Assembly (NCBI GenBank): GCA_965262915.1
Contig: OZ253564.1
Location: 3,424,001-3,488,000 of the forward strand
Origin: Candidatus Spongiisociaceae bacterium
Lineage (GTDB): Bacteria; Actinomycetota; Acidimicrobiia; Spongiisociales; Spongiisociaceae
Direction of reading: 5' to 3'
DNA length: 64,000 bases
The position numbers and the translations under genes were made by a program. Of this stretch, positions 1 to 64,000 are shown in pieces. The notes beneath the pieces are model-generated. The model did not search any database, was not told the DNA's origin, and was given only the letters and a program-made list of their open reading frames with translations. Numbering within the stretch: position 1 is the stretch's first letter; the number at the start of each line of letters is the position of its first letter.

Positions 1-17
1 GGGAACCGTGGAGGTTG

Positions 18-1607
18 ATGGTGCTGGTCGGATACGTAAGCGACGAGTTCTACGTGGCGATCCCGAATGTCGAGATCGAGTTCACTAGTGGAACGGCCTC
101 GCTCCGGGTCCGTTCCCGAGCATCCGGGTCGGTTCATGCTGACCTGGAACCGGGCACCTACCGCGTCTATCTGACCCGTCGGGGGTATACCCCCAAATGG
201 GTCGACATGGAGGTGCTGGAGGGGCAAGTCCACCACTTCCGGCTGCTCTCGGACAACCTGAGCGGGTACGTGTGGCCGAAATGGACCAGGTCTGGCGAGA
301 TCGGCCAGGTGCGGCTCCATTCGCCGCACGACTCGGTGGTGACCCTCTGGCGATATGGTTGGGAGCGTGAGTTCATCGCCAAGCTGGGTCACTTCAGCGA
401 CGAACCGCGCGGGGCATACGCCCAGATCCTTCCGGACGGGGACGTCACCCAGTCGGGGGTGAGGTGGAGCGACCATGGTTACTCGTACGCTGAGGTCGAC
501 CCGAGGGTATACGTCGAGGCGCCTGCCCGTTCCGGGCTCTACTACTTCCACGCCAGGGACGCAACCGGTGCCTTCTTCTCTTTTCCATGGATAGTCGCGC
601 CCCGGCAGCGGCGCCACCGGCTTGCCGTCCTGGCGTCCAACATCAACTGGAACTGCTACAACCACTACGGCGGACGCAGCAACTACGTGTCCGCGATCAC
701 CCTCCCCCTTCGACCCCACTTCAACTTCCGGCAGGAGGAGGTCTACTACACCGATCCGGCTCTGCAGCCGTGGATCGCGGACGAGTACGACCCGCTGTCG
801 TTCGACCGTCCCGAACCGCTCAACATGACGGAGGAGAACGGAAAGATCACCGACCCGATGGAACGCCGTGGCGAAGAACACGTTGCGCCGGCCGAATGGC
901 GCCTGCTCGGATGGCTAGAGCGGGAAGGCTTCGATTACGACTACCACGCCGAAACCCAACTCCACTTCGACGAGATCTCCCTCGAGGACTACGAGGTGCT
1001 GATCATCAGCACCCACCCCGAGTACTGGTCACGCAAGATGTATTACCAGGTCAAGTCGTGGGTGTTCGACGGCGGCGGCAAGCTAATGGTGCTGGGAGGC
1101 AACAGCCTCAACTGCGAGGTGGAGTTCCTGGACGGGACGACGATCACCGTGCGTAACAACGACCACCGCAAGCGCCCCCCCGGCTACGAAAGCCGGTTCG
1201 GGACGCGGCACGAATCAGAGGCCCACCTAACCGGAGTGGTAACCACCCACACCGGCTACGAGACCGGCGCCCCCTACCGGGTGATCGACCCTGCGCACTG
1301 GGCTTTGGCGGGAACCGGCTTGGCCGAGGGTGACTTCTTCGGCACGGAATCACTCGACCGGCGGGCTCCGGGCGGCGCCTCGGGGCACGAGACCGACAAG
1401 CTCACTCCCTCGTCCCCGCCGGGAACCAGACTCATCGCCAAGGGCACCAACCCCGACGAGGGCGGCGCCGAGATGGTCCATCACCGGACCCCGAGCGGCG
1501 GTGAGGTGTTCTCGGTCGGTTCCATCTCCTACACCTGCTCGATAGCGGTCGATGACCACATCTCGACGGTAACCCGGAACGTTCTCGAACGGTTCCTGGG
1601 CTCGTGA
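18..1607 (+). CDS. N,N-dimethylformamidase large-subunit-like protein with N-terminal carboxypeptidase-regulatory-like domain
   Basis: Motifs NWNCYNHYGGRSNY, SFDRP, EWRLLGWLEREG, STHPEYW, GASGHETD, VFSVGSI; GGAGG at 10-14, start at ATG 18 or GTG 21. Confidence 0.8.
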   Translation: MVLVGYVSDEFYVAIPNVEIEFTSGTASLRVRSRASGSVHADLEPGTYRVYLTRRGYTPKWVDMEVLEGQVHHFRLLSDNLSGYVWPKWTRSGEIGQVRLHSPHDSVVTLWRYGWEREFIAKLGHFSDEPRGAYAQILPDGDVTQSGVRWSDHGYSYAEVDPRVYVEAPARSGLYYFHARDATGAFFSFPWIVAPRQRRHRLAVLASNINWNCYNHYGGRSNYVSAITLPLRPHFNFRQEEVYYTDPALQPWIADEYDPLSFDRPEPLNMTEENGKITDPMERRGEEHVAPAEWRLLGWLEREGFDYDYHAETQLHFDEISLEDYEVLIISTHPEYWSRKMYYQVKSWVFDGGGKLMVLGGNSLNCEVEFLDGTTITVRNNDHRKRPPGYESRFGTRHESEAHLTGVVTTHTGYETGAPYRVIDPAHWALAGTGLAEGDFFGTESLDRRAPGGASGHETDKLTPSSPPGTRLIAKGTNPDEGGAEMVHHRTPSGGEVFSVGSISYTCSIAVDDHISTVTRNVLERFLGS

Positions 1608-1638
1608 CCCCGCTCCCCCGCACCCTTCGGGCCGACGC

Positions 1639-3657
1639 ATGACCCGGGTTCTGCTGTTCGGGATCGATCAGATGATCCTGCCCCTGACCGAACACCTGAT
1701 GCAGCAGCGCACCTACCCGAACCTGGAACGGGTACTGCACGGCGAAGGAGCGGTCTCGGAGGCCATTCCATGCTGGCCGGCTTGGACACCCACCAACTGG
1801 GCGACGATCGCCACCGGAGCGGATCCCGGAGCGCACGGGGTGATCAGCTGGGAGGTGTCACTGCCCGATGGCCGGTGGCTCACCAGCTTCCATTCCTCGG
1901 CGTTGCGTACCGAAACCCTCTGGGAGGCGGCCGACCAGGCTGGGTTGAAGGTCGGGCTGGTGCACTACCCGGCGTCGTGGCCGTCCCGCCTGCAGAACGG
2001 GTTCGTGATCGACGGGTGTGCCCTGCCGGACTACGGTCAGACTCCTTTCGAACTGGCATCGGGCCGGGGATACTGCACCGACGCGGACCTTCCCATCTCC
2101 GACCGGGTCGCCTTCGATTCTGAGTCCCGATGGGCGGGCCTCGGCAGCGGGGTGGAACCTCGATCCGGAACGCTGGAAATGGTTGCCAAAGTGGATGGTG
2201 CTGTTACCCCCGTCCCGTTCGCGGTCACCGGCGACAACGGCTACGAGCGCATCGTCCTCAGCCTCACCCGAGACGGCAACGACGTGCTGGCCACCGCATC
2301 GGTCGGTGAATGGAGCGACTGGTTCGTGGTCAGGGTCGGTTCGATCGAAGGGCACACCCGGATCCGGCTGATCAGCTGCGACGCGCGGACCGGCGACTTC
2401 CATCTGTGGCGCAGCCAGATCCTTCCCGTCAACGGTCCCTCTGAACCCGGCTGGATCCTCGAGGACCTGACCCGACGGCTCGGTCCCTACCAGGAACACG
2501 TCAGCGAGATCGCTGCGCTCGGGGGCGCTGCCGACTACGAGACGGTTGCCGACGAGGCCCGCTACCAGATCCGCTGGTTCGCTCACGCCATGCTCGAGAT
2601 GCTGGACCGTTACGGATGCTCGCTGGTCGGGTTCCATTGGCACTGGCTCGACTGGGTCAACCATCTGCATCTCGGGCATGTGGACCCCGACTGGTCCCAG
2701 TACCGAGCAGATGCCGTGGACGAACACCTGGAGGTGATCCACGACGCCGTGGACATGATCGACGAGGCCCTTGGCATCGTCCTTGACGGCCTACGGGACG
2801 ATGACCTTCTCATCCTGGTGGCCGATCACGGGAACCTGCCCGTGGACCGGATGATCAACTTCCGGCGCTACTTCGTGGAAACCGGTCGGACGTTCCTCGT
2901 CGACCCGGACGGTTCCATCGACGAGGCCAATACGGATTGGGAGCGGACCCAGATCTACGTTCCCGACCGCCTGAACGCTCCCGAGATACGCCTGAACCCG
3001 CGGCTGGACCGTGACCGGGCCCGGTCGGTGATGGCTGAGGTGATACATGACCTGCGTACGCTTGTCGATCCAGTGACCGGCATGACGCCGATCGCGCTAG
3101 CCCTGCCCAAACAGGAGGCCGCTCTGCTCGGATGGTACGGTCCGGACGCGGGCGACATCCTGGTGATCCTGGAGGCCGGATACGTGTGGGATACCGAAGC
3201 CCATATCGACGCCGAGATCATCGACGCGGCTGTCAAAAGCGACGTAGCGCCGCACTGGCACGGCGCCATACCGTCTCCGGTGTTCTCGGACCATCCCCCA
3301 CCCGAGACAGCCGCCCATGGCCACGTCCTCCCGACCGCCGCGACATCATTGTCGTCGAATATGGCCATCCTGGCCATGATCGGAGGACCCGCGAGCACTG
3401 GCTACCGCCGCGATCCTGAGCAGCTAGGTCCCGTATGGCTCAAGGACGTAGCGCCGACCATTGCCCACGTGCTTGGAATCGAGGCACCCCTCCACAGCTC
3501 GGGCGGGGTTCTGTACGACTTCCTGGGTCGGGATCCCGGAACCATGGAGCGGGATGGGGACCCACCGTCGCACTACCAGATACCGAGGGATGTCAAGGAC
3601 GCTCAGGTCGGGATGTACGACTTCTCCATTCTCGACTCGCCATCCGCTGATCGTTGA
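1639..3657 (+). CDS. Alkaline phosphatase superfamily, type I phosphodiesterase/nucleotide pyrophosphatase
   Basis: GIDQM, PAWTPTNWATIATG (Thr nucleophile), LDWVNH, ADHG, AHG, DVAPTI. Confidence 0.8.
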   Translation: MTRVLLFGIDQMILPLTEHLMQQRTYPNLERVLHGEGAVSEAIPCWPAWTPTNWATIATGADPGAHGVISWEVSLPDGRWLTSFHSSALRTETLWEAADQAGLKVGLVHYPASWPSRLQNGFVIDGCALPDYGQTPFELASGRGYCTDADLPISDRVAFDSESRWAGLGSGVEPRSGTLEMVAKVDGAVTPVPFAVTGDNGYERIVLSLTRDGNDVLATASVGEWSDWFVVRVGSIEGHTRIRLISCDARTGDFHLWRSQILPVNGPSEPGWILEDLTRRLGPYQEHVSEIAALGGAADYETVADEARYQIRWFAHAMLEMLDRYGCSLVGFHWHWLDWVNHLHLGHVDPDWSQYRADAVDEHLEVIHDAVDMIDEALGIVLDGLRDDDLLILVADHGNLPVDRMINFRRYFVETGRTFLVDPDGSIDEANTDWERTQIYVPDRLNAPEIRLNPRLDRDRARSVMAEVIHDLRTLVDPVTGMTPIALALPKQEAALLGWYGPDAGDILVILEAGYVWDTEAHIDAEIIDAAVKSDVAPHWHGAIPSPVFSDHPPPETAAHGHVLPTAATSLSSNMAILAMIGGPASTGYRRDPEQLGPVWLKDVAPTIAHVLGIEAPLHSSGGVLYDFLGRDPGTMERDGDPPSHYQIPRDVKDAQVGMYDFSILDSPSADR

Positions 3658-3675
3658 ACGACGCCAACGGTTGGC

Positions 3676-4566
3676 TCACTGCCAATCGGGGAAGGGCTGC
3701 TTCCAGTTCTCGTAAATGATCGCGTCCTGTATCTCCTTGGGAATGGTCGGGAGCCTCGTACCTTCCACGATATCGTTGATACGCCTGAGGCCGTTGATCA
3801 CGTTGGTGATCGTCCCCGACGGGTAGTCGGAGGCCAGCAACAGCTTGTGGTCGACCCCGTACTCCATGGCCGTGACCATCGCCTGCCAGTAGCGCCATGG
3901 CCGGTAATGCACAGCCGATATGTCCGCATACATGTTCGGTGACTTGCGGATCAGGGCGATGAGATCCTCCTCCCAGGGATGTCCCAAGTGGGCGATGATC
4001 ATCCTCAGGTCGGGAAACTCCATGGCCACATCCTCCAGCAGGAGAGGCAGAGCCCAGCGCAGCCGGGCACGGCTGGGGAACGTAGTGCCCTGATGCCAGA
4101 TGGTCGGGATGCCGTATCCGGCACACCTGCGGAAGAATTCCCAATAGCTACGGTCGGTCGGATCGAAGTGCTGGTACGTAGGACCGAGCTTCAGACCGCT
4201 GAGCCCTAGATCCTCCACACAGTGGGTGAGTTGGTCGATCGCGTCCGAAGCCGTGGGGTTCACCGACGCCCATCCGATCAGCTTGTCCGGATGGGTCGCC
4301 ACGTACTCGGCTATCAGGTGGTTGGGAACCACGATGCCCGTGGGCTCCGCCTGTATCCCGAACACCACAACCTTGTCCGCCGGCGCCGAAGCCTCCCAAT
4401 GGTCCTCAGGCCGCGAATCGTACGAGTGGAGGTCGAGATGAGCGCTGTGCACCTCGCCCCCGGAGTGCCTCATCTTGACCAGCTTGGACGCCAGGGCTTC
4501 CTGGGCCGCCTCCTCGGACCAGTGATCCGGGTACCAACCTATGTGGGTGTGGACATCGACGATCAC
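3676..4566 (-). CDS. Amidohydrolase family protein (Amidohydro_2)
   Basis: DVHTH, GLKLGPTYQ, HQGTTF, AHLGHPW, ASDYP; GTG start at 4566 preceded by GGAGG. Confidence 0.85.
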   Translation of the reverse strand: MIVDVHTHIGWYPDHWSEEAAQEALASKLVKMRHSGGEVHSAHLDLHSYDSRPEDHWEASAPADKVVVFGIQAEPTGIVVPNHLIAEYVATHPDKLIGWASVNPTASDAIDQLTHCVEDLGLSGLKLGPTYQHFDPTDRSYWEFFRRCAGYGIPTIWHQGTTFPSRARLRWALPLLLEDVAMEFPDLRMIIAHLGHPWEEDLIALIRKSPNMYADISAVHYRPWRYWQAMVTAMEYGVDHKLLLASDYPSGTITNVINGLRRINDIVEGTRLPTIPKEIQDAIIYENWKQPFPDWQ

Positions 4567-4630
4567 GGCTGCGGTTCCTCCCTCGACAGACACCGGTTCG
4601 TCCTGTAGACCGGGTGGAGTAGGAGTGAGA

Positions 4631-5417
4631 TCATGGCGCGATCACCCCGTCGGGATACCGGTCGAAGACCTTCACGTCGTGGATCGGGACGATATGCCGG
4701 GCCGTCGCCCGGACCCTCGCGTAGCAGTCGAGCGCCTCGTACATGTTCTCGCACAACCCCAGCATCTCGCCGTCCTCCACATTCTCGTAGAAGAAGTACG
4801 AGTCGGAGATGGCGACCGTCCCGACCGCGGTGTCCACCTCCACGACGATCGACTCCCGGTGATGCGCCCCCGACCACCAGGTACGGAGTCCCGGAGCGAT
4901 CTCGTCCTCGTCTTCCAGCAGTCGCACCCGATCCCAGCTGTCGGTCACGAGATCGACCAGGGTGTCCTTGGGGATGGACCGCCAGCGGTCGTCGTGCGGA
5001 TGGTCGTGGGTGGTGTGGAAATGGACCCAGCCTCGCTTGGCGATGCAGATCTGGGCGGATCGGAACTTGTGGAGCGTTCCGGTGGTGTACAGCTCCAGCG
5101 GGGTAAGTAACACGTGGGTGATGTCATCGGGCGTCAGGCCAACCGTTTCCAGTGCACCGGTCATGTAGTGGTCCGGTTGCCTCTTCAAGTCGCCCTTTGG
5201 CGCGTCGTGGAGGTACCGCATCTTCGGGCCAGCCTTCCTCGACCATGGTGGTGTCATCCGGAGGGGAGGTGTTGACGAGAGCCGTTAACCCTCCCCCTCG
5301 AATCAGAGTCACGTTGAACCCGAGCGGATATACCTTGTCCCAGTGGCTCATCCAGAAGACCTCGGGTCCTGAGATCAGCGATTCGCCCACGCTCAGGACT
5401 CTCACAGAATACTCCAT
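4631..5417 (-). pseudogene. Metallo-beta-lactamase-fold (AHL-lactonase-like) protein with a +1 frameshift at about 5226-5228; near-identical paralog of 25458..26243
   Basis: ORF 5124..5417 matches the paralog N-terminus up to EEGWP and ORF 4631..5257 continues MRYLHDAPKG. The minus strand reads TGG CCC GAA GAT G where TGG CCG AAG ATG is expected, i.e. one extra base in a homopolymer; may be a sequencing error. Confidence 0.8.
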
Positions 5418-5444
5418 AACACTGCTCCTTTCGGAGACGACCGT

Positions 5445-6440
5445 TCATCGAGAGAGGTCCACCGGCTCGCCGCTCCGGGCCGACTCATCCAACGCCAGCG
5501 CGACCTGCAGTGCCGCCCGGGCGTCCTCCAGGGACACCGGCCAATCGCGCCTGCCCCGTACCCAGCCCAGGAAATGGCGGTCCTCGATCGCCACCGAGCC
5601 CGCCATCGTGCCTCCCACGTCGAACACTCCATGCGTCCCGAGCCATCTGTTCTCCCCGAGCGAGTAGACCCTGGTTACCGGGTCGCGCATCTCGACGTAT
5701 CCGGCGCCTTGGGTACCGAAAACCGCTAGGCGGTAGTCCCCCGCCAGTCCCGACCGGCTGTTCATGACCCAGTTGAACTCCACCAACCCAACCGCTCCGC
5801 TCGTAAAGCGCAGGGTTGCGACGACCGCATCCACCGCACCCTCCCCTAGCGACGACGTGGACGCGGGCATGGCTTGTACCCGAGCGATGTCCCCCGCCAG
5901 CCAGCGGAGCAGGTCGATGTCATGGACGCCCACCTCTACGGGCAGGGTCGTCCGGTGTGCCAGCAGGCGTCCCTCGAACGCCGGAACGTTCCGGCGGGCG
6001 CTCACGCTGACCAGAGCACCGATGTCCCCTGCCTTCACGCTCCTGGCCAGGGCCACGTAGTCGGGCTCGAAGCGCATCGTATGTCCTACCGCTAGGCGAC
6101 CTCCCGTTTGGCGGGTAATTCCAATGATCGCATCGGCGTCGTCCAGGTCATGGGCGATCGGCTTCTCGCAGAACACCGGCAGGCCGGCCTCGAGGCAGCG
6201 GGCCACGACCGGAAGGTGGTGCTCCTGGGGGGTGCAGACGAAGACCGCCTCGACCATTTCGGTGGCTAGCAGCCGGTCCAGATCGACGAAGAAGCGCACA
6301 CCGGAGGGCAACCTACTCGCCACATCGGAATCCAGGTCGCTACATGCGACCAGGTGCGCTTCGGGAAGAGCGTCCAGGACCTGGACATGGACCGAACCCA
6401 TCATGCCGACACCGACCACCGCACACCGGACGGGCTCCAC
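5445..6440 (-). CDS. Gfo/Idh/MocA family NAD(P)-dependent oxidoreductase
   Basis: GVGMMG, CEKP, GHTMRF, GVHDID. Confidence 0.9.
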   Translation of the reverse strand: MEPVRCAVVGVGMMGSVHVQVLDALPEAHLVACSDLDSDVASRLPSGVRFFVDLDRLLATEMVEAVFVCTPQEHHLPVVARCLEAGLPVFCEKPIAHDLDDADAIIGITRQTGGRLAVGHTMRFEPDYVALARSVKAGDIGALVSVSARRNVPAFEGRLLAHRTTLPVEVGVHDIDLLRWLAGDIARVQAMPASTSSLGEGAVDAVVATLRFTSGAVGLVEFNWVMNSRSGLAGDYRLAVFGTQGAGYVEMRDPVTRVYSLGENRWLGTHGVFDVGGTMAGSVAIEDRHFLGWVRGRRDWPVSLEDARAALQVALALDESARSGEPVDLSR

Positions 6441-6600
6441 TCGTACCTCCTTCCGGTGCCGTCATTTGCACACAGCACGCTATCGACTGTTCGGGACCGG
6501 TGCTCGGCTGGCCGGCTCCCGGTTGACGCCACCAGACAATTATCCAATAATCATGCCACGCAACGCCGTTGCGATGTGCGCAACGCACGGGGAGGGTTGG

Positions 6601-7524
6601 ATGAAGATACGAGAAGCGCTCCGCCGGCAGGGACTTCCACCCGCCGGCACCCCGGCGGACAGCAGCAGCCATTTCCTCGACGGCGCCGAGTTCCGGATCG
6701 AGATCCCGAGCGTCGAGGGTCCCAGAGTGCTTGCGGCAGTCCTGGAACAGGCCGCTCACTATGACCTCACGGTGAACCGCGTTTCGCAGGGCAGCGGCGG
6801 GATGCTGCTCGAGGGCGCCGAACTCCGCGAAATGGCTGCGATAGGAGCTGAGGCGGGGCTCGAGGTGTGCCTGTTCACCGGCCCGAAAGCCGGTTACGAC
6901 ATCGGAGCGTTCAGCCGGTCGGCGGATGGGCGTAGCCAGTTCGCCCAGATCAGGGGTATGCGCCAGCTTCGCTACGCGGTGGCGGACATCGCCAGGGCCA
7001 CCGAAGCCGGGATCCGCAGCTTTCTCGTGGGCGACCTCGGCCTGCTCGCAGTCCTCACCCGGATGCAGGATGACGGCGACCTACCGAGCGAGACGGTATG
7101 GAAGATATCGGCCTACATGGGGGTATCGAATCCCGCCTCCATCCGGCTACTGGAGAGGATGGGCGCCGGATCGGTCAATATCCCGGCCGACGTGACGCTG
7201 GAGCAACTCTGGGAGATCCGGTCGGCCGCATCGACGCCGGTGGACCTCTACCTGGAAACACCCGACAGCATGGGCCCGATTGTCCGGGGCCACGAGATAG
7301 CCGACTTCGTGGCGGTCGGGGCGCCGCTGTACGCCAAAATGGGTCTGGCGAACGCAGGTGGCGTCTACCCTTCCGGAGGCCAGACCGTGGGCACAGCCAT
7401 CGCCAACGCCCGTGAGAAGGTGCGCCGGGCCGCCATCGCTCTGGAGTGGCTGCAGCGGGAGAGACCCGCTTCGGTCCAGTCGAAGCCCCATGCGGCCGGG
7501 CTCGGCATCCCCGTCGTATCTTGA
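6601..7524 (+). CDS. U32-peptidase-like TIM-barrel protein
   Basis: FRIEIPSVEGP, RVSQGSG, GIRSFLVGDLG, DLYLETPD; ATG 6601 follows GGGAGGG. The ORF-track start at 6124 overlaps the divergent gene. Confidence 0.65.
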   Translation: MKIREALRRQGLPPAGTPADSSSHFLDGAEFRIEIPSVEGPRVLAAVLEQAAHYDLTVNRVSQGSGGMLLEGAELREMAAIGAEAGLEVCLFTGPKAGYDIGAFSRSADGRSQFAQIRGMRQLRYAVADIARATEAGIRSFLVGDLGLLAVLTRMQDDGDLPSETVWKISAYMGVSNPASIRLLERMGAGSVNIPADVTLEQLWEIRSAASTPVDLYLETPDSMGPIVRGHEIADFVAVGAPLYAKMGLANAGGVYPSGGQTVGTAIANAREKVRRAAIALEWLQRERPASVQSKPHAAGLGIPVVS

Positions 7525-7621
7525 GAGGCGATCCGTGTTACGGAGACGTTGGGCGGTCCCTTCCGGAGTCCCCCGGATCATACGGTCACGATCGTCTAGT
7601 TCGGAAGCTGAGGGTTCGTAG

Positions 7622-8413
7622 GTGAGGCTGCTCTTCGCCGAGTTGACTCGTGAGGAATCCCGGACGATCGCCCGGGACGGATTGCTGGTTCTGCCCGTAG
7701 GCGCGACCGAACAGCACGGACCTCACCTGCCGGTCGGGACAGACTCCATGGGCGCCGAACACGTGTCCCGGTCCGCGGCTGCGACCGTCGCGAACCGGTT
7801 CCCGGTAGCGGTCGCCCCCACCCTGTGGTACGGATCTTCCCCCCACCACATTCCGTTCGGGGGCACCATGTCGCTGACCGCCGCAACGTTCCTGTCTGTC
7901 CTAATGGACATCGGGCGATCGATCGCCCGCGCTTCCTTCCGCCGACTCTTCATCGTCAACGGCCACGGCGGGAACCACGAGTTGATAGGCCTCGCCGCCC
8001 GTGACCTCGCTCTGGAGGAAGGCATCGAAGTGGCGGCATGCTCCTGGTGGCACTTGGCGGCCCACGGGCTGGCGGCCGCAGGCGCCCGTGAGATCGGTCG
8101 ACTCCCTGGCCACGCGGGCGCGTTCGAAACGTCGCTGGTTCTGGCTCTGGACGGATCCCTGGTACGGACTCCCCGCCCCCACCGGCCTGCGTGGAGGGGC
8201 TCGATCGGCTCCATAGACGTGCCGGTGAGGATCGAGCGACCGGGAAGCTGGCAGGCCACCGAAGGATTCACCGACAGTCCGGCCGCCGGATCCGCCGAGT
8301 TGGGCCACACCTTCCTGAAGATCGGAATCGACGCGGTGGCGGCGGCCATGATCGAGTTCTACGAGGGTTCACCGAGCGCGCATGGCGCTCCGGGCGAAAA
8401 GGAGAGGACATGA
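7622..8413 (+). CDS. Creatininase family amidohydrolase
   Basis: PVGATEQHGPHLPVGTD, NGHGGN, HAGAFETS. Confidence 0.9.
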   Translation: MRLLFAELTREESRTIARDGLLVLPVGATEQHGPHLPVGTDSMGAEHVSRSAAATVANRFPVAVAPTLWYGSSPHHIPFGGTMSLTAATFLSVLMDIGRSIARASFRRLFIVNGHGGNHELIGLAARDLALEEGIEVAACSWWHLAAHGLAAAGAREIGRLPGHAGAFETSLVLALDGSLVRTPRPHRPAWRGSIGSIDVPVRIERPGSWQATEGFTDSPAAGSAELGHTFLKIGIDAVAAAMIEFYEGSPSAHGAPGEKERT

Positions 8414-9582
8414 GCAACTTGTTCGAACGGGCGACCGCGGCCATCGATGCTCGCCGGGTGGTGGACCTGACTCGGGCCTTGTGCGGCGTCTCGTCGGATG
8501 ATCCCCGCGCGGAGGGCCCCCGTGCAGAGATCATCGCCGAGGCTCTGGAACGCGCCGGAGTGGATGTCCACATAGCGGATGTCGTCGAAGGACGACCCAA
8601 CGTGATCGCAAGGGTGAAGGGCGACGGCAGGCGGGCACCGCTTGTCCTGCAGGGTCACATCGACGCCGGCGTGTACCCCTTGGACTGGACGCACGACCCG
8701 CATGATCCGTGGGAGGAGGGGGACCGGCTTTACGGCGGTGGCATCAGCGACATGCTCGGGGGTGTCGCGGCAATGGTGGCGGCTATGGAAGCGGCCCCCG
8801 AATTCGGACCCCTGCCGGGTGATCTCGTGCTTCATGCGACCATGTATCACGACGGCATTGGGCTCGGCTCGAAGTACGCGCTGATGACCGAAGGTCCCAC
8901 CGAGGGCTATGGGATCTGCGGGGAACCGTCGGACTTGAACATCCATACTGGCAACGGTGGGGCTTTCAAGTTCGAGATCACCCTCACCGGCTCCCCGGCA
9001 CACGTGTCACGGATGGAGTCGGCCGTCGATACTCTCCGCCCCGCGGTGGCGGTATACGACAAGCTCGTGGACCACGAGTTCGCGCACCGGCCCGAACCCC
9101 GCCTCCCTGACCTGCCGCGGCTGTTGATCGGGGAACTCCAGGCCGGTAGCTCACCGGCCGCGGTGGCGGAGTCGGCGACCATCCGCGGTGATCTCCGGTA
9201 CGTACCCGGTATGGACCGGACCACGGTCAGGCAGGAGATCGTGAAGATCGTCGACAGCGTGGTGCCGGACGACGTGGGCAGTAGGGTGCGTGTCATCGGC
9301 GTCCACCAACCCTTCCTGGGGGCTACCTCAGGTCCCCTGGTCGACGCCATAACGGCCGCGCAGACCGCAATCGTCGGCCAAGCTCCGCGAGTGACGAACG
9401 AGTTACCCGGCCAAGCCTTCGTAACCGACGCGGCCGACCTGGTAGCCGCGGGTTTGGAGACGGTCGTCTACGGGGTGGGCGCCTGGTACTACGGTCCCGA
9501 CGAGTGGGTGTGGATCGACCACCTGGCCGGATCAGCGCGCGTGTACCTGGCCGTGGCGGCCATGCTGGGCGCCGACTCGTGA
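8410..9582 (+). CDS. M20/M25/M40 family (ArgE/DapE-like) metallohydrolase with atypical ligands
   Basis: RPNV, QGHID, GGISDMLGG, GEPS, G..AH, GPDE; ATGA overlap with the creatininase stop. Confidence 0.8.
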   Translation: MSNLFERATAAIDARRVVDLTRALCGVSSDDPRAEGPRAEIIAEALERAGVDVHIADVVEGRPNVIARVKGDGRRAPLVLQGHIDAGVYPLDWTHDPHDPWEEGDRLYGGGISDMLGGVAAMVAAMEAAPEFGPLPGDLVLHATMYHDGIGLGSKYALMTEGPTEGYGICGEPSDLNIHTGNGGAFKFEITLTGSPAHVSRMESAVDTLRPAVAVYDKLVDHEFAHRPEPRLPDLPRLLIGELQAGSSPAAVAESATIRGDLRYVPGMDRTTVRQEIVKIVDSVVPDDVGSRVRVIGVHQPFLGATSGPLVDAITAAQTAIVGQAPRVTNELPGQAFVTDAADLVAAGLETVVYGVGAWYYGPDEWVWIDHLAGSARVYLAVAAMLGADS

Positions 9583-9620
9583 CCGCACACAGCACGTCCG
9601 TGGCCTGAGGCTTGGTCGCG

Positions 9621-10460
9621 ATGATCGTCGACGCCCATACCCATGTAGGTTCCCGTGCGCATTTCAGTCCCAAGTTCGTGGCCGAGATGGTCCGTGCCTG
9701 GGGCGAGATGCGGTGGCCGGAGGACGATCTGGCTGCGCACCGTAAGGCGATGGAACAGGTCGACCGGGCGATAGTGGTGGCGATGGACGCCCCGGCGGTC
9801 GGGATGGTGGTGCCCAACGACTACGTGAGCGAGTACGTCTCGTCCCATCCGGGGAAGCTGATCGGGTTCGCCAGCGTCGATCCCAGCCGGCCCGACGCTC
9901 TGGAGCGGCTCACCTTCGCGGCCGAGGAACTAGGTCTCATGGGCCTCAAGGTGGGGCCCATCTACCAGCACTTCGATCCGACCTCCCCCCAGGCCATCGC
10001 CTTGTTCCGGCGCGCCGAGAAGCTCGGGTTGCCCGTGCTCTGCCACCAGGGCACCACCTTCCTCTCGGACGCTCCGCTGCGCTGGGCCAGGCCGTTCCTG
10101 ATAGATGACGTCGCCCGTGCCTGCCCGGACCTGCGGTTGTTCATCGCCCACCTGGGACATCCGTGGTGCGAGGAGACAATGGCGGTGATACGCAAGCACC
10201 CCAACCTGTACGCGGATGTCTCCGCCCTGCACACCAGGCCGGTCCAGCTGTACATGGCGCTGCGGTCGGCGATGGAATACCGAGTCACAGACAAGCTCCT
10301 GTTCGGTAGCGACTTCCCTTTCGCCACGCCTTCCGGCACCGCGGAAGCGTTGCGCACGGTGAACGACTCGGTAGGCAAGGGCTGGCCGCCGATACCGGCC
10401 AACGTCATCGAGCAGATCATCCTGCGCCCGACACTGCAGTTGCTGGGCCTAGAAGGTTAG
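9621..10460 (+). CDS. Amidohydrolase family protein (Amidohydro_2), paralog of 3676..4566
   Basis: DAHTH, GLKVGPIYQ, HQGTTF, AHLGHPW, GSDFP. Confidence 0.85.
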   Translation: MIVDAHTHVGSRAHFSPKFVAEMVRAWGEMRWPEDDLAAHRKAMEQVDRAIVVAMDAPAVGMVVPNDYVSEYVSSHPGKLIGFASVDPSRPDALERLTFAAEELGLMGLKVGPIYQHFDPTSPQAIALFRRAEKLGLPVLCHQGTTFLSDAPLRWARPFLIDDVARACPDLRLFIAHLGHPWCEETMAVIRKHPNLYADVSALHTRPVQLYMALRSAMEYRVTDKLLFGSDFPFATPSGTAEALRTVNDSVGKGWPPIPANVIEQIILRPTLQLLGLEG

Positions 10461-10468
10461 GAGTCTTT

Positions 10469-11587
10469 ATGAGAATCGAGCGGATACGCACCACGGCGGT
10501 GGCCGTGCCGATGATCGAGGAACGCATCATCGCCGGAGCCAGGGGAACCCACAGCCTCTCTCCCTTCTTGATCGTCGAGGTGGATACCGACGAGGGTCTG
10601 GTCGGCCTCGGCGAAGTGTCCTGCACTCCTCTCTGGAGCGGCGAGGACTCCTCCACCGCTCGCCACGTGATCAGCTCCTACATAGAACCGGCGGTCGTCG
10701 GGTCTGATCCCCGGTCGCCCGAGAGGCTCTATCCGATGATCGACGGCGCCATCGCCGGTCATTACTTCACCAAGGCCGGAGTGGAGATGGCGATGTGGGA
10801 CATTGCCGGGAAGGCAGCCGGGCTTCCGGTTCATCGGCTACTGGGTGGACCGGTCAGGTCTCGCATCCCGACCAAGTTCTCGGTAACGGGTCGAGAGCCG
10901 GCCCACGCCGCCGACGTCGCCTCTTGGGCGGTTGGCCGAGGTTTCCGGGCCATGAAGGTCAAAGTGGGTAGGGGCGGCGTAGCGGCCGACGTCGCGCGGG
11001 TGGCGGCGGTGCGGGCCGCTATCGGTGACGACGTGATCCTCGGCGTGGATGCGAACGGTGGATGGAACCGCGGTGAAGCGATCCAGGCCGGTGGGCAGAT
11101 CGCCTCCTTGGGGGTTTCGTTCATGGAACAGCCGGTACCAGCCCGGGACCTGGCTGGTATGGCCGAAGTACGGCGGCAGGTCAGGATGCCGGTGGTCGCA
11201 GACGAGTCCGCCGGCACACCAGAGGACGCGGCCCAACTGGCCGTGAACGAGTCGTGTGACATCCTGTCCATCTACGTCGGTATGGCCGGCGGAATAGCCG
11301 CCGCACGACGGGTGGCGGCGGTGGCCACCTCCTTCGGTCTCGGGTGGACCATCGGTTCCAACCTGGAACTTGGCATCGCGCTGGCGGCGCATATCCACAT
11401 CGCAGCCTCGACCCCCGGCTTCGATCGACGCGTCCCGGCCGACATCCTCAGCCCCTTCTACTACGAGGGAGACGTGATCGCCGAGCCTCTTGACGTGAGG
11501 GCAGGCGAAGCCGTCGCGCCCGAAGGGCCGGGCCTCGGAGTGCGTCTCGATCGGGAGGCGCTGGAACGCTACCGGAACGCGCGTTGA
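10469..11587 (+). CDS. Mandelate racemase/muconate lactonizing enzyme family, MLE subgroup
   Basis: GLGE, EMAMWD, KVKVG, DAN, EQP, ADE, GPGLG. Confidence 0.9.
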   Translation: MRIERIRTTAVAVPMIEERIIAGARGTHSLSPFLIVEVDTDEGLVGLGEVSCTPLWSGEDSSTARHVISSYIEPAVVGSDPRSPERLYPMIDGAIAGHYFTKAGVEMAMWDIAGKAAGLPVHRLLGGPVRSRIPTKFSVTGREPAHAADVASWAVGRGFRAMKVKVGRGGVAADVARVAAVRAAIGDDVILGVDANGGWNRGEAIQAGGQIASLGVSFMEQPVPARDLAGMAEVRRQVRMPVVADESAGTPEDAAQLAVNESCDILSIYVGMAGGIAAARRVAAVATSFGLGWTIGSNLELGIALAAHIHIAASTPGFDRRVPADILSPFYYEGDVIAEPLDVRAGEAVAPEGPGLGVRLDREALERYRNAR

Positions 11588-11607
11588 TGCCGCTTCGACG
11601 CGGCATC
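11586..11607. other. Intergenic hairpin between the tandem MLE genes
   Basis: GATGCCGC-ttcgac-GCGGCATC, perfect 8-bp stem. Confidence 0.5.
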
Positions 11608-11618
11608 GGAACCGTACC

Positions 11619-12743
11619 TTGCGCATAACCGGCATCACGGCCACACCTGTCGAGGTTCCCCGGCTGGCCCGTTTCCTCCCGAAGACCGCGCACGGGGCAG
11701 TTCGGGCCAGCCGCTACGTCGTGCTCGAGATCGAATGCAGCCCCGGAAGGAGGGGGCTCGGCGAGATCACCTGTGATCCTCTGTGGAACGGGGAGGAAGC
11801 CCTCGAAACGTCCCAGCTCCTGAAAGGTCCTCTGGGAGACGCCCTGCTCGGCGCCGATCCTCTCCAGTGGGCCGATGTATCCGCCCGGATCGACGCGACG
11901 GTCAGCAACCGGCCATTCCTACGGGCGGCCGTCGAGATGGCCTGCCTGGATGTAGCCGGCCGGCACCTCGGGGTACCGGCCCATGCCTTCCTAGGCGGCG
12001 CGTACCGCACGCAGATCGCCACCAAGCTGGTGCTCCCCGCCCGGGATGTCGAGACGGTAAGGGCCATGGCTGCCGACGCGGTCAGCCTGGGGGCCACCAC
12101 CCTTAAGGTAAAGGTCGGGCTGGGAGTCGAAGAGGACCTTGCCCGTGTTGCCGCGGTCCGCTGCGTTGCCGGGCCGAACGTCCGGATCACCGTCGACGCC
12201 AACGAGGGCTGGACGCCCGAGGAGGCAGGAACGGCGTTCGAGCGACTTGCGGCCCTCGGCGTGGTGGCGGTCGAGCAGCCCCTACCGAGAGAAGCCGCCG
12301 GAGCGTCCGCGGCGCTCCTCGCGGCAAACTCGATGGCTGTGATGGGCGACGAGTCGATATGGACGGAGCGGGATGTGGTCGCAGCGGCCCGAAACCGCTC
12401 CTTCGACACGGTCAATCTCTATCCCGGCAAGTGCGGAGGACTTAGGCGAACGATCCAGATGGCGAGTCTGGCCCGGGCCCTCGGGTTGGCCGTCTCCTTC
12501 GGTTCCAACCTCGAACTCGGCGTCGGGGCAGCAGCGATGGCCCAAACTGCGGCGGCGACGAAGGTCCTTAGCCCGATCGTGCCGTCCGACCTCATCGGTC
12601 CGCTCTACTTCGAAGCAACGATGGTCGAGGACGCGGGGTTCGTGGGGTGGCGATCTGCCGTGGTTCCCCCCGGCGCCGGTCTAGGGATCCGGCTCGACCG
12701 TGACGCGCTGGACTCCTACCGGATCCGCGACGAAGCGGACTGA
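11619..12743 (+). CDS. Mandelate racemase/muconate lactonizing enzyme family, MLE subgroup (second copy)
   Basis: GLGE, KVKVG, DANE, EQP, GDES, GSNLE; TTG start. Confidence 0.9.
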   Translation: MRITGITATPVEVPRLARFLPKTAHGAVRASRYVVLEIECSPGRRGLGEITCDPLWNGEEALETSQLLKGPLGDALLGADPLQWADVSARIDATVSNRPFLRAAVEMACLDVAGRHLGVPAHAFLGGAYRTQIATKLVLPARDVETVRAMAADAVSLGATTLKVKVGLGVEEDLARVAAVRCVAGPNVRITVDANEGWTPEEAGTAFERLAALGVVAVEQPLPREAAGASAALLAANSMAVMGDESIWTERDVVAAARNRSFDTVNLYPGKCGGLRRTIQMASLARALGLAVSFGSNLELGVGAAAMAQTAAATKVLSPIVPSDLIGPLYFEATMVEDAGFVGWRSAVVPPGAGLGIRLDRDALDSYRIRDEAD

Positions 12744-12895
12744 CCCGTATCGAACGCCTATGCTTCAGGATGGGTGCTTTGTGATCACTTGATACGTTCG
12801 AGAGACGGGCACCACAATATCCCAACGCAAACGGCTGCGCTGAGCGCAGCCAAATTGACCATGTGGAGATACGACCCTTCACGGAGGAGGACTCG

Positions 12896-14122
12896 ATGAC
12901 GATTCGAGGACGCTTAGTTACCACGCTCTTGGCCCTCGCGCTAGTGGTGGCCGCATGCGGCGAGGACGAGCCGGCACCGACGACGGCAGCTGCCACCACG
13001 GCAGCGCCCACGACGACACCTGCAACGACAGCGGCACCTGCAACGACAGCGGCACCTGCAACGACGGCGATGGCCGAAGCGATGAGCGTATGTGAAGGGG
13101 CAACCCTGAGCTTCATCGGGCTTGACGGAGAAGCCGGTGAGACCGAACTCGAGGCATGGAGAGCGGAAAACGGCGTCGCGCTCGAGACCAACTGGCCGGG
13201 CAGCTGGCCGCAGTTCGTCGCAGCGATCAAGATCGGTGACGTGTACGACCTAGCCACAATCGCCTACCACGTCGGTCCCCGGCACATCGAGGCAGGCCTA
13301 TTCCAGCCGATCGACACTTCCAGGCTGGAGAACTGGGACAAGATGTTCCCCGGACTCAGGGAGAACTCGTCGCTACGGGGTGCGGACGGTCAGGTGTACG
13401 GTGTGCCGATAGCCTGGGGCGACGGGCCTTTCATCTACCATCCCGGGCGGGTACCCAATCCTCCCACCTCGATTAAGGAACTGATGGAGCCCGAGTGGGA
13501 GGGCCGCTTCACGATTTTCGACTCTCCGACCCTGGTGTTCTCGATGCTGGCAGTCGCGAACGGGTTCGATGACGGTATGGGTGATCGTACCAACATCACC
13601 GGTGAGCAGCTCGAGGTTGTGAAGGGACAGGCACTGCAGATCGTTCGTAACGCCTCCGCTTTCGCCAATGGCTACCGCGACGCGACCGATGTCATGGTGG
13701 CGGGCGACTCCGACCTGAATGTCAACGGCTGGGAGGCCATGCTGACATGGGCAGAGGAGCAGGGCGAAACCCTGGACTTCGCCTTCTTCGAGGAGTCCGG
13801 CGGTGGTGGTTGGTGGGACGGGCTCGCCATTCCCGTTACAGCCGACGATGTGGACTGTGCCTACGAGTACATCGACCTGATGATCTCCGATGAGATCAAC
13901 GCCCAGGTGGGCGAGAACCTGGTGTCCGGTGTGGTCAATGCCAACTCGGCAGACATCGCCGGTCCGGGGGCACAGATATACGACTACGACCTGGTGCGGA
14001 CCGACACCTCGGCCGTTTCCTTCCGCAACGCTCAGCCACCTGAGGACGACGAGGCGCCCGAGGGCATCTCCACGATCTCCGACTGGCTGGACGCCTGGGA
14101 GGAGATCAAAGCCGAGGCGTAG
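12896..14122 (+). CDS. Polyamine/amine (PotD/PotF-like) ABC transporter substrate-binding lipoprotein
   Basis: GGAGGAGG RBS, lipobox VAACG, YGVPIAWG, WWDGLAIP, AYEYID. Confidence 0.85.
   Translation: MTIRGRLVTTLLALALVVAACGEDEPAPTTAAATTAAPTTTPATTAAPATTAAPATTAMAEAMSVCEGATLSFIGLDGEAGETELEAWRAENGVALETNWPGSWPQFVAAIKIGDVYDLATIAYHVGPRHIEAGLFQPIDTSRLENWDKMFPGLRENSSLRGADGQVYGVPIAWGDGPFIYHPGRVPNPPTSIKELMEPEWEGRFTIFDSPTLVFSMLAVANGFDDGMGDRTNITGEQLEVVKGQALQIVRNASAFANGYRDATDVMVAGDSDLNVNGWEAMLTWAEEQGETLDFAFFEESGGGGWWDGLAIPVTADDVDCAYEYIDLMISDEINAQVGENLVSGVVNANSADIAGPGAQIYDYDLVRTDTSAVSFRNAQPPEDDEAPEGISTISDWLDAWEEIKAEA
13017..13070 (+). repeat. 3 x 18-bp tandem repeat (CACCTGCAACGACAGCGG) encoding the PATTAA linker of the lipoprotein
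   Basis: Two perfect units and one with two mismatches, in frame. Confidence 0.85.
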
Positions 14123-14157
14123 GGACTGCGCCTAATGGTGTCACCCCTCGGCGTAGG

Positions 14158-15087
14158 ATGACCGACAGCATCTCAACAAAGCGAGGGCCTCGCAGGTGGC
14201 GTTCCCGATCGGGAGCACCCGGCGAGGTCCTCGCCGCGATCGATCGCCGCCGGAGGCTGGCTGCTTGGCTGCAGCTGTTTCCCGGCTCCGCGTATTTCAC
14301 GCTGCTGTTCCTCGTGCCGCTAGGCGGTCTGCTGGCGATGAGCTTCTTCAGGTTGGTGGACTTCGATCCCGTTCCTGCCTTCGTTCTCTCGAACTACGTA
14401 GAGGTGCTGACAACCTCGATTCACGCCCGGCTCGGACTGCGGACCATCCAGGTGGCCGCAGTCCTTACCGTCATCGTTCTGCTGATCAGTTTCCCTTGCG
14501 CCTATGTCCTCAACTTCGTGTTCAGGGCCAAGCGCCAGCTTCTCTACTTTCTGATCCTTGTCAGCCTGTTCGGCGGTTACATCGTCCGGATCTACGCGTG
14601 GCGGAGCATTCTCGGTCGCCAGGGGGTCATCAACCAGACGCTCATGGGGATGGGCTTCATCGAGGAACCGATCCGGTACCTACTCAACAGCATGTTCGCA
14701 GTGGGGGCTTCCCTGGTGAACTTCCTCGTCCCGCTGGGAGTGCTCCCGATCTATGCCGCCATGCAGAACGTGTCTCCTCACGTGATCGAGGCGGCTCGGG
14801 ATCTCGGAGCATCAAGAATCCGGGCAGCGCGCCAGATCGTCCTCCCGCTCTCCATGCGGGGAGTTCGCGCTGCGACAGCGTTCGTGTTCATAGCGACGCT
14901 CGGTGAGTGGGTAACCCCGCGACTCCTTGGTGGAACCAATGACCTTCTGATCGGTAACCGGATCGAGTTCTACTTCGGCCAGAGCCTGGAATGGCCCCAG
15001 GGAGCGGCCCTGGCCATGACCCTGATGGTGGCGATGGGTATCTTCGCGTTCATCATCATCTCGCTGATGAAACGGTTGACGCGATGA
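14158..15087 (+). CDS. Polyamine-type ABC transporter permease (PotB-like)
   Basis: Hydrophobic, VRIYAW, EAARDLGA (EAA motif), TPRLLGG. Confidence 0.9.
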   Translation: MTDSISTKRGPRRWRSRSGAPGEVLAAIDRRRRLAAWLQLFPGSAYFTLLFLVPLGGLLAMSFFRLVDFDPVPAFVLSNYVEVLTTSIHARLGLRTIQVAAVLTVIVLLISFPCAYVLNFVFRAKRQLLYFLILVSLFGGYIVRIYAWRSILGRQGVINQTLMGMGFIEEPIRYLLNSMFAVGASLVNFLVPLGVLPIYAAMQNVSPHVIEAARDLGASRIRAARQIVLPLSMRGVRAATAFVFIATLGEWVTPRLLGGTNDLLIGNRIEFYFGQSLEWPQGAALAMTLMVAMGIFAFIIISLMKRLTR

Positions 15088-15896
15088 CGGCGTTGGGTTG
15101 GCGCCGAACAGTGGTGGGCCTGCGGCGTCGACCCCTAGGATCGGCTGCCTTCATTGTACTAGTGTTCGCTTTCCTGTTCGCGCCCCTGGTAGTCATGGTC
15201 GCGTTCTCCTTCAACTCGTCTCCCCGTCTCAGCTTTCCCTTCGCGGGGGTGTCGATCCGTTGGTATCAGGAGATCTTCACCGACACTCTGGTATTACGGG
15301 CCTTCCGGCGCAGCATCCAAGCCGCGGTGGTCACTGCGGGCATTACCGGCTTCCTCGGACTCCCTGCTGCCTTGGGGATACTGAAAGTCGCAGCCCGGTG
15401 GAGGACGGTCTTTCTGACCACTGCCCTGGGTCCGCTCACCATCCCGGGGCTCCTCTACGCGATCGGGCTGGCGGTCTTCTACCGGCAGATCGGCGTGGGA
15501 CGTTCGATATGGAGCGCCAATCTCGGACATGCTCTCGTGGCACTGCCTTTCGTCTTCTTGATACTCGGGGCCTCTCTCGAACGGTTCCGGTTCGGTCTTC
15601 TGGAGGCAGCGCAGGACCTGGGAGCGACACGCTGGCACGCGTTCAGGACCATCACCCTTCCCCTGATCCTGCCGGCCGTCATAGGGGCCATGCTTCTGGC
15701 GGCGGCGATCTCGGTGGATGACTTCGTCATTGCCTTTTTCACGGCGGGGCAGGACAAGACGCTACCGCTCGTGATGTACGGGAGGGTCCTGAAGGGTATC
15801 GATCCGACCCTGAACGCGATAGGTACAGTGATGCTCATACTCACGACGAGCCTGGCATTCATGGCTGCCAGCAGAACCACGATCGGTGAACGATGA
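15084..15896 (+). CDS. Polyamine-type ABC transporter permease (PotC-like)
   Basis: FSFN, RWY, EAAQDLGA, SVDDF; ATGA overlap. Confidence 0.9.
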   Translation: MTALGWRRTVVGLRRRPLGSAAFIVLVFAFLFAPLVVMVAFSFNSSPRLSFPFAGVSIRWYQEIFTDTLVLRAFRRSIQAAVVTAGITGFLGLPAALGILKVAARWRTVFLTTALGPLTIPGLLYAIGLAVFYRQIGVGRSIWSANLGHALVALPFVFLILGASLERFRFGLLEAAQDLGATRWHAFRTITLPLILPAVIGAMLLAAAISVDDFVIAFFTAGQDKTLPLVMYGRVLKGIDPTLNAIGTVMLILTTSLAFMAASRTTIGER

Positions 15897-17035
15897 CCAG
15901 CGGTTCGGGACAATCCGCACAACCTGCGATCTTCCTGGAAGGGGTTACGAAGCGTTTCGGCAACGTTGTTGCCGTCGACAACGTAACCTTGGCCGTGGAT
16001 GAGGGCGAGTTCTTCTCCCTCCTGGGACCGAGCGGTTGCGGGAAGACCACCCTTCTTAGAATGCTGGCCGGGTTCGAGACGCCGGACGAAGGTTCGGTAT
16101 ACCTCCGCGGAGAGGACGTGACCCTGGTCCAGCCCAACAAGCGGGCCACCAACATGGTCTTCCAGAACTACGAGTTGTTCCCACATATGACCGTGTTCAA
16201 CAACGTCGCCTACGGCCTGAAGCTGAAGCGAACTCCCAAGAACGAGATCGAGCGGCGGGTGGACGAGATGCTGGAGGTAGTGGGAGTCGGTGGTCTGGGC
16301 GCCCGGGCGGCTGACCAACTATCCGGAGGGCAGCAGCAACGCGTGGCCCTGGCGAGGGCCCTCATCAACCGGCCGGCGGTGCTGCTCCTCGACGAACCGC
16401 TCAGCGCGCTGGACGTAAAGCTTCGTAAGCGTATGCAACTCGAACTCAAGTCCATCCAGCACTCCCTCGGGACCACCTTCGTCTACGTGACCCATGACCA
16501 GGAGGAAGCCCTGTTGATGTCGGATCGGGTGGGGATTATGGACCGCGGACGCTTGTTGCAGATCGACGCTCCGCGCGCCATCTACGAACATCCGAGAAAC
16601 GAGTTCGTGGCGGACTTCGTGGGAACCCTTAATGCCTTCGTCATCACCGTGACCCGCTCAGACGGCACCTTCGCAGTGGCAGAGCACGACAATGGCGACC
16701 GGATCGTCGTGATGGCGGGTGACCTTCATGGACCGGGAGACACCCTGCGGGTAGCGGTAAGGCCCGAGCGGATCGTCGTGTCGCCTGTCGGTGAGGGTTG
16801 TGACTCCCAGAAGTTCGACAACAGGGTCTCCGGCCGGGTGCAGGACGTGATCTACATGGGGCCGATCACCCAATACCTGGTTGATACCGGCATGCTGGGT
16901 CGCGTCGTCAGCCAGAGGGTCAGCAACGAGGAGGCCACCTCCATCACGCCCGGTTTGAAAGTAGTCGTGACCTGGGGGGTCGATGCTGCGTTCCCGCTCA
17001 GCGACCGCGACCCCGTCAATTCCCCTGACACCTAG
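15893..17035 (+). CDS. Polyamine-type ABC transporter ATP-binding protein (PotA-like) with TOBE domain
   Basis: [33 protein letters not shown]. Confidence 0.95.
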   Translation: MTSGSGQSAQPAIFLEGVTKRFGNVVAVDNVTLAVDEGEFFSLLGPSGCGKTTLLRMLAGFETPDEGSVYLRGEDVTLVQPNKRATNMVFQNYELFPHMTVFNNVAYGLKLKRTPKNEIERRVDEMLEVVGVGGLGARAADQLSGGQQQRVALARALINRPAVLLLDEPLSALDVKLRKRMQLELKSIQHSLGTTFVYVTHDQEEALLMSDRVGIMDRGRLLQIDAPRAIYEHPRNEFVADFVGTLNAFVITVTRSDGTFAVAEHDNGDRIVVMAGDLHGPGDTLRVAVRPERIVVSPVGEGCDSQKFDNRVSGRVQDVIYMGPITQYLVDTGMLGRVVSQRVSNEEATSITPGLKVVVTWGVDAAFPLSDRDPVNSPDT

Positions 17036-17044
17036 CCAGATACG

Positions 17045-17950
17045 ATGCTCCGCATCACCCGTGACATCGTTTCCTATTTCTACGAAGTCTCGGATTCTCC
17101 TCGGCTCGCTGTCTCGCCCGGTGAAACGGTGGTGTTCGAAACGTGGGACGCCAGGGCAGGTGCATTGCTCGACCGCCCACCGAGCATCCCTTTCGAGCTA
17201 CCCCTACCGACTCCCGGCCGCGGCAACCCTCTGACCGGGCCGCTCGCCGTACGGGGAGCCGATCCGGGTGACGCCCTTGTGGTTCGCATCGAACGTATCG
17301 AGTGCCGATCCCCAGGTTGGTGCGGCGGTCACGCCCATGTCGGACCGTTCCCCATGGGTCGGGTTCCCCGTCCGGTGGGCCGCGTATGCAGGATCGAAGG
17401 CAGTTTGGTTCGGTACTCGGACGATGTGCTTCTGCCGCTCCAACCGATGGTCGGCTGTATCGGCACCGCCGTCCCGGGCGACGCTCCCCAAGCCGGCATT
17501 CCCGGACGACACGGTGGCAATCTCGACCATCCGGTGGTTGCCGAGGGGACCACCGTCATCCTCCCGGTCTTTGCACACAGCGGTCTGCTCTACATTGGCG
17601 ATGTCCACGCTGCGCAGGGTGACGGGGAGTTGTCCGGTGTGGCCGTGGAGATCCCGGCCGAAGTGACCGTGAGCATCGACCTGCTGAAAGGGGTCGGGTT
17701 CCGGTGGCCTTGGGCCGTCACGGCTGGCGCGGTCATGGTCATGACTGCTGATCTCGAGTTCGGGCGGGCCCGCGAGGAAGCGGTAGAAGCAATGATGCGG
17801 GTGCTTGAGTCGCAACTGGGGTTGGAGCCGGCGGATGCCTTGGCGCTGATCTCGGTGGCCGGAAACCTCAGGATCGGGCAAGCCTTCGGAGGGATGGAAA
17901 TGACGCTGCGGCTCGAGATGCCGCGTTCGCTAGGGATCTCTCCGGCCTAG
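17045..17950 (+). CDS. Acetamidase/formamidase family protein
   Basis: NPLTGP, PMVGCIG, HGGNLD, GDVHAAQGDGE. Confidence 0.9.
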   Translation: MLRITRDIVSYFYEVSDSPRLAVSPGETVVFETWDARAGALLDRPPSIPFELPLPTPGRGNPLTGPLAVRGADPGDALVVRIERIECRSPGWCGGHAHVGPFPMGRVPRPVGRVCRIEGSLVRYSDDVLLPLQPMVGCIGTAVPGDAPQAGIPGRHGGNLDHPVVAEGTTVILPVFAHSGLLYIGDVHAAQGDGELSGVAVEIPAEVTVSIDLLKGVGFRWPWAVTAGAVMVMTADLEFGRAREEAVEAMMRVLESQLGLEPADALALISVAGNLRIGQAFGGMEMTLRLEMPRSLGISPA

Positions 17951-18061
17951 GAGGGTGCTGAGAAACCCTGTGCAAAGGGGTTCGCGCGCTAGCCCCCAGC
18001 GCCCTGAGCAGGTAGTTTGCCAACCGGCCAACCCCGCTAGATTCGTTATCGAGCACCCTCC
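17950..18061. mobile_element. 112-bp MITE with terminal inverted repeats GGAGGGTGCT...AGCACCCTCC flanked by TA
   Basis: Perfect 10-bp TIR extending imperfectly to about 17 bp; TA at 17948-17949 and 18062-18063; inserted in the acetamidase TAG stop. Confidence 0.6.
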
Positions 18062-18589
18062 TAATGTCGCGAATCTTTAGTTCGCTGTATGCCAGGACCC
18101 GCGTCAGTCGGTAGTCGTACTGGTACCTGGTGTCCCGAGTCCTTGGTTCGCTACGGTGGGAGACCGACGTCCTCCCACGAAGGGCACGCCCGCCCGCTTA
18201 GATCACTCCCGCGGGGACCGAGCGCGTCGCCACAAGAGGGTTCAGGGTGTCACAGTGCCGTTACCGGTCCGTCTTGCGGTACCGACCGGACCGGGCAGGG
18301 ATCATGTTGCCGGAGCCGACCCCTCATAAGGGATGGCGGGACGCGTTCAGGAACCGAGGAAGTGTTGCTGAACATCAGATCTCCAGTGGTTATGTTATTT
18401 TTGGGTTGGTTGTTACACCGTGTGGTTAACGTAGTAGAGGTTTCGGACGACCGGGGCCGGAGGACGGGACCATGACTCCTGTCAACAATGTCGTGAGCAA
18501 AGGTGACGGTTGCCGGCGGTGCGCTCATCACCGGATGGGCCAGAGCCGCCATCGCTCGTGTAGGGGTGGAGTCGATCAAAGACCCCGAT

Positions 18590-19147
18590 GGAACCATATC
18601 CCGGCTCATGTGGGCTAGCCGGATGGCATCGGACTCGGACACCGCACCCGGATGGATCTTGTAGGCTCGGAATCCGTTATCGACAGCCTCTGCCACCTGC
18701 TCGACCACCAACTCCGTCTGCGTGTGAACAGGAGGAGAGGTGGCGACGACGGGAATCTCCCGGTTGTGTCCCCCTAGCAAGGCGTAGACGGGCACCCCTC
18801 TCGCTTTGGCGACTGCATCCCACAGGGCGATGTCGACGGCCGCCATGGCAGGTTGGAGAGGGAATCCGTGACCGGCCCAGCCGTCCAGTAGGGCCCCAGA
18901 TCTGATCCAGGTCGCTGAGCCGGCAGTCGAGCAGGCGGGGCTTGATCACCTCGGTGACTTGTACCAGACAAGGAGCTAGCTCATCGTCGATCGGACCGAG
19001 CAGGCCGGTAGCTTCAACATCCATGTCGGTCCGCATACGCACCACCCCGTGGTGGATTCGGCCACCGATATGACCACGGTCATCGGCCACCGGAATCGTC
19101 GTGACATCCCACTCGACTATGTCCACTACTAGGTCAAGGATCCGCAC
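18590..19147 (-). pseudogene. Truncated, frameshifted mandelate racemase-family gene remnant
   Basis: The N-terminal ORF (GVVRMRTD..VIKPRLL) joins AAVDIALWDAVAKARGVPVYALLGG...AYKIH after removing one base in the run at 18894-18897; similarity ends before the metal ligands. Confidence 0.75.
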
Positions 19148-19212
19148 CTGCTCCCCCTGGATCACTCGCTAGCGCGGATCCGCCTCTGACAGACATCCGG
19201 CTTCCCGCTTTC

Positions 19213-19716
19213 GTGGTCGGCATCGTGAACCAGGGAGTGCTACTGCACGTAGCTGCGCCCCGCACCATCTACAAACAACCCGCCGACGACTTCGTTGCAG
19301 ACTTCGTCGGGACATTGAACGAACTCACTATCCGTATCGAGAGCGTCGACGGAGAAAGGGGCCTGGTGACCTCCGGAGACCAGGAGAGGATCTGGATAGA
19401 CCTGCCCGGCGGCGGGACCGTCGGAGACATCGTCCGGCTCGCGGTCCGCCCCGAAGCGCTACAGCTCACGCTCGACGGCGAATGGGATAGGACCACCGAC
19501 CTCAGCTACACCAGCGGCACGGTCTCCGATGTCATCTACCTGGGCCCGTTCACGCAATTCCTGATCGAGAGCGATCGGCTGGGACGTCTTGTCAGCCAGC
19601 GGATTAGCGATGCGTCTGCGGCTGCGGTTCGGCCGGGCATGGGGGTCGTCGTCAGCTGGCATCCCGATACCGCATTCATGCTGAGCGGTCCCGCGGCTGC
19701 CGGCGATGATCGCTAG
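19213..19716 (+). pseudogene. 5'-truncated PotA-like ABC ATPase (C-terminal TOBE part only)
   Basis: APRTIYKQPADDFVADFVGTLN, AVRPE, VIYLGP, GRLVSQR parallel the C-terminus of 15893..17035; no Walker motifs. Confidence 0.75.
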
Positions 19717-20632
19717 GAGCGGCGCCCTCCCGACCCTCCGCCGTGACGTCGTCGGCTACAGCTACACCGCCGAACAAACCCCCCGACTGACCGTGGAGGC
19801 GGGCGCGACTGTCCGGTTCGAGACGTGGGACGCGCGTGCCGGCGCCCTTCTCGACCGTGCTCCCGGCTCTCCCTTCGAACTGCCATTACCCACGCCCGGA
19901 CGCGGCAACCCCCTCACGGAGCCCCTTGCAATAAGGGGCGCCGCGCCGGGCGACACCCTTCTGGTCAGAATCGACGACATTTCCTGCATGTCACCGGGCT
20001 GGTGCGGAGGTCATGCCCACGTCGGGCCGCTACCCCCGGGCCGAATACCCCACCCCTTGGGACGCGTCTGCCCCCACGACGGCGACATCGTCCACTACTC
20101 GGATGACGTGAAGCTGCCTCTCTCCCCCATGATCGGCTGCATGGGGACGGCGGTGGCCGATGATCCACCCAACTCGGGACTTCCGGGTATGCATGGGGGG
20201 AACCTGGATCATCCTGTCGTCACGACGGGAGCCGTGGTCCACCTGCCGGTCTTTGTCGATCGGGGACTCCTATACATAGGTGATGTTCACGCTGCGCAGG
20301 GCGACGGCGAGCTTTCCGGGGTCGGCCTCGAGATCCCCGCCGACGTGACAGTGACCGTCGACATCGACCGTGGCCGTCATCTACGGTGGCCGTGGGTAGT
20401 CAACCAGGATCGGGTGATCGTGATGACCTCGGCAACGGAATTCGCGGATGCCAGACAGGAAGCCGTCGAGCAAGCGGTTCGAGTCCTTGAGACACAACTC
20501 GGCTACGAGCCCGCAGATGCTCTCGCCCTCATCTCCGTCGCCTGCGACCTACGCATCGGCCAGGCATTCGGCGGCATGGAGATGACGTTGCGACTCGAGA
20601 TGCCGAGATCACTGGGAATAGTTCCCGGATAG
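19706..20632 (+). CDS. Acetamidase/formamidase family protein (paralog of 17045..17950)
   Basis: FETWDARAGALLDR, HGGNLDHP, GDVHAAQGDGE, GQAFGGMEMTLRLEMPRSLG shared with the first copy. Confidence 0.9.
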   Translation: MIARSGALPTLRRDVVGYSYTAEQTPRLTVEAGATVRFETWDARAGALLDRAPGSPFELPLPTPGRGNPLTEPLAIRGAAPGDTLLVRIDDISCMSPGWCGGHAHVGPLPPGRIPHPLGRVCPHDGDIVHYSDDVKLPLSPMIGCMGTAVADDPPNSGLPGMHGGNLDHPVVTTGAVVHLPVFVDRGLLYIGDVHAAQGDGELSGVGLEIPADVTVTVDIDRGRHLRWPWVVNQDRVIVMTSATEFADARQEAVEQAVRVLETQLGYEPADALALISVACDLRIGQAFGGMEMTLRLEMPRSLGIVPG

Positions 20633-20901
20633 GCCGGACCTCCCGGGTCGAACCCCCCGACTCTCGACCTCCTCCGCCTCCACGATAAAATGGGCCACAA
20701 GGGCTGTCATTCGGAATGAGCCTGCCCCATTGGCTCGCAATCTCAATGCCTGAGGGGTCGATGACTTCTCCGCCAATCCCCCGCTCGAAGAAGTCGCCGA
20801 CCGGATCGGCGCGAACGGGGGTTCCGGGACCGGACGATAGGATGGTCTCGGGATACGAGACACCCCCCTCCACTGCCTGCAGACAAACTAGGAGGCTTTC
20901 A

Positions 20902-21294
20902 ATGCCTACTGCTCGTGGACCTTTTGACGTCACTATCGAGGCCGAGCCTCCTTTCCTGGAGCAGGACGGCATCAAGCTGAACCGCAACATGGTCCGCAAG
21001 CAATTCTGCGGAGACATGGTCGGCAGGTCTGAGGCCCAGATGGTCGCGGCTTACACGGCCACCCCGGGCTCGGCCGGATACGTAGCCATCGAGCACTTCA
21101 CCGGCTCGGTCGCCGGCAGGTCGGGCTCGTTCGTCCTCCAGCACCACGGTTTGATGGAGGATGGCGAGGCCCAACTGATGGTCACGATGGTTCCGGACTC
21201 CGGCACCGGTGAGTTGGCCCGGATCTCGGGCAGCCTCGAGATCCACAACGACGACGGAAAGCACTCCTACATCCTCGAGTACGAGCATCGATGA
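20902..21294 (+). CDS. DUF3224 domain protein
   Basis: ARGPFDV, SAGYVAIE, GSFVLQH, VPDSGTGEL; GGAGG RBS. Confidence 0.85.
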   Translation: MPTARGPFDVTIEAEPPFLEQDGIKLNRNMVRKQFCGDMVGRSEAQMVAAYTATPGSAGYVAIEHFTGSVAGRSGSFVLQHHGLMEDGEAQLMVTMVPDSGTGELARISGSLEIHNDDGKHSYILEYEHR

Positions 21295-21827
21295 CCGGAC
21301 GCTATCTGGTGATGCCGCGGGGTATCAACGTCGGGACCCGCAATCGGGTACCGATGGCGGGGCTCAGGTCGAAGCTGGCCGACGAGGGCTACTCCGACGT
21401 GGCGACCGTCCTGGCGAGCGGGAACGTGATCGTTTCGGCCGAATCGGATCGTCCCGACGAGGTCGCCGACGCCATAGAACGGTTGCTCAGCGACCACTTC
21501 GACGTAAACGTTCCCTGCGTCGTCCGAACGGCGAACCAGGTTCGGGGGATACTCGACCGCAATCCGCTGCACGAGGTCGTGTCCGACCCGTCGCGCTACT
21601 TGGTGAACTTCCTCTCGGAGGAGCCCGATCCCGAAGTGGTAGCGGCGCTGCTGGAGGAGGACCACAGCCCCGAGGCCATCGCGATCGAAGGCACCGAGGC
21701 ATACGTGTGGACTCCAGATGGTGTCAAGGCGATGACCCTCTCGCACGCGTACCTCGAGAAGCGGTTCGGCGTCGTCGCCACGGCGCGCAACTGGAACACC
21801 ATGACGAAGATCGCCGCCAAGTTCTGA
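21291..21827 (+). CDS. DUF1697 domain protein
   Basis: RGINVG, ASGNV, TARNWNT. Confidence 0.9.
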   Translation: MTGRYLVMPRGINVGTRNRVPMAGLRSKLADEGYSDVATVLASGNVIVSAESDRPDEVADAIERLLSDHFDVNVPCVVRTANQVRGILDRNPLHEVVSDPSRYLVNFLSEEPDPEVVAALLEEDHSPEAIAIEGTEAYVWTPDGVKAMTLSHAYLEKRFGVVATARNWNTMTKIAAKF

Positions 21828-21833
21828 CTTGCA

Positions 21834-22880
21834 TCACCCGCGATGCTCTCGCCTCTCCACGCACCGCGCTACGACGGCGATGTGTTGGCCCTGCTGCACC
21901 GGCGCACGCCAGGCCGCGGCGATCAGGTAGCCGTCCACCCCGGCGCGCACCCGCCAGGGATCCTCGTCGATACGGTGAAAGTCGTGGAGCAAGCCGACCA
22001 CCTGGCCGACGACGACATGCGACCCGCGCTCGAGGAGCGGCTCGTAGTGTCCTGGCCACGGCGCCCGAACGTAGCAAGCCGGGTCGACCGCCTCGACCAA
22101 CCGTTGGGTTCGGGCCGCATGATGGGCTACAGGCTCCACATCGACGTTCATCTGACCGGAGAGAACAGCGGCCGCGATCACACCGTGGCGGGCGTAGCGG
22201 ACACCATCGGGACTCAGCGCACCTCCCCAGCCGAACTCGCCGCCCACCGAGATCTTTCCATCTCTCTCGGCGTCGCTGGTGAGCAATCTGGGGGTCAGGT
22301 CCTGATAAGTGAGAATGAATGGCACGCCGAACCACCGGGCCATCTCGAGCATCGCCGCAGCCTGCCGCTCATCGGGGACCCGATGAAAGCTCGTCAGCGG
22401 TGCGAACCGGGCCACATCGCCTCCGGCGTGGAGGTCGATGACAACGTGGACGTGGGGCCAGATGCTCGTTCGCACGAAGTCGGCTATGCGATGGGTGATC
22501 CCTGAGACGCCCGCGAGGCGACCGGCTCCGTCGACGAAGGCTCGGTTGAGGTTGACACCGTCGGCGTCGACGCTCTCCCTCCGGCCCGCCCGGAAGGCCG
22601 GGGGACTCAGAACCGGAACCAGCACAACCCTTCCGGTCACTGTGGCTTCGTCGATCTCCCGGAGAAGGTGCTTGAGGGCTACCGGGCCCTCGTACTCGTC
22701 ACCATGGGTGGATCCGAAGGCCACCAAGCCCTGTCCATCCCGGGCATCGGACCCGACCCAGACCGTGAGCGGTACCAGCCATTCACCCCAGATGGAGTCA
22801 TGCGGAAGGCCCACCCAATAGTCACGGCGTCCGGGCGATTCAAGGTCCAAGCCGCCGGGGGTGACCATCTGCCTAGCCAT
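21834..22880 (-). CDS. Succinylglutamate desuccinylase/aspartoacylase (M14) family protein
   Basis: HGDEYEG, NLNRAF, DLHAGG, GEFG. Confidence 0.9.
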   Translation of the reverse strand: MARQMVTPGGLDLESPGRRDYWVGLPHDSIWGEWLVPLTVWVGSDARDGQGLVAFGSTHGDEYEGPVALKHLLREIDEATVTGRVVLVPVLSPPAFRAGRRESVDADGVNLNRAFVDGAGRLAGVSGITHRIADFVRTSIWPHVHVVIDLHAGGDVARFAPLTSFHRVPDERQAAAMLEMARWFGVPFILTYQDLTPRLLTSDAERDGKISVGGEFGWGGALSPDGVRYARHGVIAAAVLSGQMNVDVEPVAHHAARTQRLVEAVDPACYVRAPWPGHYEPLLERGSHVVVGQVVGLLHDFHRIDEDPWRVRAGVDGYLIAAAWRAPVQQGQHIAVVARCVERREHRG

Positions 22881-23181
22881 ACACCCTCCGGGACTGCCGA
22901 ATCGAACAACTTCGTGATCGCCCTATCGTCGAACACCTGTCGGCCGGCCCGCTAGACGAGTAGTTCCAAGGGATCGGATCGGCAATGATGCTTGTACTAT
23001 CGGTAGCCAACGACATACAACACATCCTGTGACTCCTTTTGGCGCGGGGTCCCGATTCATTCCCGATCTCGAAGGCGCCTCGGCGCGACCCGGAACTCGG
23101 ATACCGCTACGGAGGCCGGAAAGCAACGCAATCTACCGCTAACTCAAGACTGTTTGCTCCGGACCCCTTGGAACTAACCAT

Positions 23182-24354
23182 CTAGTTGACACGGTGGTGC
23201 TCCACGAACTCGATATCCACGGCCACACCGAGCCCCGGCGCGTCCGGTACCGACAGCGTGCCATCTGCGTTCAGAGACATCGCCCCGCAGGTCACACCGC
23301 GGCTCAGCCGACTCTGCGCGGCGTTGAACTCCACGTAACGCCCACCGGACAGGGTCGACATGAAGTGAACGCTGTAGGCATGCAGGAGATCGGAGATCCA
23401 CGAGTGGGTGATCACATCGACATCACGCTCGGCAGCCAACGCGGCGACACGGGTTGCGACCGTGAGACCTCCGCAGCGGGTGAGATCCGGCTGCAGGATA
23501 TCGACGCAGCCGCCATCCAGGTATCGCTCGAAATCCCAAATCGTGGTGAGTTGCTCGCCGGCAGCGACCAGCACGGGGCTGTGCTCCCGAACGTAGGCGT
23601 AGTCCAGCAGGTACTCGGGATGTATGAAGTCCTCCACCCAAACAGGGTTGAACGGGGCAACCCGCTCGCACAACTCCAGGTTCTCCCGGCGAGTTCGGAA
23701 GCGAAGGCCGTCCGACCATCCGATGCCGTACCATCCGGGGTCGATCATGAGATCCCTGCCGGGCCCCAGAGCCTCCCGGATCGCTGCGAGGATCTCGACA
23801 TCGCGACCCGGGTCCTCGCCGAAAGGACCCCAACCGAACTTCGCCGCCGGGTAGCCGGCTTCGACGAATCTGCGGGCTGCCCGGTGGTTGTCCTCGGGGT
23901 CGTCCCAGAAGAGGCTCGAAGCGTAAGCCCGCAGCGACTCTTGCTTGCGACCACCGAGCAGTTCGGACAGCGGCAGGGAGGCGGCTTGGGCCTTGATCGA
24001 CCAGAGGCAGTTGTCCACCGCCGATATGCAATGGAGCGCGATCCCCCTCCGTCCGTAGTAGGTGGTGCCCACGAACATCTTGTTCCAGAGCCGTTCGGTG
24101 TCCGACGGATCCTCGCCCAGGAGGAGGTCTCTGAGGGTGTGGAAACCCATCGGGCCCATGCTCACACCCTGCACTATCGAGGGCACCGCCGTGGTGAGCG
24201 TCTCCACCTCGGACCATCCCACGAGGCCTTCGTCCGTGTCGACACGTATCAGCGCCAGCCAGTCACCCTGGTCGGTCGCGTCGGTTTCACACTTGCGCGT
24301 GCCGTAGGTCTCGTCGCCGCGCAGGAGGATACATTCGACGTCAGTGATGCGCAC
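23182..24354 (-). CDS. Mandelate racemase-subgroup enolase-superfamily enzyme (acid-sugar dehydratase-like)
   Basis: VDTDEGLVGWSE, ISAVDNCLW, KFGW, MIDPG, VED, AGEQ, QPD, HSW, PGLG; GTG start at 24354. Confidence 0.85.
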   Translation of the reverse strand: MRITDVECILLRGDETYGTRKCETDATDQGDWLALIRVDTDEGLVGWSEVETLTTAVPSIVQGVSMGPMGFHTLRDLLLGEDPSDTERLWNKMFVGTTYYGRRGIALHCISAVDNCLWSIKAQAASLPLSELLGGRKQESLRAYASSLFWDDPEDNHRAARRFVEAGYPAAKFGWGPFGEDPGRDVEILAAIREALGPGRDLMIDPGWYGIGWSDGLRFRTRRENLELCERVAPFNPVWVEDFIHPEYLLDYAYVREHSPVLVAAGEQLTTIWDFERYLDGGCVDILQPDLTRCGGLTVATRVAALAAERDVDVITHSWISDLLHAYSVHFMSTLSGGRYVEFNAAQSRLSRGVTCGAMSLNADGTLSVPDAPGLGVAVDIEFVEHHRVN

Positions 24355-24436
24355 CGGTCGGCCGCCTTTCCTTCGCGCGCTGGTTACCGGACCGATTCTC
24401 TCATACGGCAGGCGCCGGGGACCCCCTGCCCAGCCC

Positions 24437-25408
24437 TCAGGCCTGGCCGATGGCCATCGAGGGCGTCGGTGAGCAGTCGACGGCGGATTGGAGCAGGTCG
24501 AAGAGGCGGTCCACCTCGGCGGTCGTCTCCGGGTCGAGCCGGAAACCAACCGGACCCCGGACACGGGTGTTCTCGAATACGCCCTGCCTGACAAGGAGGT
24601 GTTTCTCGACGGCGATGAAGCCGTCGAGTCCGGACTGCATCGACACGAGCGCAGTAAGCGGTCCGTTGATGGCGTTGATGCGAGCCTCATCACCAGCCTC
24701 CAAGGCATCCCACAGGGCAACGATCGCCCAGCAGACCTCCGCTCCCGGCATCGTCCCGACGATCCCCCGCTTGTAGCTATCGACCAAGGCGATGCCGCCC
24801 GATCCCTCGAACACCCGGGCCGCCCCTCCCGTCGCATCGCGCAGTTCAGTGAGTCTGGGTCCTATGGGGACCGCCTCCGGCTTGAACAGGACCCGCCCTC
24901 CGTACTCGTCGAGTAATCGAGCCTGGAGGCCGATGGACATGGGCCGGCCCACATAGCCGCTGGCGTCCTGAATGACCAGGGGAACTTCGGTGGCGTCGAG
25001 CAACGACCGGTAGTAACCGGCGAGCTGATCATCAAGGCAGGGCACGGTCGTCGGTGGTATCGCCATTAGGGCGGACGCTCCGATGCTCTGGGCGTGGAGC
25101 GCGTATTCGACGGCTACCTTTGTGCTCTCCGCCCCAACGCTGACGATCACCGGTCCGTGGGCCAGACCGGTATCACATGCCATTTCGGCCAACAGGCGGC
25201 GCTCCTCGCCCGACAGCCGCAGGGTCTCGGACACCATCGCCATGACGATGCCATCGACTCCGTGTCCGTACATCCATCGAATCTCGTGCTCCAGCACGTC
25301 CCGATCGATGGAGTCGTCGTCACAGAACGGCGTCTGGAACACGGGGAAGACCCCGGATAGGGTCTCTGATCGCTCGGCTGACTCCGATCCGGCGCCCCGG
25401 CCGCTCAT
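24437..25408 (-). CDS. Dihydrodipicolinate synthase family (class I aldolase/lyase) protein
   Basis: GVFPVFQTPF, MVSE, IQDA, LFKPE (Schiff-base Lys), GTMPG; exact start uncertain. Confidence 0.85.
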   Translation of the reverse strand: MSGRGAGSESAERSETLSGVFPVFQTPFCDDDSIDRDVLEHEIRWMYGHGVDGIVMAMVSETLRLSGEERRLLAEMACDTGLAHGPVIVSVGAESTKVAVEYALHAQSIGASALMAIPPTTVPCLDDQLAGYYRSLLDATEVPLVIQDASGYVGRPMSIGLQARLLDEYGGRVLFKPEAVPIGPRLTELRDATGGAARVFEGSGGIALVDSYKRGIVGTMPGAEVCWAIVALWDALEAGDEARINAINGPLTALVSMQSGLDGFIAVEKHLLVRQGVFENTRVRGPVGFRLDPETTAEVDRLFDLLQSAVDCSPTPSMAIGQA

Positions 25409-25457
25409 CGGCGGCAGGCTTCGCATGTCGGGCAGGCGGAGGCCGTTGTATCAGAGG

Positions 25458-26243
25458 TCACGGCGCGATCACCCCGTCCGGATAGCGGTCGAAGACCTTC
25501 ACGTCGTGGATGGGCACGATGTGCTGGGCGGTGTTCCGCACCCTCTCGTAGCACTCCAAGGCTTCGTACATGTTCTCGCAGAGTCCGAGCATCTCACCGT
25601 CCTCCACGTTCTCGTAGAAGAAGTAGGAGTCCGAGATCGCCACCACACCGACCGCGGTATCGACCTCGACCACGATCGACTCGCGATGGTGAGCGCCCGA
25701 CCACCAGGTGCGCAGTCCTGGCGCAATCTCGTCCTCGTCCTCCAGCAGGCGAACCCTATCCCAGCTGTCCGTGACGAGATCAACCAGGGTGTCCTTCGGC
25801 ATCGACCGCCACCGATCGTCGTGAGGATGGTCGTGGGTGGTGTGGAAGTGGATCCAGCCCCGTTTGGCGATGCAAACCTGCGCAGTCCTGAACAGGTGGA
25901 GGGTTCCGGTGGTGTAGAGCTCCAACGGAGTCAGCAAGATATGGGTGATATCGTCGGGAGTGAGGCCGACGGTCTCCAGCGCGCCGGTCATGTAGTGCTC
26001 CGGACGTCTCGTGAGGTCACCTTTCGGAGCGTCGTGGAGGTAGCGCATCCGTGGCCAGCCCTCTTCGACCATCGTGGTGTCGTCGGGAGGAGAAGCGTTT
26101 ACCAGAGCGGTTATGCCACCTCCCCGTATCAGGGTGACGTTGAACGCCAAGGGGTAGACCTCGTCCCAACGACTCATCCAGAAGACCTCGGGCCCCGCGA
26201 TCAGCGATTCGCCCACGCTCAGAACTCGCACCGAATACTGCAT
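25458..26243 (-). CDS. Metallo-beta-lactamase-fold (AHL-lactonase-like) protein with degenerate HxHxDH motif
   Basis: PDDITHILLTPLELYTTG, EIAPGL, GAHH, ISDS, PIHD; GGAGAGGAG RBS. Confidence 0.75.
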   Translation of the reverse strand: MQYSVRVLSVGESLIAGPEVFWMSRWDEVYPLAFNVTLIRGGGITALVNASPPDDTTMVEEGWPRMRYLHDAPKGDLTRRPEHYMTGALETVGLTPDDITHILLTPLELYTTGTLHLFRTAQVCIAKRGWIHFHTTHDHPHDDRWRSMPKDTLVDLVTDSWDRVRLLEDEDEIAPGLRTWWSGAHHRESIVVEVDTAVGVVAISDSYFFYENVEDGEMLGLCENMYEALECYERVRNTAQHIVPIHDVKVFDRYPDGVIAP

Positions 26244-26327
26244 GCGTCTCCTCCTCTCCTATGAGTCGCTTTTCGCCGATCGCCTCTCCCGACTCCGCGG
26301 CTCGTGCCGGTGCTCACGATAAGCAGG

Positions 26328-27311
26328 TCAGTGGCCCGGACAGCCAGATTCACGGTCCTGTCCACCGATCACTTCAGAATGCCCCGGCGACACTCCCAAG
26401 GTCCAACCTTCACCGGCCTGGTGGATGACTCCCCCGTAGACATCCGACATGTTCCCCAACTCTTCCTCGTCGATCCCGGCGCTGATACTCGGCCCGATAT
26501 GGGTCAGCACCAGTGCGCCGACATCGGCGGCCCGGGCCATCCTGGCGGCGCCCAGCGTGCCCGTCTGGCCGGGAGCCTCTCCGCTGGCCACCATCGCCGC
26601 TTCCGTGTCCCAGCACATGGACACCAGCACATCGGCGTCTCTGGCAAGTTCGACAACCTCGTCGCACGGTTCGGTATCGCCCGTGTAGACGACAGAACTC
26701 GAACCCACCCTGATCCGGTACGCATTGCAGTCGAGAAAGGGCTGGACGTGGCGGGCCAGACCGGCACTGAACTCGATATCGCCAATGACGAAGTCTTGTC
26801 CAGGATCGACCTCCCGTACCAAGGGGTCGGGAGGGAGGCGCGGCAACTCGCCGCCTCGGTTGAGGTATACGGCGTGGCTGGGCGGCGCCTCCATCCGCGC
26901 ATTCAGATCGGGCCAGAAGACGCCTGATCCGGCACCGAACAACTTCTCGACGAAGTCGCTGGTCGGTGAAGGCCCGTATATCGACAGCTCATCGATGAGC
27001 CCGGCGCCCTGATCCCATCTGCTCAGAAAGAATCCGGGGAAGCCGGCGGTGTGATCGAAGTGATGATGGGTCAGAACGACGGCATCCACATCCGTCGGTT
27101 CGAAGCCCGATCCGACGAGACGGCGGGTGACTCCGGGGCCTGTGTCGAGCAGAACCGCGGTCGTGCGGCTCCGGACCAGGATCGCGGTTCCCCACCTCGC
27201 CGGAGTGGGCGTCGGGGTACCGGCCAACAGAACCGTGACTTCCATCTCGGACGCCGACTCCTCGCCGCCCGTTCCGACAACACCTGCAGGGCGGGGCCGG
27301 GGGATGGCCAT
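26328..27311 (-). CDS. MBL-fold hydrolase, RNase Z/AtsA-like
   Basis: GTPTP, LDTG, THHHFDH, GDTEP, LTH; strong AAAGGAGG RBS before ATG 27311. Confidence 0.85.
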   Translation of the reverse strand: MAIPRPRPAGVVGTGGEESASEMEVTVLLAGTPTPTPARWGTAILVRSRTTAVLLDTGPGVTRRLVGSGFEPTDVDAVVLTHHHFDHTAGFPGFFLSRWDQGAGLIDELSIYGPSPTSDFVEKLFGAGSGVFWPDLNARMEAPPSHAVYLNRGGELPRLPPDPLVREVDPGQDFVIGDIEFSAGLARHVQPFLDCNAYRIRVGSSSVVYTGDTEPCDEVVELARDADVLVSMCWDTEAAMVASGEAPGQTGTLGAARMARAADVGALVLTHIGPSISAGIDEEELGNMSDVYGGVIHQAGEGWTLGVSPGHSEVIGGQDRESGCPGH

Positions 27312-27471
27312 CTACACCCTCCTTTGGTTTTGGTTTCGATCAGAGATCCCCACGGTCGGAACCCTGCCCGTCGTGGAACCCGCCGGGTTCACCGTCGCAA
27401 TGCCAGACCGGGCCACGCCTAGGTACACATCGGGACTCCGTTGGTCACCGGCGGATACGACCAACGTGGGG

Positions 27472-28473
27472 TCAGCTATCGAATTCGGCAAGGGAAACAG
27501 GACGGCCTTGCTCGATGGATCTGTCCATGGCCAGAGCGGCCACCAAAGCCGCCCGTGCATCATGAAGGCTCAAGGGCCACTCCCGACCGTCGCGTACCCG
27601 GCTGAGAAAGAAAGCGTCCTCGGAGGGTAGCGCCCCGTAGGGTATGCCGTTCGGGTACGAGTAATACCCGGTATGGATGTGCTCCAGGCCGTCAACGCTG
27701 AACACCACCGCAGGCGAGTCGCGCGTCTCCACATACGCGCTCCCCCGAGTTCCGAAGACAGCCAGACGGTGGTCGCTGCGGAGTCCGGAATCGAAGGGCA
27801 GGATCCAGTTGTGGTCGAGAGCGCCGACAGCCCCTGAGGTAAACCGCACGGTGGCCACCGCCGCATCTGGCCCGGGCCCGACAACCGCGTGTTGCGCGGC
27901 CTCCGCATATACTCGCTCGATATCTCCCGCGAGCCACCTCATCACATCGAGGTCGTGAATCGCCATCTCCTGCGGTACGGTCGTACGTCCCGAGATGATC
28001 CTGCCCTCGTAGTCGGGCGCATTCCATCGAGCCGACACATGTACGACTTCACCGAGCCTTCCCTCTGCCGCCGCCTGATGGACCGCTACATAGTTGGGAT
28101 CGAAGCGAAGGGTGTGACCTATGACCAGGCTCCCGGGGGTCGACCCGTCAAGCTCCATCATCCGGTCGGCGTCACCGAGCGAAGAGGCAAACGGCTTCTC
28201 GCAGAAGACATGCAACCCGCGGATCATCCCCGCCTCGACCACCGGCAGGTGCATCTGTTGGGGTGTGCAAACCCAGAGAGCGTCGAGACCTTCTGTGTCA
28301 AGTGCTTCATCGAGGTCAGCTGTGAAGCGGGTCCCTGCAGGTACTCCAGAAGCCGCTGCCGGATCGGTGTCGCAGACCACGGCGAGATCGGCTATCGGGT
28401 TCGCAGCCAGAATTCTGGCGTGTTCACGACCGATCATCCCGTGACCGACGAGTGCGCATCGGACTGGTTGCAT
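27472..28473 (-). CDS. Gfo/Idh/MocA family oxidoreductase (paralog of 5445..6440)
   Basis: GHGMIG, CTPQ, CEKP, GHTLRF, IHDLD. Confidence 0.9.
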   Translation of the reverse strand: MQPVRCALVGHGMIGREHARILAANPIADLAVVCDTDPAAASGVPAGTRFTADLDEALDTEGLDALWVCTPQQMHLPVVEAGMIRGLHVFCEKPFASSLGDADRMMELDGSTPGSLVIGHTLRFDPNYVAVHQAAAEGRLGEVVHVSARWNAPDYEGRIISGRTTVPQEMAIHDLDVMRWLAGDIERVYAEAAQHAVVGPGPDAAVATVRFTSGAVGALDHNWILPFDSGLRSDHRLAVFGTRGSAYVETRDSPAVVFSVDGLEHIHTGYYSYPNGIPYGALPSEDAFFLSRVRDGREWPLSLHDARAALVAALAMDRSIEQGRPVSLAEFDS

Positions 28474-28789
28474 GGTCGTCCCCTTCCGTCGCCCTAAGCA
28501 GAGGCCGCAATAAAGGCGGGGCGAATTGCTCCGCAAGCGATCCGCTAGCACGGGCCTCGCCGGACCACTGGATCGGTAGCCGCTGATTGTAGTGGCGAAC
28601 GCGTATGCGATAGCCACCAAGAGCATCCGGAGCGCTGCCCTCCGCGCGAGCCGGCCCGTGGCGGCATGGCCTCGGAAGCCCACGCAGCGCGGTAATTCGA
28701 CCCGACGGTCGTCTCGTCAGGAGCCCTTGCGCCACCTCCTACCGGGGATTAGCTTTGAGGTCGATCCGAGTTGCGAGGACAGAGGACAC

Positions 28790-29839
28790 ATGACCGAAAC
28801 ACAGACCGAGCCCGGTACCGTATGGCCCGACCGGGCGAGCATCCGAGCGATGCCAAAGGCCGAGGTGCATGTTCATCTCGAGGGTTGTTTCGAAGTCGTG
28901 GATGTCATCGAGTTGGCAGGCGCGGCGAAGGAACCTCTCCCCCGACCGCCCGAACGCCTCTTTGATTTCGGGGGGTTCGACCACTTCCTCGACTTCCTCG
29001 GCTGGATGGGCGGTCTTGTCCGGACCCCGGAACAAGCCGCTCGTGTCGCTTACCGCTTCGCCGCACGGGAAGCCGCTTCGGGGGTGCGATATGCGGACGT
29101 GGTGATCAACCTGACTCACTGGCCCGCGTGGCGGGACCGGCGTGATCAGTTCATCGACGCGTTGGACGCCGGCTTCCGTGGAGCTGAGGAGGACGGCCTG
29201 ACGAAGGTCGGTGTGTGCCTCAGCGTGATGAGGCAGCAGACCGCGCGGGAGGCCGTGGAACTGGCCGAGTGGATGGTCGATCGCCGGCACCCTCGCGTCG
29301 TTGCGCTGTCAATCGACGGTAACGAGGCCGCCATAGGCAGAACGAGCCCAAGGTTCGCAGAGGCGTTCCGGATCGCGGGAGAGGGCGGACTGAAGCGAGC
29401 GGTCCATGCCGGTGAGTCCTCAGGCCCGGAAGGCGTGCGTGATGCGATAGACATCCTCGGTGCCGACCGCGTCGACCACGGTGTGCGCGCGGTCGAGGAC
29501 AAGACCTTGGTTCGGGAACTCGCCGACCGCCAGGTCCCGCTTTGCGTCTGCGTGGGGTCGAACGTGATCATCGGTCTGGCTCCGGATCGTCGATCTCATC
29601 CCGCGGATGAGTTACGTCGAGCCGGGGTGAAGATCTCCCTGAATACCGACGATCCGGCCTACTACGAGACATCCCTCGAAGACGAGTATCTGGAGGTGAC
29701 CAAGGCGTACTCCTGGACTCCGGAGATACTGAGGTCGGTGGCGCGTAACGCCGTCGAAACTGCCTTCTGCGATGACGGTACTCGGGCCGAGCTGCTGGCC
29801 GACCTGGCGTCGTGGGATCAGATTGCGGCTACGGGATAG
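28790..29839 (+). CDS. add: Adenosine/adenine deaminase family protein
   Basis: PKAEVHVHLEG, HAGE, RVDHG, NTDDP. Confidence 0.85.
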   Translation: MTETQTEPGTVWPDRASIRAMPKAEVHVHLEGCFEVVDVIELAGAAKEPLPRPPERLFDFGGFDHFLDFLGWMGGLVRTPEQAARVAYRFAAREAASGVRYADVVINLTHWPAWRDRRDQFIDALDAGFRGAEEDGLTKVGVCLSVMRQQTAREAVELAEWMVDRRHPRVVALSIDGNEAAIGRTSPRFAEAFRIAGEGGLKRAVHAGESSGPEGVRDAIDILGADRVDHGVRAVEDKTLVRELADRQVPLCVCVGSNVIIGLAPDRRSHPADELRRAGVKISLNTDDPAYYETSLEDEYLEVTKAYSWTPEILRSVARNAVETAFCDDGTRAELLADLASWDQIAATG

Positions 29840-29863
29840 GATGACACGGATGGGTTCTGGCCG

Positions 29864-30715
29864 GTGAAACCCCCTCGGTTCAGGTACGCACGCCCGAACT
29901 CGGTGGACGAAGCTGTCTATCTGATCGCCACGGGTGATCCCCACGTCCAGTTGCTCGCGGGCGGGCAAAGCTTGATCCCACTCCTGAACTTCCGTCTCGC
30001 CCACCCTGCCCTGCTGGTCGATCTCAACTTCCTTGACCAGCTGACACGTATCACGGAGGACGACGGGTGGCTGGTCCTCGGATCGATGGTCCGGCTCAGA
30101 GCGGCCGAGACCTCCGAAGTCGTAGCGTCGGCCTGCCCGCTCCTGACCGCGGCTCTGCGTCACGTCGGGCACCTTCAGATCAGGAACCGTGGGACCATTG
30201 GGGGGAGCATCGCCCATGCCGATCCGGCTGCGGAGTTGCCTGCACTGGCCGTCGGTCTCGGCGGGCAAATCGTCGCGCAGAGCGTCCGCGGGCTTCGGGT
30301 GATAGAGGCGCCGGACTTCTTCTTGGATCCGTTCCTCACTTCCCTCGCGGATGACGAACTGATAGTCGAGGTCAGGCTTCCGAAGTTCCCAGGCGAGAGA
30401 ACAGCCTTCGCTGAGTTCTCACGCCGAGCCGGAGACTTCGCTCTTGCCGGAGTGGGAGTCTCGATCTCGTATGATCTCGGGTATGTCACCAAAGCTCGTC
30501 TGGGCGCGCTGGGTGTCGGTTCGACGCCGGTGAGGCTCAGGGAGGCAGAAGCAGCACTCCTCGATAGACCCCTGTCCGATGAGGTGATCAGGGACGCTTC
30601 TATCGTCGCCAGTCGCGAAGTGGAACCGCTTGAGGACATACATGGTGATAGCCAGTATCGAAGGGAGATACTTGCCGTACTCCTCTCACGTTCGCTTCAG
30701 GAGGTGGGGGCATGA
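29864..30715 (+). CDS. Xanthine dehydrogenase-family molybdenum hydroxylase, FAD-binding subunit
   Basis: AGGQSL, QIRNRGTIGGSIAHADPAAE, GDFA. Confidence 0.9.
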   Translation: MKPPRFRYARPNSVDEAVYLIATGDPHVQLLAGGQSLIPLLNFRLAHPALLVDLNFLDQLTRITEDDGWLVLGSMVRLRAAETSEVVASACPLLTAALRHVGHLQIRNRGTIGGSIAHADPAAELPALAVGLGGQIVAQSVRGLRVIEAPDFFLDPFLTSLADDELIVEVRLPKFPGERTAFAEFSRRAGDFALAGVGVSISYDLGYVTKARLGALGVGSTPVRLREAEAALLDRPLSDEVIRDASIVASREVEPLEDIHGDSQYRREILAVLLSRSLQEVGA

Positions 30716-31209
30716 CCTCCCAACCTGTTCACGAGGGGCTCCACGGGGTCGAAGAACTCGACATCACGTTGGTTGTGAACGGCGATGAGGTTTGTGCCAC
30801 TGTGCCGGTGCGAATGCTGCTATCCGATTTTCTTCGCGATGAGCTACGTCTACGAGGTGTCCGTATCGGATGCGAGCACGGAGTCTGTGGAGCTTGCACC
30901 GTTGTGTTGAATGGTGCGGCCGTCCGCTCATGTATTCTGCTGGCTGTACAATCGGACGGCGCCGCCATAACCACTATTGAAGGGCTGACACCGGAGACCG
31001 GTCTGGGTCTTCTCCAAGAAGCGTTCAGGGATCATGACGGCCTGCAGTGTGGATTCTGTACATCCGGTTTTATCGTCACCCTTTCATCCCTCGATCCGGA
31101 TGACTTTCCGGGTGATGACGGGATACGGGAAGCCATATCGGGCAACCTATGTCGATGTACCGGCTACCGAGGCATAGTTGACGCCGTTCGGTCTGCTTGG
31201 GGGAGGTAG
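30712..31209 (+). CDS. Xanthine dehydrogenase-family molybdenum hydroxylase, [2Fe-2S] subunit
   Basis: GCEHGVCGAC, QCGFC, GNLCRCTGY. Confidence 0.95.
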   Translation: MTSQPVHEGLHGVEELDITLVVNGDEVCATVPVRMLLSDFLRDELRLRGVRIGCEHGVCGACTVVLNGAAVRSCILLAVQSDGAAITTIEGLTPETGLGLLQEAFRDHDGLQCGFCTSGFIVTLSSLDPDDFPGDDGIREAISGNLCRCTGYRGIVDAVRSAWGR

Positions 31210-31307
31210 GCACCTCCTCACCCCTCCGCCGGCCTGCGTGATAAGCTCCAGCCGGTATCGGCCACCGGTCCATCCGGCACATGGGGTCGATTCAAGAGGG
31301 AGGAATC

Positions 31308-32468
31308 ATGCGAAAGCGTCGCATCTGGCAACTGCTCACCCTATTCGCGAGCTTCATGCTCGTGGCGGCGGCCTGTGGCGATGACGGTGAAGCCGGAACT
31401 ACCACCGCCGCGCCCACGACCGCGGCCCCCACCACGACGGCTGCCCCTACGACTACGGAGGCCTCGGAGCCGCTCAAAGTCGCCTTCATACTGCTGGGAA
31501 GCCCATCCGATGGCGGGTGGAATCTAGGTCACGACCTCGGCAGGCAGGCAGTAGAAGCAGCCTTCGGTGACCGGGTCGAGACGACGGTGAAGGAGAGCGT
31601 CCCCGAGTCTCCCCAGGTCGTTCAGGTCATCGACGATCTGGTTGCCGATGGCTACAACATGATCTTCGGAACATCGTTCGGCTACATGGACTTCATGCTC
31701 GAGGCCGCCGAGAAGTATCCAGACGTCATCTTCGAGCATGCTACGGGGTACAAGACGGCGCCGAACATGGCCAACTACACGGGAGCCCAGGAAGACGCGA
31801 AGTACCTGGCGGGTATGGCAGCGGGCGCCGCATCCGAGACCGGCAAGCTCGGCTACGTGGCCCCATTCCCGATTCCCTTGATAATCAAGGCCGTCAATGC
31901 GTGGGCCCTCGGAGCTCAGGCTGTGAATCCGGACACCACGGTCGAGGTCGTATGGCTCAACTCCTGGTTCGATCCCGCGGCGGAGCGTCAGGCGGCCGAG
32001 AGCTTGATCGCTGACGGAGCCGAGGTGGTGGGTCACAGCCAGGACACGCCGTCGGTATGCCAGGCAGCCGAAGCAGCCGGCTTGTTCTGCACGGGCAACA
32101 CGATCGATCAGGGTGAATTCACACCCGGGGCATGGCTGACAGGGGACGTGATCAACTGGGGCACCTACTACGTCCTCAGAGTCGGCGAGGTTCTCGACGG
32201 GACCTGGGAGACCGGTGCGTTCTACGGGACGATGGCTGATGGCGTCATGGAAATAGCTCCGTTCGGTGAAGCTGTGGCTGAGGACACCCGAGCGCTGATC
32301 AGCGACGCCCGCGACCGTATCGAGGCTCAAAGCTTCGCCTACTTCACCGGCCCCATACGCGACCAGGCGGGTGAGCTACGCGTTCCTGACGGCACAGCGA
32401 TGTCGTTCGATGAGATCGTCACGATGGATTGGTTCGTTGAAGGAATCCTCGGTAGCCCGACAGGGTGA
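31308..32468 (+). CDS. BMP-family (purine/nucleoside) ABC transporter substrate-binding lipoprotein
   Basis: Lipobox AAACG, DGGWN, GTSFGY, SWFDP, QD. Confidence 0.9.
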   Translation: MRKRRIWQLLTLFASFMLVAAACGDDGEAGTTTAAPTTAAPTTTAAPTTTEASEPLKVAFILLGSPSDGGWNLGHDLGRQAVEAAFGDRVETTVKESVPESPQVVQVIDDLVADGYNMIFGTSFGYMDFMLEAAEKYPDVIFEHATGYKTAPNMANYTGAQEDAKYLAGMAAGAASETGKLGYVAPFPIPLIIKAVNAWALGAQAVNPDTTVEVVWLNSWFDPAAERQAAESLIADGAEVVGHSQDTPSVCQAAEAAGLFCTGNTIDQGEFTPGAWLTGDVINWGTYYVLRVGEVLDGTWETGAFYGTMADGVMEIAPFGEAVAEDTRALISDARDRIEAQSFAYFTGPIRDQAGELRVPDGTAMSFDEIVTMDWFVEGILGSPTG

Positions 32469-32556
32469 TCGAGCAGGTTTCCGGACGCCGCCCACGGGTC
32501 AGGACGATCAAAAGACCGAGCAACCATCGTGGTTGACACGCGAGCAATGAACTCAC

Positions 32557-34086
32557 GTGGCTGCCGATAGCCTTGCGCTGCAACTAGAGGGCATAACCAA
32601 GCGTTTCCCACGAGTGGTTGCGAACGACCGGATCGACTTTGATCTCCGCCGTGGAGAGGTTCATGCCCTTCTGGGCCAGAACGGCGCCGGCAAGTCGACC
32701 CTGGCCCACATCATCAGCGGTCTCTACCGGCCCGACCAGGGTGTGATCCGCGTATTCGGGCAACAGGTCAATATGAAATCGCCCCGCGAGGCGCTCGACA
32801 CAGGCATCGGCATGGTGCACCAGCACTTCAGGCTGGTCCCGTCGCTTACGGTCGCGCAGAACATCGTGCTGGGCCAGGAGAAGCCCGGGAGGTTCTTCAA
32901 ACTCACGGAGCGTGACCTCCGGTCACGCGTCGCGACCGTGGCTGCCGAATACAACCTGCCGGTCGATCCCGATGCTCGAGTCTGGCAGCTGTCCGTCGGA
33001 GAGCAGCAGCGTGTCGAGCTGTTGAAGGCCCTCTACCGAGAGGCACGAATCCTGATTCTCGACGAGCCCACTGCAGTGTTGACCCCGCAGGAGGCGGACT
33101 CGCTCTTCGACACGGTTCGCGAGATGGTGGGTCGAGGGCGATCGGTCATCCTGATCTCGCACAAACTCGACGAGGTCCTCGCGGTGGCCGATCGCATCAC
33201 GGTGCTTCGTGACGGCAAGAAGGTCGGGACTTCGAGCAGGCGAGACGTCTCTGCTCGTTCGCTCGCACGGATGATGGTCGGCCGAGACGTTTCCCTGTCG
33301 CGCAGGCGGCGCGATGTGTCGTCAGGGGCGAGCGCCGTTCCCGTGATCGAACTATCCGGCGTGATGGCAGACGGGGATCGCGGTGGTCCGGTGCTCCATG
33401 ACGTCTCGCTCGACGTACGCGCGGGCGAGATACTCGGCATAGCCGGGGTGGCCGGCAACGGACAGCGAGAGCTTGCCGAGGTCGTGGCCGGACTCCGAAG
33501 ACCGTCGACAGGCAGGATCCGCATTCGTGGACGTCACTATGTGTCGCATACGCCCCAGGAAGCCATCGGGCTGGGGGTCGGCTATGTACCGGACGACCGT
33601 CTCGGAACCGGGCTCGCGCCCAATATCACAGTCGCCGAGAACCTCGTATTGAAATCATTCTCCGGGGAACCCTTTTCCTGGGGGCCATTCTTGAGGCACG
33701 ATCGTATCGGTTCCCACGGGCGAACCCTGATAGACCAGTACGACATCAGAGGCGCCGCCCACACCGCCGCGGTTCGTTCGCTATCCGGCGGGAACGTACA
33801 GAAGGTCCTGCTCGCACGGGAGATCGCGAGCCGGCCAGCGGCCCTGGTGGCTGTGTCTCCAACGCGCGGCCTCGATATCGTGGCGGCGGAATACGTTCGG
33901 CAACTGATCGCCGAGTTGGCCTCCTCCGGTGCGGCGATCCTCCTGATCAGTGAGGATCTGGATGAGGTCCTGACCCTCTCCGACCGGGTCGGCGTTCTGT
34001 ACGAAGGGCGAATCGTGGGGATGAAGGACTCGGCCTCTGCAAGAGTCGAGGACATCGGCTTGCTCATGGCGGGAGCATCCGAATGA
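32557..34086 (+). CDS. Nucleoside/sugar ABC transporter ATP-binding protein (two ATPase domains)
   Basis: GQNGAGKST, LSVGEQQR, LDEPT, LSGGNVQK. Confidence 0.95.
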   Translation: MAADSLALQLEGITKRFPRVVANDRIDFDLRRGEVHALLGQNGAGKSTLAHIISGLYRPDQGVIRVFGQQVNMKSPREALDTGIGMVHQHFRLVPSLTVAQNIVLGQEKPGRFFKLTERDLRSRVATVAAEYNLPVDPDARVWQLSVGEQQRVELLKALYREARILILDEPTAVLTPQEADSLFDTVREMVGRGRSVILISHKLDEVLAVADRITVLRDGKKVGTSSRRDVSARSLARMMVGRDVSLSRRRRDVSSGASAVPVIELSGVMADGDRGGPVLHDVSLDVRAGEILGIAGVAGNGQRELAEVVAGLRRPSTGRIRIRGRHYVSHTPQEAIGLGVGYVPDDRLGTGLAPNITVAENLVLKSFSGEPFSWGPFLRHDRIGSHGRTLIDQYDIRGAAHTAAVRSLSGGNVQKVLLAREIASRPAALVAVSPTRGLDIVAAEYVRQLIAELASSGAAILLISEDLDEVLTLSDRVGVLYEGRIVGMKDSASARVEDIGLLMAGASE

Positions 34087-35411
34087 GGTTCAAGAGACGG
34101 CTCGACACCCCGTGGTGGTTGACGATCACGGTCCCGATCGGATCGGTGCTGGCCGCGTTGGTGGTTGGGGCAGGCGTTCTTCTCATAACCGGTCACAATC
34201 CGGTCGACACCTACACCCGATTGTTCGAGCGAGGCTTTCTGTCCGAAGCTGCGTTATCGGCCACCATCCGCTCCGCAACGCCGTTGGTCTTCACCGGTCT
34301 GGCGGCTGCTGCTGCGTTCCGGATGGGGCTCTGGAACATCGGCGGCGAGGGGCAACTCTACATGGGGGCCGTCGGTGCCTCGGGGATCGGTCTCGCACTT
34401 GCCGGTGCTCCCGCCCTCGTCGTGATTCCGGCGATGGTGGTAGCGGGTGCGGGGTTCGGTTTCCTGTGGGCTCTCGTGCCGGGTGTGCTGCGGGCACGGT
34501 TCAACACCAACGAGATAATCACCAGCCTGATGCTGAACTACGTCGCGTCCCTTGTACTTGCCTACTTGATCCTCGACAGCATGTCGCCCTGGCGGGACCA
34601 ATCCCCTGGAACGACCTTTCCTCTGGGAGCGAGGCTCCCCGAAGCTGCGTCCTGGCCCCGGCTCCTCACGGAGTTGTCGGTCCTGGGAGCTGCTCTGGTC
34701 TCGTTGGGAATAGTTGTCGGCGTGATTGCCTGGATGAGGCGTCGCGCTCGCAGCGCCACGGTAAGGAAGAACGTCCTCATCATCTCGGCAAGCGCAGTCG
34801 CGGCTCTGCTGATCGGAGGATCCTTGACCAATGGTCTTGCGACCATCGTTCCGCTCGGAATGGTGCTGGGCGTCGGGGGTGCGATTGCGGTCTGGGTGCT
34901 CTACCGCGAGACCGGATTCGGTTTTGAAGTCCGCGTAATCAGCGATTCACCCGCCGCTGCTCGCTATTCCGGGATGAATACTGGACGCAAGATCGTAGTT
35001 GTGATGATGCTCTCCGGGGCACTGGCAGGGTTGGGCGGCGCCAGCCAGGTGGGCGACTTCGCCCATCTGCTCGACCCGTACGGTCTCCCGCAGAGCGTCT
35101 ACGGATACACGGGAATCGTCGTGGCGGCTCTGGCTGCCAACAATCCGTTGGGCGTAGTGCTGTCCGCCTTCCTTCTCGGAGGACTCACCAATGCCGGCTT
35201 CAGCCTCCGAGGGCTCGACTTCCCGCTGGGACTCGTCGGGATCTTGCAGGGTCTGATCCTCTTCTTCGCCATCGGTGGCACCGTTCTGATCCGGTACCGC
35301 GTGCGGTTCCGGACGCGAACCCTCGCGAGTGACGGTGAGCCTCACGCTCGGTACGAACCTGGGGAACCCCCGCTTGCGGGCGCCGGAGGCGGAATCGACG
35401 GCGGACAGTGA
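34083..35411 (+). CDS. Nucleoside ABC transporter permease
   Basis: WNIGGEGQ, NEIITSLMLNY, YGYTGIVVA. Confidence 0.9.
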   Translation: MRFKRRLDTPWWLTITVPIGSVLAALVVGAGVLLITGHNPVDTYTRLFERGFLSEAALSATIRSATPLVFTGLAAAAAFRMGLWNIGGEGQLYMGAVGASGIGLALAGAPALVVIPAMVVAGAGFGFLWALVPGVLRARFNTNEIITSLMLNYVASLVLAYLILDSMSPWRDQSPGTTFPLGARLPEAASWPRLLTELSVLGAALVSLGIVVGVIAWMRRRARSATVRKNVLIISASAVAALLIGGSLTNGLATIVPLGMVLGVGGAIAVWVLYRETGFGFEVRVISDSPAAARYSGMNTGRKIVVVMMLSGALAGLGGASQVGDFAHLLDPYGLPQSVYGYTGIVVAALAANNPLGVVLSAFLLGGLTNAGFSLRGLDFPLGLVGILQGLILFFAIGGTVLIRYRVRFRTRTLASDGEPHARYEPGEPPLAGAGGGIDGGQ

Positions 35412-36364
35412 ACGACAATCTCGTCGTCGTCCTTCTGGCGTCGGCCGTGTTCTACGGCACGCCGCTCCTGTACGCCGCTCTCGGGGAGATCCTCACTGAG
35501 CGGTCAGGCGTGCTGAACCTCGGCCTCGAGGGGATGATGCTGATGGGGGCGGTCATGGGTTTCTGGACGGTCCAGTATGTGGATGGACCGGGGTGGCTGG
35601 TTCTCACCGGTGCCGTCCTGGTGGCAGCCGTTGCGGGGGCCGGAACCGCTCTCATCCACGCCGTGCTCGCGATCACCTTCCACGCCAACCAGATCGTTTC
35701 CGGGATAGCTCTGACCATCTTTGCCGGAGTGATCGGCTTGTCGGCCTACGTCGGAACGAGGGCGGGCGTGGGAGGCACGCCCTTGGCACACCACTTCCGT
35801 TCCTTGAACCTTTTCGGCCTGAAGGAGTTTCCTATCCTGGGCCCGATCGTTTTCGACCAACACGCTCTGGTATATCTGTCATGGGCGCTCGTCCTGGTCT
35901 GCACGTGGTACATGTACCGCACGAGTATTGGCCTGAGATTACGATCGGTGGGGGACGCTCCCGAAACCGCGGATGCCGCAGGAATCAATGTGGTCAGATA
36001 CCGCTACGTGCACACGCTCGTCGGCGGCGCGCTTGCAGGCATAGGAGGATCGGTGTTCAGCCTCGCCATAGCACTCAACTGGCTGGATGGGATGACTGCA
36101 GGCGCCGGATGGATAGCGATCGCGTTGGTCATATTCGGTTTCTGGCGACCCATTCCCGTCATGGTCGGCGCATACTTCTTCGGCGGACTCTCCGGTCTCG
36201 GCTTCGCCCTCCAGACGCGCCAGGTACGTCTCCCACCGGAACTGTTCGCCTCGCTGCCCTACGTGATGACGATCATCGTGCTCACCGTCGTGTCCTCAGG
36301 ATGGGCACGACACCGTTCCACCGCGCCGGCCGCCCTGGGTACCCCTTACCTGCGGGAAAGTTGA
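35408..36364 (+). CDS. Nucleoside ABC transporter permease
   Basis: ERSGVLNLGLEG, GWIAIALVIF, PAALG. Confidence 0.9.
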   Translation: MNDNLVVVLLASAVFYGTPLLYAALGEILTERSGVLNLGLEGMMLMGAVMGFWTVQYVDGPGWLVLTGAVLVAAVAGAGTALIHAVLAITFHANQIVSGIALTIFAGVIGLSAYVGTRAGVGGTPLAHHFRSLNLFGLKEFPILGPIVFDQHALVYLSWALVLVCTWYMYRTSIGLRLRSVGDAPETADAAGINVVRYRYVHTLVGGALAGIGGSVFSLAIALNWLDGMTAGAGWIAIALVIFGFWRPIPVMVGAYFFGGLSGLGFALQTRQVRLPPELFASLPYVMTIIVLTVVSSGWARHRSTAPAALGTPYLRES

Positions 36365-36433
36365 GCAGGCCGACCGACCAACCCGGCGGTCGAGGGTAGG
36401 TGGAACACAAGACCACCGGGATACCGGCTGCCG

Positions 36434-37186
36434 TCAGGCAAGAGCGCCCGAGTATTCTCTGAGCGATCTGGATACAGTTGCGGCGTCCGTTTCGGCACCG
36501 AAGAGGCCTCCCTGATACCTCACGAGCCCCAAGAGGTTCTCTGTTACCTCGGGGTTGACACCGGCAACCCCGTCAGAGATCATCAGGCAGTCGTACCCTT
36601 GGTCAACGGCATCGTATAAGGTCGCGGCAACGCACACATTCGAAGTGATCCCGGTGATGATCAGCGATCGGATGTCCCGCGCCTCGATCCATCTGCGGAA
36701 CGGCTCGTTTCCGAACGTGCTGTAGGTCGTCTTGTTGAAGACCGGTTCGCCGGGGAGAGGCGTAAGTTCTTCGATGATCCCCGCTCCGGGCTCGCCATGA
36801 ATCATTCCCCTGCCGAACCGGTTCGGCTTGCCATACGGGGTACCGAAGCGTATCGCTTGTTCCCGCTTGAAGTCCGGAAGATCCGACAGGTCGGGAGAGA
36901 AGGAGTTCGTGAAGTGCACCACGTTGATTCCCGGGACACTGCGCGCCGCGTCAAGAAGCTCGCGGAGCCCCGGCACGATCGCTCGAATCAGAGAGAGGTC
37001 GAAACCCATATCCGTGAACCATCCGCCGTCGAGTACGCCATCCACCTCCATATCGATTACGAGAAGGGCCACTTCCGAAGGCGTCGCCGGGCCTAGCAAC
37101 GGCCACTCGTGCGGAAAGGAAGGAATGGTGAGCGTTGCTTCAGCCCTTCGGCGATCTGATATGTCGGAATTCGATGGCTCTGACAT
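36434..37186 (-). CDS. Isochorismatase-family cysteine hydrolase, biuret-hydrolase-like
   Basis: Triad IDM / NK / GITSNVC; P..WP, MGFDLS, PDLSDLP and QGGLFG resemble BiuH. Confidence 0.8.
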   Translation of the reverse strand: MSEPSNSDISDRRRAEATLTIPSFPHEWPLLGPATPSEVALLVIDMEVDGVLDGGWFTDMGFDLSLIRAIVPGLRELLDAARSVPGINVVHFTNSFSPDLSDLPDFKREQAIRFGTPYGKPNRFGRGMIHGEPGAGIIEELTPLPGEPVFNKTTYSTFGNEPFRRWIEARDIRSLIITGITSNVCVAATLYDAVDQGYDCLMISDGVAGVNPEVTENLLGLVRYQGGLFGAETDAATVSRSLREYSGALA

Positions 37187-37337
37187 GGTGAACTGACCTC
37201 CCGGCGGGTCTTGCTAGCGAACGACTTAACCGTCAGTACCGATCGAGTGAGACTACCAGCCGCCCCTCGTCCGTGAAGATCTAGGCACAACCGTGGTTGG
37301 CCGTAGGGTAGGCTGGTGGGTCTTGTGAAGAGGAGCG

Positions 37338-39743
37338 ATGAGCCGCCAGCCGGCCTTGCCTGAGCGGCCCCTCCATGTGGGGGCCAATGTAAGCCGTGTG
37401 GAAGACGAACGGCTCCTCCGCGGAAGGGCTCGATACGTTGCCGACATCGAGGTCCCGAACATGGCTGAGGTGGCGATCGTAAGAAGCCCTGTTGCCCACG
37501 CCGAGCTGGGGAGCGTCGACCTGGGGCCTGCAACCCGGATGCCTGGGGCTATTGCTGCTTTCGCGGCCTCTGATATGAACGACGTTCATCCGTTCCCCGA
37601 CACCAACCCCATGGTACGCCCGGTAGGCCTCTTTCCACTTGCCAGGGAACGCGTGCGTTATGTGGGTGCCCCCGTCGCCGTTGTAGTAGCCGAGGACCGT
37701 TACCTAGCCGAGGACGCAGCTGCTGCGGTCTGGGTGGACTACGAACCGTTGCCCGCTGTCATGTCCGTTGAGGCAAGTATCGGCGGTCCGCAACGGTTGT
37801 ATGACGAATGGCCGGACAACAAGATCCTCGATCTCCAACTCACCGATCCCGAAATCGACGCGATCTTCCGGAAACATCATGTAGTCCAGGAGACGTACAG
37901 GACTCACCGTCACACCGGCGTGCCGCTGGAGACACGCGGCTGCCTCGCACAGTTTGACGGCGGCCGCGTCACCCTATGGTCCTCTACCCAGAGTCCGCAT
38001 TACGTCCGAACGATCCTGGCGCGGATGCTTGGTCTCCCCGAAAGCCGCATTCGTGTGATTGCACCCGACATGGGAGGAGGCTTCGGGATCAAGAGCCACA
38101 TGTATCCCGAGGAAGTCCTCGTTCCTTGGTTGGCGATCAAGCTGGGTCGACCGATGAGGTGGATTGAAGATAGGGTGGAGCACTTCACGGCTTCTAATCA
38201 CGCTCGCGAACAGACCATCAATATCGAAGCCGCATTTACCGACGAGGGGCGGATTCTCGCCGTTCGTGCTCACATCATCGGCGATGTCGGATCGGGTGAG
38301 ATCTGGTTCCCGGGGACCGGACCGAGCGTTGTAGCTGCGGGGATGATCACGGGACCTTACCGGATCGGCCGAACATTGGCGTCCATCACATGCGTTGTCA
38401 CCAACAAGACGCCGGCAGGCGCATACCGAGGTTATGGACAGCCGGAAGGCGTGTTCGCCCTCGAGAGCCTCATCGACAAGGCGGCCTCCGAGCTTGGACT
38501 TGATCCGGTGGGTATCCGGCGGACCAACCTCCTCCAACAGGATGATCTGCCCTTCACGACATTCAGTGGGTACGTCCTCGACTCCGGGAGCTTTCGGGAA
38601 GCCTATGACATGACCGTGGAGACTGCTCGCCAGGCATACGCACCTGCCGCAGAAGAGTATCGAGATGACGATGGGGTACGGATCGGTCTGGGTTTCGCAA
38701 CCTACTGGGAGGGCACTTCACCGAGCGGTTTCCTCAACACCGGGCTGTGGGGAGCTCACGATTCCGCCTCGGTGCGCGTCGAGCCGGACGGGGGCGTCGT
38801 CGTGAGCGTCGGGGTTACCACAACTGGACAAGGTGTAGAGACGATGGTTGCGACTCTGGCCGCCGATATCCTGCGCATTCCGCTCGATAGCGTCCGGGTG
38901 GAAATGGGTGACACGGATACATGCCCCCACGGTCAAGGCGGTTGGGGTAGCCGCAGCACGGTGATGGGGGGCGGCGCCGTGGTGATGGCAGCCGGGCGGA
39001 TCCGGGACAAGATGATGCGGATTGCTGCCCACGCGTTGGAGGCCGACGTGGGCGACATCGTCACATCGGAAGGTCGCTTCGAGGTCCGAGGGACACGGGT
39101 AGGAATCTCGTTCGCTGAAGTGGCCGGAATCGCCACGGTGAGTAGCTTTCGCCTTCCCGACAACCTGGAGGCCGGTCTCGACGCTACCGCCGTATACACG
39201 GCCAACGTGGATCATTGGCCCAATGAACTGGGCCGTATCAACCCATGCCCGACGTACTCGAACGCCTCGCATGCCGCGATCGTGAAAGTGGAACTTGCAA
39301 CGGGTGCAGTGACAGTTCTTAAGTACATATCGACTCACGACTGCGGCCCGGTGATCAATCCTCGTATCGTCAAAGGACAGGTCGAGGGAGGGATCGCGCA
39401 GGGTATCGGAGGGGCCCTTCTCGAGAACCTCGTCTATAGCGATGACGGGCAGCTCCTGTCCGCCAGTTTCATGGATTACCTGATTCCCACCGCAAATGAG
39501 ATTCCCGACATGGTCGTGCAACATCTCGAGTCGCCCAGCCCCAACACACCGATGGGCGTTAAGGGTGTTGGTGAGGGTGGAGTCATCGGCGTCTCCGCGG
39601 CTGTTGCGAACGCAGTACGGGATGCTCTTGCAGAGTTCGGCGTGGAGATCACCGAACTACCGCTGTCGCCTCCTATCGTTCGAAAACTGATTCGAGGGAA
39701 GTCGGCCGACACACTGGCACCAAAGCAGTCCACTAACCATTGA
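37338..39743 (+). CDS. Xanthine dehydrogenase-family molybdopterin-binding subunit
   Basis: RVEDERLLRG, STQSPH, GGGFG, AYRGYG, GQG, GSRS, KGVGEGG. Confidence 0.95.
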   Translation: MSRQPALPERPLHVGANVSRVEDERLLRGRARYVADIEVPNMAEVAIVRSPVAHAELGSVDLGPATRMPGAIAAFAASDMNDVHPFPDTNPMVRPVGLFPLARERVRYVGAPVAVVVAEDRYLAEDAAAAVWVDYEPLPAVMSVEASIGGPQRLYDEWPDNKILDLQLTDPEIDAIFRKHHVVQETYRTHRHTGVPLETRGCLAQFDGGRVTLWSSTQSPHYVRTILARMLGLPESRIRVIAPDMGGGFGIKSHMYPEEVLVPWLAIKLGRPMRWIEDRVEHFTASNHAREQTINIEAAFTDEGRILAVRAHIIGDVGSGEIWFPGTGPSVVAAGMITGPYRIGRTLASITCVVTNKTPAGAYRGYGQPEGVFALESLIDKAASELGLDPVGIRRTNLLQQDDLPFTTFSGYVLDSGSFREAYDMTVETARQAYAPAAEEYRDDDGVRIGLGFATYWEGTSPSGFLNTGLWGAHDSASVRVEPDGGVVVSVGVTTTGQGVETMVATLAADILRIPLDSVRVEMGDTDTCPHGQGGWGSRSTVMGGGAVVMAAGRIRDKMMRIAAHALEADVGDIVTSEGRFEVRGTRVGISFAEVAGIATVSSFRLPDNLEAGLDATAVYTANVDHWPNELGRINPCPTYSNASHAAIVKVELATGAVTVLKYISTHDCGPVINPRIVKGQVEGGIAQGIGGALLENLVYSDDGQLLSASFMDYLIPTANEIPDMVVQHLESPSPNTPMGVKGVGEGGVIGVSAAVANAVRDALAEFGVEITELPLSPPIVRKLIRGKSADTLAPKQSTNH

Positions 39744-39953
39744 CGCGACCACTACATGCCTATCGACTGCGGAGCCAGGCGGGACGGTATGGCTGATTAC
39801 CAAGCGCCGCGGTGATCGATACCGATCAGACACCGACGCTCGGACACGTTGGCCGCGGTCCTGAGCGCTGCCGATCGGTCCTCCCGACCCGCATGGCGCC
39901 GGGCAGCAACCGTTTAGGGGGCCCTCCATGTCGAGCAGCTCCACCACACGCAC

Positions 39954-40667
39954 TCATTTCCGGAGAGCCACAAAGCACGAATCCTTCGGAGACAGGAGAG
40001 CCATCTCCGACCGGGCATCGGGCTGGTATCTCTGGAGGAGACCCCTGAGGTCCCTCGCGGCGGCCGCCACATCCTCGTTTGCTCGGTCGTGGTGGCCTTC
40101 GACGGTGAACAGGGCTTCGACCGTCCGCGGACCGGTGGCACTCTGGGCGCTCTGACGCCAGCACCAGCGGCGGGCGCTCACCGCACCTGCCTCGTCGACG
40201 AACACGACCTCGCCCGGATGGGGCGCTACCACCCGGGTGCTCCCGAGATCGGTGAACCGCTCCCCGCCACCGGCGAAGCGGACCACGGTGGACCCCGTCA
40301 CATGAGCCTGGTCGAAGGCAGCCACAGGGAGCCGGTAGCGGATCGCCACCAGGTTGGCGATGTCGACCAGGAGGTTGATCGACGGGATGTCTCCGCGCTT
40401 GACAAGGCGCCGGAGGAGGGCCTCGGCGGCGTTGCGGTACTGCGTCGGCTTGACCCCGAACCCGGCGAAGGCCCGGCGCCACGCCGCGATGGAGGGGAGC
40501 GCCGAGATCGCCCGGCTGCCGATCTCGCTGCGGGAGGCGAGTTGCTGCGCCCGGAACTGGTCTCGGAGCTCGGCCGGGCTGGCACCGTTCGACAGCCCGA
40601 CCGCATGGACCACCCCGGCCCGGATTGTCGGGTACCGCTCCAGGACGCGCCGGTCGTAGGAGAACAT
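39954..40667 (-). CDS. B3/B4 domain protein (PheRS editing-domain-like trans-editing factor)
   Basis: AWRRAF, AAEALLRR, IPSINLLVDIAN, RRWCWRQ. Confidence 0.85.
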   Translation of the reverse strand: MFSYDRRVLERYPTIRAGVVHAVGLSNGASPAELRDQFRAQQLASRSEIGSRAISALPSIAAWRRAFAGFGVKPTQYRNAAEALLRRLVKRGDIPSINLLVDIANLVAIRYRLPVAAFDQAHVTGSTVVRFAGGGERFTDLGSTRVVAPHPGEVVFVDEAGAVSARRWCWRQSAQSATGPRTVEALFTVEGHHDRANEDVAAAARDLRGLLQRYQPDARSEMALLSPKDSCFVALRK

Positions 40668-40671
40668 CTGC

Positions 40672-41040
40672 CTACCCGTGGCTTCCTGCGCGTCGCCACA
40701 GGAGAGCAACACCTACGGCGGCGAATGTCACCAGATCGACAACGGGAGCGGGCCAGATCGCCGGGTGGGAGTAGCCCACGGTGACATAAGCGATGGCCCA
40801 TGCGCAGTCGGCCACCGTCAGAGCAAGAACCAGCGCGCCGGAGATACGCCAGGCTTGGGCCAGGCCACCCCGAATGATCGCATATGTCAGGAGAGGTACG
40901 GTCACGGGCGCGGCATAGATAGCTGCCCCACCGATCGAAAAGAGAAGAACCGCCGCCCCGATTATCAAGGCTTTGAGCAGAAGGCCTCGGATCTTCCCGG
41001 TCACACTCCGTACGTTAGCCACCGGCGGAATATGTCTCAT
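40672..41040 (-). CDS. Small hypothetical membrane protein
   Basis: Hydrophobic ORF filling the gap and co-oriented with neighbours; start uncertain. Confidence 0.45.
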   Translation of the reverse strand: MRHIPPVANVRSVTGKIRGLLLKALIIGAAVLLFSIGGAAIYAAPVTVPLLTYAIIRGGLAQAWRISGALVLALTVADCAWAIAYVTVGYSHPAIWPAPVVDLVTFAAVGVALLWRRAGSHG

Positions 41041-41194
41041 GATGCCTGGCCATCGGACCTCCGCGTACAGAACGCGGGACCAATCAGGCTGCCTCGATCA
41101 GCCGGTGGAGAGCTTGTTCCCGCAAACACCGAACCATCTCGATAACGCAACGTTCTCGGCTTCAGAGGTGGCGCGTGGCGCTGGATACCGCCGC

Positions 41195-41941
41195 TCAGGG
41201 GGTCGATATGGCCCCCAGGAACCTCTTCAGGCCCGCGTCCTGGGGTCTGCGGATCAAGTCCTCGGGCGAACCCTGCTCCACCAACGCACCCCCATCCATG
41301 TAGATCATGCGGTCAGCGACATCCAACGCAAAACCAAGCTCGTGCGTCACCACCAGCATCGTCATGCCTTCTTCGGCGAGGCTACGCATCACCCCGAGCA
41401 CCTCGCCGATGAGTTCCGGGTCAAGCGCCGACGTTGGCTCATCGAAGAGCATGACCTCTGGATTCAGCGCCAGAGCCCTCGCAATTGCGACCCGCTGCTG
41501 CTGGCCGCCCGAGAGTCGGTTCGGGTAGACGTCGCGCTTGTCCGCCAGACCGACCTTCGCCAGCAGATCCTCACCCGCTCTGGTGGCGTCCGAGCGCGAA
41601 GCTCCCTGCACGGCGACCAGGCCTTCGATCACGTTGCCGAGAGCCGTTCGGTGGGGAAAGAGGTTGAAGGACTGGAAGACCATTCCCGAGAGCAGTCGGA
41701 GTTCGAGGATCTCCTTCGTCTTCCGGCGTGTGATCGGGCCGGCCTCGACGGACCTCTCACCGATGCTTATCGTGCCGGTGTCCGGTATCTCCAGGTAGTT
41801 GATACACCGCAGGAGAGTGCTCTTTCCCGAACCAGACCGCCCGCACAGGGCAACGACCTCACCCCTTTCGACGTCGAGAGTGACGTCTTTCACCGCGTGT
41901 ACCTCGCCGAAAGACTTACTCAGCCCCCTTACCGATAACAC
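41195..41941 (-). CDS. Polar amino acid ABC transporter ATP-binding protein
   Basis: [28 protein letters not shown]. Confidence 0.95.
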
Positions 41942-41953
41942 AGCGGTTCCCGG

Positions 41954-42745
41954 TCAGTCACGAGCATACGCAACCCCGATGCGGCTTTCGAGGCGAGCCT
42001 GGAACCAGTTGAGAGCAACCGTGAGGCACCAGTAGATGCTCCCGGCGAGTATCAACATCTCGAGAATCCGGAAGTCGCGCTGGCCGATGCTCTGCGCCTT
42101 GGAAAAGAGTTCGGCAACACCGATGAAGCTCACCAACGTCGAGTCCTTGAGAATGAAAATGTAGTAGTTGGCGGTCGGAGGGATTGCATTCCGCGCTGCC
42201 TGGGGAAAGATGACACGACGGAAGGCTTTCACAGGCGTCATACCTATTGCCCGGGCGGCCTCTGTCTGACCGTAGTGTACCGACTGGATACTGACCCGGA
42301 AGACCTCGCTCAGGTAGGCACCGTTGGTGATGCCGAGACCCAGGATCCCGGCCTGTATCGAAGTCAGGAGAAGCGACGAGTGAAGATGGGGAAGCCCGAA
42401 GTAGAGCAGAAAGAGGACAACGATTACCGGAACCCCCTGGCCGAGGGATACGTAGAGTTTGGCCGGTACATTGAAAACCGGCCGTGGTGACAGGAGGCCC
42501 AAGGCTCCGAAAAAGCCGAGAAAGCACGCCAGCGCCGTTCCCCAGAACGCTACGTACAACACCAGCGGAATGGTGGCCACGAGTATCGGTACCTTCTCCA
42601 ACAAGTAGGAGAAACTGATCCCCAGGACCATCAACGCGAGAGCCAGTATGGCCAATACGGCTATTTGAACCGGTCGCATGCGTCTCTTGACGCGATCTAT
42701 CTCTGCGGTTTGGGGAGGTAGCCAGATACGCGTTGCCCCTCTCAC
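41954..42745 (-). CDS. Polar amino acid ABC transporter permease
   Basis: AYLSEVFR, GQTEAARAIG, KDSTL. Confidence 0.9.
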   Translation of the reverse strand: MRGATRIWLPPQTAEIDRVKRRMRPVQIAVLAILALALMVLGISFSYLLEKVPILVATIPLVLYVAFWGTALACFLGFFGALGLLSPRPVFNVPAKLYVSLGQGVPVIVVLFLLYFGLPHLHSSLLLTSIQAGILGLGITNGAYLSEVFRVSIQSVHYGQTEAARAIGMTPVKAFRRVIFPQAARNAIPPTANYYIFILKDSTLVSFIGVAELFSKAQSIGQRDFRILEMLILAGSIYWCLTVALNWFQARLESRIGVAYARD

Positions 42746-43662
42746 GACGAACTCCTTTCATAGGCGGTCGCCATCCTTCGTTCCGACATACCGAGCAATC
42801 GGCGGAAGACAACAGTCAGTATCCAGTAGATCAGCGCAGCAATCAGGATCGTCTCGAAGAGCCGGAGGTTCTGGCTACCGATTCTCTGAGCACGCTGGAA
42901 CAGGATCGGCACTCCAAGGAAGCCGACCAGGGCAGTATCCTTCAGCATCATCACAAAATGGTTGCCCGTCGGAGCAAGGGCGAATCGGATTGCCTGGGGC
43001 CAGATGATGCGCCGTTTTGTCTGGCGTAGCGTCATTCCCATTGCGGCCGAGGCCTCCCACTGACCGAGGGGAACGGACTGGAACCCGGCACGAAAGACCT
43101 CGGCCAGGTACGCAGCGTGAAAGATCGAGATAGCCAGGACAGCTGAAACGATCGGGTCGAGCACCAGAGCCTTCCTCAGCCAATCCGGTCCACCACCGGC
43201 CAACTGCGGTAGCGCGATGAAGATGAAAACGATCTGGACGATCAGCGGCGTACCTCGGACCACGGATGCGTACATGGACGCGACACCCCTTGCCCAAGCG
43301 CTCATCGAGAGTCGTGCGACGGCAGTGACAGCAGCGAGCGCTAGGGCGAGAACCATCGAGATCGCTGCAATGGCAATGACCAGAGGCGTCAGCGAGACTA
43401 GGAACCAGGTCCAAGTGCGCATGAACTGGGCATCGAGACCCAAGCGCAGCAGGAAGAGAAAAATGCCGGCAAGTAATGCGAGGCGCACGACCCACTCACG
43501 CAAGGGGAGGGGTATGCGCCGGACAAACAGTTCGAGACGCTCGGCTCTGGTCAGCGTAACGTCTCGTGTCCGTCCAACTACGCTCTCCTGCGTCGGATCG
43601 TCGCTCGATCGAGGCCGGTCGGTCCTGGGTACCGAAGCGACGCGGTACTCCTGACGGGCCAA
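42742..43662 (-). CDS. Polar amino acid ABC transporter permease
   Basis: RGTPLIVQ, AYLAEVFR, GQWEA, KDTAL. Confidence 0.9.
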   Translation of the reverse strand: MARQEYRVASVPRTDRPRSSDDPTQESVVGRTRDVTLTRAERLELFVRRIPLPLREWVVRLALLAGIFLFLLRLGLDAQFMRTWTWFLVSLTPLVIAIAAISMVLALALAAVTAVARLSMSAWARGVASMYASVVRGTPLIVQIVFIFIALPQLAGGGPDWLRKALVLDPIVSAVLAISIFHAAYLAEVFRAGFQSVPLGQWEASAAMGMTLRQTKRRIIWPQAIRFALAPTGNHFVMMLKDTALVGFLGVPILFQRAQRIGSQNLRLFETILIAALIYWILTVVFRRLLGMSERRMATAYERSSS

Positions 43663-43686
43663 GGCCGGCCTCTCCTTTCTCGCCTA

Positions 43687-43848
43687 ATGGTCTGTCTGTA
43701 AAACAACTTGGCATGCTCTGCTTGCCAGCGACGCCCCTCGCGGCGTTCCGCCTCCTCTACGTACGCTCCCGGTACGCCATCGTCGGCGGGCCTGGCGAGG
43801 AACGCCGCTGCCGGCGCATCCCACGCCGCTATTTCACAGACAGACCAC
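43687..43848. mobile_element. 162-bp MITE, copy 1 (TIR (G/A)TGGTCTGTCTGT...ACAGACAGACCAC)
   Basis: Terminal inverted repeats; TA on the left and TT on the right; highly similar to 58966..59127 in the opposite orientation. Confidence 0.85.
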
Positions 43849-43862
43849 TTGGAGCCAGGCTA

Positions 43863-43894
43863 GGTCCAGACCCCGATGGTCCGGGGTCTGGACC
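43863..43894 (-). terminator. Perfect 13-bp hairpin just downstream of the amino-acid SBP gene (terminator or mRNA stabiliser)
   Basis: GGTCCAGACCCCG-atggtc-CGGGGTCTGGACC; no U-tract. Confidence 0.55.
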
Positions 43895-43906
43895 GAGGAG
43901 AATCGA

Positions 43907-44791
43907 TCAGGCACATTCCGGAGGGAAACCACCCGGCTTCGTGTTGTCCCAGCCGTTCCACTTTATGGCCAGCGCGGAGAGGGTACCGTCAGCATGCATC
44001 TCGCCGATGATGCGGTCAACCTCGTCTCGCAGACGAGTCGCGTCCTTGGGCGAGGACCCGTCGAACACCAGGCCGTTCACCTCCGAGAAGAGAACCGCTC
44101 GGTCGGGTACGTACTTGACCGGCGCACCGTCTTGGATCTGGCTGCAGACATTGTTGGATGTGACGAGCACGGCATCCAGTCTCACACCGTCACCCAGCGC
44201 CAGATCCGTGAAGGCCGAAAGATTGTTGTCATATGTTCGAACGTCAGCATCGTCGATGACGAAATCGAACTCGACTGCCGGCAGTTTCAGGTCCTTTCCG
44301 AGGTAGCGTTCCTGGGCGCATCCTGCACAGACGCCGATCGTCGCTCCATCGAGGTCAGTCGACGAGTCGTTGACGGTCGTGTTATCAGCATGAACGGCAA
44401 GCATGGAATCCGAGTACTGGTAGGGCTGGGTGTACAAGAGTATTTCCAGCCGCTCCTCTGTGATCGTGATCCCGTGAATCGCCACGTCCCATCTGTTCTG
44501 CCAGTTGGCAGCCACAATCACGGAGAATGACGGTTCGGTGTATTCCACCCCGTCGAGACCGAGTCGCTCCGCGATCTCTTCGGCGACATCCGGGTTGAAG
44601 CCGATGATGTTGCCGGATTCATCAAGGAACGAGTCCGGCTCGTAGATCGCTTCGAGGGCGACGCGGAGGGTTCCGCGTTCCATGACTTCCGCGAGGAGGT
44701 CACCTTCCCCGTCATCTTCGGTCGCGCATGCCGCTGCCACTACGACGAACGAGAGTGCGAGGCCGAGATATCGTAGCTTCTTCTTGCTCAT
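43907..44791 (-). CDS. Polar amino acid ABC transporter substrate-binding lipoprotein (family 3)
   Basis: Lipobox AAAC, GTLRV, IIGFNPDV, ITITEER, YTQPY. Confidence 0.9.
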   Translation of the reverse strand: MSKKKLRYLGLALSFVVVAAACATEDDGEGDLLAEVMERGTLRVALEAIYEPDSFLDESGNIIGFNPDVAEEIAERLGLDGVEYTEPSFSVIVAANWQNRWDVAIHGITITEERLEILLYTQPYQYSDSMLAVHADNTTVNDSSTDLDGATIGVCAGCAQERYLGKDLKLPAVEFDFVIDDADVRTYDNNLSAFTDLALGDGVRLDAVLVTSNNVCSQIQDGAPVKYVPDRAVLFSEVNGLVFDGSSPKDATRLRDEVDRIIGEMHADGTLSALAIKWNGWDNTKPGGFPPECA

Positions 44792-45263
44792 GTCTACTTC
44801 CTCCCCTTATCCGTGAACTCCTCCACCGTGAACTCCTTCTCCACACTCTCCATCAACGGAAACGGTAAAGGGCTTGCCGGCGGATGGTGCGTCCAAATCG
44901 GCGAAGACTCGGCCGATGTCGATGGCAACTCTGTGACGCACGTTGATCTCCAAGAGCTTTCGGGAACGATATCCAGGGGCCCACCTCTGTGTCAAATAAC
45001 GCACAGTGATACGTACAGCGCACATCTGTGGTTCCTGGACCGGAGTCCCCCCCCCCGGCAGGCCGGACATTTCCACAGTGAGCACGCCGCGCGTTCGAGA
45101 AGGGGCGTGCGCTCTGGGAAGCAGGCCCGGTTGGATCCAGAGGTCTACGGGAAGGTTATCTGTACGCGCCGAGGATGCCGGGTGCGATTCCGGTTCCGCA
45201 GCGACTGCGTCCCTGCAGGCTGAGGGAGGGCACGTGGCCTACCCGCCGCCCATAGCCGAATCG

Positions 45264-46199
45264 TCATCGGAGGCCGCGGATGAAGGGCCGGGCCAGCGCA
45301 GCGGGTTGGCGGAACTGCTTGGTTATGAAATACATGACACCGAGGGTCAGGACGTAGGGCAGGGCGGCCAGGAACTGGGCGTTGAGCTGGTAACCGAGCA
45401 CCGGAACCGCCAAGCGGAATGCGTCGGCCAGACCGAACAGGAAAGCCCCGAGCAGGGTGCCGCGCAACGTCCAGCCGCCGAAGTAGACCGCCGCGATGGC
45501 GATGAAGCCGCGGCCACCGACGGCGCCGGTATCGAAACTCCCCACCTGGCCAAGCACCAGGAAGGCGCCGCCCAACCCGGCCAGCATGCCTCCGTAGCAG
45601 ACGGCCTGGCGCCGTCGCTTGTTCACATCGATGCCCGAGATGTCACTGGCCTGAGGGTTCTCGCCCACAGAGCGCACCTCGAGGCCCCAACGTGTCCTGT
45701 ACAGGAGCCACCAGGTGAGCGGGATGAGCGGGTATAGGAGGTAGGTGGGCCAGGTCTGGCCGAACAGCGCCGGGCCGATGAGGGGGATGTCGGAGAGGAG
45801 CGGGACCTCGATGACGCTTGCCCGGCTGGCGGCCGGGTCGATGATCCCTTCAAGGAACCCGGCCAGGCCCAGTACCAGCACGTTGGCCGTGAGCCCGACC
45901 ACGAACTGGTCGGCGGTCAGGCGGTGGCTCATGTTCGCCTGGATCAGGGCGACCAGAACACCGGCCAACACCCCGCCGCCCAGCCCTACCCAGGTAGAGC
46001 CCACGAAATGGAATGCCACCACTGCTCCGAACGCCCCGGCCAGACACGAACCCTCGACAGAGATGTTGATCGTCCCGGCCTTCTCGGCCACCAGTTCACC
46101 GAGGGCCGCAAAGGCGAGGAAGCCCCCGAGGCGTACGGCACTCCCGTACATGGTCGGGTTGCTGAAGATATCGCCCAGTGCTCCGAGGATGTCGCCCAT
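45264..46199 (-). CDS. Nucleoside ABC transporter permease
   Basis: EKAGTINISVEG, GRGFIAIAA, PAALARPF. Confidence 0.9.
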   Translation of the reverse strand: MGDILGALGDIFSNPTMYGSAVRLGGFLAFAALGELVAEKAGTINISVEGSCLAGAFGAVVAFHFVGSTWVGLGGGVLAGVLVALIQANMSHRLTADQFVVGLTANVLVLGLAGFLEGIIDPAASRASVIEVPLLSDIPLIGPALFGQTWPTYLLYPLIPLTWWLLYRTRWGLEVRSVGENPQASDISGIDVNKRRRQAVCYGGMLAGLGGAFLVLGQVGSFDTGAVGGRGFIAIAAVYFGGWTLRGTLLGAFLFGLADAFRLAVPVLGYQLNAQFLAALPYVLTLGVMYFITKQFRQPAALARPFIRGLR

Positions 46200-47338
46200 C
46201 AGGTGCCCGCGCCCCCGAAACCGGCCTGCGCCCGGCGCCGCTCACGGATGAACTGCACGGCCGGGGGGATGAGCAGAGCGAGCACGAGTAGCGCCTGGAT
46301 CACGTCGACGATCTTGCGGTCGACCCCGGTCGCGGCCAGGAAGCCGGCGCCCGTCCGGAGGGCGGCGAACACGATCGCCATCGGGATACACAGCAGCGGC
46401 CTGCTCTGGGCCAGAAGCGCCACCAGGAGACCCTGCCACCCGATGTTGGTCGAGAACCCGGTCGTGAGGCGGGAGCCCGACGCTCCCCCGGCGAGCATCA
46501 CCGCTCCGGCGAAGCCCGCCACGCCCCCCGAGATGAACAGCGCCAGAGTGCCGGCTCGTGCCGCCGCGACGCCCACCTGGTGAGCCAGGCTCGGTCCGCT
46601 GCCCAGCAGCCGGAGCTTGAAACCGCCCATGGTGCGCGCCAGGACGAAGGCCACCGCAGCGGCCATCACCAGGGCGATCGGAAACCCAATGTGGAACTCG
46701 TTGCCGAACAGAGTGATGACCGGCAGGTGGACCGAGTCGGGAAGGGCGGCGCTGGTCACAGCCCTAGAGGGCCGGTTGGGATCGGGATCGGCCAGTACCC
46801 ATGGCGTGGTGACCGCGAACCCGATGATCTGGAGGGCTACGAACACCAGCAGCAAGGTTGAGATCACCTCGGGTACACCCCGCCGGAATCGCATGACCGC
46901 GGCGATCGCTGCGTACAAGCCACCTGCCGCAGCCCCGAGCAGCAGGCCCGCCACGAGCAGGAGTGGCCCTGGCCCGGCCAGCTTGGTTCCAACGAAGGCC
47001 ATAGCCATGGCGCCGATCAGCACCTGACCCTCCTGGCCTATGTTGAAGAACCCGGACTTGACGCCGACCACCATTCCCAGAGCGACCAGCAGCATCGGGG
47101 TGGCGATGGTAAGGGTGTTGCCCCAGCGCCCGGGGGCGAGGAACGCCCCGTCCATGAGGGCGCCGAACACGCGGCTCCACGAGTTCCCCGTGATCGCCAC
47201 CAGACCCCCCGACAGCAGGAGGGTCCCGCCGACGCTGAGCAGGTAGAGGAGGGCCATCTCGACACCGGCCCGCTCCCGCCACCGGGCGGCTGTTGCGGGC
47301 GGACCGTCCATCGTCGGATCGGCGGTGTCGGACGTCAT
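46199..47338 (-). CDS. Nucleoside ABC transporter permease
   Basis: FNIGQEGQ, EVISTLLL, GWQGLLVALL. Confidence 0.9.
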   Translation of the reverse strand: MTSDTADPTMDGPPATAARWRERAGVEMALLYLLSVGGTLLLSGGLVAITGNSWSRVFGALMDGAFLAPGRWGNTLTIATPMLLVALGMVVGVKSGFFNIGQEGQVLIGAMAMAFVGTKLAGPGPLLLVAGLLLGAAAGGLYAAIAAVMRFRRGVPEVISTLLLVFVALQIIGFAVTTPWVLADPDPNRPSRAVTSAALPDSVHLPVITLFGNEFHIGFPIALVMAAAVAFVLARTMGGFKLRLLGSGPSLAHQVGVAAARAGTLALFISGGVAGFAGAVMLAGGASGSRLTTGFSTNIGWQGLLVALLAQSRPLLCIPMAIVFAALRTGAGFLAATGVDRKIVDVIQALLVLALLIPPAVQFIRERRRAQAGFGGAGT

Positions 47339-48933
47339 GCCGCGGTCTCGGCTACACCGGAGCCTCCCATGAGGAGAGCGAGCCGTTCCATATCGAGGCT
47401 TGTCCGGTCCATCTCGCCGACGGTCCCTCCGCGATACACGATCACGATGCGGTCTGCGAGGGCGGTGATCTCGGCGAGGTCCGTGGAGAGGAGCACGACA
47501 CCGATACCCGATGCTGCCGCGCGTAGCAACTGGTCACCCACGAACTCGATGGCCCCGACGTCGAGGCCTCTGGTCGGCTGGTGGGCGACCAGGATCTTGG
47601 GCGCGGCGGAGAGGGCGCGGGCCAGGACCACCCTCTGCTGGTTGCCTCCCGATAGGTGATCGAGGGGCACGTCGGGTCCCGTCGTATGGATGCCGTACTC
47701 CTCGACCAGGTCGAGAGCGTGCCGACGGATCGTCTCGCGCCGCAGAAGGCCTCGGCGCTGCATCCGGTCGAGCGAGGAGAGCATGAGGTTCTCCGCCACG
47801 GTCATGCCCGGAACGCATCCCGACCGGTGACGATCCGCCGGAACCACCACCACCCCCGCGCCGGCCATCGCGCCGGCGACACCGGTGGGAACCGCCTGTC
47901 CTTCTACCTCCACAGTACCGGAGTCGAGACGGCGGAGGCTCGACAGGACGTCGGCCAGCGGGGTCTGACCGTTCCCTTCCACACCCGCCACCCCCACCAC
48001 CTCGCCCGCCCGCACTTCGAGCGAAAGGCTGTCGAGCAGGACCCGTCCGTCGTCCGCCCTCAGCGATGCACCGTCGATACGCAACAGCGGCGTCTCCGCA
48101 TCGGGCATGCCGGCACGACTCTCCCTGCTCTCGATTGCCGCTTCCGGCGGCGCAACGCTGCCGGACATTCCGAGACCCGTAGTCACCGTCCGCAAGGCAA
48201 CCGGGCGCCCCACCATGGCGCGTGCCAGGGACGGAGCGTCGGCATCGGAGGTCCTGACCCGGTCGACCACCCTTCCGTGGCGCATCACGGTGATGCAGTC
48301 GGTGGCCCGAAGAACCTCGTCCAGCTTGTGGCTGACGAGGACCACCGCCCACTTCTCCCGGTCCACGCCCTCGGATAGGACATCGAACAGTTGCTCGGAC
48401 TCGGACGGGCTCAGAACGGAAGTGGGCTCGTCGAGGATGATGATGCGGGGCTCGAGGCGCAGACACTTGATTATCTCGACCCGCTGTCGGATGCCGACCG
48501 ACAGATCGCCCACCAGCGCGTCGGGATCGACCGCCAACCCGTACCGATGCGAGATCTCCGCGACCCGACGCTTGGTGGCGTTCCGATCCAACCGGCCCTG
48601 CTCGCCCAGAGCGACGTTCTCCCAGACCGTGAGGGCGTCGACCAGGCTGTAATGCTGATGCACCATGCCGATGCCACGGCGGGTGGCATCCAGCGGATCG
48701 AGAACCCGGTACGGCGCTCCGTCGATCTCCATCCTGCCGCGATCCGGCAGGGTCAGCCCGAAGATCAGACGCATGAGCGTGGACTTGCCGGCGCCGTTCT
48801 CACCCAGCACCCCGTGCACCTCGCCGCGGTGGAGCGTGAAATCCACGCTGTCGCAGGCCACTACTTTCCCGAAACGCTTGGTCATCCCGGTGAGCGCCAG
48901 GGCCGCCGGAACGGATCCGGGGTCAACGTTCAT
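47335..48933 (-). CDS. Nucleoside/sugar ABC transporter ATP-binding protein
   Basis: GENGAGKST, LDEPT, LSGGNQQR. Confidence 0.95.
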   Translation of the reverse strand: MNVDPGSVPAALALTGMTKRFGKVVACDSVDFTLHRGEVHGVLGENGAGKSTLMRLIFGLTLPDRGRMEIDGAPYRVLDPLDATRRGIGMVHQHYSLVDALTVWENVALGEQGRLDRNATKRRVAEISHRYGLAVDPDALVGDLSVGIRQRVEIIKCLRLEPRIIILDEPTSVLSPSESEQLFDVLSEGVDREKWAVVLVSHKLDEVLRATDCITVMRHGRVVDRVRTSDADAPSLARAMVGRPVALRTVTTGLGMSGSVAPPEAAIESRESRAGMPDAETPLLRIDGASLRADDGRVLLDSLSLEVRAGEVVGVAGVEGNGQTPLADVLSSLRRLDSGTVEVEGQAVPTGVAGAMAGAGVVVVPADRHRSGCVPGMTVAENLMLSSLDRMQRRGLLRRETIRRHALDLVEEYGIHTTGPDVPLDHLSGGNQQRVVLARALSAAPKILVAHQPTRGLDVGAIEFVGDQLLRAAASGIGVVLLSTDLAEITALADRIVIVYRGGTVGEMDRTSLDMERLALLMGGSGVAETAA

Positions 48934-49128
48934 TCATGACGTCTCCGTCGGCCGAAACGGACCGCGACCGCTCTACCCCGTCCCAGGCCGGCCCGAGACC
49001 CGGCATGCCGCAGCCCATCCGGTATGTAGAAGGGGTGCTCAAGAACGGGTAAGTGGTTGGCCCCTCGTCCGCTGACGTGGCATCTTGTCATCGACCGCCG
49101 GCCCAACGGGGGGTTCTCGACCACCCTC

Positions 49129-50382
49129 CTAGAAGCCGTATGCCCCGGCGAGGATCTCGTAGATCTTATCGTTGAAATCGCCGGCGCCGATGCGGGCGTT
49201 CAGGTCCGCGAGAGCCGCCTCCTGCTCGGCCGTGGCGTTGCAGAAGTCCGCCCCGACCTCGGGATCGATCCCCACGGTAAACCGGCGAACCCCTCCTTCA
49301 AGGGCCGTGCCGTTGAGGATCTCGGTGAAGATGGGAGCGATGTAGTCGCCCGCGTCGAACATGACCTCGAGATCGTATGCCAGATCGTCACGCTCGCATC
49401 CCCTCGACGACCCGGCAGTCATAACGATCAGCCCGTCCGAGTTGGCCAGCTGCGCGATCGCCTCGTGGGCGCCGCCCAGGAACGGGTAGACAGCCGCTAC
49501 TCCTTCGGCCACCGCGGTGTTGTAGGCCTCGGTGGCGCCGGCCGTGTTGTTGAAGTCGAAGGGGTAATTGCCGGTGGGAACGTAGGTGGCGCTGAACGAG
49601 GGATCCACGAGCTGGAGGCCGTACTCGAATGCGGTGAACGACTCCACCTCGAAGTTCAGGTCACAACATCCGAGGAACACCGCGCTGTTGCCCCCGCGTT
49701 CCTGGATCAGGAGGCCGGTGGCATAGCCCGCCGAGATGTTGAGTTCCGCCCCGCTGTCAGCACTGCGGAGCATGCCGGGCGTGTCCTGGAACCCGGATCC
49801 GCAGTTGCAGTACCAGAAGATCTCCTCGTACTCGAGGAAGAGATCCTCGTTGCCGTCGGCGATGCCGCTCGATCCGATCGCGATGACGTCCACGGCTTGG
49901 CTTGCGATGGTCTCCAACTCCTCGCGGGCGTTGGCCTGCTCGACGTTGTCGACTACCAGAGGCGGCTCGTAGCCGGCCTTCTCCGACGTGTCCTCCACCC
50001 ACTCGACCAGAGCCTGGTAATAGGCGCCGTCGTCGCGAGGGCCGTCGGTGACCACCGCGATGCGCACGACGCCGTCACCGTTGAAATCGGCGGCGCCCCA
50101 GTCCGGCGGGGCTGCGGTGGTGTCGAGCATCACGGCCTCCGTGGTTTCGGTTACCGCGGCTGCGGTGCTGTCGGGCGCCGTCGCCTCGGTGCCGGCGGGC
50201 GCCTCGGGCTCGGGCGCCGCCGTGGTGGGAGCGGCCGTCGTCTCGGATGTTTCGGCCACTGTGGTGGTGGACGGCGAGGCGGTGGTGGTGGACGGTTCGG
50301 AGGTATCGCCGTCGCCGCAGGCCGCCGCCACCAGGGCCGCCGCCACCAGTCCTGCCAGGAGCTTCCTCGACCAGCGTTCCAT
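49129..50382 (-). CDS. BMP-family ABC transporter substrate-binding lipoprotein
   Basis: GGGAGG RBS, lipobox AAACG, long T/A/P/E linker, DDGAYYQ, YPFLGG; located upstream of nucleoside ABC genes. Confidence 0.8.
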   Translation of the reverse strand: MERWSRKLLAGLVAAALVAAACGDGDTSEPSTTTASPSTTTVAETSETTAAPTTAAPEPEAPAGTEATAPDSTAAAVTETTEAVMLDTTAAPPDWGAADFNGDGVVRIAVVTDGPRDDGAYYQALVEWVEDTSEKAGYEPPLVVDNVEQANAREELETIASQAVDVIAIGSSGIADGNEDLFLEYEEIFWYCNCGSGFQDTPGMLRSADSGAELNISAGYATGLLIQERGGNSAVFLGCCDLNFEVESFTAFEYGLQLVDPSFSATYVPTGNYPFDFNNTAGATEAYNTAVAEGVAAVYPFLGGAHEAIAQLANSDGLIVMTAGSSRGCERDDLAYDLEVMFDAGDYIAPIFTEILNGTALEGGVRRFTVGIDPEVGADFCNATAEQEAALADLNARIGAGDFNDKIYEILAGAYGF

Positions 50383-50581
50383 CCGTCCCGTACCTCCCCT
50401 TGATGCCCGAAGCGGGGATCCTACGCTCTCCCGCTCCTCCTGCCCTGACCGTCCAGCGGCGGCTCCTCCACCGTTGCGGGCTGGTCCGATACGCGGCAAT
50501 CCGGCCAAGTACCGACTCAGGCTAGCGACCGGACCGCGAACCCGTCCACCGGATTCGACCGGAAACCACCGGCCCGCGGTG

Positions 50582-51370
50582 CTACCGAGCAGTGCGGGGA
50601 TGGCCGTGGACCGCCGCGTAGAGCCGCCGCACCATGGCTGTGGGATCCTGGGCGCTCCACGTGTTGCGGCCGAAGGCGATCCCCGATGCTCCGGCGGCCA
50701 CTACATCGGCCGCGTAACGGACCGCATCGTCCTCGCTGTCGCGCTTGGGACCGCCGAGCACGAAAACGGGCGCCTCGCAGTTGCACACGACACGGGGAAG
50801 GTCGCCGATGTCCGGCGGGGCCATCGTCTTGATCGCGTCTGCCCCGAGTTCGATGCAGATGCGGGCGCCCCGGGCGATGTGCTCCGCATCCCACGGAACA
50901 TCCCTTGCCCATCCCCCCGGAATCGACTCGGCGATCACGGGCATCCCGATCTTCTCGCACTCGCACACCAGTTCGGCCAGCCGCCGCAGCGAAGGTCCTT
51001 CCTCGTCCATGCCGGGGTAGACCATGAGAACGACGGCGTCGGCGCCGATCGTGGCTGCCTGCTCGGCCCCGTACAGGAGGGAGAAGCTGTCGCCGGGTGC
51101 GAAACCGCCCATCTGGGTCACGCCGCCGTCCACCCGCAACACGAGACCGCACCGGGCGAACGCTTCCGGGTAGCGCCGGGCGATCTGCCAGGTGGAGAGG
51201 ATCCCGTCCGGCCCTCCGTCGGCAACCTTCTCGACGACATCCAGCGCCGGTCCGTCACCCGAGGCCGATTGCATATCGATCGCCACCAGGAACGCCCGCC
51301 CGTCCCGGCCGATGAACCGGGAGGCCCGGCGCAACTTGCCGGCCCCCACCGCCGAAGAGATGTATTCCAT
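50582..51370 (-). CDS. Class I aldolase, DhnA/LsrF family
   Basis: GADAV, ELGADAIKT (Schiff-base Lys), LGGPK, FGRN; AAGGAG RBS before ATG 51370. Confidence 0.85.
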   Translation of the reverse strand: MEYISSAVGAGKLRRASRFIGRDGRAFLVAIDMQSASGDGPALDVVEKVADGGPDGILSTWQIARRYPEAFARCGLVLRVDGGVTQMGGFAPGDSFSLLYGAEQAATIGADAVVLMVYPGMDEEGPSLRRLAELVCECEKIGMPVIAESIPGGWARDVPWDAEHIARGARICIELGADAIKTMAPPDIGDLPRVVCNCEAPVFVLGGPKRDSEDDAVRYAADVVAAGASGIAFGRNTWSAQDPTAMVRRLYAAVHGHPRTAR

Positions 51371-51426
51371 GTTGCACAGTCTCCTTGTCGCTGTAGGTCC
51401 CGGACCGCATCGAGTGTCGATCGCGG

Positions 51427-52734
51427 TCACTCCCGCCGCTCGGCCACTTCCAGACGGGCTGTCACCTCGTCCCCGAGGGCGATGAAGCGCTCGAGACCCT
51501 CCCGGTAGGCGGCGGCGGGTTCGGGGTCGAAGGTGGTGACGGGCGGGGTCGGCCAATCACCAGGCCCGCCTTCGCCCGGCCGGGGCCACCAACCTAGCGC
51601 GGCGCCGGCGCCCAGGGCCGCTCCGTAGGCCGCCATCTCGTCGCACTCCGGCACGTCGAACGGGACGCCCAGGACCGATGCCTTGATGGAGGTCCAGAGC
51701 GTGCTACGCGAGGGACCTCCCGAACATACCACCCTCTGCAGGATCACACCCTGGTCCCCCAGGACGCGGGCAATGTGAGCCAGGCCGTAGGCGGTCGATT
51801 CGAGCAACGCCCTCGTGATGATCGGCACCCCGGAACCCGGCCCGAGACCGTGGATGGAGGCGCGCAGCCTCATGTCCCAGCGGGGCGCTCGCTCGCCCTC
51901 CAGGAAGGGCAGCACGATGACCCCGGCAGATCCGGGCGGTACCTCGGCTGCCGCCTCCAGCAGGTCGGGTATCGGCCGGCCGGTGATCCCGGACCACCAA
52001 TCCATGATGGCGCCGTGGGCGGCGACCGGACCGCCAACTATGTAGACGCCGGGCACCGGGCTCGGCATCCCGTACTCGACGGCGGGGGGGTATTCGGCCA
52101 CCGACACTGCCACCCCCAGACCGCCGGTCTTCCCGCCGGGGTCGAAACCCCGCCCCGGAGCATCGATAGAGGCGGCCCATGCCGTCATGAACGCGTCGTT
52201 GCTGCCGGGCGCCAGGACGATGCCTGGAGGAAGCCCCTGGTCTCCCGACGTGACCCCGGCAGGGGAACCGACCGGGACCGGCGTCCCGAATCCGGGAAGC
52301 CCCTCCATCGACGACCATACGCTCTGGATCCCCGGCGAACCTCCCAGGGCGGACACTATGTAGTCCCACATCTGGCGAGGCTCGGCACCGGGCCCGAACC
52401 GTTCCCTCAACACGCCCGCCTGTGCCTCTTGCTGCTCGGTGGGGCCGGCGGTCGCTCCGGCGGGATGACGGAAGGTCACCGCCAGTTCTCCTGTCGACAC
52501 CACCGTGGTGGGACCCTGGCCACCGACGCACAGCGCCGTCGGTCTCTCACAGCCGAGCCCACCGACGGCGCGCGAGAGTCCCGCCAGCCAGATGGCCGGA
52601 TCGACCTCGCCGGTCGGACGCCGGACGCCGGACGTGTATGCCGATCTCGAAGTGGCCACGACGCTCCCGGCCCGGTCTATCGCGACGGCGCGGGCCGCGC
52701 CGCTGCCGATGTCGACTCCGGCGACGATCGGCAT
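51427..52734 (-). CDS. FGGY-family carbohydrate kinase
   Basis: GVDIGSG, GQGPT, GSND, PFLEGERAP, GGPSRS. Confidence 0.9.
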   Translation of the reverse strand: MPIVAGVDIGSGAARAVAIDRAGSVVATSRSAYTSGVRRPTGEVDPAIWLAGLSRAVGGLGCERPTALCVGGQGPTTVVSTGELAVTFRHPAGATAGPTEQQEAQAGVLRERFGPGAEPRQMWDYIVSALGGSPGIQSVWSSMEGLPGFGTPVPVGSPAGVTSGDQGLPPGIVLAPGSNDAFMTAWAASIDAPGRGFDPGGKTGGLGVAVSVAEYPPAVEYGMPSPVPGVYIVGGPVAAHGAIMDWWSGITGRPIPDLLEAAAEVPPGSAGVIVLPFLEGERAPRWDMRLRASIHGLGPGSGVPIITRALLESTAYGLAHIARVLGDQGVILQRVVCSGGPSRSTLWTSIKASVLGVPFDVPECDEMAAYGAALGAGAALGWWPRPGEGGPGDWPTPPVTTFDPEPAAAYREGLERFIALGDEVTARLEVAERRE

Positions 52735-53753
52735 CAGCCGTTCTCGAACTCCACGAACACGCGATAGGTCGGTTCGGAGGTCACCAGCGTGAGGGCATCG
52801 CCCAGGCCCGCCAGGGGGAACCGGGCGGATACCAGACGGTTGAGCTGGTCGGCGATGACTCCGGAGCGTATGATGGTCGAGGCCCGTCTCCAGTCCTCCG
52901 GCTCCTGGTTGAAGGCTCCGACGATGGCCACCTCCTCGCGGTGAGACCTGTCGGCGCCCACCGAGGCGGTCACGTCCTTGTCGAACGCGCTGTAGAGAAC
53001 CACGGTTCCCCCGCGGTCGGCCAGTTCCACGGCCAGGTCCACCCCTCCCATGGCAGCCACGAAGACTACGTCTGCCCGATCCCCCACCTCCATGGCATCG
53101 CCCGGCTCGGCAACCCAGTCGGCGCCGACCTCGAGGGCCTCGGACCGGCGAGCGGCCGACAGATCGATCACGCCGATGGTCGAGGCGCCGCCCAGCCTGG
53201 CCAGGGCCATGTGGATCCGTCCCATGAGGCCCCCGCCGATGATGGTCACCCGATCACCCGGTCTGAACCGACCCTGACGCAGGGAGTGGACGCAGCAGGC
53301 GATCGGTTCCCCCATCGCGGCATGGGCCATCGGCGCATCGCCAACCGGATGGACCGACTTGGCGTCGACCGCGATCCTCTCGGTGAACCCGCCGAACGCC
53401 ACCGTGCCATCGGACAGCCTCCGTCCCTGCCGGTATTGGCACAGACCGGTCTTGCCCCGCCGGCACGGTCCGCAGGTGAGGCATCGGGTGAGCAGGTCGA
53501 TGGTTACGCGATCACCAACCTGGGGAGAGCCCACCAGCCCGTCCACCCCTGTGCCGGCGGCCACGATGACCCCGGCGGCCTCGTGGCCCGGCGAGACCGG
53601 ATACCAGAGTTTGTCGCCCGCGAAGAGCCGGCGTTCGAGGGTGCATATACCGCACGCGGCTATATCGACCAGCACTTGGTCGGCGCCCGGGGTGGGGACG
53701 GGCTCCTGGCGGAATTCGACCTCTCCGGGTCCCGTGATGACTGCTGCTTTCAA
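52734..53753 (-). CDS. Zinc-dependent medium-chain alcohol/polyol dehydrogenase
   Basis: CGIC, GHE, CxxCxxCx7C, EPIAC, GGGLMG. Confidence 0.9.
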   Translation of the reverse strand: MKAAVITGPGEVEFRQEPVPTPGADQVLVDIAACGICTLERRLFAGDKLWYPVSPGHEAAGVIVAAGTGVDGLVGSPQVGDRVTIDLLTRCLTCGPCRRGKTGLCQYRQGRRLSDGTVAFGGFTERIAVDAKSVHPVGDAPMAHAAMGEPIACCVHSLRQGRFRPGDRVTIIGGGLMGRIHMALARLGGASTIGVIDLSAARRSEALEVGADWVAEPGDAMEVGDRADVVFVAAMGGVDLAVELADRGGTVVLYSAFDKDVTASVGADRSHREEVAIVGAFNQEPEDWRRASTIIRSGVIADQLNRLVSARFPLAGLGDALTLVTSEPTYRVFVEFENG

Positions 53754-53964
53754 GATGCCTCCCGGATGCGCTCAGCGGAGCAGCCCCGCTCCACTACCTG
53801 CCCGCTTTCTGGAGTTGTGACCGTACCATCCCCCATCGCAGTGGTTCGGGGGCCGGCGCGCCGCTACCAACCGCTCTCAGCGGTCTTGATGGTCGCCGAC
53901 TTCTGCGGAAGTACTCGCGCCTGGCATCCGGACCCTCGCTCACTCCATGGCCGCTCGATCTTTA

Positions 53965-53981
53965 GAGGTGCGGCTCACCTC
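53965..53981 (-). terminator. Hairpin immediately 3' of the candidate ncRNA
   Basis: GAGGTG-5 nt-CACCTC stem. Confidence 0.35.
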
Positions 53982-54176
53982 GAAGGCGGTCATGTAGTAG
54001 TGGGTGACCTACACCTGCCCCGCTTCCAGCCGGTTCGCCACCGGGTGGGCCTTGCCGGACTCTCCGTCCGGACAGCCGAGACCAGGCCGTACCGGCTGTT
54101 GGGTCGGTAGCCCGGTTCTTCGTGTATGGATCAGGACTCTGAGCCCCACAACCGGGCAGGCCATGGAGGCCGCTCC
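53982..54176 (-). ncRNA. Candidate 6S RNA-like structured RNA (about 195 nt)
   Basis: 5'/3' end pairing (GGAGCGG..CATG / CATG.CCGCCTTC; GTTGTGGG / CCCACTAC), unpaired central segment, GGCCCACCCG...GCGGG resembling the Firmicute 6S motif; folded by eye only. Confidence 0.45.
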
Positions 54177-54229
54177 GCCGGGCGCACGCCACGTCTTCCC
54201 TGAAGACCGGAACGGTCACTCGAACTATC

Positions 54230-54682
54230 TCAGTCCCTGTACAACGCCACCCACTTGATGATCTCGTCGACTTCGGCCGACAGCTCCATCAGGCCGACGT
54301 GCTCGTCGTAGAGATCGCCGTCCATCTGTGCCTTTATCTCCGGCTCCAGCACGTGATATACAGGAAGTCCCAACGGGACTCCGGCCAACGGACCCGCCCA
54401 GGTCGGATCGCCTCTCGTCACCGTCTCCGCGAAGAGACCGGCGCTGTTGGCGTCCGGCTGGCCCAGCACCACGACCATGTCGTCGGTACCGGAAGTCTCG
54501 GCCAGGCGGTTTACGTTCGCCTGGTCCTCCAAGTCCATGGCGCCCCCCGCCGTTCAGACGAAACACTGGGTGACGCTGAACACCACGGTGGCACCGGCCG
54601 ATTCGGCCAGCAGCTTGAGGCTGGGGCCGTTGACGCCTTCGCGCTCGCCGATGGCCACCACCCGCTTACCGTTCAGATCCAT
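54230..54682 (-). CDS. grdA: Glycine/sarcosine/betaine reductase selenoprotein A (Sec at codon 43, UGA 54554-54556)
   Basis: MDLNGKRVVAIGEREGV...TQCFV-UGA-TAGGAMDLEDQ...GDPTWAGPLAGVPLGLPVYH; AAAGGAGG RBS; CxxU motif. Confidence 0.92.
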
Positions 54683-54835
54683 GCGTGGACCTCCTTTCAT
54701 TGCCTTTCGAGACCGGTCGAACCCGCGGGCCGCTCACCACCACGATACGTCCGGACCGCCAGCATAGATCGCTTTGGTAAGGCCGGGATCGACTACAAAC
54801 CAACGGCGAACATACTAACGCTGGCTAGCGGGTTC

Positions 54836-55633
54836 ATGGACTCCTACGACTTCACTCTCAATCCGTACAGCGGATGCTCCTTCGGTTGTACCTATTGCTA
54901 TGCCGCATTCTTCAGCCCGGACAAACAGAAAAGAGATTCCTGGGGGGACTGGGTGGTAGTCAAAGAGAACGCAGTCGAGTTGATGAGAAGGCGTAGGCGC
55001 GGTGGATTGGACGGAAGGCGCATCTATATGAGCAGTGTGACCGATCCTTACCAGCCCATTGAGAGGAAGCTGGAGATTACCCCGGAATTGCTCAAGATCA
55101 TGGCCGAGCATCACAGGCCGAAGCTAATGGTACAGACCCGTAGCCCCCTCGTCGTGCGGGACTGTGACCTGTTCCGGCAGATCGAGGGGAGCGGTGGAAG
55201 GGTTCAAGTCAATATGACGGTCACCACCGACGATATGGACATCATGCGAACGTTCGAGCCGCTCTGCCCTCCCAACCGGAAACGCTTGGAGGCGATCACA
55301 AAGATACGGGAGGCCGGTGTCGAGTCCTGTATCACGATGACACCCCTGCTGCTGGTCAGCAACGATCACGAATTCGCCGATAGCCTGATCGAGACCGGGG
55401 TCCAGAAGTTCATCGCCCAGCCCTTCCACTTCAAGAAGGGCAAGTTCGTGGCCAACACCCGCCAGGAAGCCTTCGACCTGATGTCGGAGAAGCTCGGCTG
55501 TAACCGTGGAAACTTCATTCCCAGATACCTCGGGGCCTATGACGAGTTCGTCCGGATGTTCAAGATGAGGCTACTCGAGGAAGGGCTACCGGAACTGGGG
55601 ATAGGCAAGTCCGGCTTCGAACCACCGTGGTAA
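54836..55633 (+). CDS. Radical SAM protein, spore photoproduct lyase-like family (true start uncertain, coding-like sequence extends upstream)
   Basis: LNPYSGCSFGCTYCYA, MSSVTDPYQP, QTRSP, FEP. Confidence 0.8.
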   Translation: MDSYDFTLNPYSGCSFGCTYCYAAFFSPDKQKRDSWGDWVVVKENAVELMRRRRRGGLDGRRIYMSSVTDPYQPIERKLEITPELLKIMAEHHRPKLMVQTRSPLVVRDCDLFRQIEGSGGRVQVNMTVTTDDMDIMRTFEPLCPPNRKRLEAITKIREAGVESCITMTPLLLVSNDHEFADSLIETGVQKFIAQPFHFKKGKFVANTRQEAFDLMSEKLGCNRGNFIPRYLGAYDEFVRMFKMRLLEEGLPELGIGKSGFEPPW

Positions 55634-55661
55634 TGGCCCCCTGTCCGGTAATCAGATAAAG

Positions 55662-56078
55662 CTACAGCCTGAGCACCGGCACGTCCGGCGACTCAGGCCG
55701 GGGGCCCAGTGTCCGGTTCCGGCAGTCAGCAACCAGATCGAGTTCCTCCATGACGAGTTGACCGATCAACGGGTCGGCGCCCGGCGGCACCACGACGCAT
55801 CGAGCGAACGTCCAGCGGTCACCGATGTGCACGGTCAAGGGGCCGGCAATCGCTAGCTCACCTCGCCGACCGTCCGCGTAGGCGAAGGTTCCGCTGCCCA
55901 CAACCTCTACGCCGAGCCGCTCCACGACATCCGCGGGCAGCGCGAGCATCAGCGCACCTGTATCCGCAACAGCGCTGACCGTAGCCCGGCGGATTTCCGT
56001 CTCCCGGAGGATTCCCTTGTTGACCATCGCGCGGTCTTCCGCGTTCTGCAACTCGATGTCAACGACGATCTCGCCCAT
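55662..56078 (-). CDS. Clan AA (retropepsin-like) aspartic protease
   Basis: ADTGA, ADGR, LIGQLVMEELDL. Confidence 0.85.
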   Translation of the reverse strand: MGEIVVDIELQNAEDRAMVNKGILRETEIRRATVSAVADTGALMLALPADVVERLGVEVVGSGTFAYADGRRGELAIAGPLTVHIGDRWTFARCVVVPPGADPLIGQLVMEELDLVADCRNRTLGPRPESPDVPVLRL

Positions 56079-56176
56079 AGCTCGGCTTCAACTCCCCTCT
56101 CCGGCGTGTTCGCAGTGTGATTCGCAAGTGTATCGATGTATCAGTCATACCTGCTAACACTCACATACTAACACTA

Positions 56177-57625
56177 CTATGAGCCAGCCTCTGGTCGGTG
56201 GCCAGAAGCGGAGGGTCGTTCCACCACGAAGGACACCCCGTCGACCAACTGCGTCATCCTGCCCAGGAACAGGCTGCCCTTGGCGATGATCATCGCCCGA
56301 TCCAGCTCGCCTCGGCGCATGGCCCGGTGCGCGTGGCCGAGGTAGGGGACGCCGGCCGGAATGTGGCCTTGCGTTGGGGCGAACCCCGGCATCCCACGCT
56401 CGGTCACGAACCTGTCCATCTCGCCCCTTTGTATCTCGCCCCGCAGGACCGCCATCGCCGCCAGGGTGCGGTAGTTGGTCCTGGGTACGTCGCCGCTCCC
56501 ACCCGGTTCGGTGATCTCCGGGTTGTGCATCTCCACCGCGTACCGATCGATGTCGGTCATGCCGAGACCGGCCCTCACCAGCGGTTCCACCACCAGCGCC
56601 TCGTAGACAGCCCGCGACGACGACCCGGCCCCTATCGGATGCCGGCCGGTGAGGTCGAGACGCAGTCGCATACCGTCGCCGTCGGCGGGACCGACCAGGA
56701 AGGCCATCGAAGCCAGGCAGTCCTCCATCACGGGTACCCCGTTGCGAAGGTGGGCGGCGAACTTCATGCCCAGCTTGGCCTGCGACCCGCCGCCCAGTAC
56801 CACCACGTACTCGTGAAGACCCGCCGCGACCATCGCCCCGGCCGCGATCAGGGCATGCACGGGTGCGGCGCAGAAAGCCTTGATATCGGACCCCGTGGCG
56901 TTCACGCAGCCGACCACCTCCCCGACGGCCTTCGACAGGCTACCCCCGCCCCGCTGGTAACGGTCCCCCACCGCCTCCTCCCCGCTGTTGAACAGGTAGT
57001 CCACCCGGGATGCCGGAAGGGCGCTCCGGATCATCAGGTCCGAGACGGCAAGCACCGCGGTCGCCTTGGCAGCCAGATTCTCGAACAGCACATGGGCGGA
57101 CAGCGACGCGTCCTGTTCGTGGGCGGTGCGCATGAACCCGGCCACCCTCCCCCCGTCGTAAAGGGGAAGTCCGCTGCTGCGGTCCATGATCTCCCCCAAT
57201 TCGGCCGGCCCGACACCGGTGATGCGGTCCATCCGGTGACCGAAGGCGGTCAACTCCGCCCTGGCCCGGTCCGCCAATCGCTGGTCGATGGTGAGAAGGT
57301 CGAAGTCGTCGCACAACTTCATCAGCCCGTAGAGCGCGGCCTGGGTAACCAATCGGCCTAACGGCCCGGTGGACCGGGCGGGGACAACCCTGTTCTCGTA
57401 CCAGGGGCGGGGGATGGAGGCGAGGTCGTCAGGAGCGAGGTTGCCGATGAAGGTCTGGTTGGGCGGGTAACCGACCACCTCCTCCCAGGGGCGGAGGGCC
57501 TTGGTCAGCCGTGCCGACAGGGAAGGGTCCCTCTCGATCTCGCGGACTGGTTTCGATCCGTACCGGACGAAATCGGGAGCGTGGGCCAGCGCGTAGGACG
57601 TGTCGAGGATGGCGGGTAACGGCAT
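56177..57625 (-). CDS. grdC: Glycine/sarcosine/betaine reductase component C subunit beta
   Basis: YPPNQTFIGN, EEAVGDRYQRGGG, AFCAAP, EMHNPEIT, GFAPTQGHIP, KGSLFLGRMT. Confidence 0.92.
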   Translation of the reverse strand: MPLPAILDTSYALAHAPDFVRYGSKPVREIERDPSLSARLTKALRPWEEVVGYPPNQTFIGNLAPDDLASIPRPWYENRVVPARSTGPLGRLVTQAALYGLMKLCDDFDLLTIDQRLADRARAELTAFGHRMDRITGVGPAELGEIMDRSSGLPLYDGGRVAGFMRTAHEQDASLSAHVLFENLAAKATAVLAVSDLMIRSALPASRVDYLFNSGEEAVGDRYQRGGGSLSKAVGEVVGCVNATGSDIKAFCAAPVHALIAAGAMVAAGLHEYVVVLGGGSQAKLGMKFAAHLRNGVPVMEDCLASMAFLVGPADGDGMRLRLDLTGRHPIGAGSSSRAVYEALVVEPLVRAGLGMTDIDRYAVEMHNPEITEPGGSGDVPRTNYRTLAAMAVLRGEIQRGEMDRFVTERGMPGFAPTQGHIPAGVPYLGHAHRAMRRGELDRAMIIAKGSLFLGRMTQLVDGVSFVVERPSASGHRPEAGS

Positions 57626-57652
57626 CAGACTGCACTCTCCAGGGTCACCAGG

Positions 57653-58962
57653 TCACCAATCGGCGAATATTCGGGCTTCGTGGAGAGTAGTGGCAGCCGC
57701 CCTGAGGGCCTTGCACACCTGCTCGCGGCGCCAGGCGACCTCTTCGCCGGGCGTACGTACCGGGTAGCCCACCGGGTGGGGGATGAGGCCCGACGAACGG
57801 ATCCGGTTCGCCCCGGCGACCTTCGCTATCGATGTCATCGCGGTGAGCAGGGTGGCCGGTATCCCGTGCTTCTCGATCATCTTGCACATCGTTGCACCGC
57901 AACGCGTCCCGGTCCCTCAGGTACTGGTGGCGACGACCGCCTGGACCCCGTCGGCTCGGAGCCGGCGGGCGATCTCGGCGCCCATCCGCTCCGCGTCGGT
58001 CACGGTGGTACCGGTGCCCGTCGTCACGTAGACGTAGTCGTGGAGCTTGCCGATGGCGCCTTCCTCGGCCAGGGCGCGTAGGGCGTCGATCGGCACCAGC
58101 CGGTTGGGGTCGGCATCAACCCACTGCGAGTCGTAACCCGCATGGATGGACCGGAACACGGGCCACCGGTTGTCCTCGATCATGGCGAGCGGGTACCGGG
58201 CCCAGCGGGTGGCGCCGGAGGATTCGATGCGGTCCGGGTTGCCCTCCGGCACGAGCCCCCTTCGGTCAGGATGGCGACGGTGGTGGTCGACAGGTCCGCT
58301 ACTGCGGGCGCCGGTGGGACCGTCTCGGCCTGGGCCGGGAGCCGTACCTCGCTGGTGTACGGTTCGCCACCGACCTTGGCCATCAGCATGTCGAGGGCCC
58401 TGGCAGCCACCGGCGTGCGGTTCACCCAGGCGCCGCGGTAGCCCATGGGAATCCTCCCGTCATCGGCCGCCGGAAGCAGGTCCCCGCCGCGGGCGAGGCG
58501 GAGCCCGACCCTTGCCATCGACTCGAGCGCCGGGCGCATCCCGGCAGCCGAGTCGGCCGTGGCCACCATGACCACCCGGCTGCGGTAGACATCGACCGCC
58601 GGGGCATCAGGGAAGAGCCCGACAACCGCGGGGATCCCGAGCCGCTCCCTCGCGCCCGCTGCCACCGCCGCGCAGGCCAGCCCGTAGCGGCCGGCATTGA
58701 AGGCAGGGCCGGCCAGCACCAGATCCGGCTCGACTTCGGCGATGGCGGCGAGAGCGACATCGAGGTTCGCGTCCGCATCGGCGTGAAAGGCGTTGTCACC
58801 ACACACCAGGGTCCGCACGATCCTGGCCCCGTCATCAAGTAGCTGCTCGAGGGCCCGACCCGAACCGACCACCCCGTCGTGAACCTGCAAGGGGGTGCCC
58901 GCCCTGTCCTCGCCGCCGATCCCCCCGAAGAACTGGTTGAGGTAATGAACCATGCGGATCAT
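57653..58962 (-). CDS. grdB: Glycine/betaine/sarcosine reductase selenoprotein B (Sec UGA 57917-57919; -1 frameshift in the run at 58256-58260)
   Basis: VHYLNQFFGGIGGE, GPAFNAGRYG, (GL)VPEGNPDRIES, HAGYD, DPNRLVP, TST-UGA-GTGTRCGATM, GANRI, IPHPVG; split into three ORFs in the track. Confidence 0.9.
57890..57904 (-). promoter_or_regulatory. Bacterial SECIS hairpin of grdB
   Basis: CGTTGC-GGT-GCAACG perfect stem starting 12 nt 3' of the UGA. Confidence 0.8.
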
Positions 58963-58965
58963 CTA

Positions 58966-59127
58966 GTGGTCTGTCTGTGAAATGGCGGCGTGGTATGCGC
59001 CGGCAGCGGCGTTCCTCGCAAGGCCCGCCGACGAAGGCGTACCGGGAGCGTACGTAGAGGAGGCGGAACGCAGCGAGGGCCGTCGCTGGCAAGCAGAGCA
59101 CGCCAGGTTATTTTGCAGGCAGACCAC
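58966..59127. mobile_element. 162-bp MITE, copy 2, with TA target duplication, between the grdE stop and grdB start
   Basis: TA|GTGGTCTGTCTGTGAAAT...ATTTTGCAGGCAGACCAC|TA. Confidence 0.85.
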
Positions 59128-60416
59128 TAAAAGGCCCTTCCGGTGAGTATGTTGCCGCCCAACTGGTTGACGCCGCAGTAGTGGTAGTACATCTTGAGGT
59201 CGAACGGGCCGCGGGCCGGCGTTTCTCCGTCGAGCAGCAGGTCGTCCCCGATCACCCGCCCGACCTCCGGCATGGTCACGATCTCGTCCTCGGAGCCGAC
59301 GCTGACGATAGCGTCGGCCTCGGGCACCGTGTAGAAGAGCGGGAAGTCGTACCCGTCGATGCCCGGCGCCTCCGACGAGACGACGACGGTCCTGATACCG
59401 GCCTGCTCCATGTACCGGCAGGCGAGCATCATGTCGATGGCCGAGTTGCCGCCCCCCTCGGCAGTGAGAACCGCCCCGTCTGCCCCTAGGAAGCCGCCGA
59501 GCTTGGCCGCCCAGTGGGACGAGCGCTCCTTGTCCTCCTGGGTGTAGTTGTGGCCGCGGTTGATGATGACCCCGGCGAAGTTCAGGTCCCGGCCGTGACG
59601 AGCTGCGAGCTCCCGGATGATCGGGTTGTTCTGGTGGAGGAAGGTGGGGTTCTTATAGCAGGCGTACACGTGGACCCCGCTCACGATGGCGCCGTCGATC
59701 ACCTCGTTGGGGTGGATGAGCGTGGGAACCAGGTTGTGGATGGTCCGCCCGTACAGGTAGGTGTCGGCCATGCTGCCCTGTCCCTGGAGCTGGTAGAAGT
59801 AGACGACGTTCGGCAGATCGGGGTGGGGGGTCGAGAAGTCGAATGTCGTCGTGGAGTCGGCTACGGCATCGGCGGTCAGGAGTGCCCGCCGGGCGACCAT
59901 CTCGGCCACCCGGAGCGTTGCTCTCCGGATGGCGTCGTCGTAGTCGTCGTTTCCCACGGTGGGATTCGGGGTGTATACCAGCACCACGTTGCAGACCCGC
60001 GACATCGGGCTGTAGACAGCGGTCGGGCCGGACATGTCCACCACCGCTTCGCGTGCCTGGAGCAGTCCCGATAAGGGCTGGGGATAGCGGCTCGACGCCA
60101 GCACGCTCACCCCGTCGATACGCACGGTTCGGCCCTCGCCTACGGTGTCCATGCCGCCGAGGAAACCCGGAAACACGGTCCCGACCCCCGGCTTGGTACG
60201 GGGTTCGACCGCGTCGAGGCAATGCACGATACGCACGTCCTCCCCCGGTCGGGCTACGGCAACTTCGACATCGGCGATGCGGGCGTCCGAGAGAACGGTG
60301 GACGCCACTTCCCGGTTCGAGATCGTCAGGGTGTGCCCGGACACCGAGGTGGCGTTGCCGAGCCGTACGTCTTCTATGTGAATGGACCGCACATCGAGCC
60401 GCAAGGATCGCCGCAT
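59127..60416 (-). CDS. grdE: Glycine/sarcosine/betaine reductase component B subunit (GrdE/GrdI family)
   Basis: ARPGEDVRI, DAVEPR, FPGF, VGEGRT, DMSGP, PTLIHPNEVIDGAIVSG, KNPT..HQNNP, EGGGN, DAIVSVG. Confidence 0.88.
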   Translation of the reverse strand: MRRSLRLDVRSIHIEDVRLGNATSVSGHTLTISNREVASTVLSDARIADVEVAVARPGEDVRIVHCLDAVEPRTKPGVGTVFPGFLGGMDTVGEGRTVRIDGVSVLASSRYPQPLSGLLQAREAVVDMSGPTAVYSPMSRVCNVVLVYTPNPTVGNDDYDDAIRRATLRVAEMVARRALLTADAVADSTTTFDFSTPHPDLPNVVYFYQLQGQGSMADTYLYGRTIHNLVPTLIHPNEVIDGAIVSGVHVYACYKNPTFLHQNNPIIRELAARHGRDLNFAGVIINRGHNYTQEDKERSSHWAAKLGGFLGADGAVLTAEGGGNSAIDMMLACRYMEQAGIRTVVVSSEAPGIDGYDFPLFYTVPEADAIVSVGSEDEIVTMPEVGRVIGDDLLLDGETPARGPFDLKMYYHYCGVNQLGGNILTGRAF

Positions 60417-60429
60417 GCCTGGATCCAGC

Positions 60430-61356
60430 CTACCGCGCCGGCTGTCGCCGCGAGTCGCGGATCCGAATGAGGTCGGTCACCACCACCCCCAGCAGAACTA
60501 GCGCACCCCCTACGACGATTCCCGGCTGGATCTGCTCGTCCAGCATCACAACACCGGCAGACACGGCAATGAACGGGACGATGTAGCCGATGATCGTGGA
60601 GTAGGTGACGGTGACGTGGCGGATGAGGAAGTAATAGAGGCCCAACGGGACCAACGTCCCCAGTGAACCCACGTAGAGCAGGCTGAGCTGACCAGTCATC
60701 GAGGGGGTGGCGGGTACACCTTCGATTGCCAGCGCCAAGAGGGACAGGGCAACGCAACCGATGGCGAGCTGGACCCCCGTCACACCGAGCACCGAGTACT
60801 GACCGGCGTAGCGCTTGGCATAGACGGCCGCGACCGATACGGACACCACGCTGACGAGTACGAACAGTCCGGCCAGGAGTGGGTTGCCGCCTTCCGCGAC
60901 CCCCGAGTCGCCCCCGAGCAGCAGTACCGCCACCCCGCCGAGCCCCAGCAGCAGACCGACCAAGGTGACGACTTTCAGCCGCTCGTTGGCCAGCATGAAA
61001 TGCGCCACCAGCGCTGTCACCAGCGGGATCAGCGCGTTGACCAGGGACACGAAACCGGCCGAAGCATTCTCGAGAGCCAGGTTCCGTGTCTGGTAGGGCA
61101 GCAGCACGCTGAGCACCGACAGCACCGCCCCCATACGCAGTTCGAGCGGACCGACCAGCGTCCCCCGCCTCCGCCCAGCAATCAGGAAGATGACCGCTAC
61201 CGCCGCGATCAGCGAGGAAGCGGCGGCGATAGTGATCGGCCCCAACCCCTCACGGAGGGCCATCCTCACCGCGATGGGAGAGGAACCCCACCCGAAGCTG
61301 ATGAGGAGCACGAGCGCCCAGACCCGGCGGTCCGAGATGACAGATTTCACGGCCAA
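60430..61356 (-). CDS. EamA/DMT family transporter
   Basis: About 10 TM helices, GWG, PLVTALVAH..L.E, LDEQI; 13 bp upstream of grdE. Confidence 0.9.
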   Translation of the reverse strand: MAVKSVISDRRVWALVLLISFGWGSSPIAVRMALREGLGPITIAAASSLIAAVAVIFLIAGRRRGTLVGPLELRMGAVLSVLSVLLPYQTRNLALENASAGFVSLVNALIPLVTALVAHFMLANERLKVVTLVGLLLGLGGVAVLLLGGDSGVAEGGNPLLAGLFVLVSVVSVSVAAVYAKRYAGQYSVLGVTGVQLAIGCVALSLLALAIEGVPATPSMTGQLSLLYVGSLGTLVPLGLYYFLIRHVTVTYSTIIGYIVPFIAVSAGVVMLDEQIQPGIVVGGALVLLGVVVTDLIRIRDSRRQPAR

Positions 61357-61711
61357 TGCCCCTCCAGCCGCCGGACACGCTCGAATCCATCGTCGCTTGC
61401 CGCCGGCAGCAGCCCATCGACCCGTATCCGCCCCCGGCTATGACTTTGGCATCCTGACACCTGCTGCCGGGATCGGAGATCAGGAATCTACGAGCGCATC
61501 CTACCCGTGTCGAGACGGCTGGAAACACGGCATGACAGCGTGACCGATGCCGCTGTTGGATCCGGCGGGGCCAATGCAGGAGGAGGATACCTGGGCGACT
61601 CAAACGCTGATGAGCTCCCCTCTTGCTCACCGCCGTCTACGTCTTCGGGCAGATCTGATGGGACTGGGTGGCCGCCCGACCTGGTCCTGCTAACCCTGCT
61701 ATGGCTTCAAG

Positions 61712-61905
61712 TCTCAGGACCACGTCATCCGGGGAGTCCGGATACTCCACGCCGACCTTGGGCTGGATCAGTACCCCGTGCTCTTCGACCTGTACATCCA
61801 GTTCCTCACCGATCTCATCCGCACTGATCCGGGACAGCTATGGACACGACGCCATGGTGAACAGCAGCCTCTCGTGGCCCGCATCTCGTGGTTGACTCCC
61901 AATCT
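61712..61905 (+). pseudogene. Possible relic of a DppB/OppB-type peptide ABC permease N-terminal region
   Basis: Frame reads HADLGLDQYPVLFDLYIQFLTDLIRTDPG, resembling the LGLD.P...Y..FL..L...D.G motif; no intact ORF. Confidence 0.3.
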
Positions 61906-61999
61906 GGGAAACCCCTCACACGACCATTGAGCTGGAAGTACCTTTCCCCACCCGTGTCGCTGCGGGGTCACACGTAGACGGTGTGGGGTCCTCAGTCGT

Positions 62000-62368
62000 T
62001 CATCTTCGATACGCCGGGCTATCCGGGTAGTCCTCCGGCTTTCCCGTGTCTCCGGACTGGATCACGAAGTCGCGGCGGTCCCGGTAGAGACAGGCACGGT
62101 TCAGCACGTAGTTGACCCCCGGCTGGATGTCGTCCCAGTGGGTCATCAGCCAGTACTTGTAGTCGCCGATGAACAGGTAGGTGTTCTTCATACGGAAGAA
62201 GCGACCGGCCACGCCCTCTCCGGAACGGAATCGCCCGCAGACTGCCTCCAGCAACTCCTGCTGCCCGTCCTTCTCGGACAGTACGTACTCGTGGGGCCAG
62301 GTGCTGCGGTAGGTGACCGCCTCCCTCCAGGGTGCGCGGGAGATCATTTCGGTCAGCTTTCGTGCCAT
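62000..62368 (-). CDS. Hypothetical protein
   Basis: GAGGAG RBS; protein-like composition (WREAVTYRSTWPHEYV, YLFIGDYKYW, VLNRA). Confidence 0.7.
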   Translation of the reverse strand: MARKLTEMISRAPWREAVTYRSTWPHEYVLSEKDGQQELLEAVCGRFRSGEGVAGRFFRMKNTYLFIGDYKYWLMTHWDDIQPGVNYVLNRACLYRDRRDFVIQSGDTGKPEDYPDSPAYRR

Positions 62369-62400
62369 TACGTTGAATCACTCCTCGTTCGGTCAGCCAC

Positions 62401-62967
62401 TCATGCCTCCGTGTTCTCCAACCCGAGACGGAAAGCACCGGCAGCACGGGGGTCATAACCCGTCAGTTGTATCTCATTGAGATTGCCGGGGTGTTCCTCC
62501 ATCCATCGAACGCACTCGGAGGCGATCACCCCTGCGGCGGCCTCCAACGGATAGCCGAACACCCCGGTCGAGATAGCCGGCATGGCCACCGTCCGAGCGC
62601 CTATCTCGGCGCAGGAGTCCAAGGCTGCTCGCACCGTCTCCCTGAGCCGGGCCGGGTTGTCCATTCCCTCGTTATAGCGGGGCCCTACGACATGCACGAC
62701 CCATCTCGCCGCCAATCCACCACCGGCCGTCACCGCCGCCTGCCCGGGTCGGAGCGGGCCGTGCTCGGATACCCACCGGTCGGAGTCAGCCAGGAACTCC
62801 TCCCCGCCCTTCGCTCCCAGCGCGGCCGCCACCCCACCGCCATGCCGGAGATACTCGTTGGCGGCGTTGACGATAACGTCGGTGGATGAAGCCGTCAGGT
62901 CCCCCTGGACCACCGTCACGGCCCCATCCTTCGAGATCCTGGCTCTTCCGCGTTTGCCACTCATCAT
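62401..62967 (-). CDS. Macro domain protein (ADP-ribose binding / O-acetyl-ADP-ribose deacetylase)
   Basis: GDLT, IVNAAN, HGGGVA, HVVGP, PAISTGVFGYP. Confidence 0.92.
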   Translation of the reverse strand: MMSGKRGRARISKDGAVTVVQGDLTASSTDVIVNAANEYLRHGGGVAAALGAKGGEEFLADSDRWVSEHGPLRPGQAAVTAGGGLAARWVVHVVGPRYNEGMDNPARLRETVRAALDSCAEIGARTVAMPAISTGVFGYPLEAAAGVIASECVRWMEEHPGNLNEIQLTGYDPRAAGAFRLGLENTEA

Positions 62968-63163
62968 GCTGATAGCCGGTGTAGGGACGTTGCCGGCCTA
63001 CCCGACCGGTCCCGGTTCCAGGATCGTACCGATGCTCACGCCGTCGAGCCACCGCCGTCCCGGTTCCGACCCGGGGCTGTCAGCATCCATGACGGTCGCG
63101 CCCGGGCATCCGGTGGGTAGGGTGATGCTCGGCAGCGGCTCATGAACGGAGTTCGAGCGTCAT

Positions 63164-64000
63164 ATGGCGACGCAGCTCAAATACTGGGGATGGGGGTACG
63201 AAGGGGACGGCCTTTCGCCTTGTGACAGGGAGGCCCTGCTCAGCACCTTCGCTGCGGACTTCGGTATACATCCGTCAGGTGACTGTGGCGTACCGCGTCT
63301 CGACGAGCTCACGCTCCCACCGCCCCGGATGGAACCGCCGACGAGCCTCGCAGCGATATGCACGCAGGAACCTTACGAGCGGATCCTGCACAGCTTCGGG
63401 CAGTCCCAGCCCGATTCGATCCGGATCTTCGCCCGGGACTTCGCCCACGCTCCCGATGTGGTGGCCTACCCGCGGGACGAAGCCGATGTGATGGCAGTGC
63501 TCGAGTGGGCGGGTGAGGCGGGAGCGGCTCTGATCCCTTTCGGTGGTGGTTCGTCGGTCGTGGGCGGAGTGACGCCCGACATCGATGACCGGTACACGGC
63601 AACCGTAACCCTCGACATGAGCCGGATGAACCGGGTCCTCGAGGTCGACCCTGTGTCGAGGTCGGCGCGGATACAAGGCGGGGCGCGCGGTCCCGAACTG
63701 GAAGCCGCTCTGAAACCGCGCGGGGTAACGCTCCGCCACTTCCCCCAGTCCTTCCAGCATTCCACCCTGGGCGGATGGATCGCTACCCGGTCGGGCGGTC
63801 ACTTCGCGACCCTGTACACCCATATCGACGACCTGGTGGAGAACGTGACCATGGTCACACCGGCGGGCAGGATGGAGTCGCGCCGGCTTCCGGGGTCGGG
63901 TGCCGGTCCGAGTCCCGACCGGCTGGTCATTGGCTCTGAGGGTTCGCTCGGAGTGGTCACCGAGGCCTGGGTGAGGGTCCAGGGTCGGGTGTCCTTCAAG
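63164..64000 (+). CDS. FAD-binding oxidoreductase (alkyl-DHAP synthase-like), runs off the window end
   Basis: MATQLKYWGWG, PFGGGSSVVGG, HFPQSF, STLGGWIATRSGG, GSEGSLG; absent from the ORF track because there is no stop in the window. Confidence 0.88.
   Translation, partial: MATQLKYWGWGYEGDGLSPCDREALLSTFAADFGIHPSGDCGVPRLDELTLPPPRMEPPTSLAAICTQEPYERILHSFGQSQPDSIRIFARDFAHAPDVVAYPRDEADVMAVLEWAGEAGAALIPFGGGSSVVGGVTPDIDDRYTATVTLDMSRMNRVLEVDPVSRSARIQGGARGPELEAALKPRGVTLRHFPQSFQHSTLGGWIATRSGGHFATLYTHIDDLVENVTMVTPAGRMESRRLPGSGAGPSPDRLVIGSEGSLGVVTEAWVRVQGRVSFK

Follow-up and report, generated by a model that had tools for sequence, protein, structure and literature searches.

The locus lies in a 64-kb stretch of DNA from a Candidatus Spongiisociaceae bacterium, the whole of which we call the window. 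On the minus strand it carries, in this order, genes for an EamA-family transporter, a GrdE-like and a GrdB-like protein and GrdC, with grdA 1.5 kb further on (Table 1). Profile matches bore out this co-oriented arrangement, which a preliminary description of the DNA had proposed. The transporter gene precedes the GrdE-like gene by 13 nt, in agreement with the coupling described there, and 9 of the 26 related loci likewise carry a homologue immediately 5′ of GrdE (in L018 on the opposite strand). Its product scored far below the NCBIfam cut-offs (YedA, 65 bits vs. 270). The absence of grdD and trx from the cluster was likewise upheld: tblastn gave no match to GrdD, TrxB, Trx, BCCT or GrdX in the 64-kb window and none in the 26 related loci; each of the five was recovered from the reference loci.

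Table 1. Features of the Grd locus and its neighbors, in window positions.
Feature	Position	Strand	Remarks
Class I DhnA/DeoC-type aldolase	50582-51556	minus	PF01791; homology spans 50603-51370
FGGY-family sugar kinase	51427-52734	minus	PF02782; conserved neighbor
Zn-dependent polyol-type dehydrogenase (ADH)	52734-53753	minus	PF08240 + PF00107; conserved Grd neighbor
GrdA selenoprotein A	54230-54682	minus	NF040748, 198 bits vs. cut-off 130
grdA hairpin, conserved CCUGG-NNNN-CCAGG	54520-54533	minus	CUUGG-AGGA-CCAGG in the window
grdA Sec codon TGA	54554-54556	minus	motif C-F-V-U
Radical SAM gene, PA0069/Rv2578c type	54764-55633	plus	PF04055, 50 bits; NF033668, 124 bits vs. cut-off 360
Clan AA aspartic protease-like ORF	55662-56078	minus	138 aa; TIGR03698, 40 bits, under cut-off 57
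GrdC, component C beta subunit	56177-57625	minus	482 aa; NF040746, 589 bits vs. cut-off 450
GrdB-like selenoprotein B	57653-58962	minus	PF07355; one frameshift, one Sec codon; stop TGA 57653-57655
grdB SECIS-type hairpin GCGUUGC-GGU-GCAACGA	57889-57905	minus	starts 12 nt after UGA
grdB Sec codon TGA	57917-57919	minus	motif T-S-T-U-G-T-G-T-R-C
grdB frameshift, G5 run minus one base	58256-58260	minus	between ...ILTEGG and LVPEGNPD...
GrdE-like, protein B alpha subunit	59127-60416	minus	429 aa; PF09338, 402 bits
EamA/DMT-family transporter	60430-61356	minus	308 aa; PF00892, 116 bits

In relatives, grdA follows directly after grdC, at 35 to 90 nt in most of them, a point absent from the preliminary description; the 1.5-kb gap in the window is therefore a local insertion. 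Of the two genes within it, the protease-like ORF is a singleton family with a counterpart in 0/26 loci and lies outside the conserved cluster. The other, the radical SAM gene, runs on the strand opposite to the Grd genes; a start-codon scan gave a single ordinary start (ATG at 54836), upstream of which the homology already begins. In L013 a homologue with 71% identity follows grdA at a distance of 2.5 kb, and the window and L013 are the only two of 27 loci with such a gene near the cluster.

The cluster belongs to a large clade, also absent from the preliminary description, of 26 genome loci from Acidimicrobiia and Chloroflexota, including sponge-associated Ca. Spongiisociaceae. By score GrdA and GrdC are canonical, both exceeding their equivalog cut-offs. 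The GrdE-like and GrdB-like proteins of the clade, hereafter GrdE′ and GrdB′, fell under all NCBIfam cut-offs for glycine, sarcosine, betaine, and fluoroacetate reductases. GrdE′ of the window, which has more than 120 relatives at 61 to 98% identity, scored 321 bits against the GrdG model (cut-off 780; clade range 321-337 bits). The two GrdB′ pieces of the window matched the TIGR01918 subfamily at 206 and 215 bits and stayed under every cut-off of the equivalog models GrdF, GrdH, and GrdB, against which full-length GrdB′ of L001 scored 474, 446, and 412 bits (cut-offs 800, 775, and 602). In a tree with five references, FarB not among them, 22 clade rows split from the references with an SH-aLRT of 99, so that no tight clustering with a characterized reductase was seen. 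The cluster is thus a real, uncharacterized branch of selenium-dependent glycine/betaine-type reductases that is common to many uncultured Acidimicrobiia and Chloroflexota, and its protein B (GrdE′ plus GrdB′) is by sequence comparison a lineage of its own, separate from those of the glycine, sarcosine, and betaine reductases. These sub-cut-off scores and the tree, together with the altered UxxC, the missing pyruvoyl cysteine and the absence of grdD and trx nearby, support the variant, Sec-dependent Grd-type enzyme of the preliminary description; its suggestions of an amine or onium substrate and of a different reaction direction found no direct support.

In both grdA and grdB an in-frame UGA interrupts the reading frame, as had been claimed. 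TGA stood at the aligned Sec site of GrdB in 25/25 clade loci and 4/4 references, and of GrdA in all 19 clade loci that hold grdA; neither sense codons nor decay appeared at these sites in the relatives. Past the grdB TGA another ~85 residues of GrdB homology follow, and 95 of the 120 GrdB homologues listed are 347 to 349 residues long, i.e. ended at the TGA. The SECIS-type hairpin of grdB is conserved: each of its seven predicted pairs is standard in 28 to 30 of 30 sequences, four low-GC references included, and one of them shows covariation, being G-C in 25 sequences, U-A in three and unpaired in the other two. Its core CGUUGC-GGN-GCAACG is kept in 30/30, with synonymous positions fixed from the low-GC references to the window at 65% GC. 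Since the hairpin encodes T-R-C-G-A-T, this conservation could in part be exerted at the protein level. Single-sequence folding energies were unexceptional (z = 0.22 for the grdB and −1.74 for the grdA hairpin), Rfam gave nothing at the gathering threshold, and selA, selB, selD, and tRNA-Sec were found neither in the window nor in any related locus. Since its position, the coding sequence beyond it and the hairpin are all conserved, UGA in grdA and grdB is predicted to be read as selenocysteine.

The residues after selenocysteine set the clade apart. As noted earlier, GrdB′ has UxxG in place of UxxC: U-G-T-G occurs in 22/25 clade loci, U-G-T-S in three and U-G-T-C in none, whereas all four labeled references read U-G-T-C. 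The second cysteine is retained in the window (U-x-x-G-x-x-C). Excerpts of PMC9751293 give AHGGxD...TxGNxTxV as the GrdB and IHGGYDR as the GrdF motif; the window reads IHAGYDS...TTGTGTT, which satisfies neither. A canonical glycine or sarcosine reductase with motifs altered by neutral drift could be argued from GrdA and GrdC and from the highest raw scores, which belong to the sarcosine models GrdG and GrdF (222 + 202 bits for the latter on the window GrdB′). These protein B scores reach only about half of the cut-offs, the clade branches separately, the pyruvoyl-site cysteine discussed below is missing from 13/13 clade sequences examined, and changes that are conserved over two phyla are not drift, which makes this reading extremely improbable.

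The grdB gene of the window also carries a frameshift, which the preliminary description did not mention. The PF07355 match is split between two frames (model positions 2-235 and 235-347) at a G run where the window is one base short of four relatives, which read GAA GGC GGG CTG; in 24 of 25 related loci the two pieces join up without a change of frame. The deletion is either a homopolymer assembly error or a very recent inactivation. Were it real, the cluster in this genome might be a decaying remnant without active enzyme, a view to which the shifted frame, the insert parting grdC from grdA, the missing aldehyde dehydrogenase (see below) and the genuine gene remnants at 17950-19716 of the window lend some weight. 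We regard it as rather unlikely: a single-base defect in a G5 run is at a typical site of assembly error; Sec codon, hairpin and stop are all intact, and a strong coding signal persists in both halves (GC3 = 0.91 downstream). The relative P0123 (348 aa, 99% identical over the N-terminal part) is in frame across the run, and the remaining cluster genes are all intact. Moreover, grdC-grdA gaps of 340 to 570 nt and the lack of the aldehyde dehydrogenase recur in the intact loci L003, L006, and L013, and are thus traits of the lineage.

GrdE′ lacks the pyruvoyl cysteine, as had been observed. At the column of Cys242 of A. noterae GrdE, GrdG and Photobacterium GrdE have Cys, the betaine-type GrdI has Phe and the window has His; among the 13 clade sequences examined, four have His, nine Tyr and none Cys. 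Without this residue, GrdE′ is unable to form a Cys-derived pyruvoyl group. As a distinguishing mark, this had been overstated: in the wider GrdE family only 9/143 representatives have Cys at this column, so that its lack is the majority state. GrdI and FarE are also described without processing cysteines in excerpts of PMC10838667.

This resemblance to GrdI raises the possibility of a divergent glycine betaine reductase, a GrdHI equivalent that would convert betaine to trimethylamine and acetyl phosphate, the sugar-type genes nearby being an unrelated operon. In its favor, the C-terminal half of GrdB′ scored best on the GrdH model (213.5 bits), some relatives are labeled saline, marine or sponge, and an aldehyde dehydrogenase encoded beside grdA in 12 loci scored best on betaine-aldehyde dehydrogenase (BADH) models, although at 463 bits under the cut-off of 668. 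Summed over the protein, GrdH scores came to only ~400 bits in the window and 446 in L001 against 775, and the two GrdH references form a branch of their own apart from the clade (SH-aLRT 100). The Sec-site motif U-G-T-C was present in both GrdH genes compared (E. gilvus L028 and L027; the GrdH-like gene L031 of A. noterae was left out) and never in the clade, and BCCT occurs in both GrdH reference loci but in 0/26 clade loci and not in the window. We consider this explanation distinctly improbable.

Downstream of grdA, at 50582-53753, lie a dehydrogenase, a kinase and an aldolase gene; the link of dehydrogenase, kinase or PTS, and aldolase to the cluster is absent from the preliminary description. 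The products share 71, 63, and 73% identity, respectively, with their counterparts beside the L001 cluster. Among solved proteins, those nearest to the dehydrogenase are iditol, sorbitol, galactitol-1-P, and threonine dehydrogenases; to the kinase, xylulokinase and glycerol kinase; and to the aldolase, MJ0400, archaeal class I FBP aldolase, and LsrF. The arrangement GrdA-ALDH-ADH-FGGY-aldolase-VOC-GntR was found in eight loci and ADH-FGGY-aldolase in the window and L006, while L016, L021, and the short contig L017 combine PTS IIB/IIC/IID with aldolase and ADH but without the FGGY kinase. An aldolase-ADH-kinase trio at ~30 to 40% identity accompanies L023, L024, and L026; the aldehyde dehydrogenase is absent from the window, L006, L003, and L013, and L003 and L015, with 9 kb or more of sequence to either side, show no dehydrogenase, kinase, PTS or aldolase genes. 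At ~30% identity, against ~50-64% for the Grd genes, the accessory genes have diverged much further, which argues for their repeated recruitment over inherited synteny. The link between Grd and sugar-type genes is one of neighborhood only; because the clade is tied to such genes, the substrate is probably other than glycine.

We therefore favor, with a probability of roughly 0.7, a pyruvoyl-independent, selenocysteine-containing Grd-type reductase with a predicted substrate of the type X-CH2-COO−. Without a carbonyl cofactor there would be no Schiff-base activation of a primary or secondary amine, so the enzyme would act on acids that already carry a good leaving group as X, the class of acetate derivatives used by betaine reductase (GrdHI) and fluoroacetate reductase (FarEB). 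The GrdB′ selenolate would attack the alpha carbon, releasing XH, and the carboxymethyl group would pass to the selenocysteine of GrdA, whose re-reduction would fall to a thioredoxin system with genes outside the cluster. As a possible homodimer replacing GrdC/GrdD, GrdC would then form the acetyl thioester and from it acetyl phosphate or acetate.

The F-C-A-A-P cysteine of GrdC is conserved in alignment with the references, and the protein lacks the ~30-residue C-terminal tail present in three reference GrdC proteins. A homodimer model scored 0.93 (best of three controls, 0.00), with at least 67% of contacts agreeing between runs and a partner pLDDT of at least 88. Of 30 proteins solved as one-chain pairs, 20 attained the mark that was applied, as did 1 of 23 known as single chains; the pass of GrdC may only reflect resemblance to the many solved thiolase-fold dimers. 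The acetyl-thioester cysteine reportedly sits on GrdD (Kohlstock et al. in 2001), and since no GrdD is encoded nearby, the acetyl phosphate step is left unexplained.

The conserved neighbors suggest that the cell may itself produce the acid from a sugar- or polyol-like compound that it takes up. Such a compound would enter via EamA or a mannose-type PTS, be oxidized by the Zn-dependent polyol dehydrogenase, phosphorylated by the FGGY kinase or the PTS, and cleaved by the class I aldolase to DHAP and X-CH2-CHO, which the BADH-like aldehyde dehydrogenase would convert to X-CH2-COO−. Candidates for X are trimethylammonio, dimethylsulfonio, methylthio, and hydroxyl.

Among known systems, GrdG/GrdF and GrdE/GrdB of P. 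acidaminophilum and Acetoanaerobium share the Pfam families, the E-then-B gene order and the position of selenocysteine with the clade, but carry the cleavage-site Cys and U-G-T-C; glycine and sarcosine operons hold grdD, trxA/trxB, and often grdX, and their hosts are anaerobic amino-acid fermenters. In Cloacibacillus porcorum, FarE lacks the pyruvoyl-forming cysteines and FarB the CxxC by Sec, according to excerpts of PMC10838667, and the likeness extends to a substrate-specific protein B with its own transporter that is predicted to feed shared GrdA and protein C. The window differs in retaining the second cysteine; on the FarE model it scored only 160 bits (cut-off 675), within the span of canonical GrdE proteins (142-206 bits). 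The same excerpts place a radical SAM gene in the FarE/FarB operon, whereas that of the window is of PA0069/Rv2578c type and runs on the opposite strand. GrdH/GrdI of Peptoclostridium acidaminophilum and the Enterococcus gilvus locus likewise have a two-gene protein B with selenocysteine in the beta subunit, an alpha subunit without processing Cys and hence no pyruvoyl group, shared GrdA and GrdC, and the same SECIS-type hairpin after UGA. GrdH keeps U-G-T-C-T-R-C, unlike the clade, and where the betaine reductase reference locus has trxB, trx, grdD, and BCCT, the clade has EamA or PTS together with sugar-type neighbors.

Gene calls and profile scans of the window, whose G+C content is about 64%, placed the EamA gene, grdE, grdB and grdC together on the minus strand with grdA 1.5 kb further on, as the preliminary description had proposed. 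The interval between grdC and grdA is occupied by two genes, a protease-like ORF and a radical SAM gene. The latter was considered as a FarC-like maturase and set aside: it is a PA0069/Rv2578c-type gene on the opposite strand, and only 2 of 27 clusters have one close by. Its homology to a 71%-identical relative at L013, one of the related loci, starts at position 54764, upstream of 54836, the sole ATG, GTG or TTG from codon 101 to codon 186 of the open frame; it therefore has either an unusual start or a damaged 5′ end. Positions 1-48000 of the window are rich in amidohydrolases, enolase-superfamily enzymes and acetamidase/formamidase paralogues and also hold a creatininase, a Mo-hydroxylase large subunit and several ABC importers, with no housekeeping marker of use for taxonomy; this is the gene content of a heterotroph scavenging small nitrogenous compounds.

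Coordinates of the Grd-type cluster and its associated genes in the window
Feature	Position	Strand	Remarks
EamA transporter	60430-61356	-	
GrdE-like protein (GrdE′)	59127-60416	-	Pfam Gly_reductase, 402 bits
GrdB-like protein (GrdB′)	57653-58962	-	Pfam GRDB, in two frames; in-frame TGA at 57917-57919
GrdC	56177-57625	-	589 bits against a cut-off of 450; passes the NCBI equivalog model
Clan AA protease-like ORF	between grdC and grdA		
Radical SAM gene, PA0069/Rv2578c type	54764-55633	+	between grdC and grdA
GrdA	54230-54682	-	NF040748, 198 bits against a cut-off of 130; passes; in-frame TGA at 54554-54556
Zn-dependent polyol-type dehydrogenase	52734-53753		
FGGY kinase	51427-52734		
Class I DhnA/DeoC aldolase	50582-51556		

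GrdE′, the variant alpha subunit of protein B, has more than 120 relatives at 61-98% identity, and the few named ones come from Acidimicrobiia and Actinobacteria MAGs. A genome scan returned 26 related loci (L001-L026). Going by record titles, they come from Actinomycetota, chiefly or partly Acidimicrobiia and with two complete chromosomes of Ca. Spongiisociaceae among them, from several Chloroflexota, and from two contigs binned as Alphaproteobacteria. GrdB follows GrdE in 25 of these loci, the exception stopping at a contig edge (L012), while GrdC was found in 20 and GrdA in 19. The synteny check suggested in the preliminary description showed the order GrdE-GrdB-GrdC-GrdA in most loci, where grdC and grdA are separated by only 35-90 nt. 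An EamA homologue lies immediately upstream of GrdE in the window and in nine of the 26 loci. Four Chloroflexota loci (L023-L026, about 49-52% identical) carry an amine-oxidase-type flavoprotein (PF01593) between GrdE and GrdB, and neither GrdC nor GrdA was found within their fetched flanks; this deeper subclade may represent a further functional variant. Downstream, these loci hold a NitT/TauT-type ABC transporter with an NMT1-family binding protein, and a hydantoinase.

For comparison, we took from a plasmid collection the GrdE/GrdB pair of A. noterae, GrdG/GrdF of P. acidaminophilum, GrdI/GrdH of E. gilvus and a Photobacterium pair, together with a second, GrdH-like A. noterae pair beside a BCCT transporter. 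A maximum-likelihood tree of GrdB′, the Sec-containing beta subunit, was built by a quick search from the window, 21 clade sequences and five references, FarB not among them; L012 (no grdB), L014, L017 and L018 (truncated) and L016 (frameshifted) were left out. All 22 clade rows fell on one side of a branch with SH-aLRT support of 99, so that the clade separates from the references, and the window grouped with L013, L003 and L006. The two contigs binned as Alphaproteobacteria (Kiloniellaceae and Rhodospirillales) are L010 and L014. The cluster of L010 nests within the Acidimicrobiia branch, which suggests mis-binning or recent transfer. For L014, which the tree does not include, the Grd pieces share 57-79% identity with their window counterparts. 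Full-text literature searches returned no description of this clade, and in the portion of a 2006 survey available to us Symbiobacterium is the only 'Actinobacteria' entry with GrdA and GrdB (PMC1794560).

The in-frame UGA codons proposed for both selenoprotein genes were found in the expected settings: within C-F-V-U in grdA, which has the C-x-x-U motif, and within T-S-T-U-G-T-G-T-R-C in grdB. GrdB homology runs about 85 residues past the Sec codon to a second TGA that ends the gene, and the two window GrdB′ pieces score 206 and 215 bits on the TIGR01918 subfamily model, whose cut-off is 65. All clade genes aligned have TGA at the Sec site (25 of 25 for GrdB, 19 of 19 for GrdA), as do the reference genes. 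Twelve nucleotides after the UGA, grdB has a hairpin, (G/U)CGUUGC-GGN-GCAACG(C/A), that is conserved in all 30 sequences compared, among them four references from low-GC Bacillota and Photobacterium. All but one of its seven pairs are standard in all 30 (one of them being U-G for U-A in one sequence), and the remaining, closing pair covaries (G-C in 25, U-A in three, broken in two). Moreover, genomes that differ widely in base composition all use the same synonymous third positions in CGU, UGC, GCA and ACG, which points to a constraint on the RNA beyond that on the protein alone. In grdA, a conserved hairpin, CCUGG-NNNN-CCAGG, lies about 21 nt after the UGA. The energies of single-sequence RNA folds were not exceptional, and grdB folded no better than its shuffles, so the argument for a SECIS element is drawn from the comparative alignment only. 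An Rfam scan of the window at the gathering threshold matched no family and hence gave no curated SECIS call. Neither selA, selB nor selD was found in the window or the 26 loci, and a tRNA scan of the same sequences was empty, so no tRNA-Sec lies nearby. Among the listed GrdB homologues, 95 of 120 are 347-349 residues long, the length of an ORF cut at the UGA, confirming the expectation that automatic annotation breaks these genes. Judged by its sequences, the clade is real, widespread and under selenocysteine constraint.

In the window, the GRDB Pfam model matches grdB at positions 2-235 in one frame and 235-347 in the other, the switch falling between ...ILTEGG and LVPEGNPD... at a run of five G (58256-58260). 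Four relatives read GAA GGC GGG CTG or GAG GGG GGG TTG at this site; window grdB is therefore one base short. Programmed frameshifting was rejected, since 24 of the 25 grdB-bearing relatives have the two pieces joined in frame (L016 is also shifted) and the defect is a missing base. The closest database protein among the matches listed, P0123 (348 residues, ending immediately ahead of the Sec codon), has no frame break and shares 99% identity with the upstream piece and 91% with the downstream one. Because the relatives and P0123 are in frame, the break is private to this assembly. An assembly error would account for a single-base defect in a homopolymer, and the downstream piece has a GC3 of 0.91 with the Sec codon and hairpin intact; a real, very recent mutation would accord with the true gene remnants that this genome has at 17950-19716. 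The Grd copy in this window may be broken.

Several other irregularities were seen. Residues ~265-271 of window GrdB′ (58150-58190) read N-R-W-P-V-F where P0123 has H-R-R-S-G-I, with near-identical flanks, which could reflect a compensating pair of frame changes in one of the two. At L014 (1764-2843) the C-terminal part of GrdB continues straight into the last 220 residues of GrdC; frame changes occur in grdB and grdA of L016 (11281-14538) and in grdE and grdC of L018 (10001-14042). The remnants at 17950-19716 include a C-terminal piece of a TOBE-domain ABC ATPase (19105-19716, plus strand) and an enolase-superfamily fragment (18250-18945, minus strand); flanked by two paralogous acetamidase/formamidase genes (17045-17950 and 19706-20632), the segment looks like a partly decayed segmental duplication.

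Two deviations of protein B had been stressed in the preliminary description, UxxG for UxxC in GrdB and loss of the pyruvoyl cysteine in GrdE, and both are present. The Sec motif is U-G-T-C-T-R-C in all four references read. Within the clade it is U-G-T-G in 22 of 25 sequences and U-G-T-S in three, with Cys at +3 in none; the window has U-G-T-G-T-R-C. The part of a recent review available to us lists the GrdB motif as UxxC and UxxCxxC (PMC13188914), and the U-x-x-C-x-x-C form is absent from the window. In GrdE, we aligned residue 242 of the A. noterae protein, reportedly the Cys of the cleavage site (Bednarski et al. 2001). The aligned residue is Cys in GrdG and the Photobacterium GrdE, Phe in GrdI, His in the window, L003, L013 and L017, and Tyr in nine other clade members.

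A scan of 1.84 billion representative proteins yielded 266 GrdE-like clusters at E ≤ 1e-30. Among the 143 of the best 150 clusters that reach at least 380 residues, a list biased towards the query, the Cys242 column holds Cys in nine, Tyr in 70, Phe in 17, His in eight, and another residue or a gap in 39. Absence of Cys from this column is thus not rare in the GrdE family, and FarB is described, in the part of PMC10838667 available to us, as lacking CxxC. Both deviations therefore have precedents; what is new here is this particular clade and its context.

It is component C and its surroundings that are unusual in the clade. As the preliminary description had stated of grdD and trx in the cluster, tblastn with GrdD, TrxB, Trx, BCCT and GrdX found none of them in the 64-kb window, nor in the 26 clade loci; the same queries matched every reference locus expected to hold them. 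Clade GrdC keeps the Cys of F-C-A-A-P and is missing the ~30-residue C-terminal tail of three reference GrdC proteins. Modeled as a homodimer, GrdC scored 0.93 (best of three controls, 0.00) and passed, with contacts agreeing between runs to at least 67% and a partner pLDDT of at least 88; the mark is reached by 20 of 30 proteins solved as one-chain pairs and by one of 23 solved as single chains. Because thiolase-fold dimers are common among solved structures, this pass may reflect only likeness to them.

The flanking ORFs were clustered all against all and then examined with tblastn and the Pfam and NCBIfam models. One gene string after grdA is common to eight loci of the Acidimicrobiia type (L001, L002, L005, L008, L009, L010, L018 and L019), in the order ALDH, Zn-dependent polyol-type dehydrogenase, FGGY kinase, class I DhnA/DeoC aldolase, VOC protein and GntR regulator. 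The ALDH matches the betaine-aldehyde dehydrogenase model best, at 463 bits where the cut-off is 668. On four short contigs (L004, L011, L020 and L022) the sequence ends in the ALDH gene. The dehydrogenase, kinase and aldolase genes also occur in the window and in L006, with the ALDH absent. In Chloroflexota, L016, L017 and L021 carry mannose-type PTS IIB/IIC/IID, an aldolase and dehydrogenases upstream, and L016 and L021 an ALDH downstream as well; no FGGY kinase was found in these three, an absence that says little for L017, a short contig. An aldolase-dehydrogenase-kinase trio lies nearby in L023, L024 and L026, and none of these sugar-type genes was seen in the long flanks of L003 and L015. 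Between the two phyla, the accessory genes are only ~30-40% identical, against 49-64% for the Grd proteins, and the PTS stands in place of the kinase. From this greater divergence and replacement, we infer, on neighborhood evidence, that the same functions were recruited repeatedly, as would be expected if the genes were linked by function and not by synteny passed down by descent.

NCBIfam models and solved structures gave only generic relatives for these enzymes, all below equivalog cut-offs: MJ0400, the archaeal class I FBP aldolase and LsrF for the aldolase; xylulokinase and glycerol kinase for the kinase; and iditol, sorbitol, galactitol-1-phosphate and threonine dehydrogenases for the dehydrogenase. 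Between the aldolase and an ABC transporter operon lies a 459-residue ORF (49129-50508, minus strand) whose coding signal is strong (GC3 0.83) and which has no Pfam or NCBIfam match; it could be a divergent substrate-binding protein.

Protein B of the clade is a distinct, Sec-containing lineage without a pyruvoyl precursor, paired with canonical GrdA and GrdC. Lacking a carbonyl cofactor, the enzyme would be expected to use an acetate derivative that already carries a good leaving group, X, on its alpha carbon, the kind of substrate on which betaine and fluoroacetate reductases act. The selenolate of GrdB′ would displace X, the carboxymethyl group would then be transferred to GrdA, and GrdC would convert it to an acetyl thioester and on to acetyl phosphate or acetate, with electrons supplied by a thioredoxin system encoded elsewhere.

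The neighboring genes fit a linear series of import, dehydrogenase, kinase or PTS, aldolase, ALDH and Grd. We give about a one-in-five chance to the fuller reading that the clade completes a catabolic pathway, new to science, of Acidimicrobiia and Chloroflexota that are largely aerobic or facultative and include sponge symbionts. In it, EamA or the mannose-type PTS would import a compound resembling a 5-substituted pentose or polyol, to be oxidized by the dehydrogenase and phosphorylated by the kinase or PTS. The class I aldolase would then release DHAP and X-CH2-CHO, which the ALDH would oxidize to X-CH2-COO-, and the pyruvoyl-independent selenoenzyme, acting with GrdA and homodimeric GrdC but no GrdD, would cleave the C-X bond reductively to give acetyl phosphate. 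If a ketose 1-phosphate is cleaved, the alpha carbon of the aldehyde is C5, so that the C2 acid needed could come from a pentulose-type precursor substituted at that carbon. Our guesses for X are trimethylammonio, dimethylsulfonio, methylthio and hydroxyl groups.

In textbooks, Grd-type selenoenzymes belong to the anaerobic Stickland fermenters, and to our knowledge only four substrates have been assigned to them: glycine, sarcosine, betaine and fluoroacetate. The present clade is coherent, Sec-constrained and found in two other phyla, sponge-associated lineages included, and it combines a component C without GrdD, in the neighborhoods searched, with a conserved link to sugar-type genes. Given such a clade and a pyruvoyl cysteine in only nine of 143 representative clusters, most of the Grd enzyme family probably acts on unknown substrates. 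Routine annotation misses the system, because most database entries have both selenoprotein genes truncated at the UGA. If the proposed route is correct, Grd chemistry would not be confined to the fermentation of amino acids but would also cover thioether, onium or hydroxy acids derived from sugars. Knowing the substrate would bring a new kind of reductive C-X cleavage into the cycling of carbon, nitrogen or sulfur and would also explain the selenium demand of these uncultured groups.

On the membership tests applied, the window cluster falls outside each of the glycine, sarcosine, betaine and fluoroacetate reductases, and a sequence search of solved structures with GrdE′ and the C-terminal part of GrdB′ returned no match. 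On the glycine reductase GrdB model (TIGR01917), where A. noterae GrdB scores 946 bits, the two window pieces score 190 and 188 and the full-length clade GrdB′ of L001 412, against a cut-off of 602; the GrdE of that enzyme is a proprotein with Cys at the cleavage site, whereas the window has His. The motifs used to tell the two subunits apart, in the part of PMC9751293 available to us, are AHGGxD...TxGNxTxV for GrdB and IHGGYDR...TTGTGT for GrdF; the window sequence, IHAGYDS...TTGTGTT, has neither the GrdB motif nor IHGGYDR but does contain the GrdF-type TTGTGT. Scores on the sarcosine models are 222 and 202 bits for the window and 474 for L001 (GrdF, NF040794; cut-off 800) and 321 for GrdE′ (GrdG, NF040793; cut-off 780), and GrdG is processed, whereas the window lacks the cleavage-site Cys. 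For betaine GrdH (NF040795) they are 187 and 213 for the window and 446 for L001, against a cut-off of 775; an unprocessed alpha subunit is common to GrdI and the window, but the tree splits the clade from GrdH. On the fluoroacetate FarE model (NF053623), GrdE′ scores 160 bits against a cut-off of 675. Among known systems, betaine reductase GrdHI and fluoroacetate reductase FarEB come closest or, by raw score, sarcosine reductase.

Follow-up and report, generated by a model that had tools for sequence, protein, structure and literature searches.

The question raised by this locus was what kind of reductase subunit is encoded when a protein of the GrdE family has no cysteine at the position of its pyruvoyl cofactor. 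Selenoenzymes of the Grd type are known from textbooks for their part in the anaerobic fermentation of amino acids (Stickland fermentation). To our knowledge, only five substrates have been characterised for them, namely glycine, sarcosine, betaine, D-proline and fluoroacetate. The analysis covered the gene itself (grdE'), the stretch of 64,000 nucleotides around it (the window), the remainder of the genome, related genomes and metagenome contigs.

The grdE' gene and its pyruvoyl site

The grdE' gene was located on the minus strand as an ORF encoding 429 aa, in which the peptide DGAIVSGVHVYACYKNPT, quoted in the original prediction with the strand left unstated, was found. The gene and the codons concerned are the following.

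59127..60416, minus strand: grdE' (P0001), GrdE/GrdI-family non-selenoprotein subunit of protein B, without the pyruvoyl-forming Cys
59670-59672, minus strand: codon CAC of His249, which takes the place of the pyruvoyl-forming Cys (Cys242 in GrdE), according to alignments and codon check
59658-59660, minus strand: codon TGC of Cys253, corresponding in the alignment to the second Cys of GNCVSAC and not to the cleavage site
59679-59681, minus strand: codon AGC of Ser246, according to codon check

Family membership was assessed using Pfam and NCBIfam models. GrdE' scored 401.7 bits on Pfam PF09338 Gly_reductase (gathering threshold 22.2) over residues 6-397 and did not reach the cut-offs of the NCBIfam models for GrdG (NF040793, 321 bits, cut-off 780), FarE (NF053623, 160 bits, cut-off 675) and PrdA (TIGR04480, 45 bits, cut-off 700). 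The AlphaFold2 model of GrdE' had a mean pLDDT of 95.5. A sequence search of the PDB returned only two chance antibody matches (E 0.24-0.44), and comparison of the model with the PDB using Foldseek gave nothing at E <= 0.001, the matches being partial and Rossmann-like only. Since neither search yielded a solved relative in the PDB, residue 249 cannot be placed from a known structure.

Reference proteins were named by their partner genes and curated NCBIfam cut-offs; none originated from C. difficile, C. sticklandii or P. acidaminophilum. His249 was positioned over Cys242 in three 426-aa GrdE proteins (from Faecalicatena orotica, Johnsonella ignava and an uncultured Peptostreptococcaceae genome) within the ungapped block DGA[IL]VSG ... 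K. In the same way, ungapped blocks placed it over a Cys in each of two GrdG proteins (Cys247 and Cys245; 877 and 866 bits on NF040793, cut-off 780), over the Cys of two PrdA proteins and over Phe247 of a Johnsonella ignava GrdI, identified via its neighbour GrdH (801-806 bits on NF040795, cut-off 775). All identifiable references for reductases of primary or secondary amines (three GrdE, two GrdG and two PrdA) carry the Cys. The GrdE motif given in the original prediction, DGAIVSGNCVSACDKNPT, was matched exactly in three GrdE-type proteins. Its assignment of the first Cys, His249 in GrdE', as the site of cleavage and pyruvoyl formation was borne out by the alignments with GrdE, GrdG and PrdA and by the C. 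difficile protein, for which excerpts of PMC9908766 describe aa 242-266 as the pyruvoyl-bearing peptide, with its start at 242, detected by mass spectrometry. In PrdA, processing was abolished by both C421A and C421S, as stated in passages of PMC11229817.

Conservation of the site and distribution in the family

For conservation analysis, GrdE' was combined with the best 120 homologs listed (n = 121). Position 249 was occupied by Tyr in 86, Phe in 18 and His in 17 of these sequences, and by Cys in none. In the GrdE' clade the lack of the Cys is fixed and, as it extends to all 121 sequences, His249 is not a chance substitution; His is the minority state of an aromatic (Tyr, Phe, His) position. 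The site as a whole is rich in aromatic residues, with an invariant Tyr251 and Tyr or Phe at 254 in addition to residue 249. Cys was present at position 253 in 105 of the 121 sequences (Leu, Ala, Ser or Gly in the other 16) and Ser at position 246 in 101 (Cys, Asn or Gly in 20).

The original prediction had implied that loss of the Cys is rare, which did not hold. Among 150 representatives of the Gly_reductase family, selected at 50% identity, only nine carry the pyruvoyl-site Cys, and all four paralogs encoded by this genome are without it. Forms that bear the pyruvoyl account for a small branch, and the cofactor precursor is missing from most of the family's diversity sampled here, including the four paralogs. 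The substrates of these proteins are therefore probably compounds for which a Schiff base is not required.

In the phylogenetic tree, GrdE and GrdG form a clade (support 0.978) that is joined by GrdI (0.998), and the GrdE' clade (0.964) lies well apart. The tree includes no FarE sequence, as a scan of 100 of the 150 representatives with the FarE model gave no match at E <= 1e-120. The GrdE' clade is not orthologous to GrdI, GrdG, GrdE or FarE. Homologs of GrdE' are named 'glycine reductase', 'sarcosine reductase' and in some cases 'beta-aspartyl-peptidase' in the source databases; these names are automatic family-level labels. A search of open-access papers and bioRxiv gave nothing on a Cys-less actinobacterial clade.

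Gene cluster and selenoprotein partner

The cluster consists, in this order, of a gene for an EamA transporter, grdE', a Sec-containing grdB', grdC and a Sec-containing grdA. The features surrounding grdE' are listed below.

60430..61356, minus strand: EamA (DMT) transporter, directly upstream of grdE' (Pfam EamA, 115.9 bits)
58963..59126, no strand: MITE-like repeat of 164 nt with inverted ends, inserted between grdE' and grdB'
57645..58962, minus strand: grdB', GrdB-family selenoprotein, in-frame TGA (Sec) at 57917-57919, frame broken at the G run 58256-58260
57880..57916, minus strand: SECIS-like hairpin that immediately follows the grdB' Sec codon (Rfam RF01990 SECIS_4, 30.3 bits, E = 0.00091, gathering score of 38 not reached)
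56177..57625, minus strand: grdC, beta subunit of protein C (NF040746, 589.5 bits versus 450), the only copy in the genome
54230..54682, minus strand: grdA, selenoprotein A, motif CFVU (CxxU), Sec TGA at 54554-54556 (PF04723, 189.9 bits), the only copy in the genome
52734-53753, minus strand: Zn-dependent alcohol dehydrogenase, downstream of grdA (Pfam/NCBIfam)
51427-52734, minus strand: FGGY kinase, downstream of grdA (Pfam/NCBIfam)
50582-51556, minus strand: DeoC/LacD-type class I aldolase, downstream of grdA (Pfam/NCBIfam)

The order grdE'-grdB'-grdC-grdA was the same in six related genomes. Of the 11 metagenome loci, mostly short contigs with thin upstream context, eight keep this order downstream of grdE' as far as each contig reaches, two of them through grdA. 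The cluster is conserved, probably within Acidimicrobiia. An EamA homolog adjoins grdE' in five of the six related genomes and in two metagenome contigs; the EamA transporter is a candidate for moving the substrate or the product across the membrane. The genes for alcohol dehydrogenase, FGGY kinase and aldolase all follow grdA in G013, G060, G051 and G050, with an aldehyde dehydrogenase gene between grdA and the alcohol dehydrogenase gene in G060 and G051; a functional tie of the dehydrogenase, kinase and aldolase genes to the Grd module is possible. ABC transporter genes are adjacent as well. Between grdC and grdA, the window has a gene for a protease and, in opposite orientation, one for a radical SAM protein. 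This clan AA protease (55662-56078) was considered as a processing factor and rejected, since orthologous loci do not have it at this place.

The genome encodes tRNA-Sec, SelA (434 bits) and SelB (333 bits). The grdD gene was not found in the genome (best score 22 bits versus a cut-off of 350; control 489), nor in four genomes with an orthologous cluster (27-32 bits versus 350), so that the canonical path leading to acetyl phosphate would be incomplete and the reaction may have another end point. Searching for grdX gave no match in the genome at E <= 0.1 and none in any control genome either; in Johnsonella, grdX precedes grdE.

The two pieces of grdB' scored 259 and 136 bits on Pfam GRDB, and 190 and 92 bits on the GrdB model TIGR01917 (cut-off 602.2). 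The Sec motif of GrdB' is VVATST-U-GTGTRCGAT, which reads UxxGxxC where the GrdI-type partner has UxxCxxC, the first Cys being lost. Orthologous full-length partners (from G018, G013 and G051) were scored against the subfamily models, using Johnsonella proteins as controls. They obtained 384-413 bits on the GrdB model (cut-off 602; control 721), 416-475 bits on the GrdF model (cut-off 800; control 821) and 397-449 bits on the GrdH model (cut-off 775; control 806). These partners pass the model of the selenoprotein B subfamily, TIGR01918, with 423-465 bits versus 65.45, with an in-frame TGA in the STUGT motif of the window. The claim of the original prediction that GrdE' is probably not a glycine reductase and has a substrate that forms no Schiff base is favoured indirectly by the partners of these three clusters, which stay below the GrdB, GrdF and GrdH cut-offs, and by the search in which grdX was not found.

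The grdE' and grdB' genes abut in orthologous loci and are separated by the MITE-like repeat here. This repeat had 117 blastn matches in the genome, 70 of them of at least 140 nt at approximately 88-93% identity, and contig depth at the repeat was approximately 100 times that of the flanks (four runs). An ORF of 88 aa (58835-59101) was considered as a small grdX-like gene and rejected, as it gave no family match and lies inside the repeat.

Comparison with known systems and possible functions

GrdI and FarE are published Cys-less precedents; both are described in excerpts of PMC10838667 as lacking the Cys, uncleaved and not proproteins, in line with the statement in the original prediction that GrdI is not cleaved. 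GrdI of P. acidaminophilum (partner GrdH), the 45-kDa subunit of betaine reductase protein B, was represented here by the Johnsonella ignava protein. Like GrdE', it belongs to the Gly_reductase Pfam family, carries an aromatic residue for the Cys (Phe247) and acts jointly with GrdA, protein C and a GrdB-type partner that contains Sec. GrdE' differs from it in sequence (32% identity), in belonging to a separate clade whereas GrdI is sister to GrdE and GrdG, in a partner below the GrdH cut-off with UxxGxxC instead of UxxCxxC, in the lack of a grdD match and in the EamA type of the neighbouring transporter. FarE and FarB form the fluoroacetate reductase of Cloacibacillus porcorum (NF053623). According to excerpts of PMC10838667, FarE is a GrdE homolog without both Cys residues and FarB is without the CxxC after Sec, which parallels the loss of the first Cys in the GrdB' motif. 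Unlike FarE, GrdE' keeps the second Cys (Cys253), and it scores well below the FarE cut-off; FarE moreover belongs to another phylum and to an anaerobic, dehalorespiring setting.

GrdE and GrdG share with GrdE' the fold family, the length, the flanking residues DGA[IL]VSG ... KNPT and the GrdB-type selenoprotein, GrdA and GrdC partners. Their Cys242 (Cys245/247 in GrdG) gives rise to the pyruvoyl group, as described in passages of PMC9908766, whereas GrdE' has His. The canonical locus of Johnsonella includes grdX and an AgcS-type amino acid carrier, and grdD is encoded by that genome, whereas neither grdX nor grdD was found here. PrdA is a distant homolog over its C-terminal two thirds (18-19% identity) with the reactive residue at the same position as in GrdE'; it is longer by approximately 190-210 residues (605-641 aa), has the Cys and, according to part of PMC11229817, needs PrdH and PrdB for processing.

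GrdE' is probably a B subunit, uncleaved and without a carbonyl, in a reductase of the Grd type whose substrate brings its own leaving group. In a substrate-specific 'protein B' it would be the large, non-selenoprotein component, the counterpart of GrdE, GrdG or GrdI. Because an aromatic residue replaces the pyruvoyl-forming Cys, GrdE' is expected to stay one chain of approximately 46 kDa without pyruvoyl carbonyl, as is reported for GrdI and FarE. By analogy with Grd systems, it would bind X-CH2-COO- together with Sec-containing GrdB', and X may leave from this compound without iminium activation, X being a good leaving group such as an onium group or a halide. The selenol would attack C-alpha, the carboxymethyl group would then move to the Sec of GrdA, and reductive cleavage would yield an acetyl-thioester on protein C (here GrdC without GrdD). 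The step from a missing Cys to a substrate that forms no Schiff base draws on the five characterised systems. The analysis established the family of GrdE', the residue at the site with its conservation, the gene cluster, the Sec codons and the machinery that decodes them; the uncleaved, carbonyl-free state, the substrate class and the course of the reaction are predictions.

A further-reaching proposal, which we regard as rather improbable in its entirety, is an undescribed reductive C-X cleavage pathway in Acidimicrobiia with the GrdE' clade as its catalytic core. In short, a sugar-like compound would be imported and processed by the Zn alcohol dehydrogenase, the FGGY kinase and the class I aldolase, resulting in DHAP and a 2-substituted acetaldehyde. 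The aldehyde could be oxidised by the aldehyde dehydrogenase of two of the clusters, giving X-CH2-COO- (conceivable forms being a thioether-, sulfonium-, sulfo- or other onium-acetate), which the Cys-less selenoenzyme would split into an acetyl unit and X. Such a pathway would need neither pyruvoyl nor GrdD and would operate outside strictly anaerobic Stickland fermenters.

Among the alternatives, that of a functional analogue of betaine reductase (GrdI with GrdH), converting glycine betaine to trimethylamine and an acetyl unit, appears unlikely. It would fit the Cys-less site with an aromatic residue common to Johnsonella GrdI (Phe) and the clade (Tyr, Phe, His), a motif rich in aromatics that might suit onium binding, and the encoded GrdA and GrdC. 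Identity of GrdE' to GrdI (32%) is, however, lower than that to GrdE (37%), GrdE' falls outside the clade of GrdI, GrdE and GrdG, the partners reach 397-449 bits on the GrdH model with its cut-off of 775, and the adjacent transporter is of the EamA type. Moreover, a more likely betaine-type module is present in the same genome, in that the paralog C1:3109836-3111173, which is common in the family, adjoins genes for choline sulfatase, BKACE and a family III CoA-transferase. It is judged improbable that GrdE' serves the reduction of glycine or sarcosine without a pyruvoyl of its own, the carbonyl being located elsewhere (e.g., on GrdB') or dispensable. Homologs are annotated (JGI) as glycine or sarcosine reductase and GrdA and GrdC are of the canonical type; in addition, excerpts of PMC9908766 present the role of the GrdE pyruvoyl in glycine binding as debated, with a carbonyl on GrdB proposed as the binder, and an excerpt of PMC10298544 states that the carbonyl 'has never been clearly identified'. 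Against this stand the Cys in each of the seven amine-reductase references, partners below the GrdB and GrdF cut-offs, searches in which neither grdX nor grdD was found, and the automatic origin of the homolog names, some of which read 'beta-aspartyl-peptidase'. Pyruvoyl formation by cleavage at Cys253 or Ser246, which the original prediction had named as evidence against itself, is highly improbable. Both residues lie at most four positions from the canonical site, and Ser-derived pyruvoyl groups occur in unrelated enzymes (PMC11229817, in the passages available), but Cys253 aligns with the second Cys of GNCVSAC and neither residue is invariant, with replacements in 16 and 20 of the 121 clade members, respectively. 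Canonical GrdE likewise has a Ser (in VSGNC) and a second Cys (in GNCVSAC) at these positions, which are left uncut as far as PMC9908766 describes the peptide, and the C421S variant of PrdA went unprocessed in the account of PMC11229817.

The remaining alternative is that the module is decaying or inactive in this genome, grdE' being an intact remnant beside a frameshifted partner; we consider this a serious prospect, of somewhat below even likelihood. The G run 58256-58260 of grdB' is one base short, and the frame is intact at that point in 12 of 12 orthologous loci. One extra base is present at this run in near-identical contigs of X5, X6 and X9 (three other studies), and the contigs of X1 (depth 13.7) are without it. 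With its partner gene frameshifted, the module may be inactive in this strain. Its genes are further split by the MITE-like repeat (grdE' from grdB') and by the protease and opposite radical SAM genes (grdC from grdA), and an ortholog of grdE' was found in none of the seven other genomes of the genus. However, the reading frame of grdE' itself is free of stops and frameshifts, and a homolog cluster of 21 members matches it at 98% identity. X1 holds 100% of the sampled words and may be the genome's own source data, so that a homopolymer length error in the assembly is possible. As sole copies, grdA and grdC would also be needed by the other paralogs. Decay would bear on the strain only and not on the function of the family, for which an uncleaved, carbonyl-free subunit is the preferred reading.

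Identification of the substrate of the clade would extend the known reductive cleavages by one reaction, might reveal a further origin of a volatile or onium-derived product, and would show how a Grd-type system works without GrdD. In surface-ocean metagenomes, 235 PF07355-type selenoproteins were counted in 38 samples versus a single GrdA, according to an excerpt of PMC2398784.

Residue 249 of the GrdE-family protein

The original prediction was correct in its coordinates: a single 429-aa reading frame (grdE′) occupies 59127–60416 on the minus strand, contains the quoted peptide and matches the numbering given for His249, Cys253 and Ser246. The encoded protein, P0001, is a full-length Gly_reductase member and scored below the cut-offs of the NCBIfam models for GrdG (321 bits, cut-off 780), FarE (160 bits, cut-off 675) and PrdA (45 bits, cut-off 700). 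Its structure was predicted with confidence using AlphaFold2 (87-sequence alignment, mean pLDDT 95.5), and in the model residue 249 stands at the end of strand 244–248, where a loop starts. No solved structure resembling P0001 was found by sequence search or by Foldseek at E ≤ 0.001.

Alignment references were chosen by curated cut-offs rather than as classical named GrdE or GrdI proteins. Following a scan of genome contigs with Cys-bearing family representatives, canonical loci were obtained in named Bacillota. Three GrdE-type references, 426 aa each, came from Johnsonella ignava, Faecalicatena orotica and an uncultured Peptostreptococcaceae genome; the neighbour was scored at full length for one of the three, that of Johnsonella, which adjoins a GrdB (721 bits on TIGR01917, cut-off 602). 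Two GrdG (866 and 877 bits, cut-off 780) and three PrdA references (880–1018 bits, cut-off 700) were included, together with one GrdI defined by a neighbouring GrdH (801–806 bits, cut-off 775).

The alignment was gap-free around the site, bounded by DGA[IL]VSG and K. His249 aligned to Cys242 in all three GrdE and to the Cys of GrdG and PrdA; the GrdI residue at this position is Phe247. In C. difficile GrdE, the pyruvoyl-bearing peptide (aa 242–266) begins at residue 242 (PMC9908766). The His in place of the pyruvoyl-site Cys is thus confirmed. Cys253 at the canonical site, the alignment that was named beforehand as a refutation, was not seen: this residue is the equivalent of the second Cys in GNCVSAC. 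Because His249 lies under Cys242 and Cys253 under that second Cys, the residue-level reading is correct.

The homolog search returned 1318 proteins at E ≤ 0.001 among 8000 scored. In P0001 and the best 120 homologs listed (61–98% identical; n = 121), position 249 is Tyr in 86, Phe in 18, His in 17 and Cys in none, so that His is one of the less common variants at a site held by aromatic residues. Of these 121 sequences, 105 have Cys253 and 101 have Ser246; neither nearby nucleophile is invariant. The site Cys was found in 9 of the 150 best family representatives at 50% identity, proportions that are not those of the whole family because the ranking favours relatives of P0001. It is absent from all four Gly_reductase paralogs of the host genome. 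Within the family, the missing Cys is less exceptional than had been assumed.

A tree of 154 sequences and 414 columns was built with FastTree and rooted on PrdA; it held P0001, 6 close homologs, 12 references and 135 representatives of 380–470 aa, 15 others having been left out for length. GrdE, GrdG and Cys-bearing relatives formed one clade (support 0.978) with GrdI as its sister (0.998), and P0001 fell in a clade separate from both (0.964). One Cys-bearing representative, P0173, was placed outside the GrdE/GrdG clade.

Gene cluster and its state in this genome

The cluster and the elements lying within it are as follows.

60430–61356, minus strand: EamA transporter gene, same strand as grdE′ and first of the cluster
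59127–60416, minus strand: grdE′ (Pfam Gly_reductase, 401.7 bits)
58963–59126: MITE-like repeat of 164 nt with inverted ends TGGTCTG ... CAGACCA, in the spacer between grdE′ and grdB′
57645–58962, minus strand: grdB′, the GrdB-family partner gene
57917–57919, minus strand: in-frame TGA of grdB′, after VVATST
After grdB′, minus strand: grdC (589 bits, cut-off 450)
55662–56078, minus strand: clan AA aspartic protease gene, between grdC and grdA
About 54800–55633, plus strand, opposite to the cluster: PA0069/Rv2578c-like radical SAM gene, between grdC and grdA
After grdC, minus strand: grdA (motif CFVU)
50582–53753, minus strand: Zn alcohol dehydrogenase, FGGY kinase and DeoC/LacD aldolase genes, 3′ of grdA

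A SECIS_4-like hairpin (E = 9e-4, under the gathering score) comes after the grdB′ TGA, and tRNA-Sec, selA and selB are all encoded in the genome. Its sole grdA and sole grdC both lie within the window and would have to serve all of its B-type modules; several protein B sets sharing GrdA/GrdC in one organism have been described (PMC10838667).

The order grdE′-grdB′-grdC-grdA was found again in six related genomes, five of which carry EamA next to grdE′. Eight of 11 metagenome contigs keep the order downstream of grdE′ to the contig end, two of them extending through grdA. Both in the window and in four of these six genomes, grdA is followed by genes for the Zn alcohol dehydrogenase, FGGY kinase and DeoC/LacD-type aldolase, with an aldehyde dehydrogenase between grdA and the alcohol dehydrogenase in two of these four (locus L132, 3264–4700; locus L134, 12755–14218). 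The aldolase is closest to ADH-synthase and LsrF-type class I enzymes, under their cut-offs. The P0001 ortholog in one relative (G021:C1:2565028-2566377, locus L133) has about 21 additional residues, inserted in frame close to position 180.

In the window, grdB′ is out of frame, a five-G run of the coding strand at 58256–58260 being one base short; each of the 12 orthologous loci keeps the frame at this point. The region was compared with contigs of four sequencing runs from four studies. Near-identical contigs of X5, X6 and X9, from three other studies, carry one extra base at full depth, and those of X1 (depth 13.7) lack it. X1, which contains all sampled words, may be the source data of the assembly. 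The break is therefore either a real, very recent strain change or an error common to the assembly and its data.

In relatives, grdE′ and grdB′ directly abut. The MITE-like repeat between them gave 117 blastn matches in the genome, 70 of at least 140 nt at ~88–93% identity, with a second window copy at 43685–43849; its depth in contigs of the four runs was ~100x that of the flanks, and no Rfam match was found. The protease and radical SAM genes were not found between grdC and grdA in the six related genomes; in one of them, G021, the radical SAM gene lies downstream of grdA.

Distribution and differences from canonical systems

Orthologs of P0001 (at least 69% identity) were detected in 6 of 60 relatives and in none of the seven other genomes of the genus, where the only paralog type is ~40% identical to it. 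Among 300 other genomes sampled evenly across the class, 4 gave a match at E ≤ 1e-100. Source names of the homologs indicate Acidimicrobiia. A TGA-containing grdA is carried by 24 of the 60 relatives.

A search for grdD found none in the host genome (22 bits at best, cut-off 350), nor in four genomes that carry the orthologous cluster (27–32 bits), versus 489 bits in the Johnsonella control. Nor was grdX found in the host, by a search that gave no match in any control genome; Johnsonella has a grdX reading frame (130 bits) upstream of its grdE. The partner Sec motif is U-G-T-G-T-R-C (window 57908–57919; loci L130, L131, L132 and L134, one of these genomes having U-G-T-S-T-R-C), compared with U-G-T-C-T-R-C in Johnsonella GrdB, GrdF and GrdH. 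The partner thus lacks the first Cys of UxxCxxC, a motif thought to interact with GrdA (PMC13188914); FarB is likewise without CxxC (PMC10838667). Full-length partners from three orthologous clusters passed one model, the subfamily model TIGR01918 (423–465 bits), and failed those for GrdB (384–413 bits, cut-off 602), GrdF (416–475 bits, cut-off 800) and GrdH (397–449 bits, cut-off 775).

Functional reading and further paralogs

Within a known enzyme system, P0001 marks a variant that has yet to be characterised. By analogy with GrdI and FarE, and since processing requires the Cys (PMC11229817), it is best read as a subunit B of a Grd-type selenoenzyme that would remain uncleaved and carbonyl-free and would act on a substrate with its own leaving group. 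Such a substrate would probably be neither glycine nor sarcosine; the pyruvoyl role in GrdE is itself still debated (PMC9908766, PMC10298544). Betaine is a possible substrate. It is not favoured, because the P0001 clade is unlike GrdI, the partner is unlike GrdH, and another paralog of the genome has neighbours linked to choline and carnitine metabolism. The conserved alcohol dehydrogenase, kinase and aldolase, with aldehyde dehydrogenase in two clusters, suggest as a possible substrate a 2-substituted acetate derived from an aldolase product, although with low probability.

Outside the window, the genome carries three GrdE-like genes, and a GrdB-like gene adjoins two of these. At G000:C1:3109836-3112500 (locus L006, 9836–12490), a Cys-less GrdE-like gene of the type widespread in the family (site motif CGWNAIAC) forms a pair with a Sec-containing GrdB-like gene (UGTGTRS). 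Its neighbours encode choline sulfatase, BKACE, amidohydrolases and a family III CoA-transferase, and the pair is plausibly a betaine-type module. Two more Cys-less GrdE-like genes lie at G000:C1:2786459-2794853 (locus L005, 8465–16853), one paired with a Sec-containing GrdB-like gene and the other without a GrdB partner nearby. Near the paired genes are an M24 peptidase (creatinase/prolidase type), an Opp-type ABC transporter and a RidA (L-PSP)-domain protein.

Elsewhere in the window, features at 15–1607 and 17045–20632 include an N,N-dimethylformamidase beta subunit-like protein and two reading frames of ~300 aa, each matching the formamidase/acetamidase profile in part only, which may represent a split or duplicated gene. 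A cluster at 28592–39743 resembles purine salvage or purine catabolism, with adenosine deaminase, a Bmp (PnrA-like) ABC transporter, an isochorismatase-family protein, and the FAD and large molybdopterin subunits of a xanthine-dehydrogenase-type enzyme.
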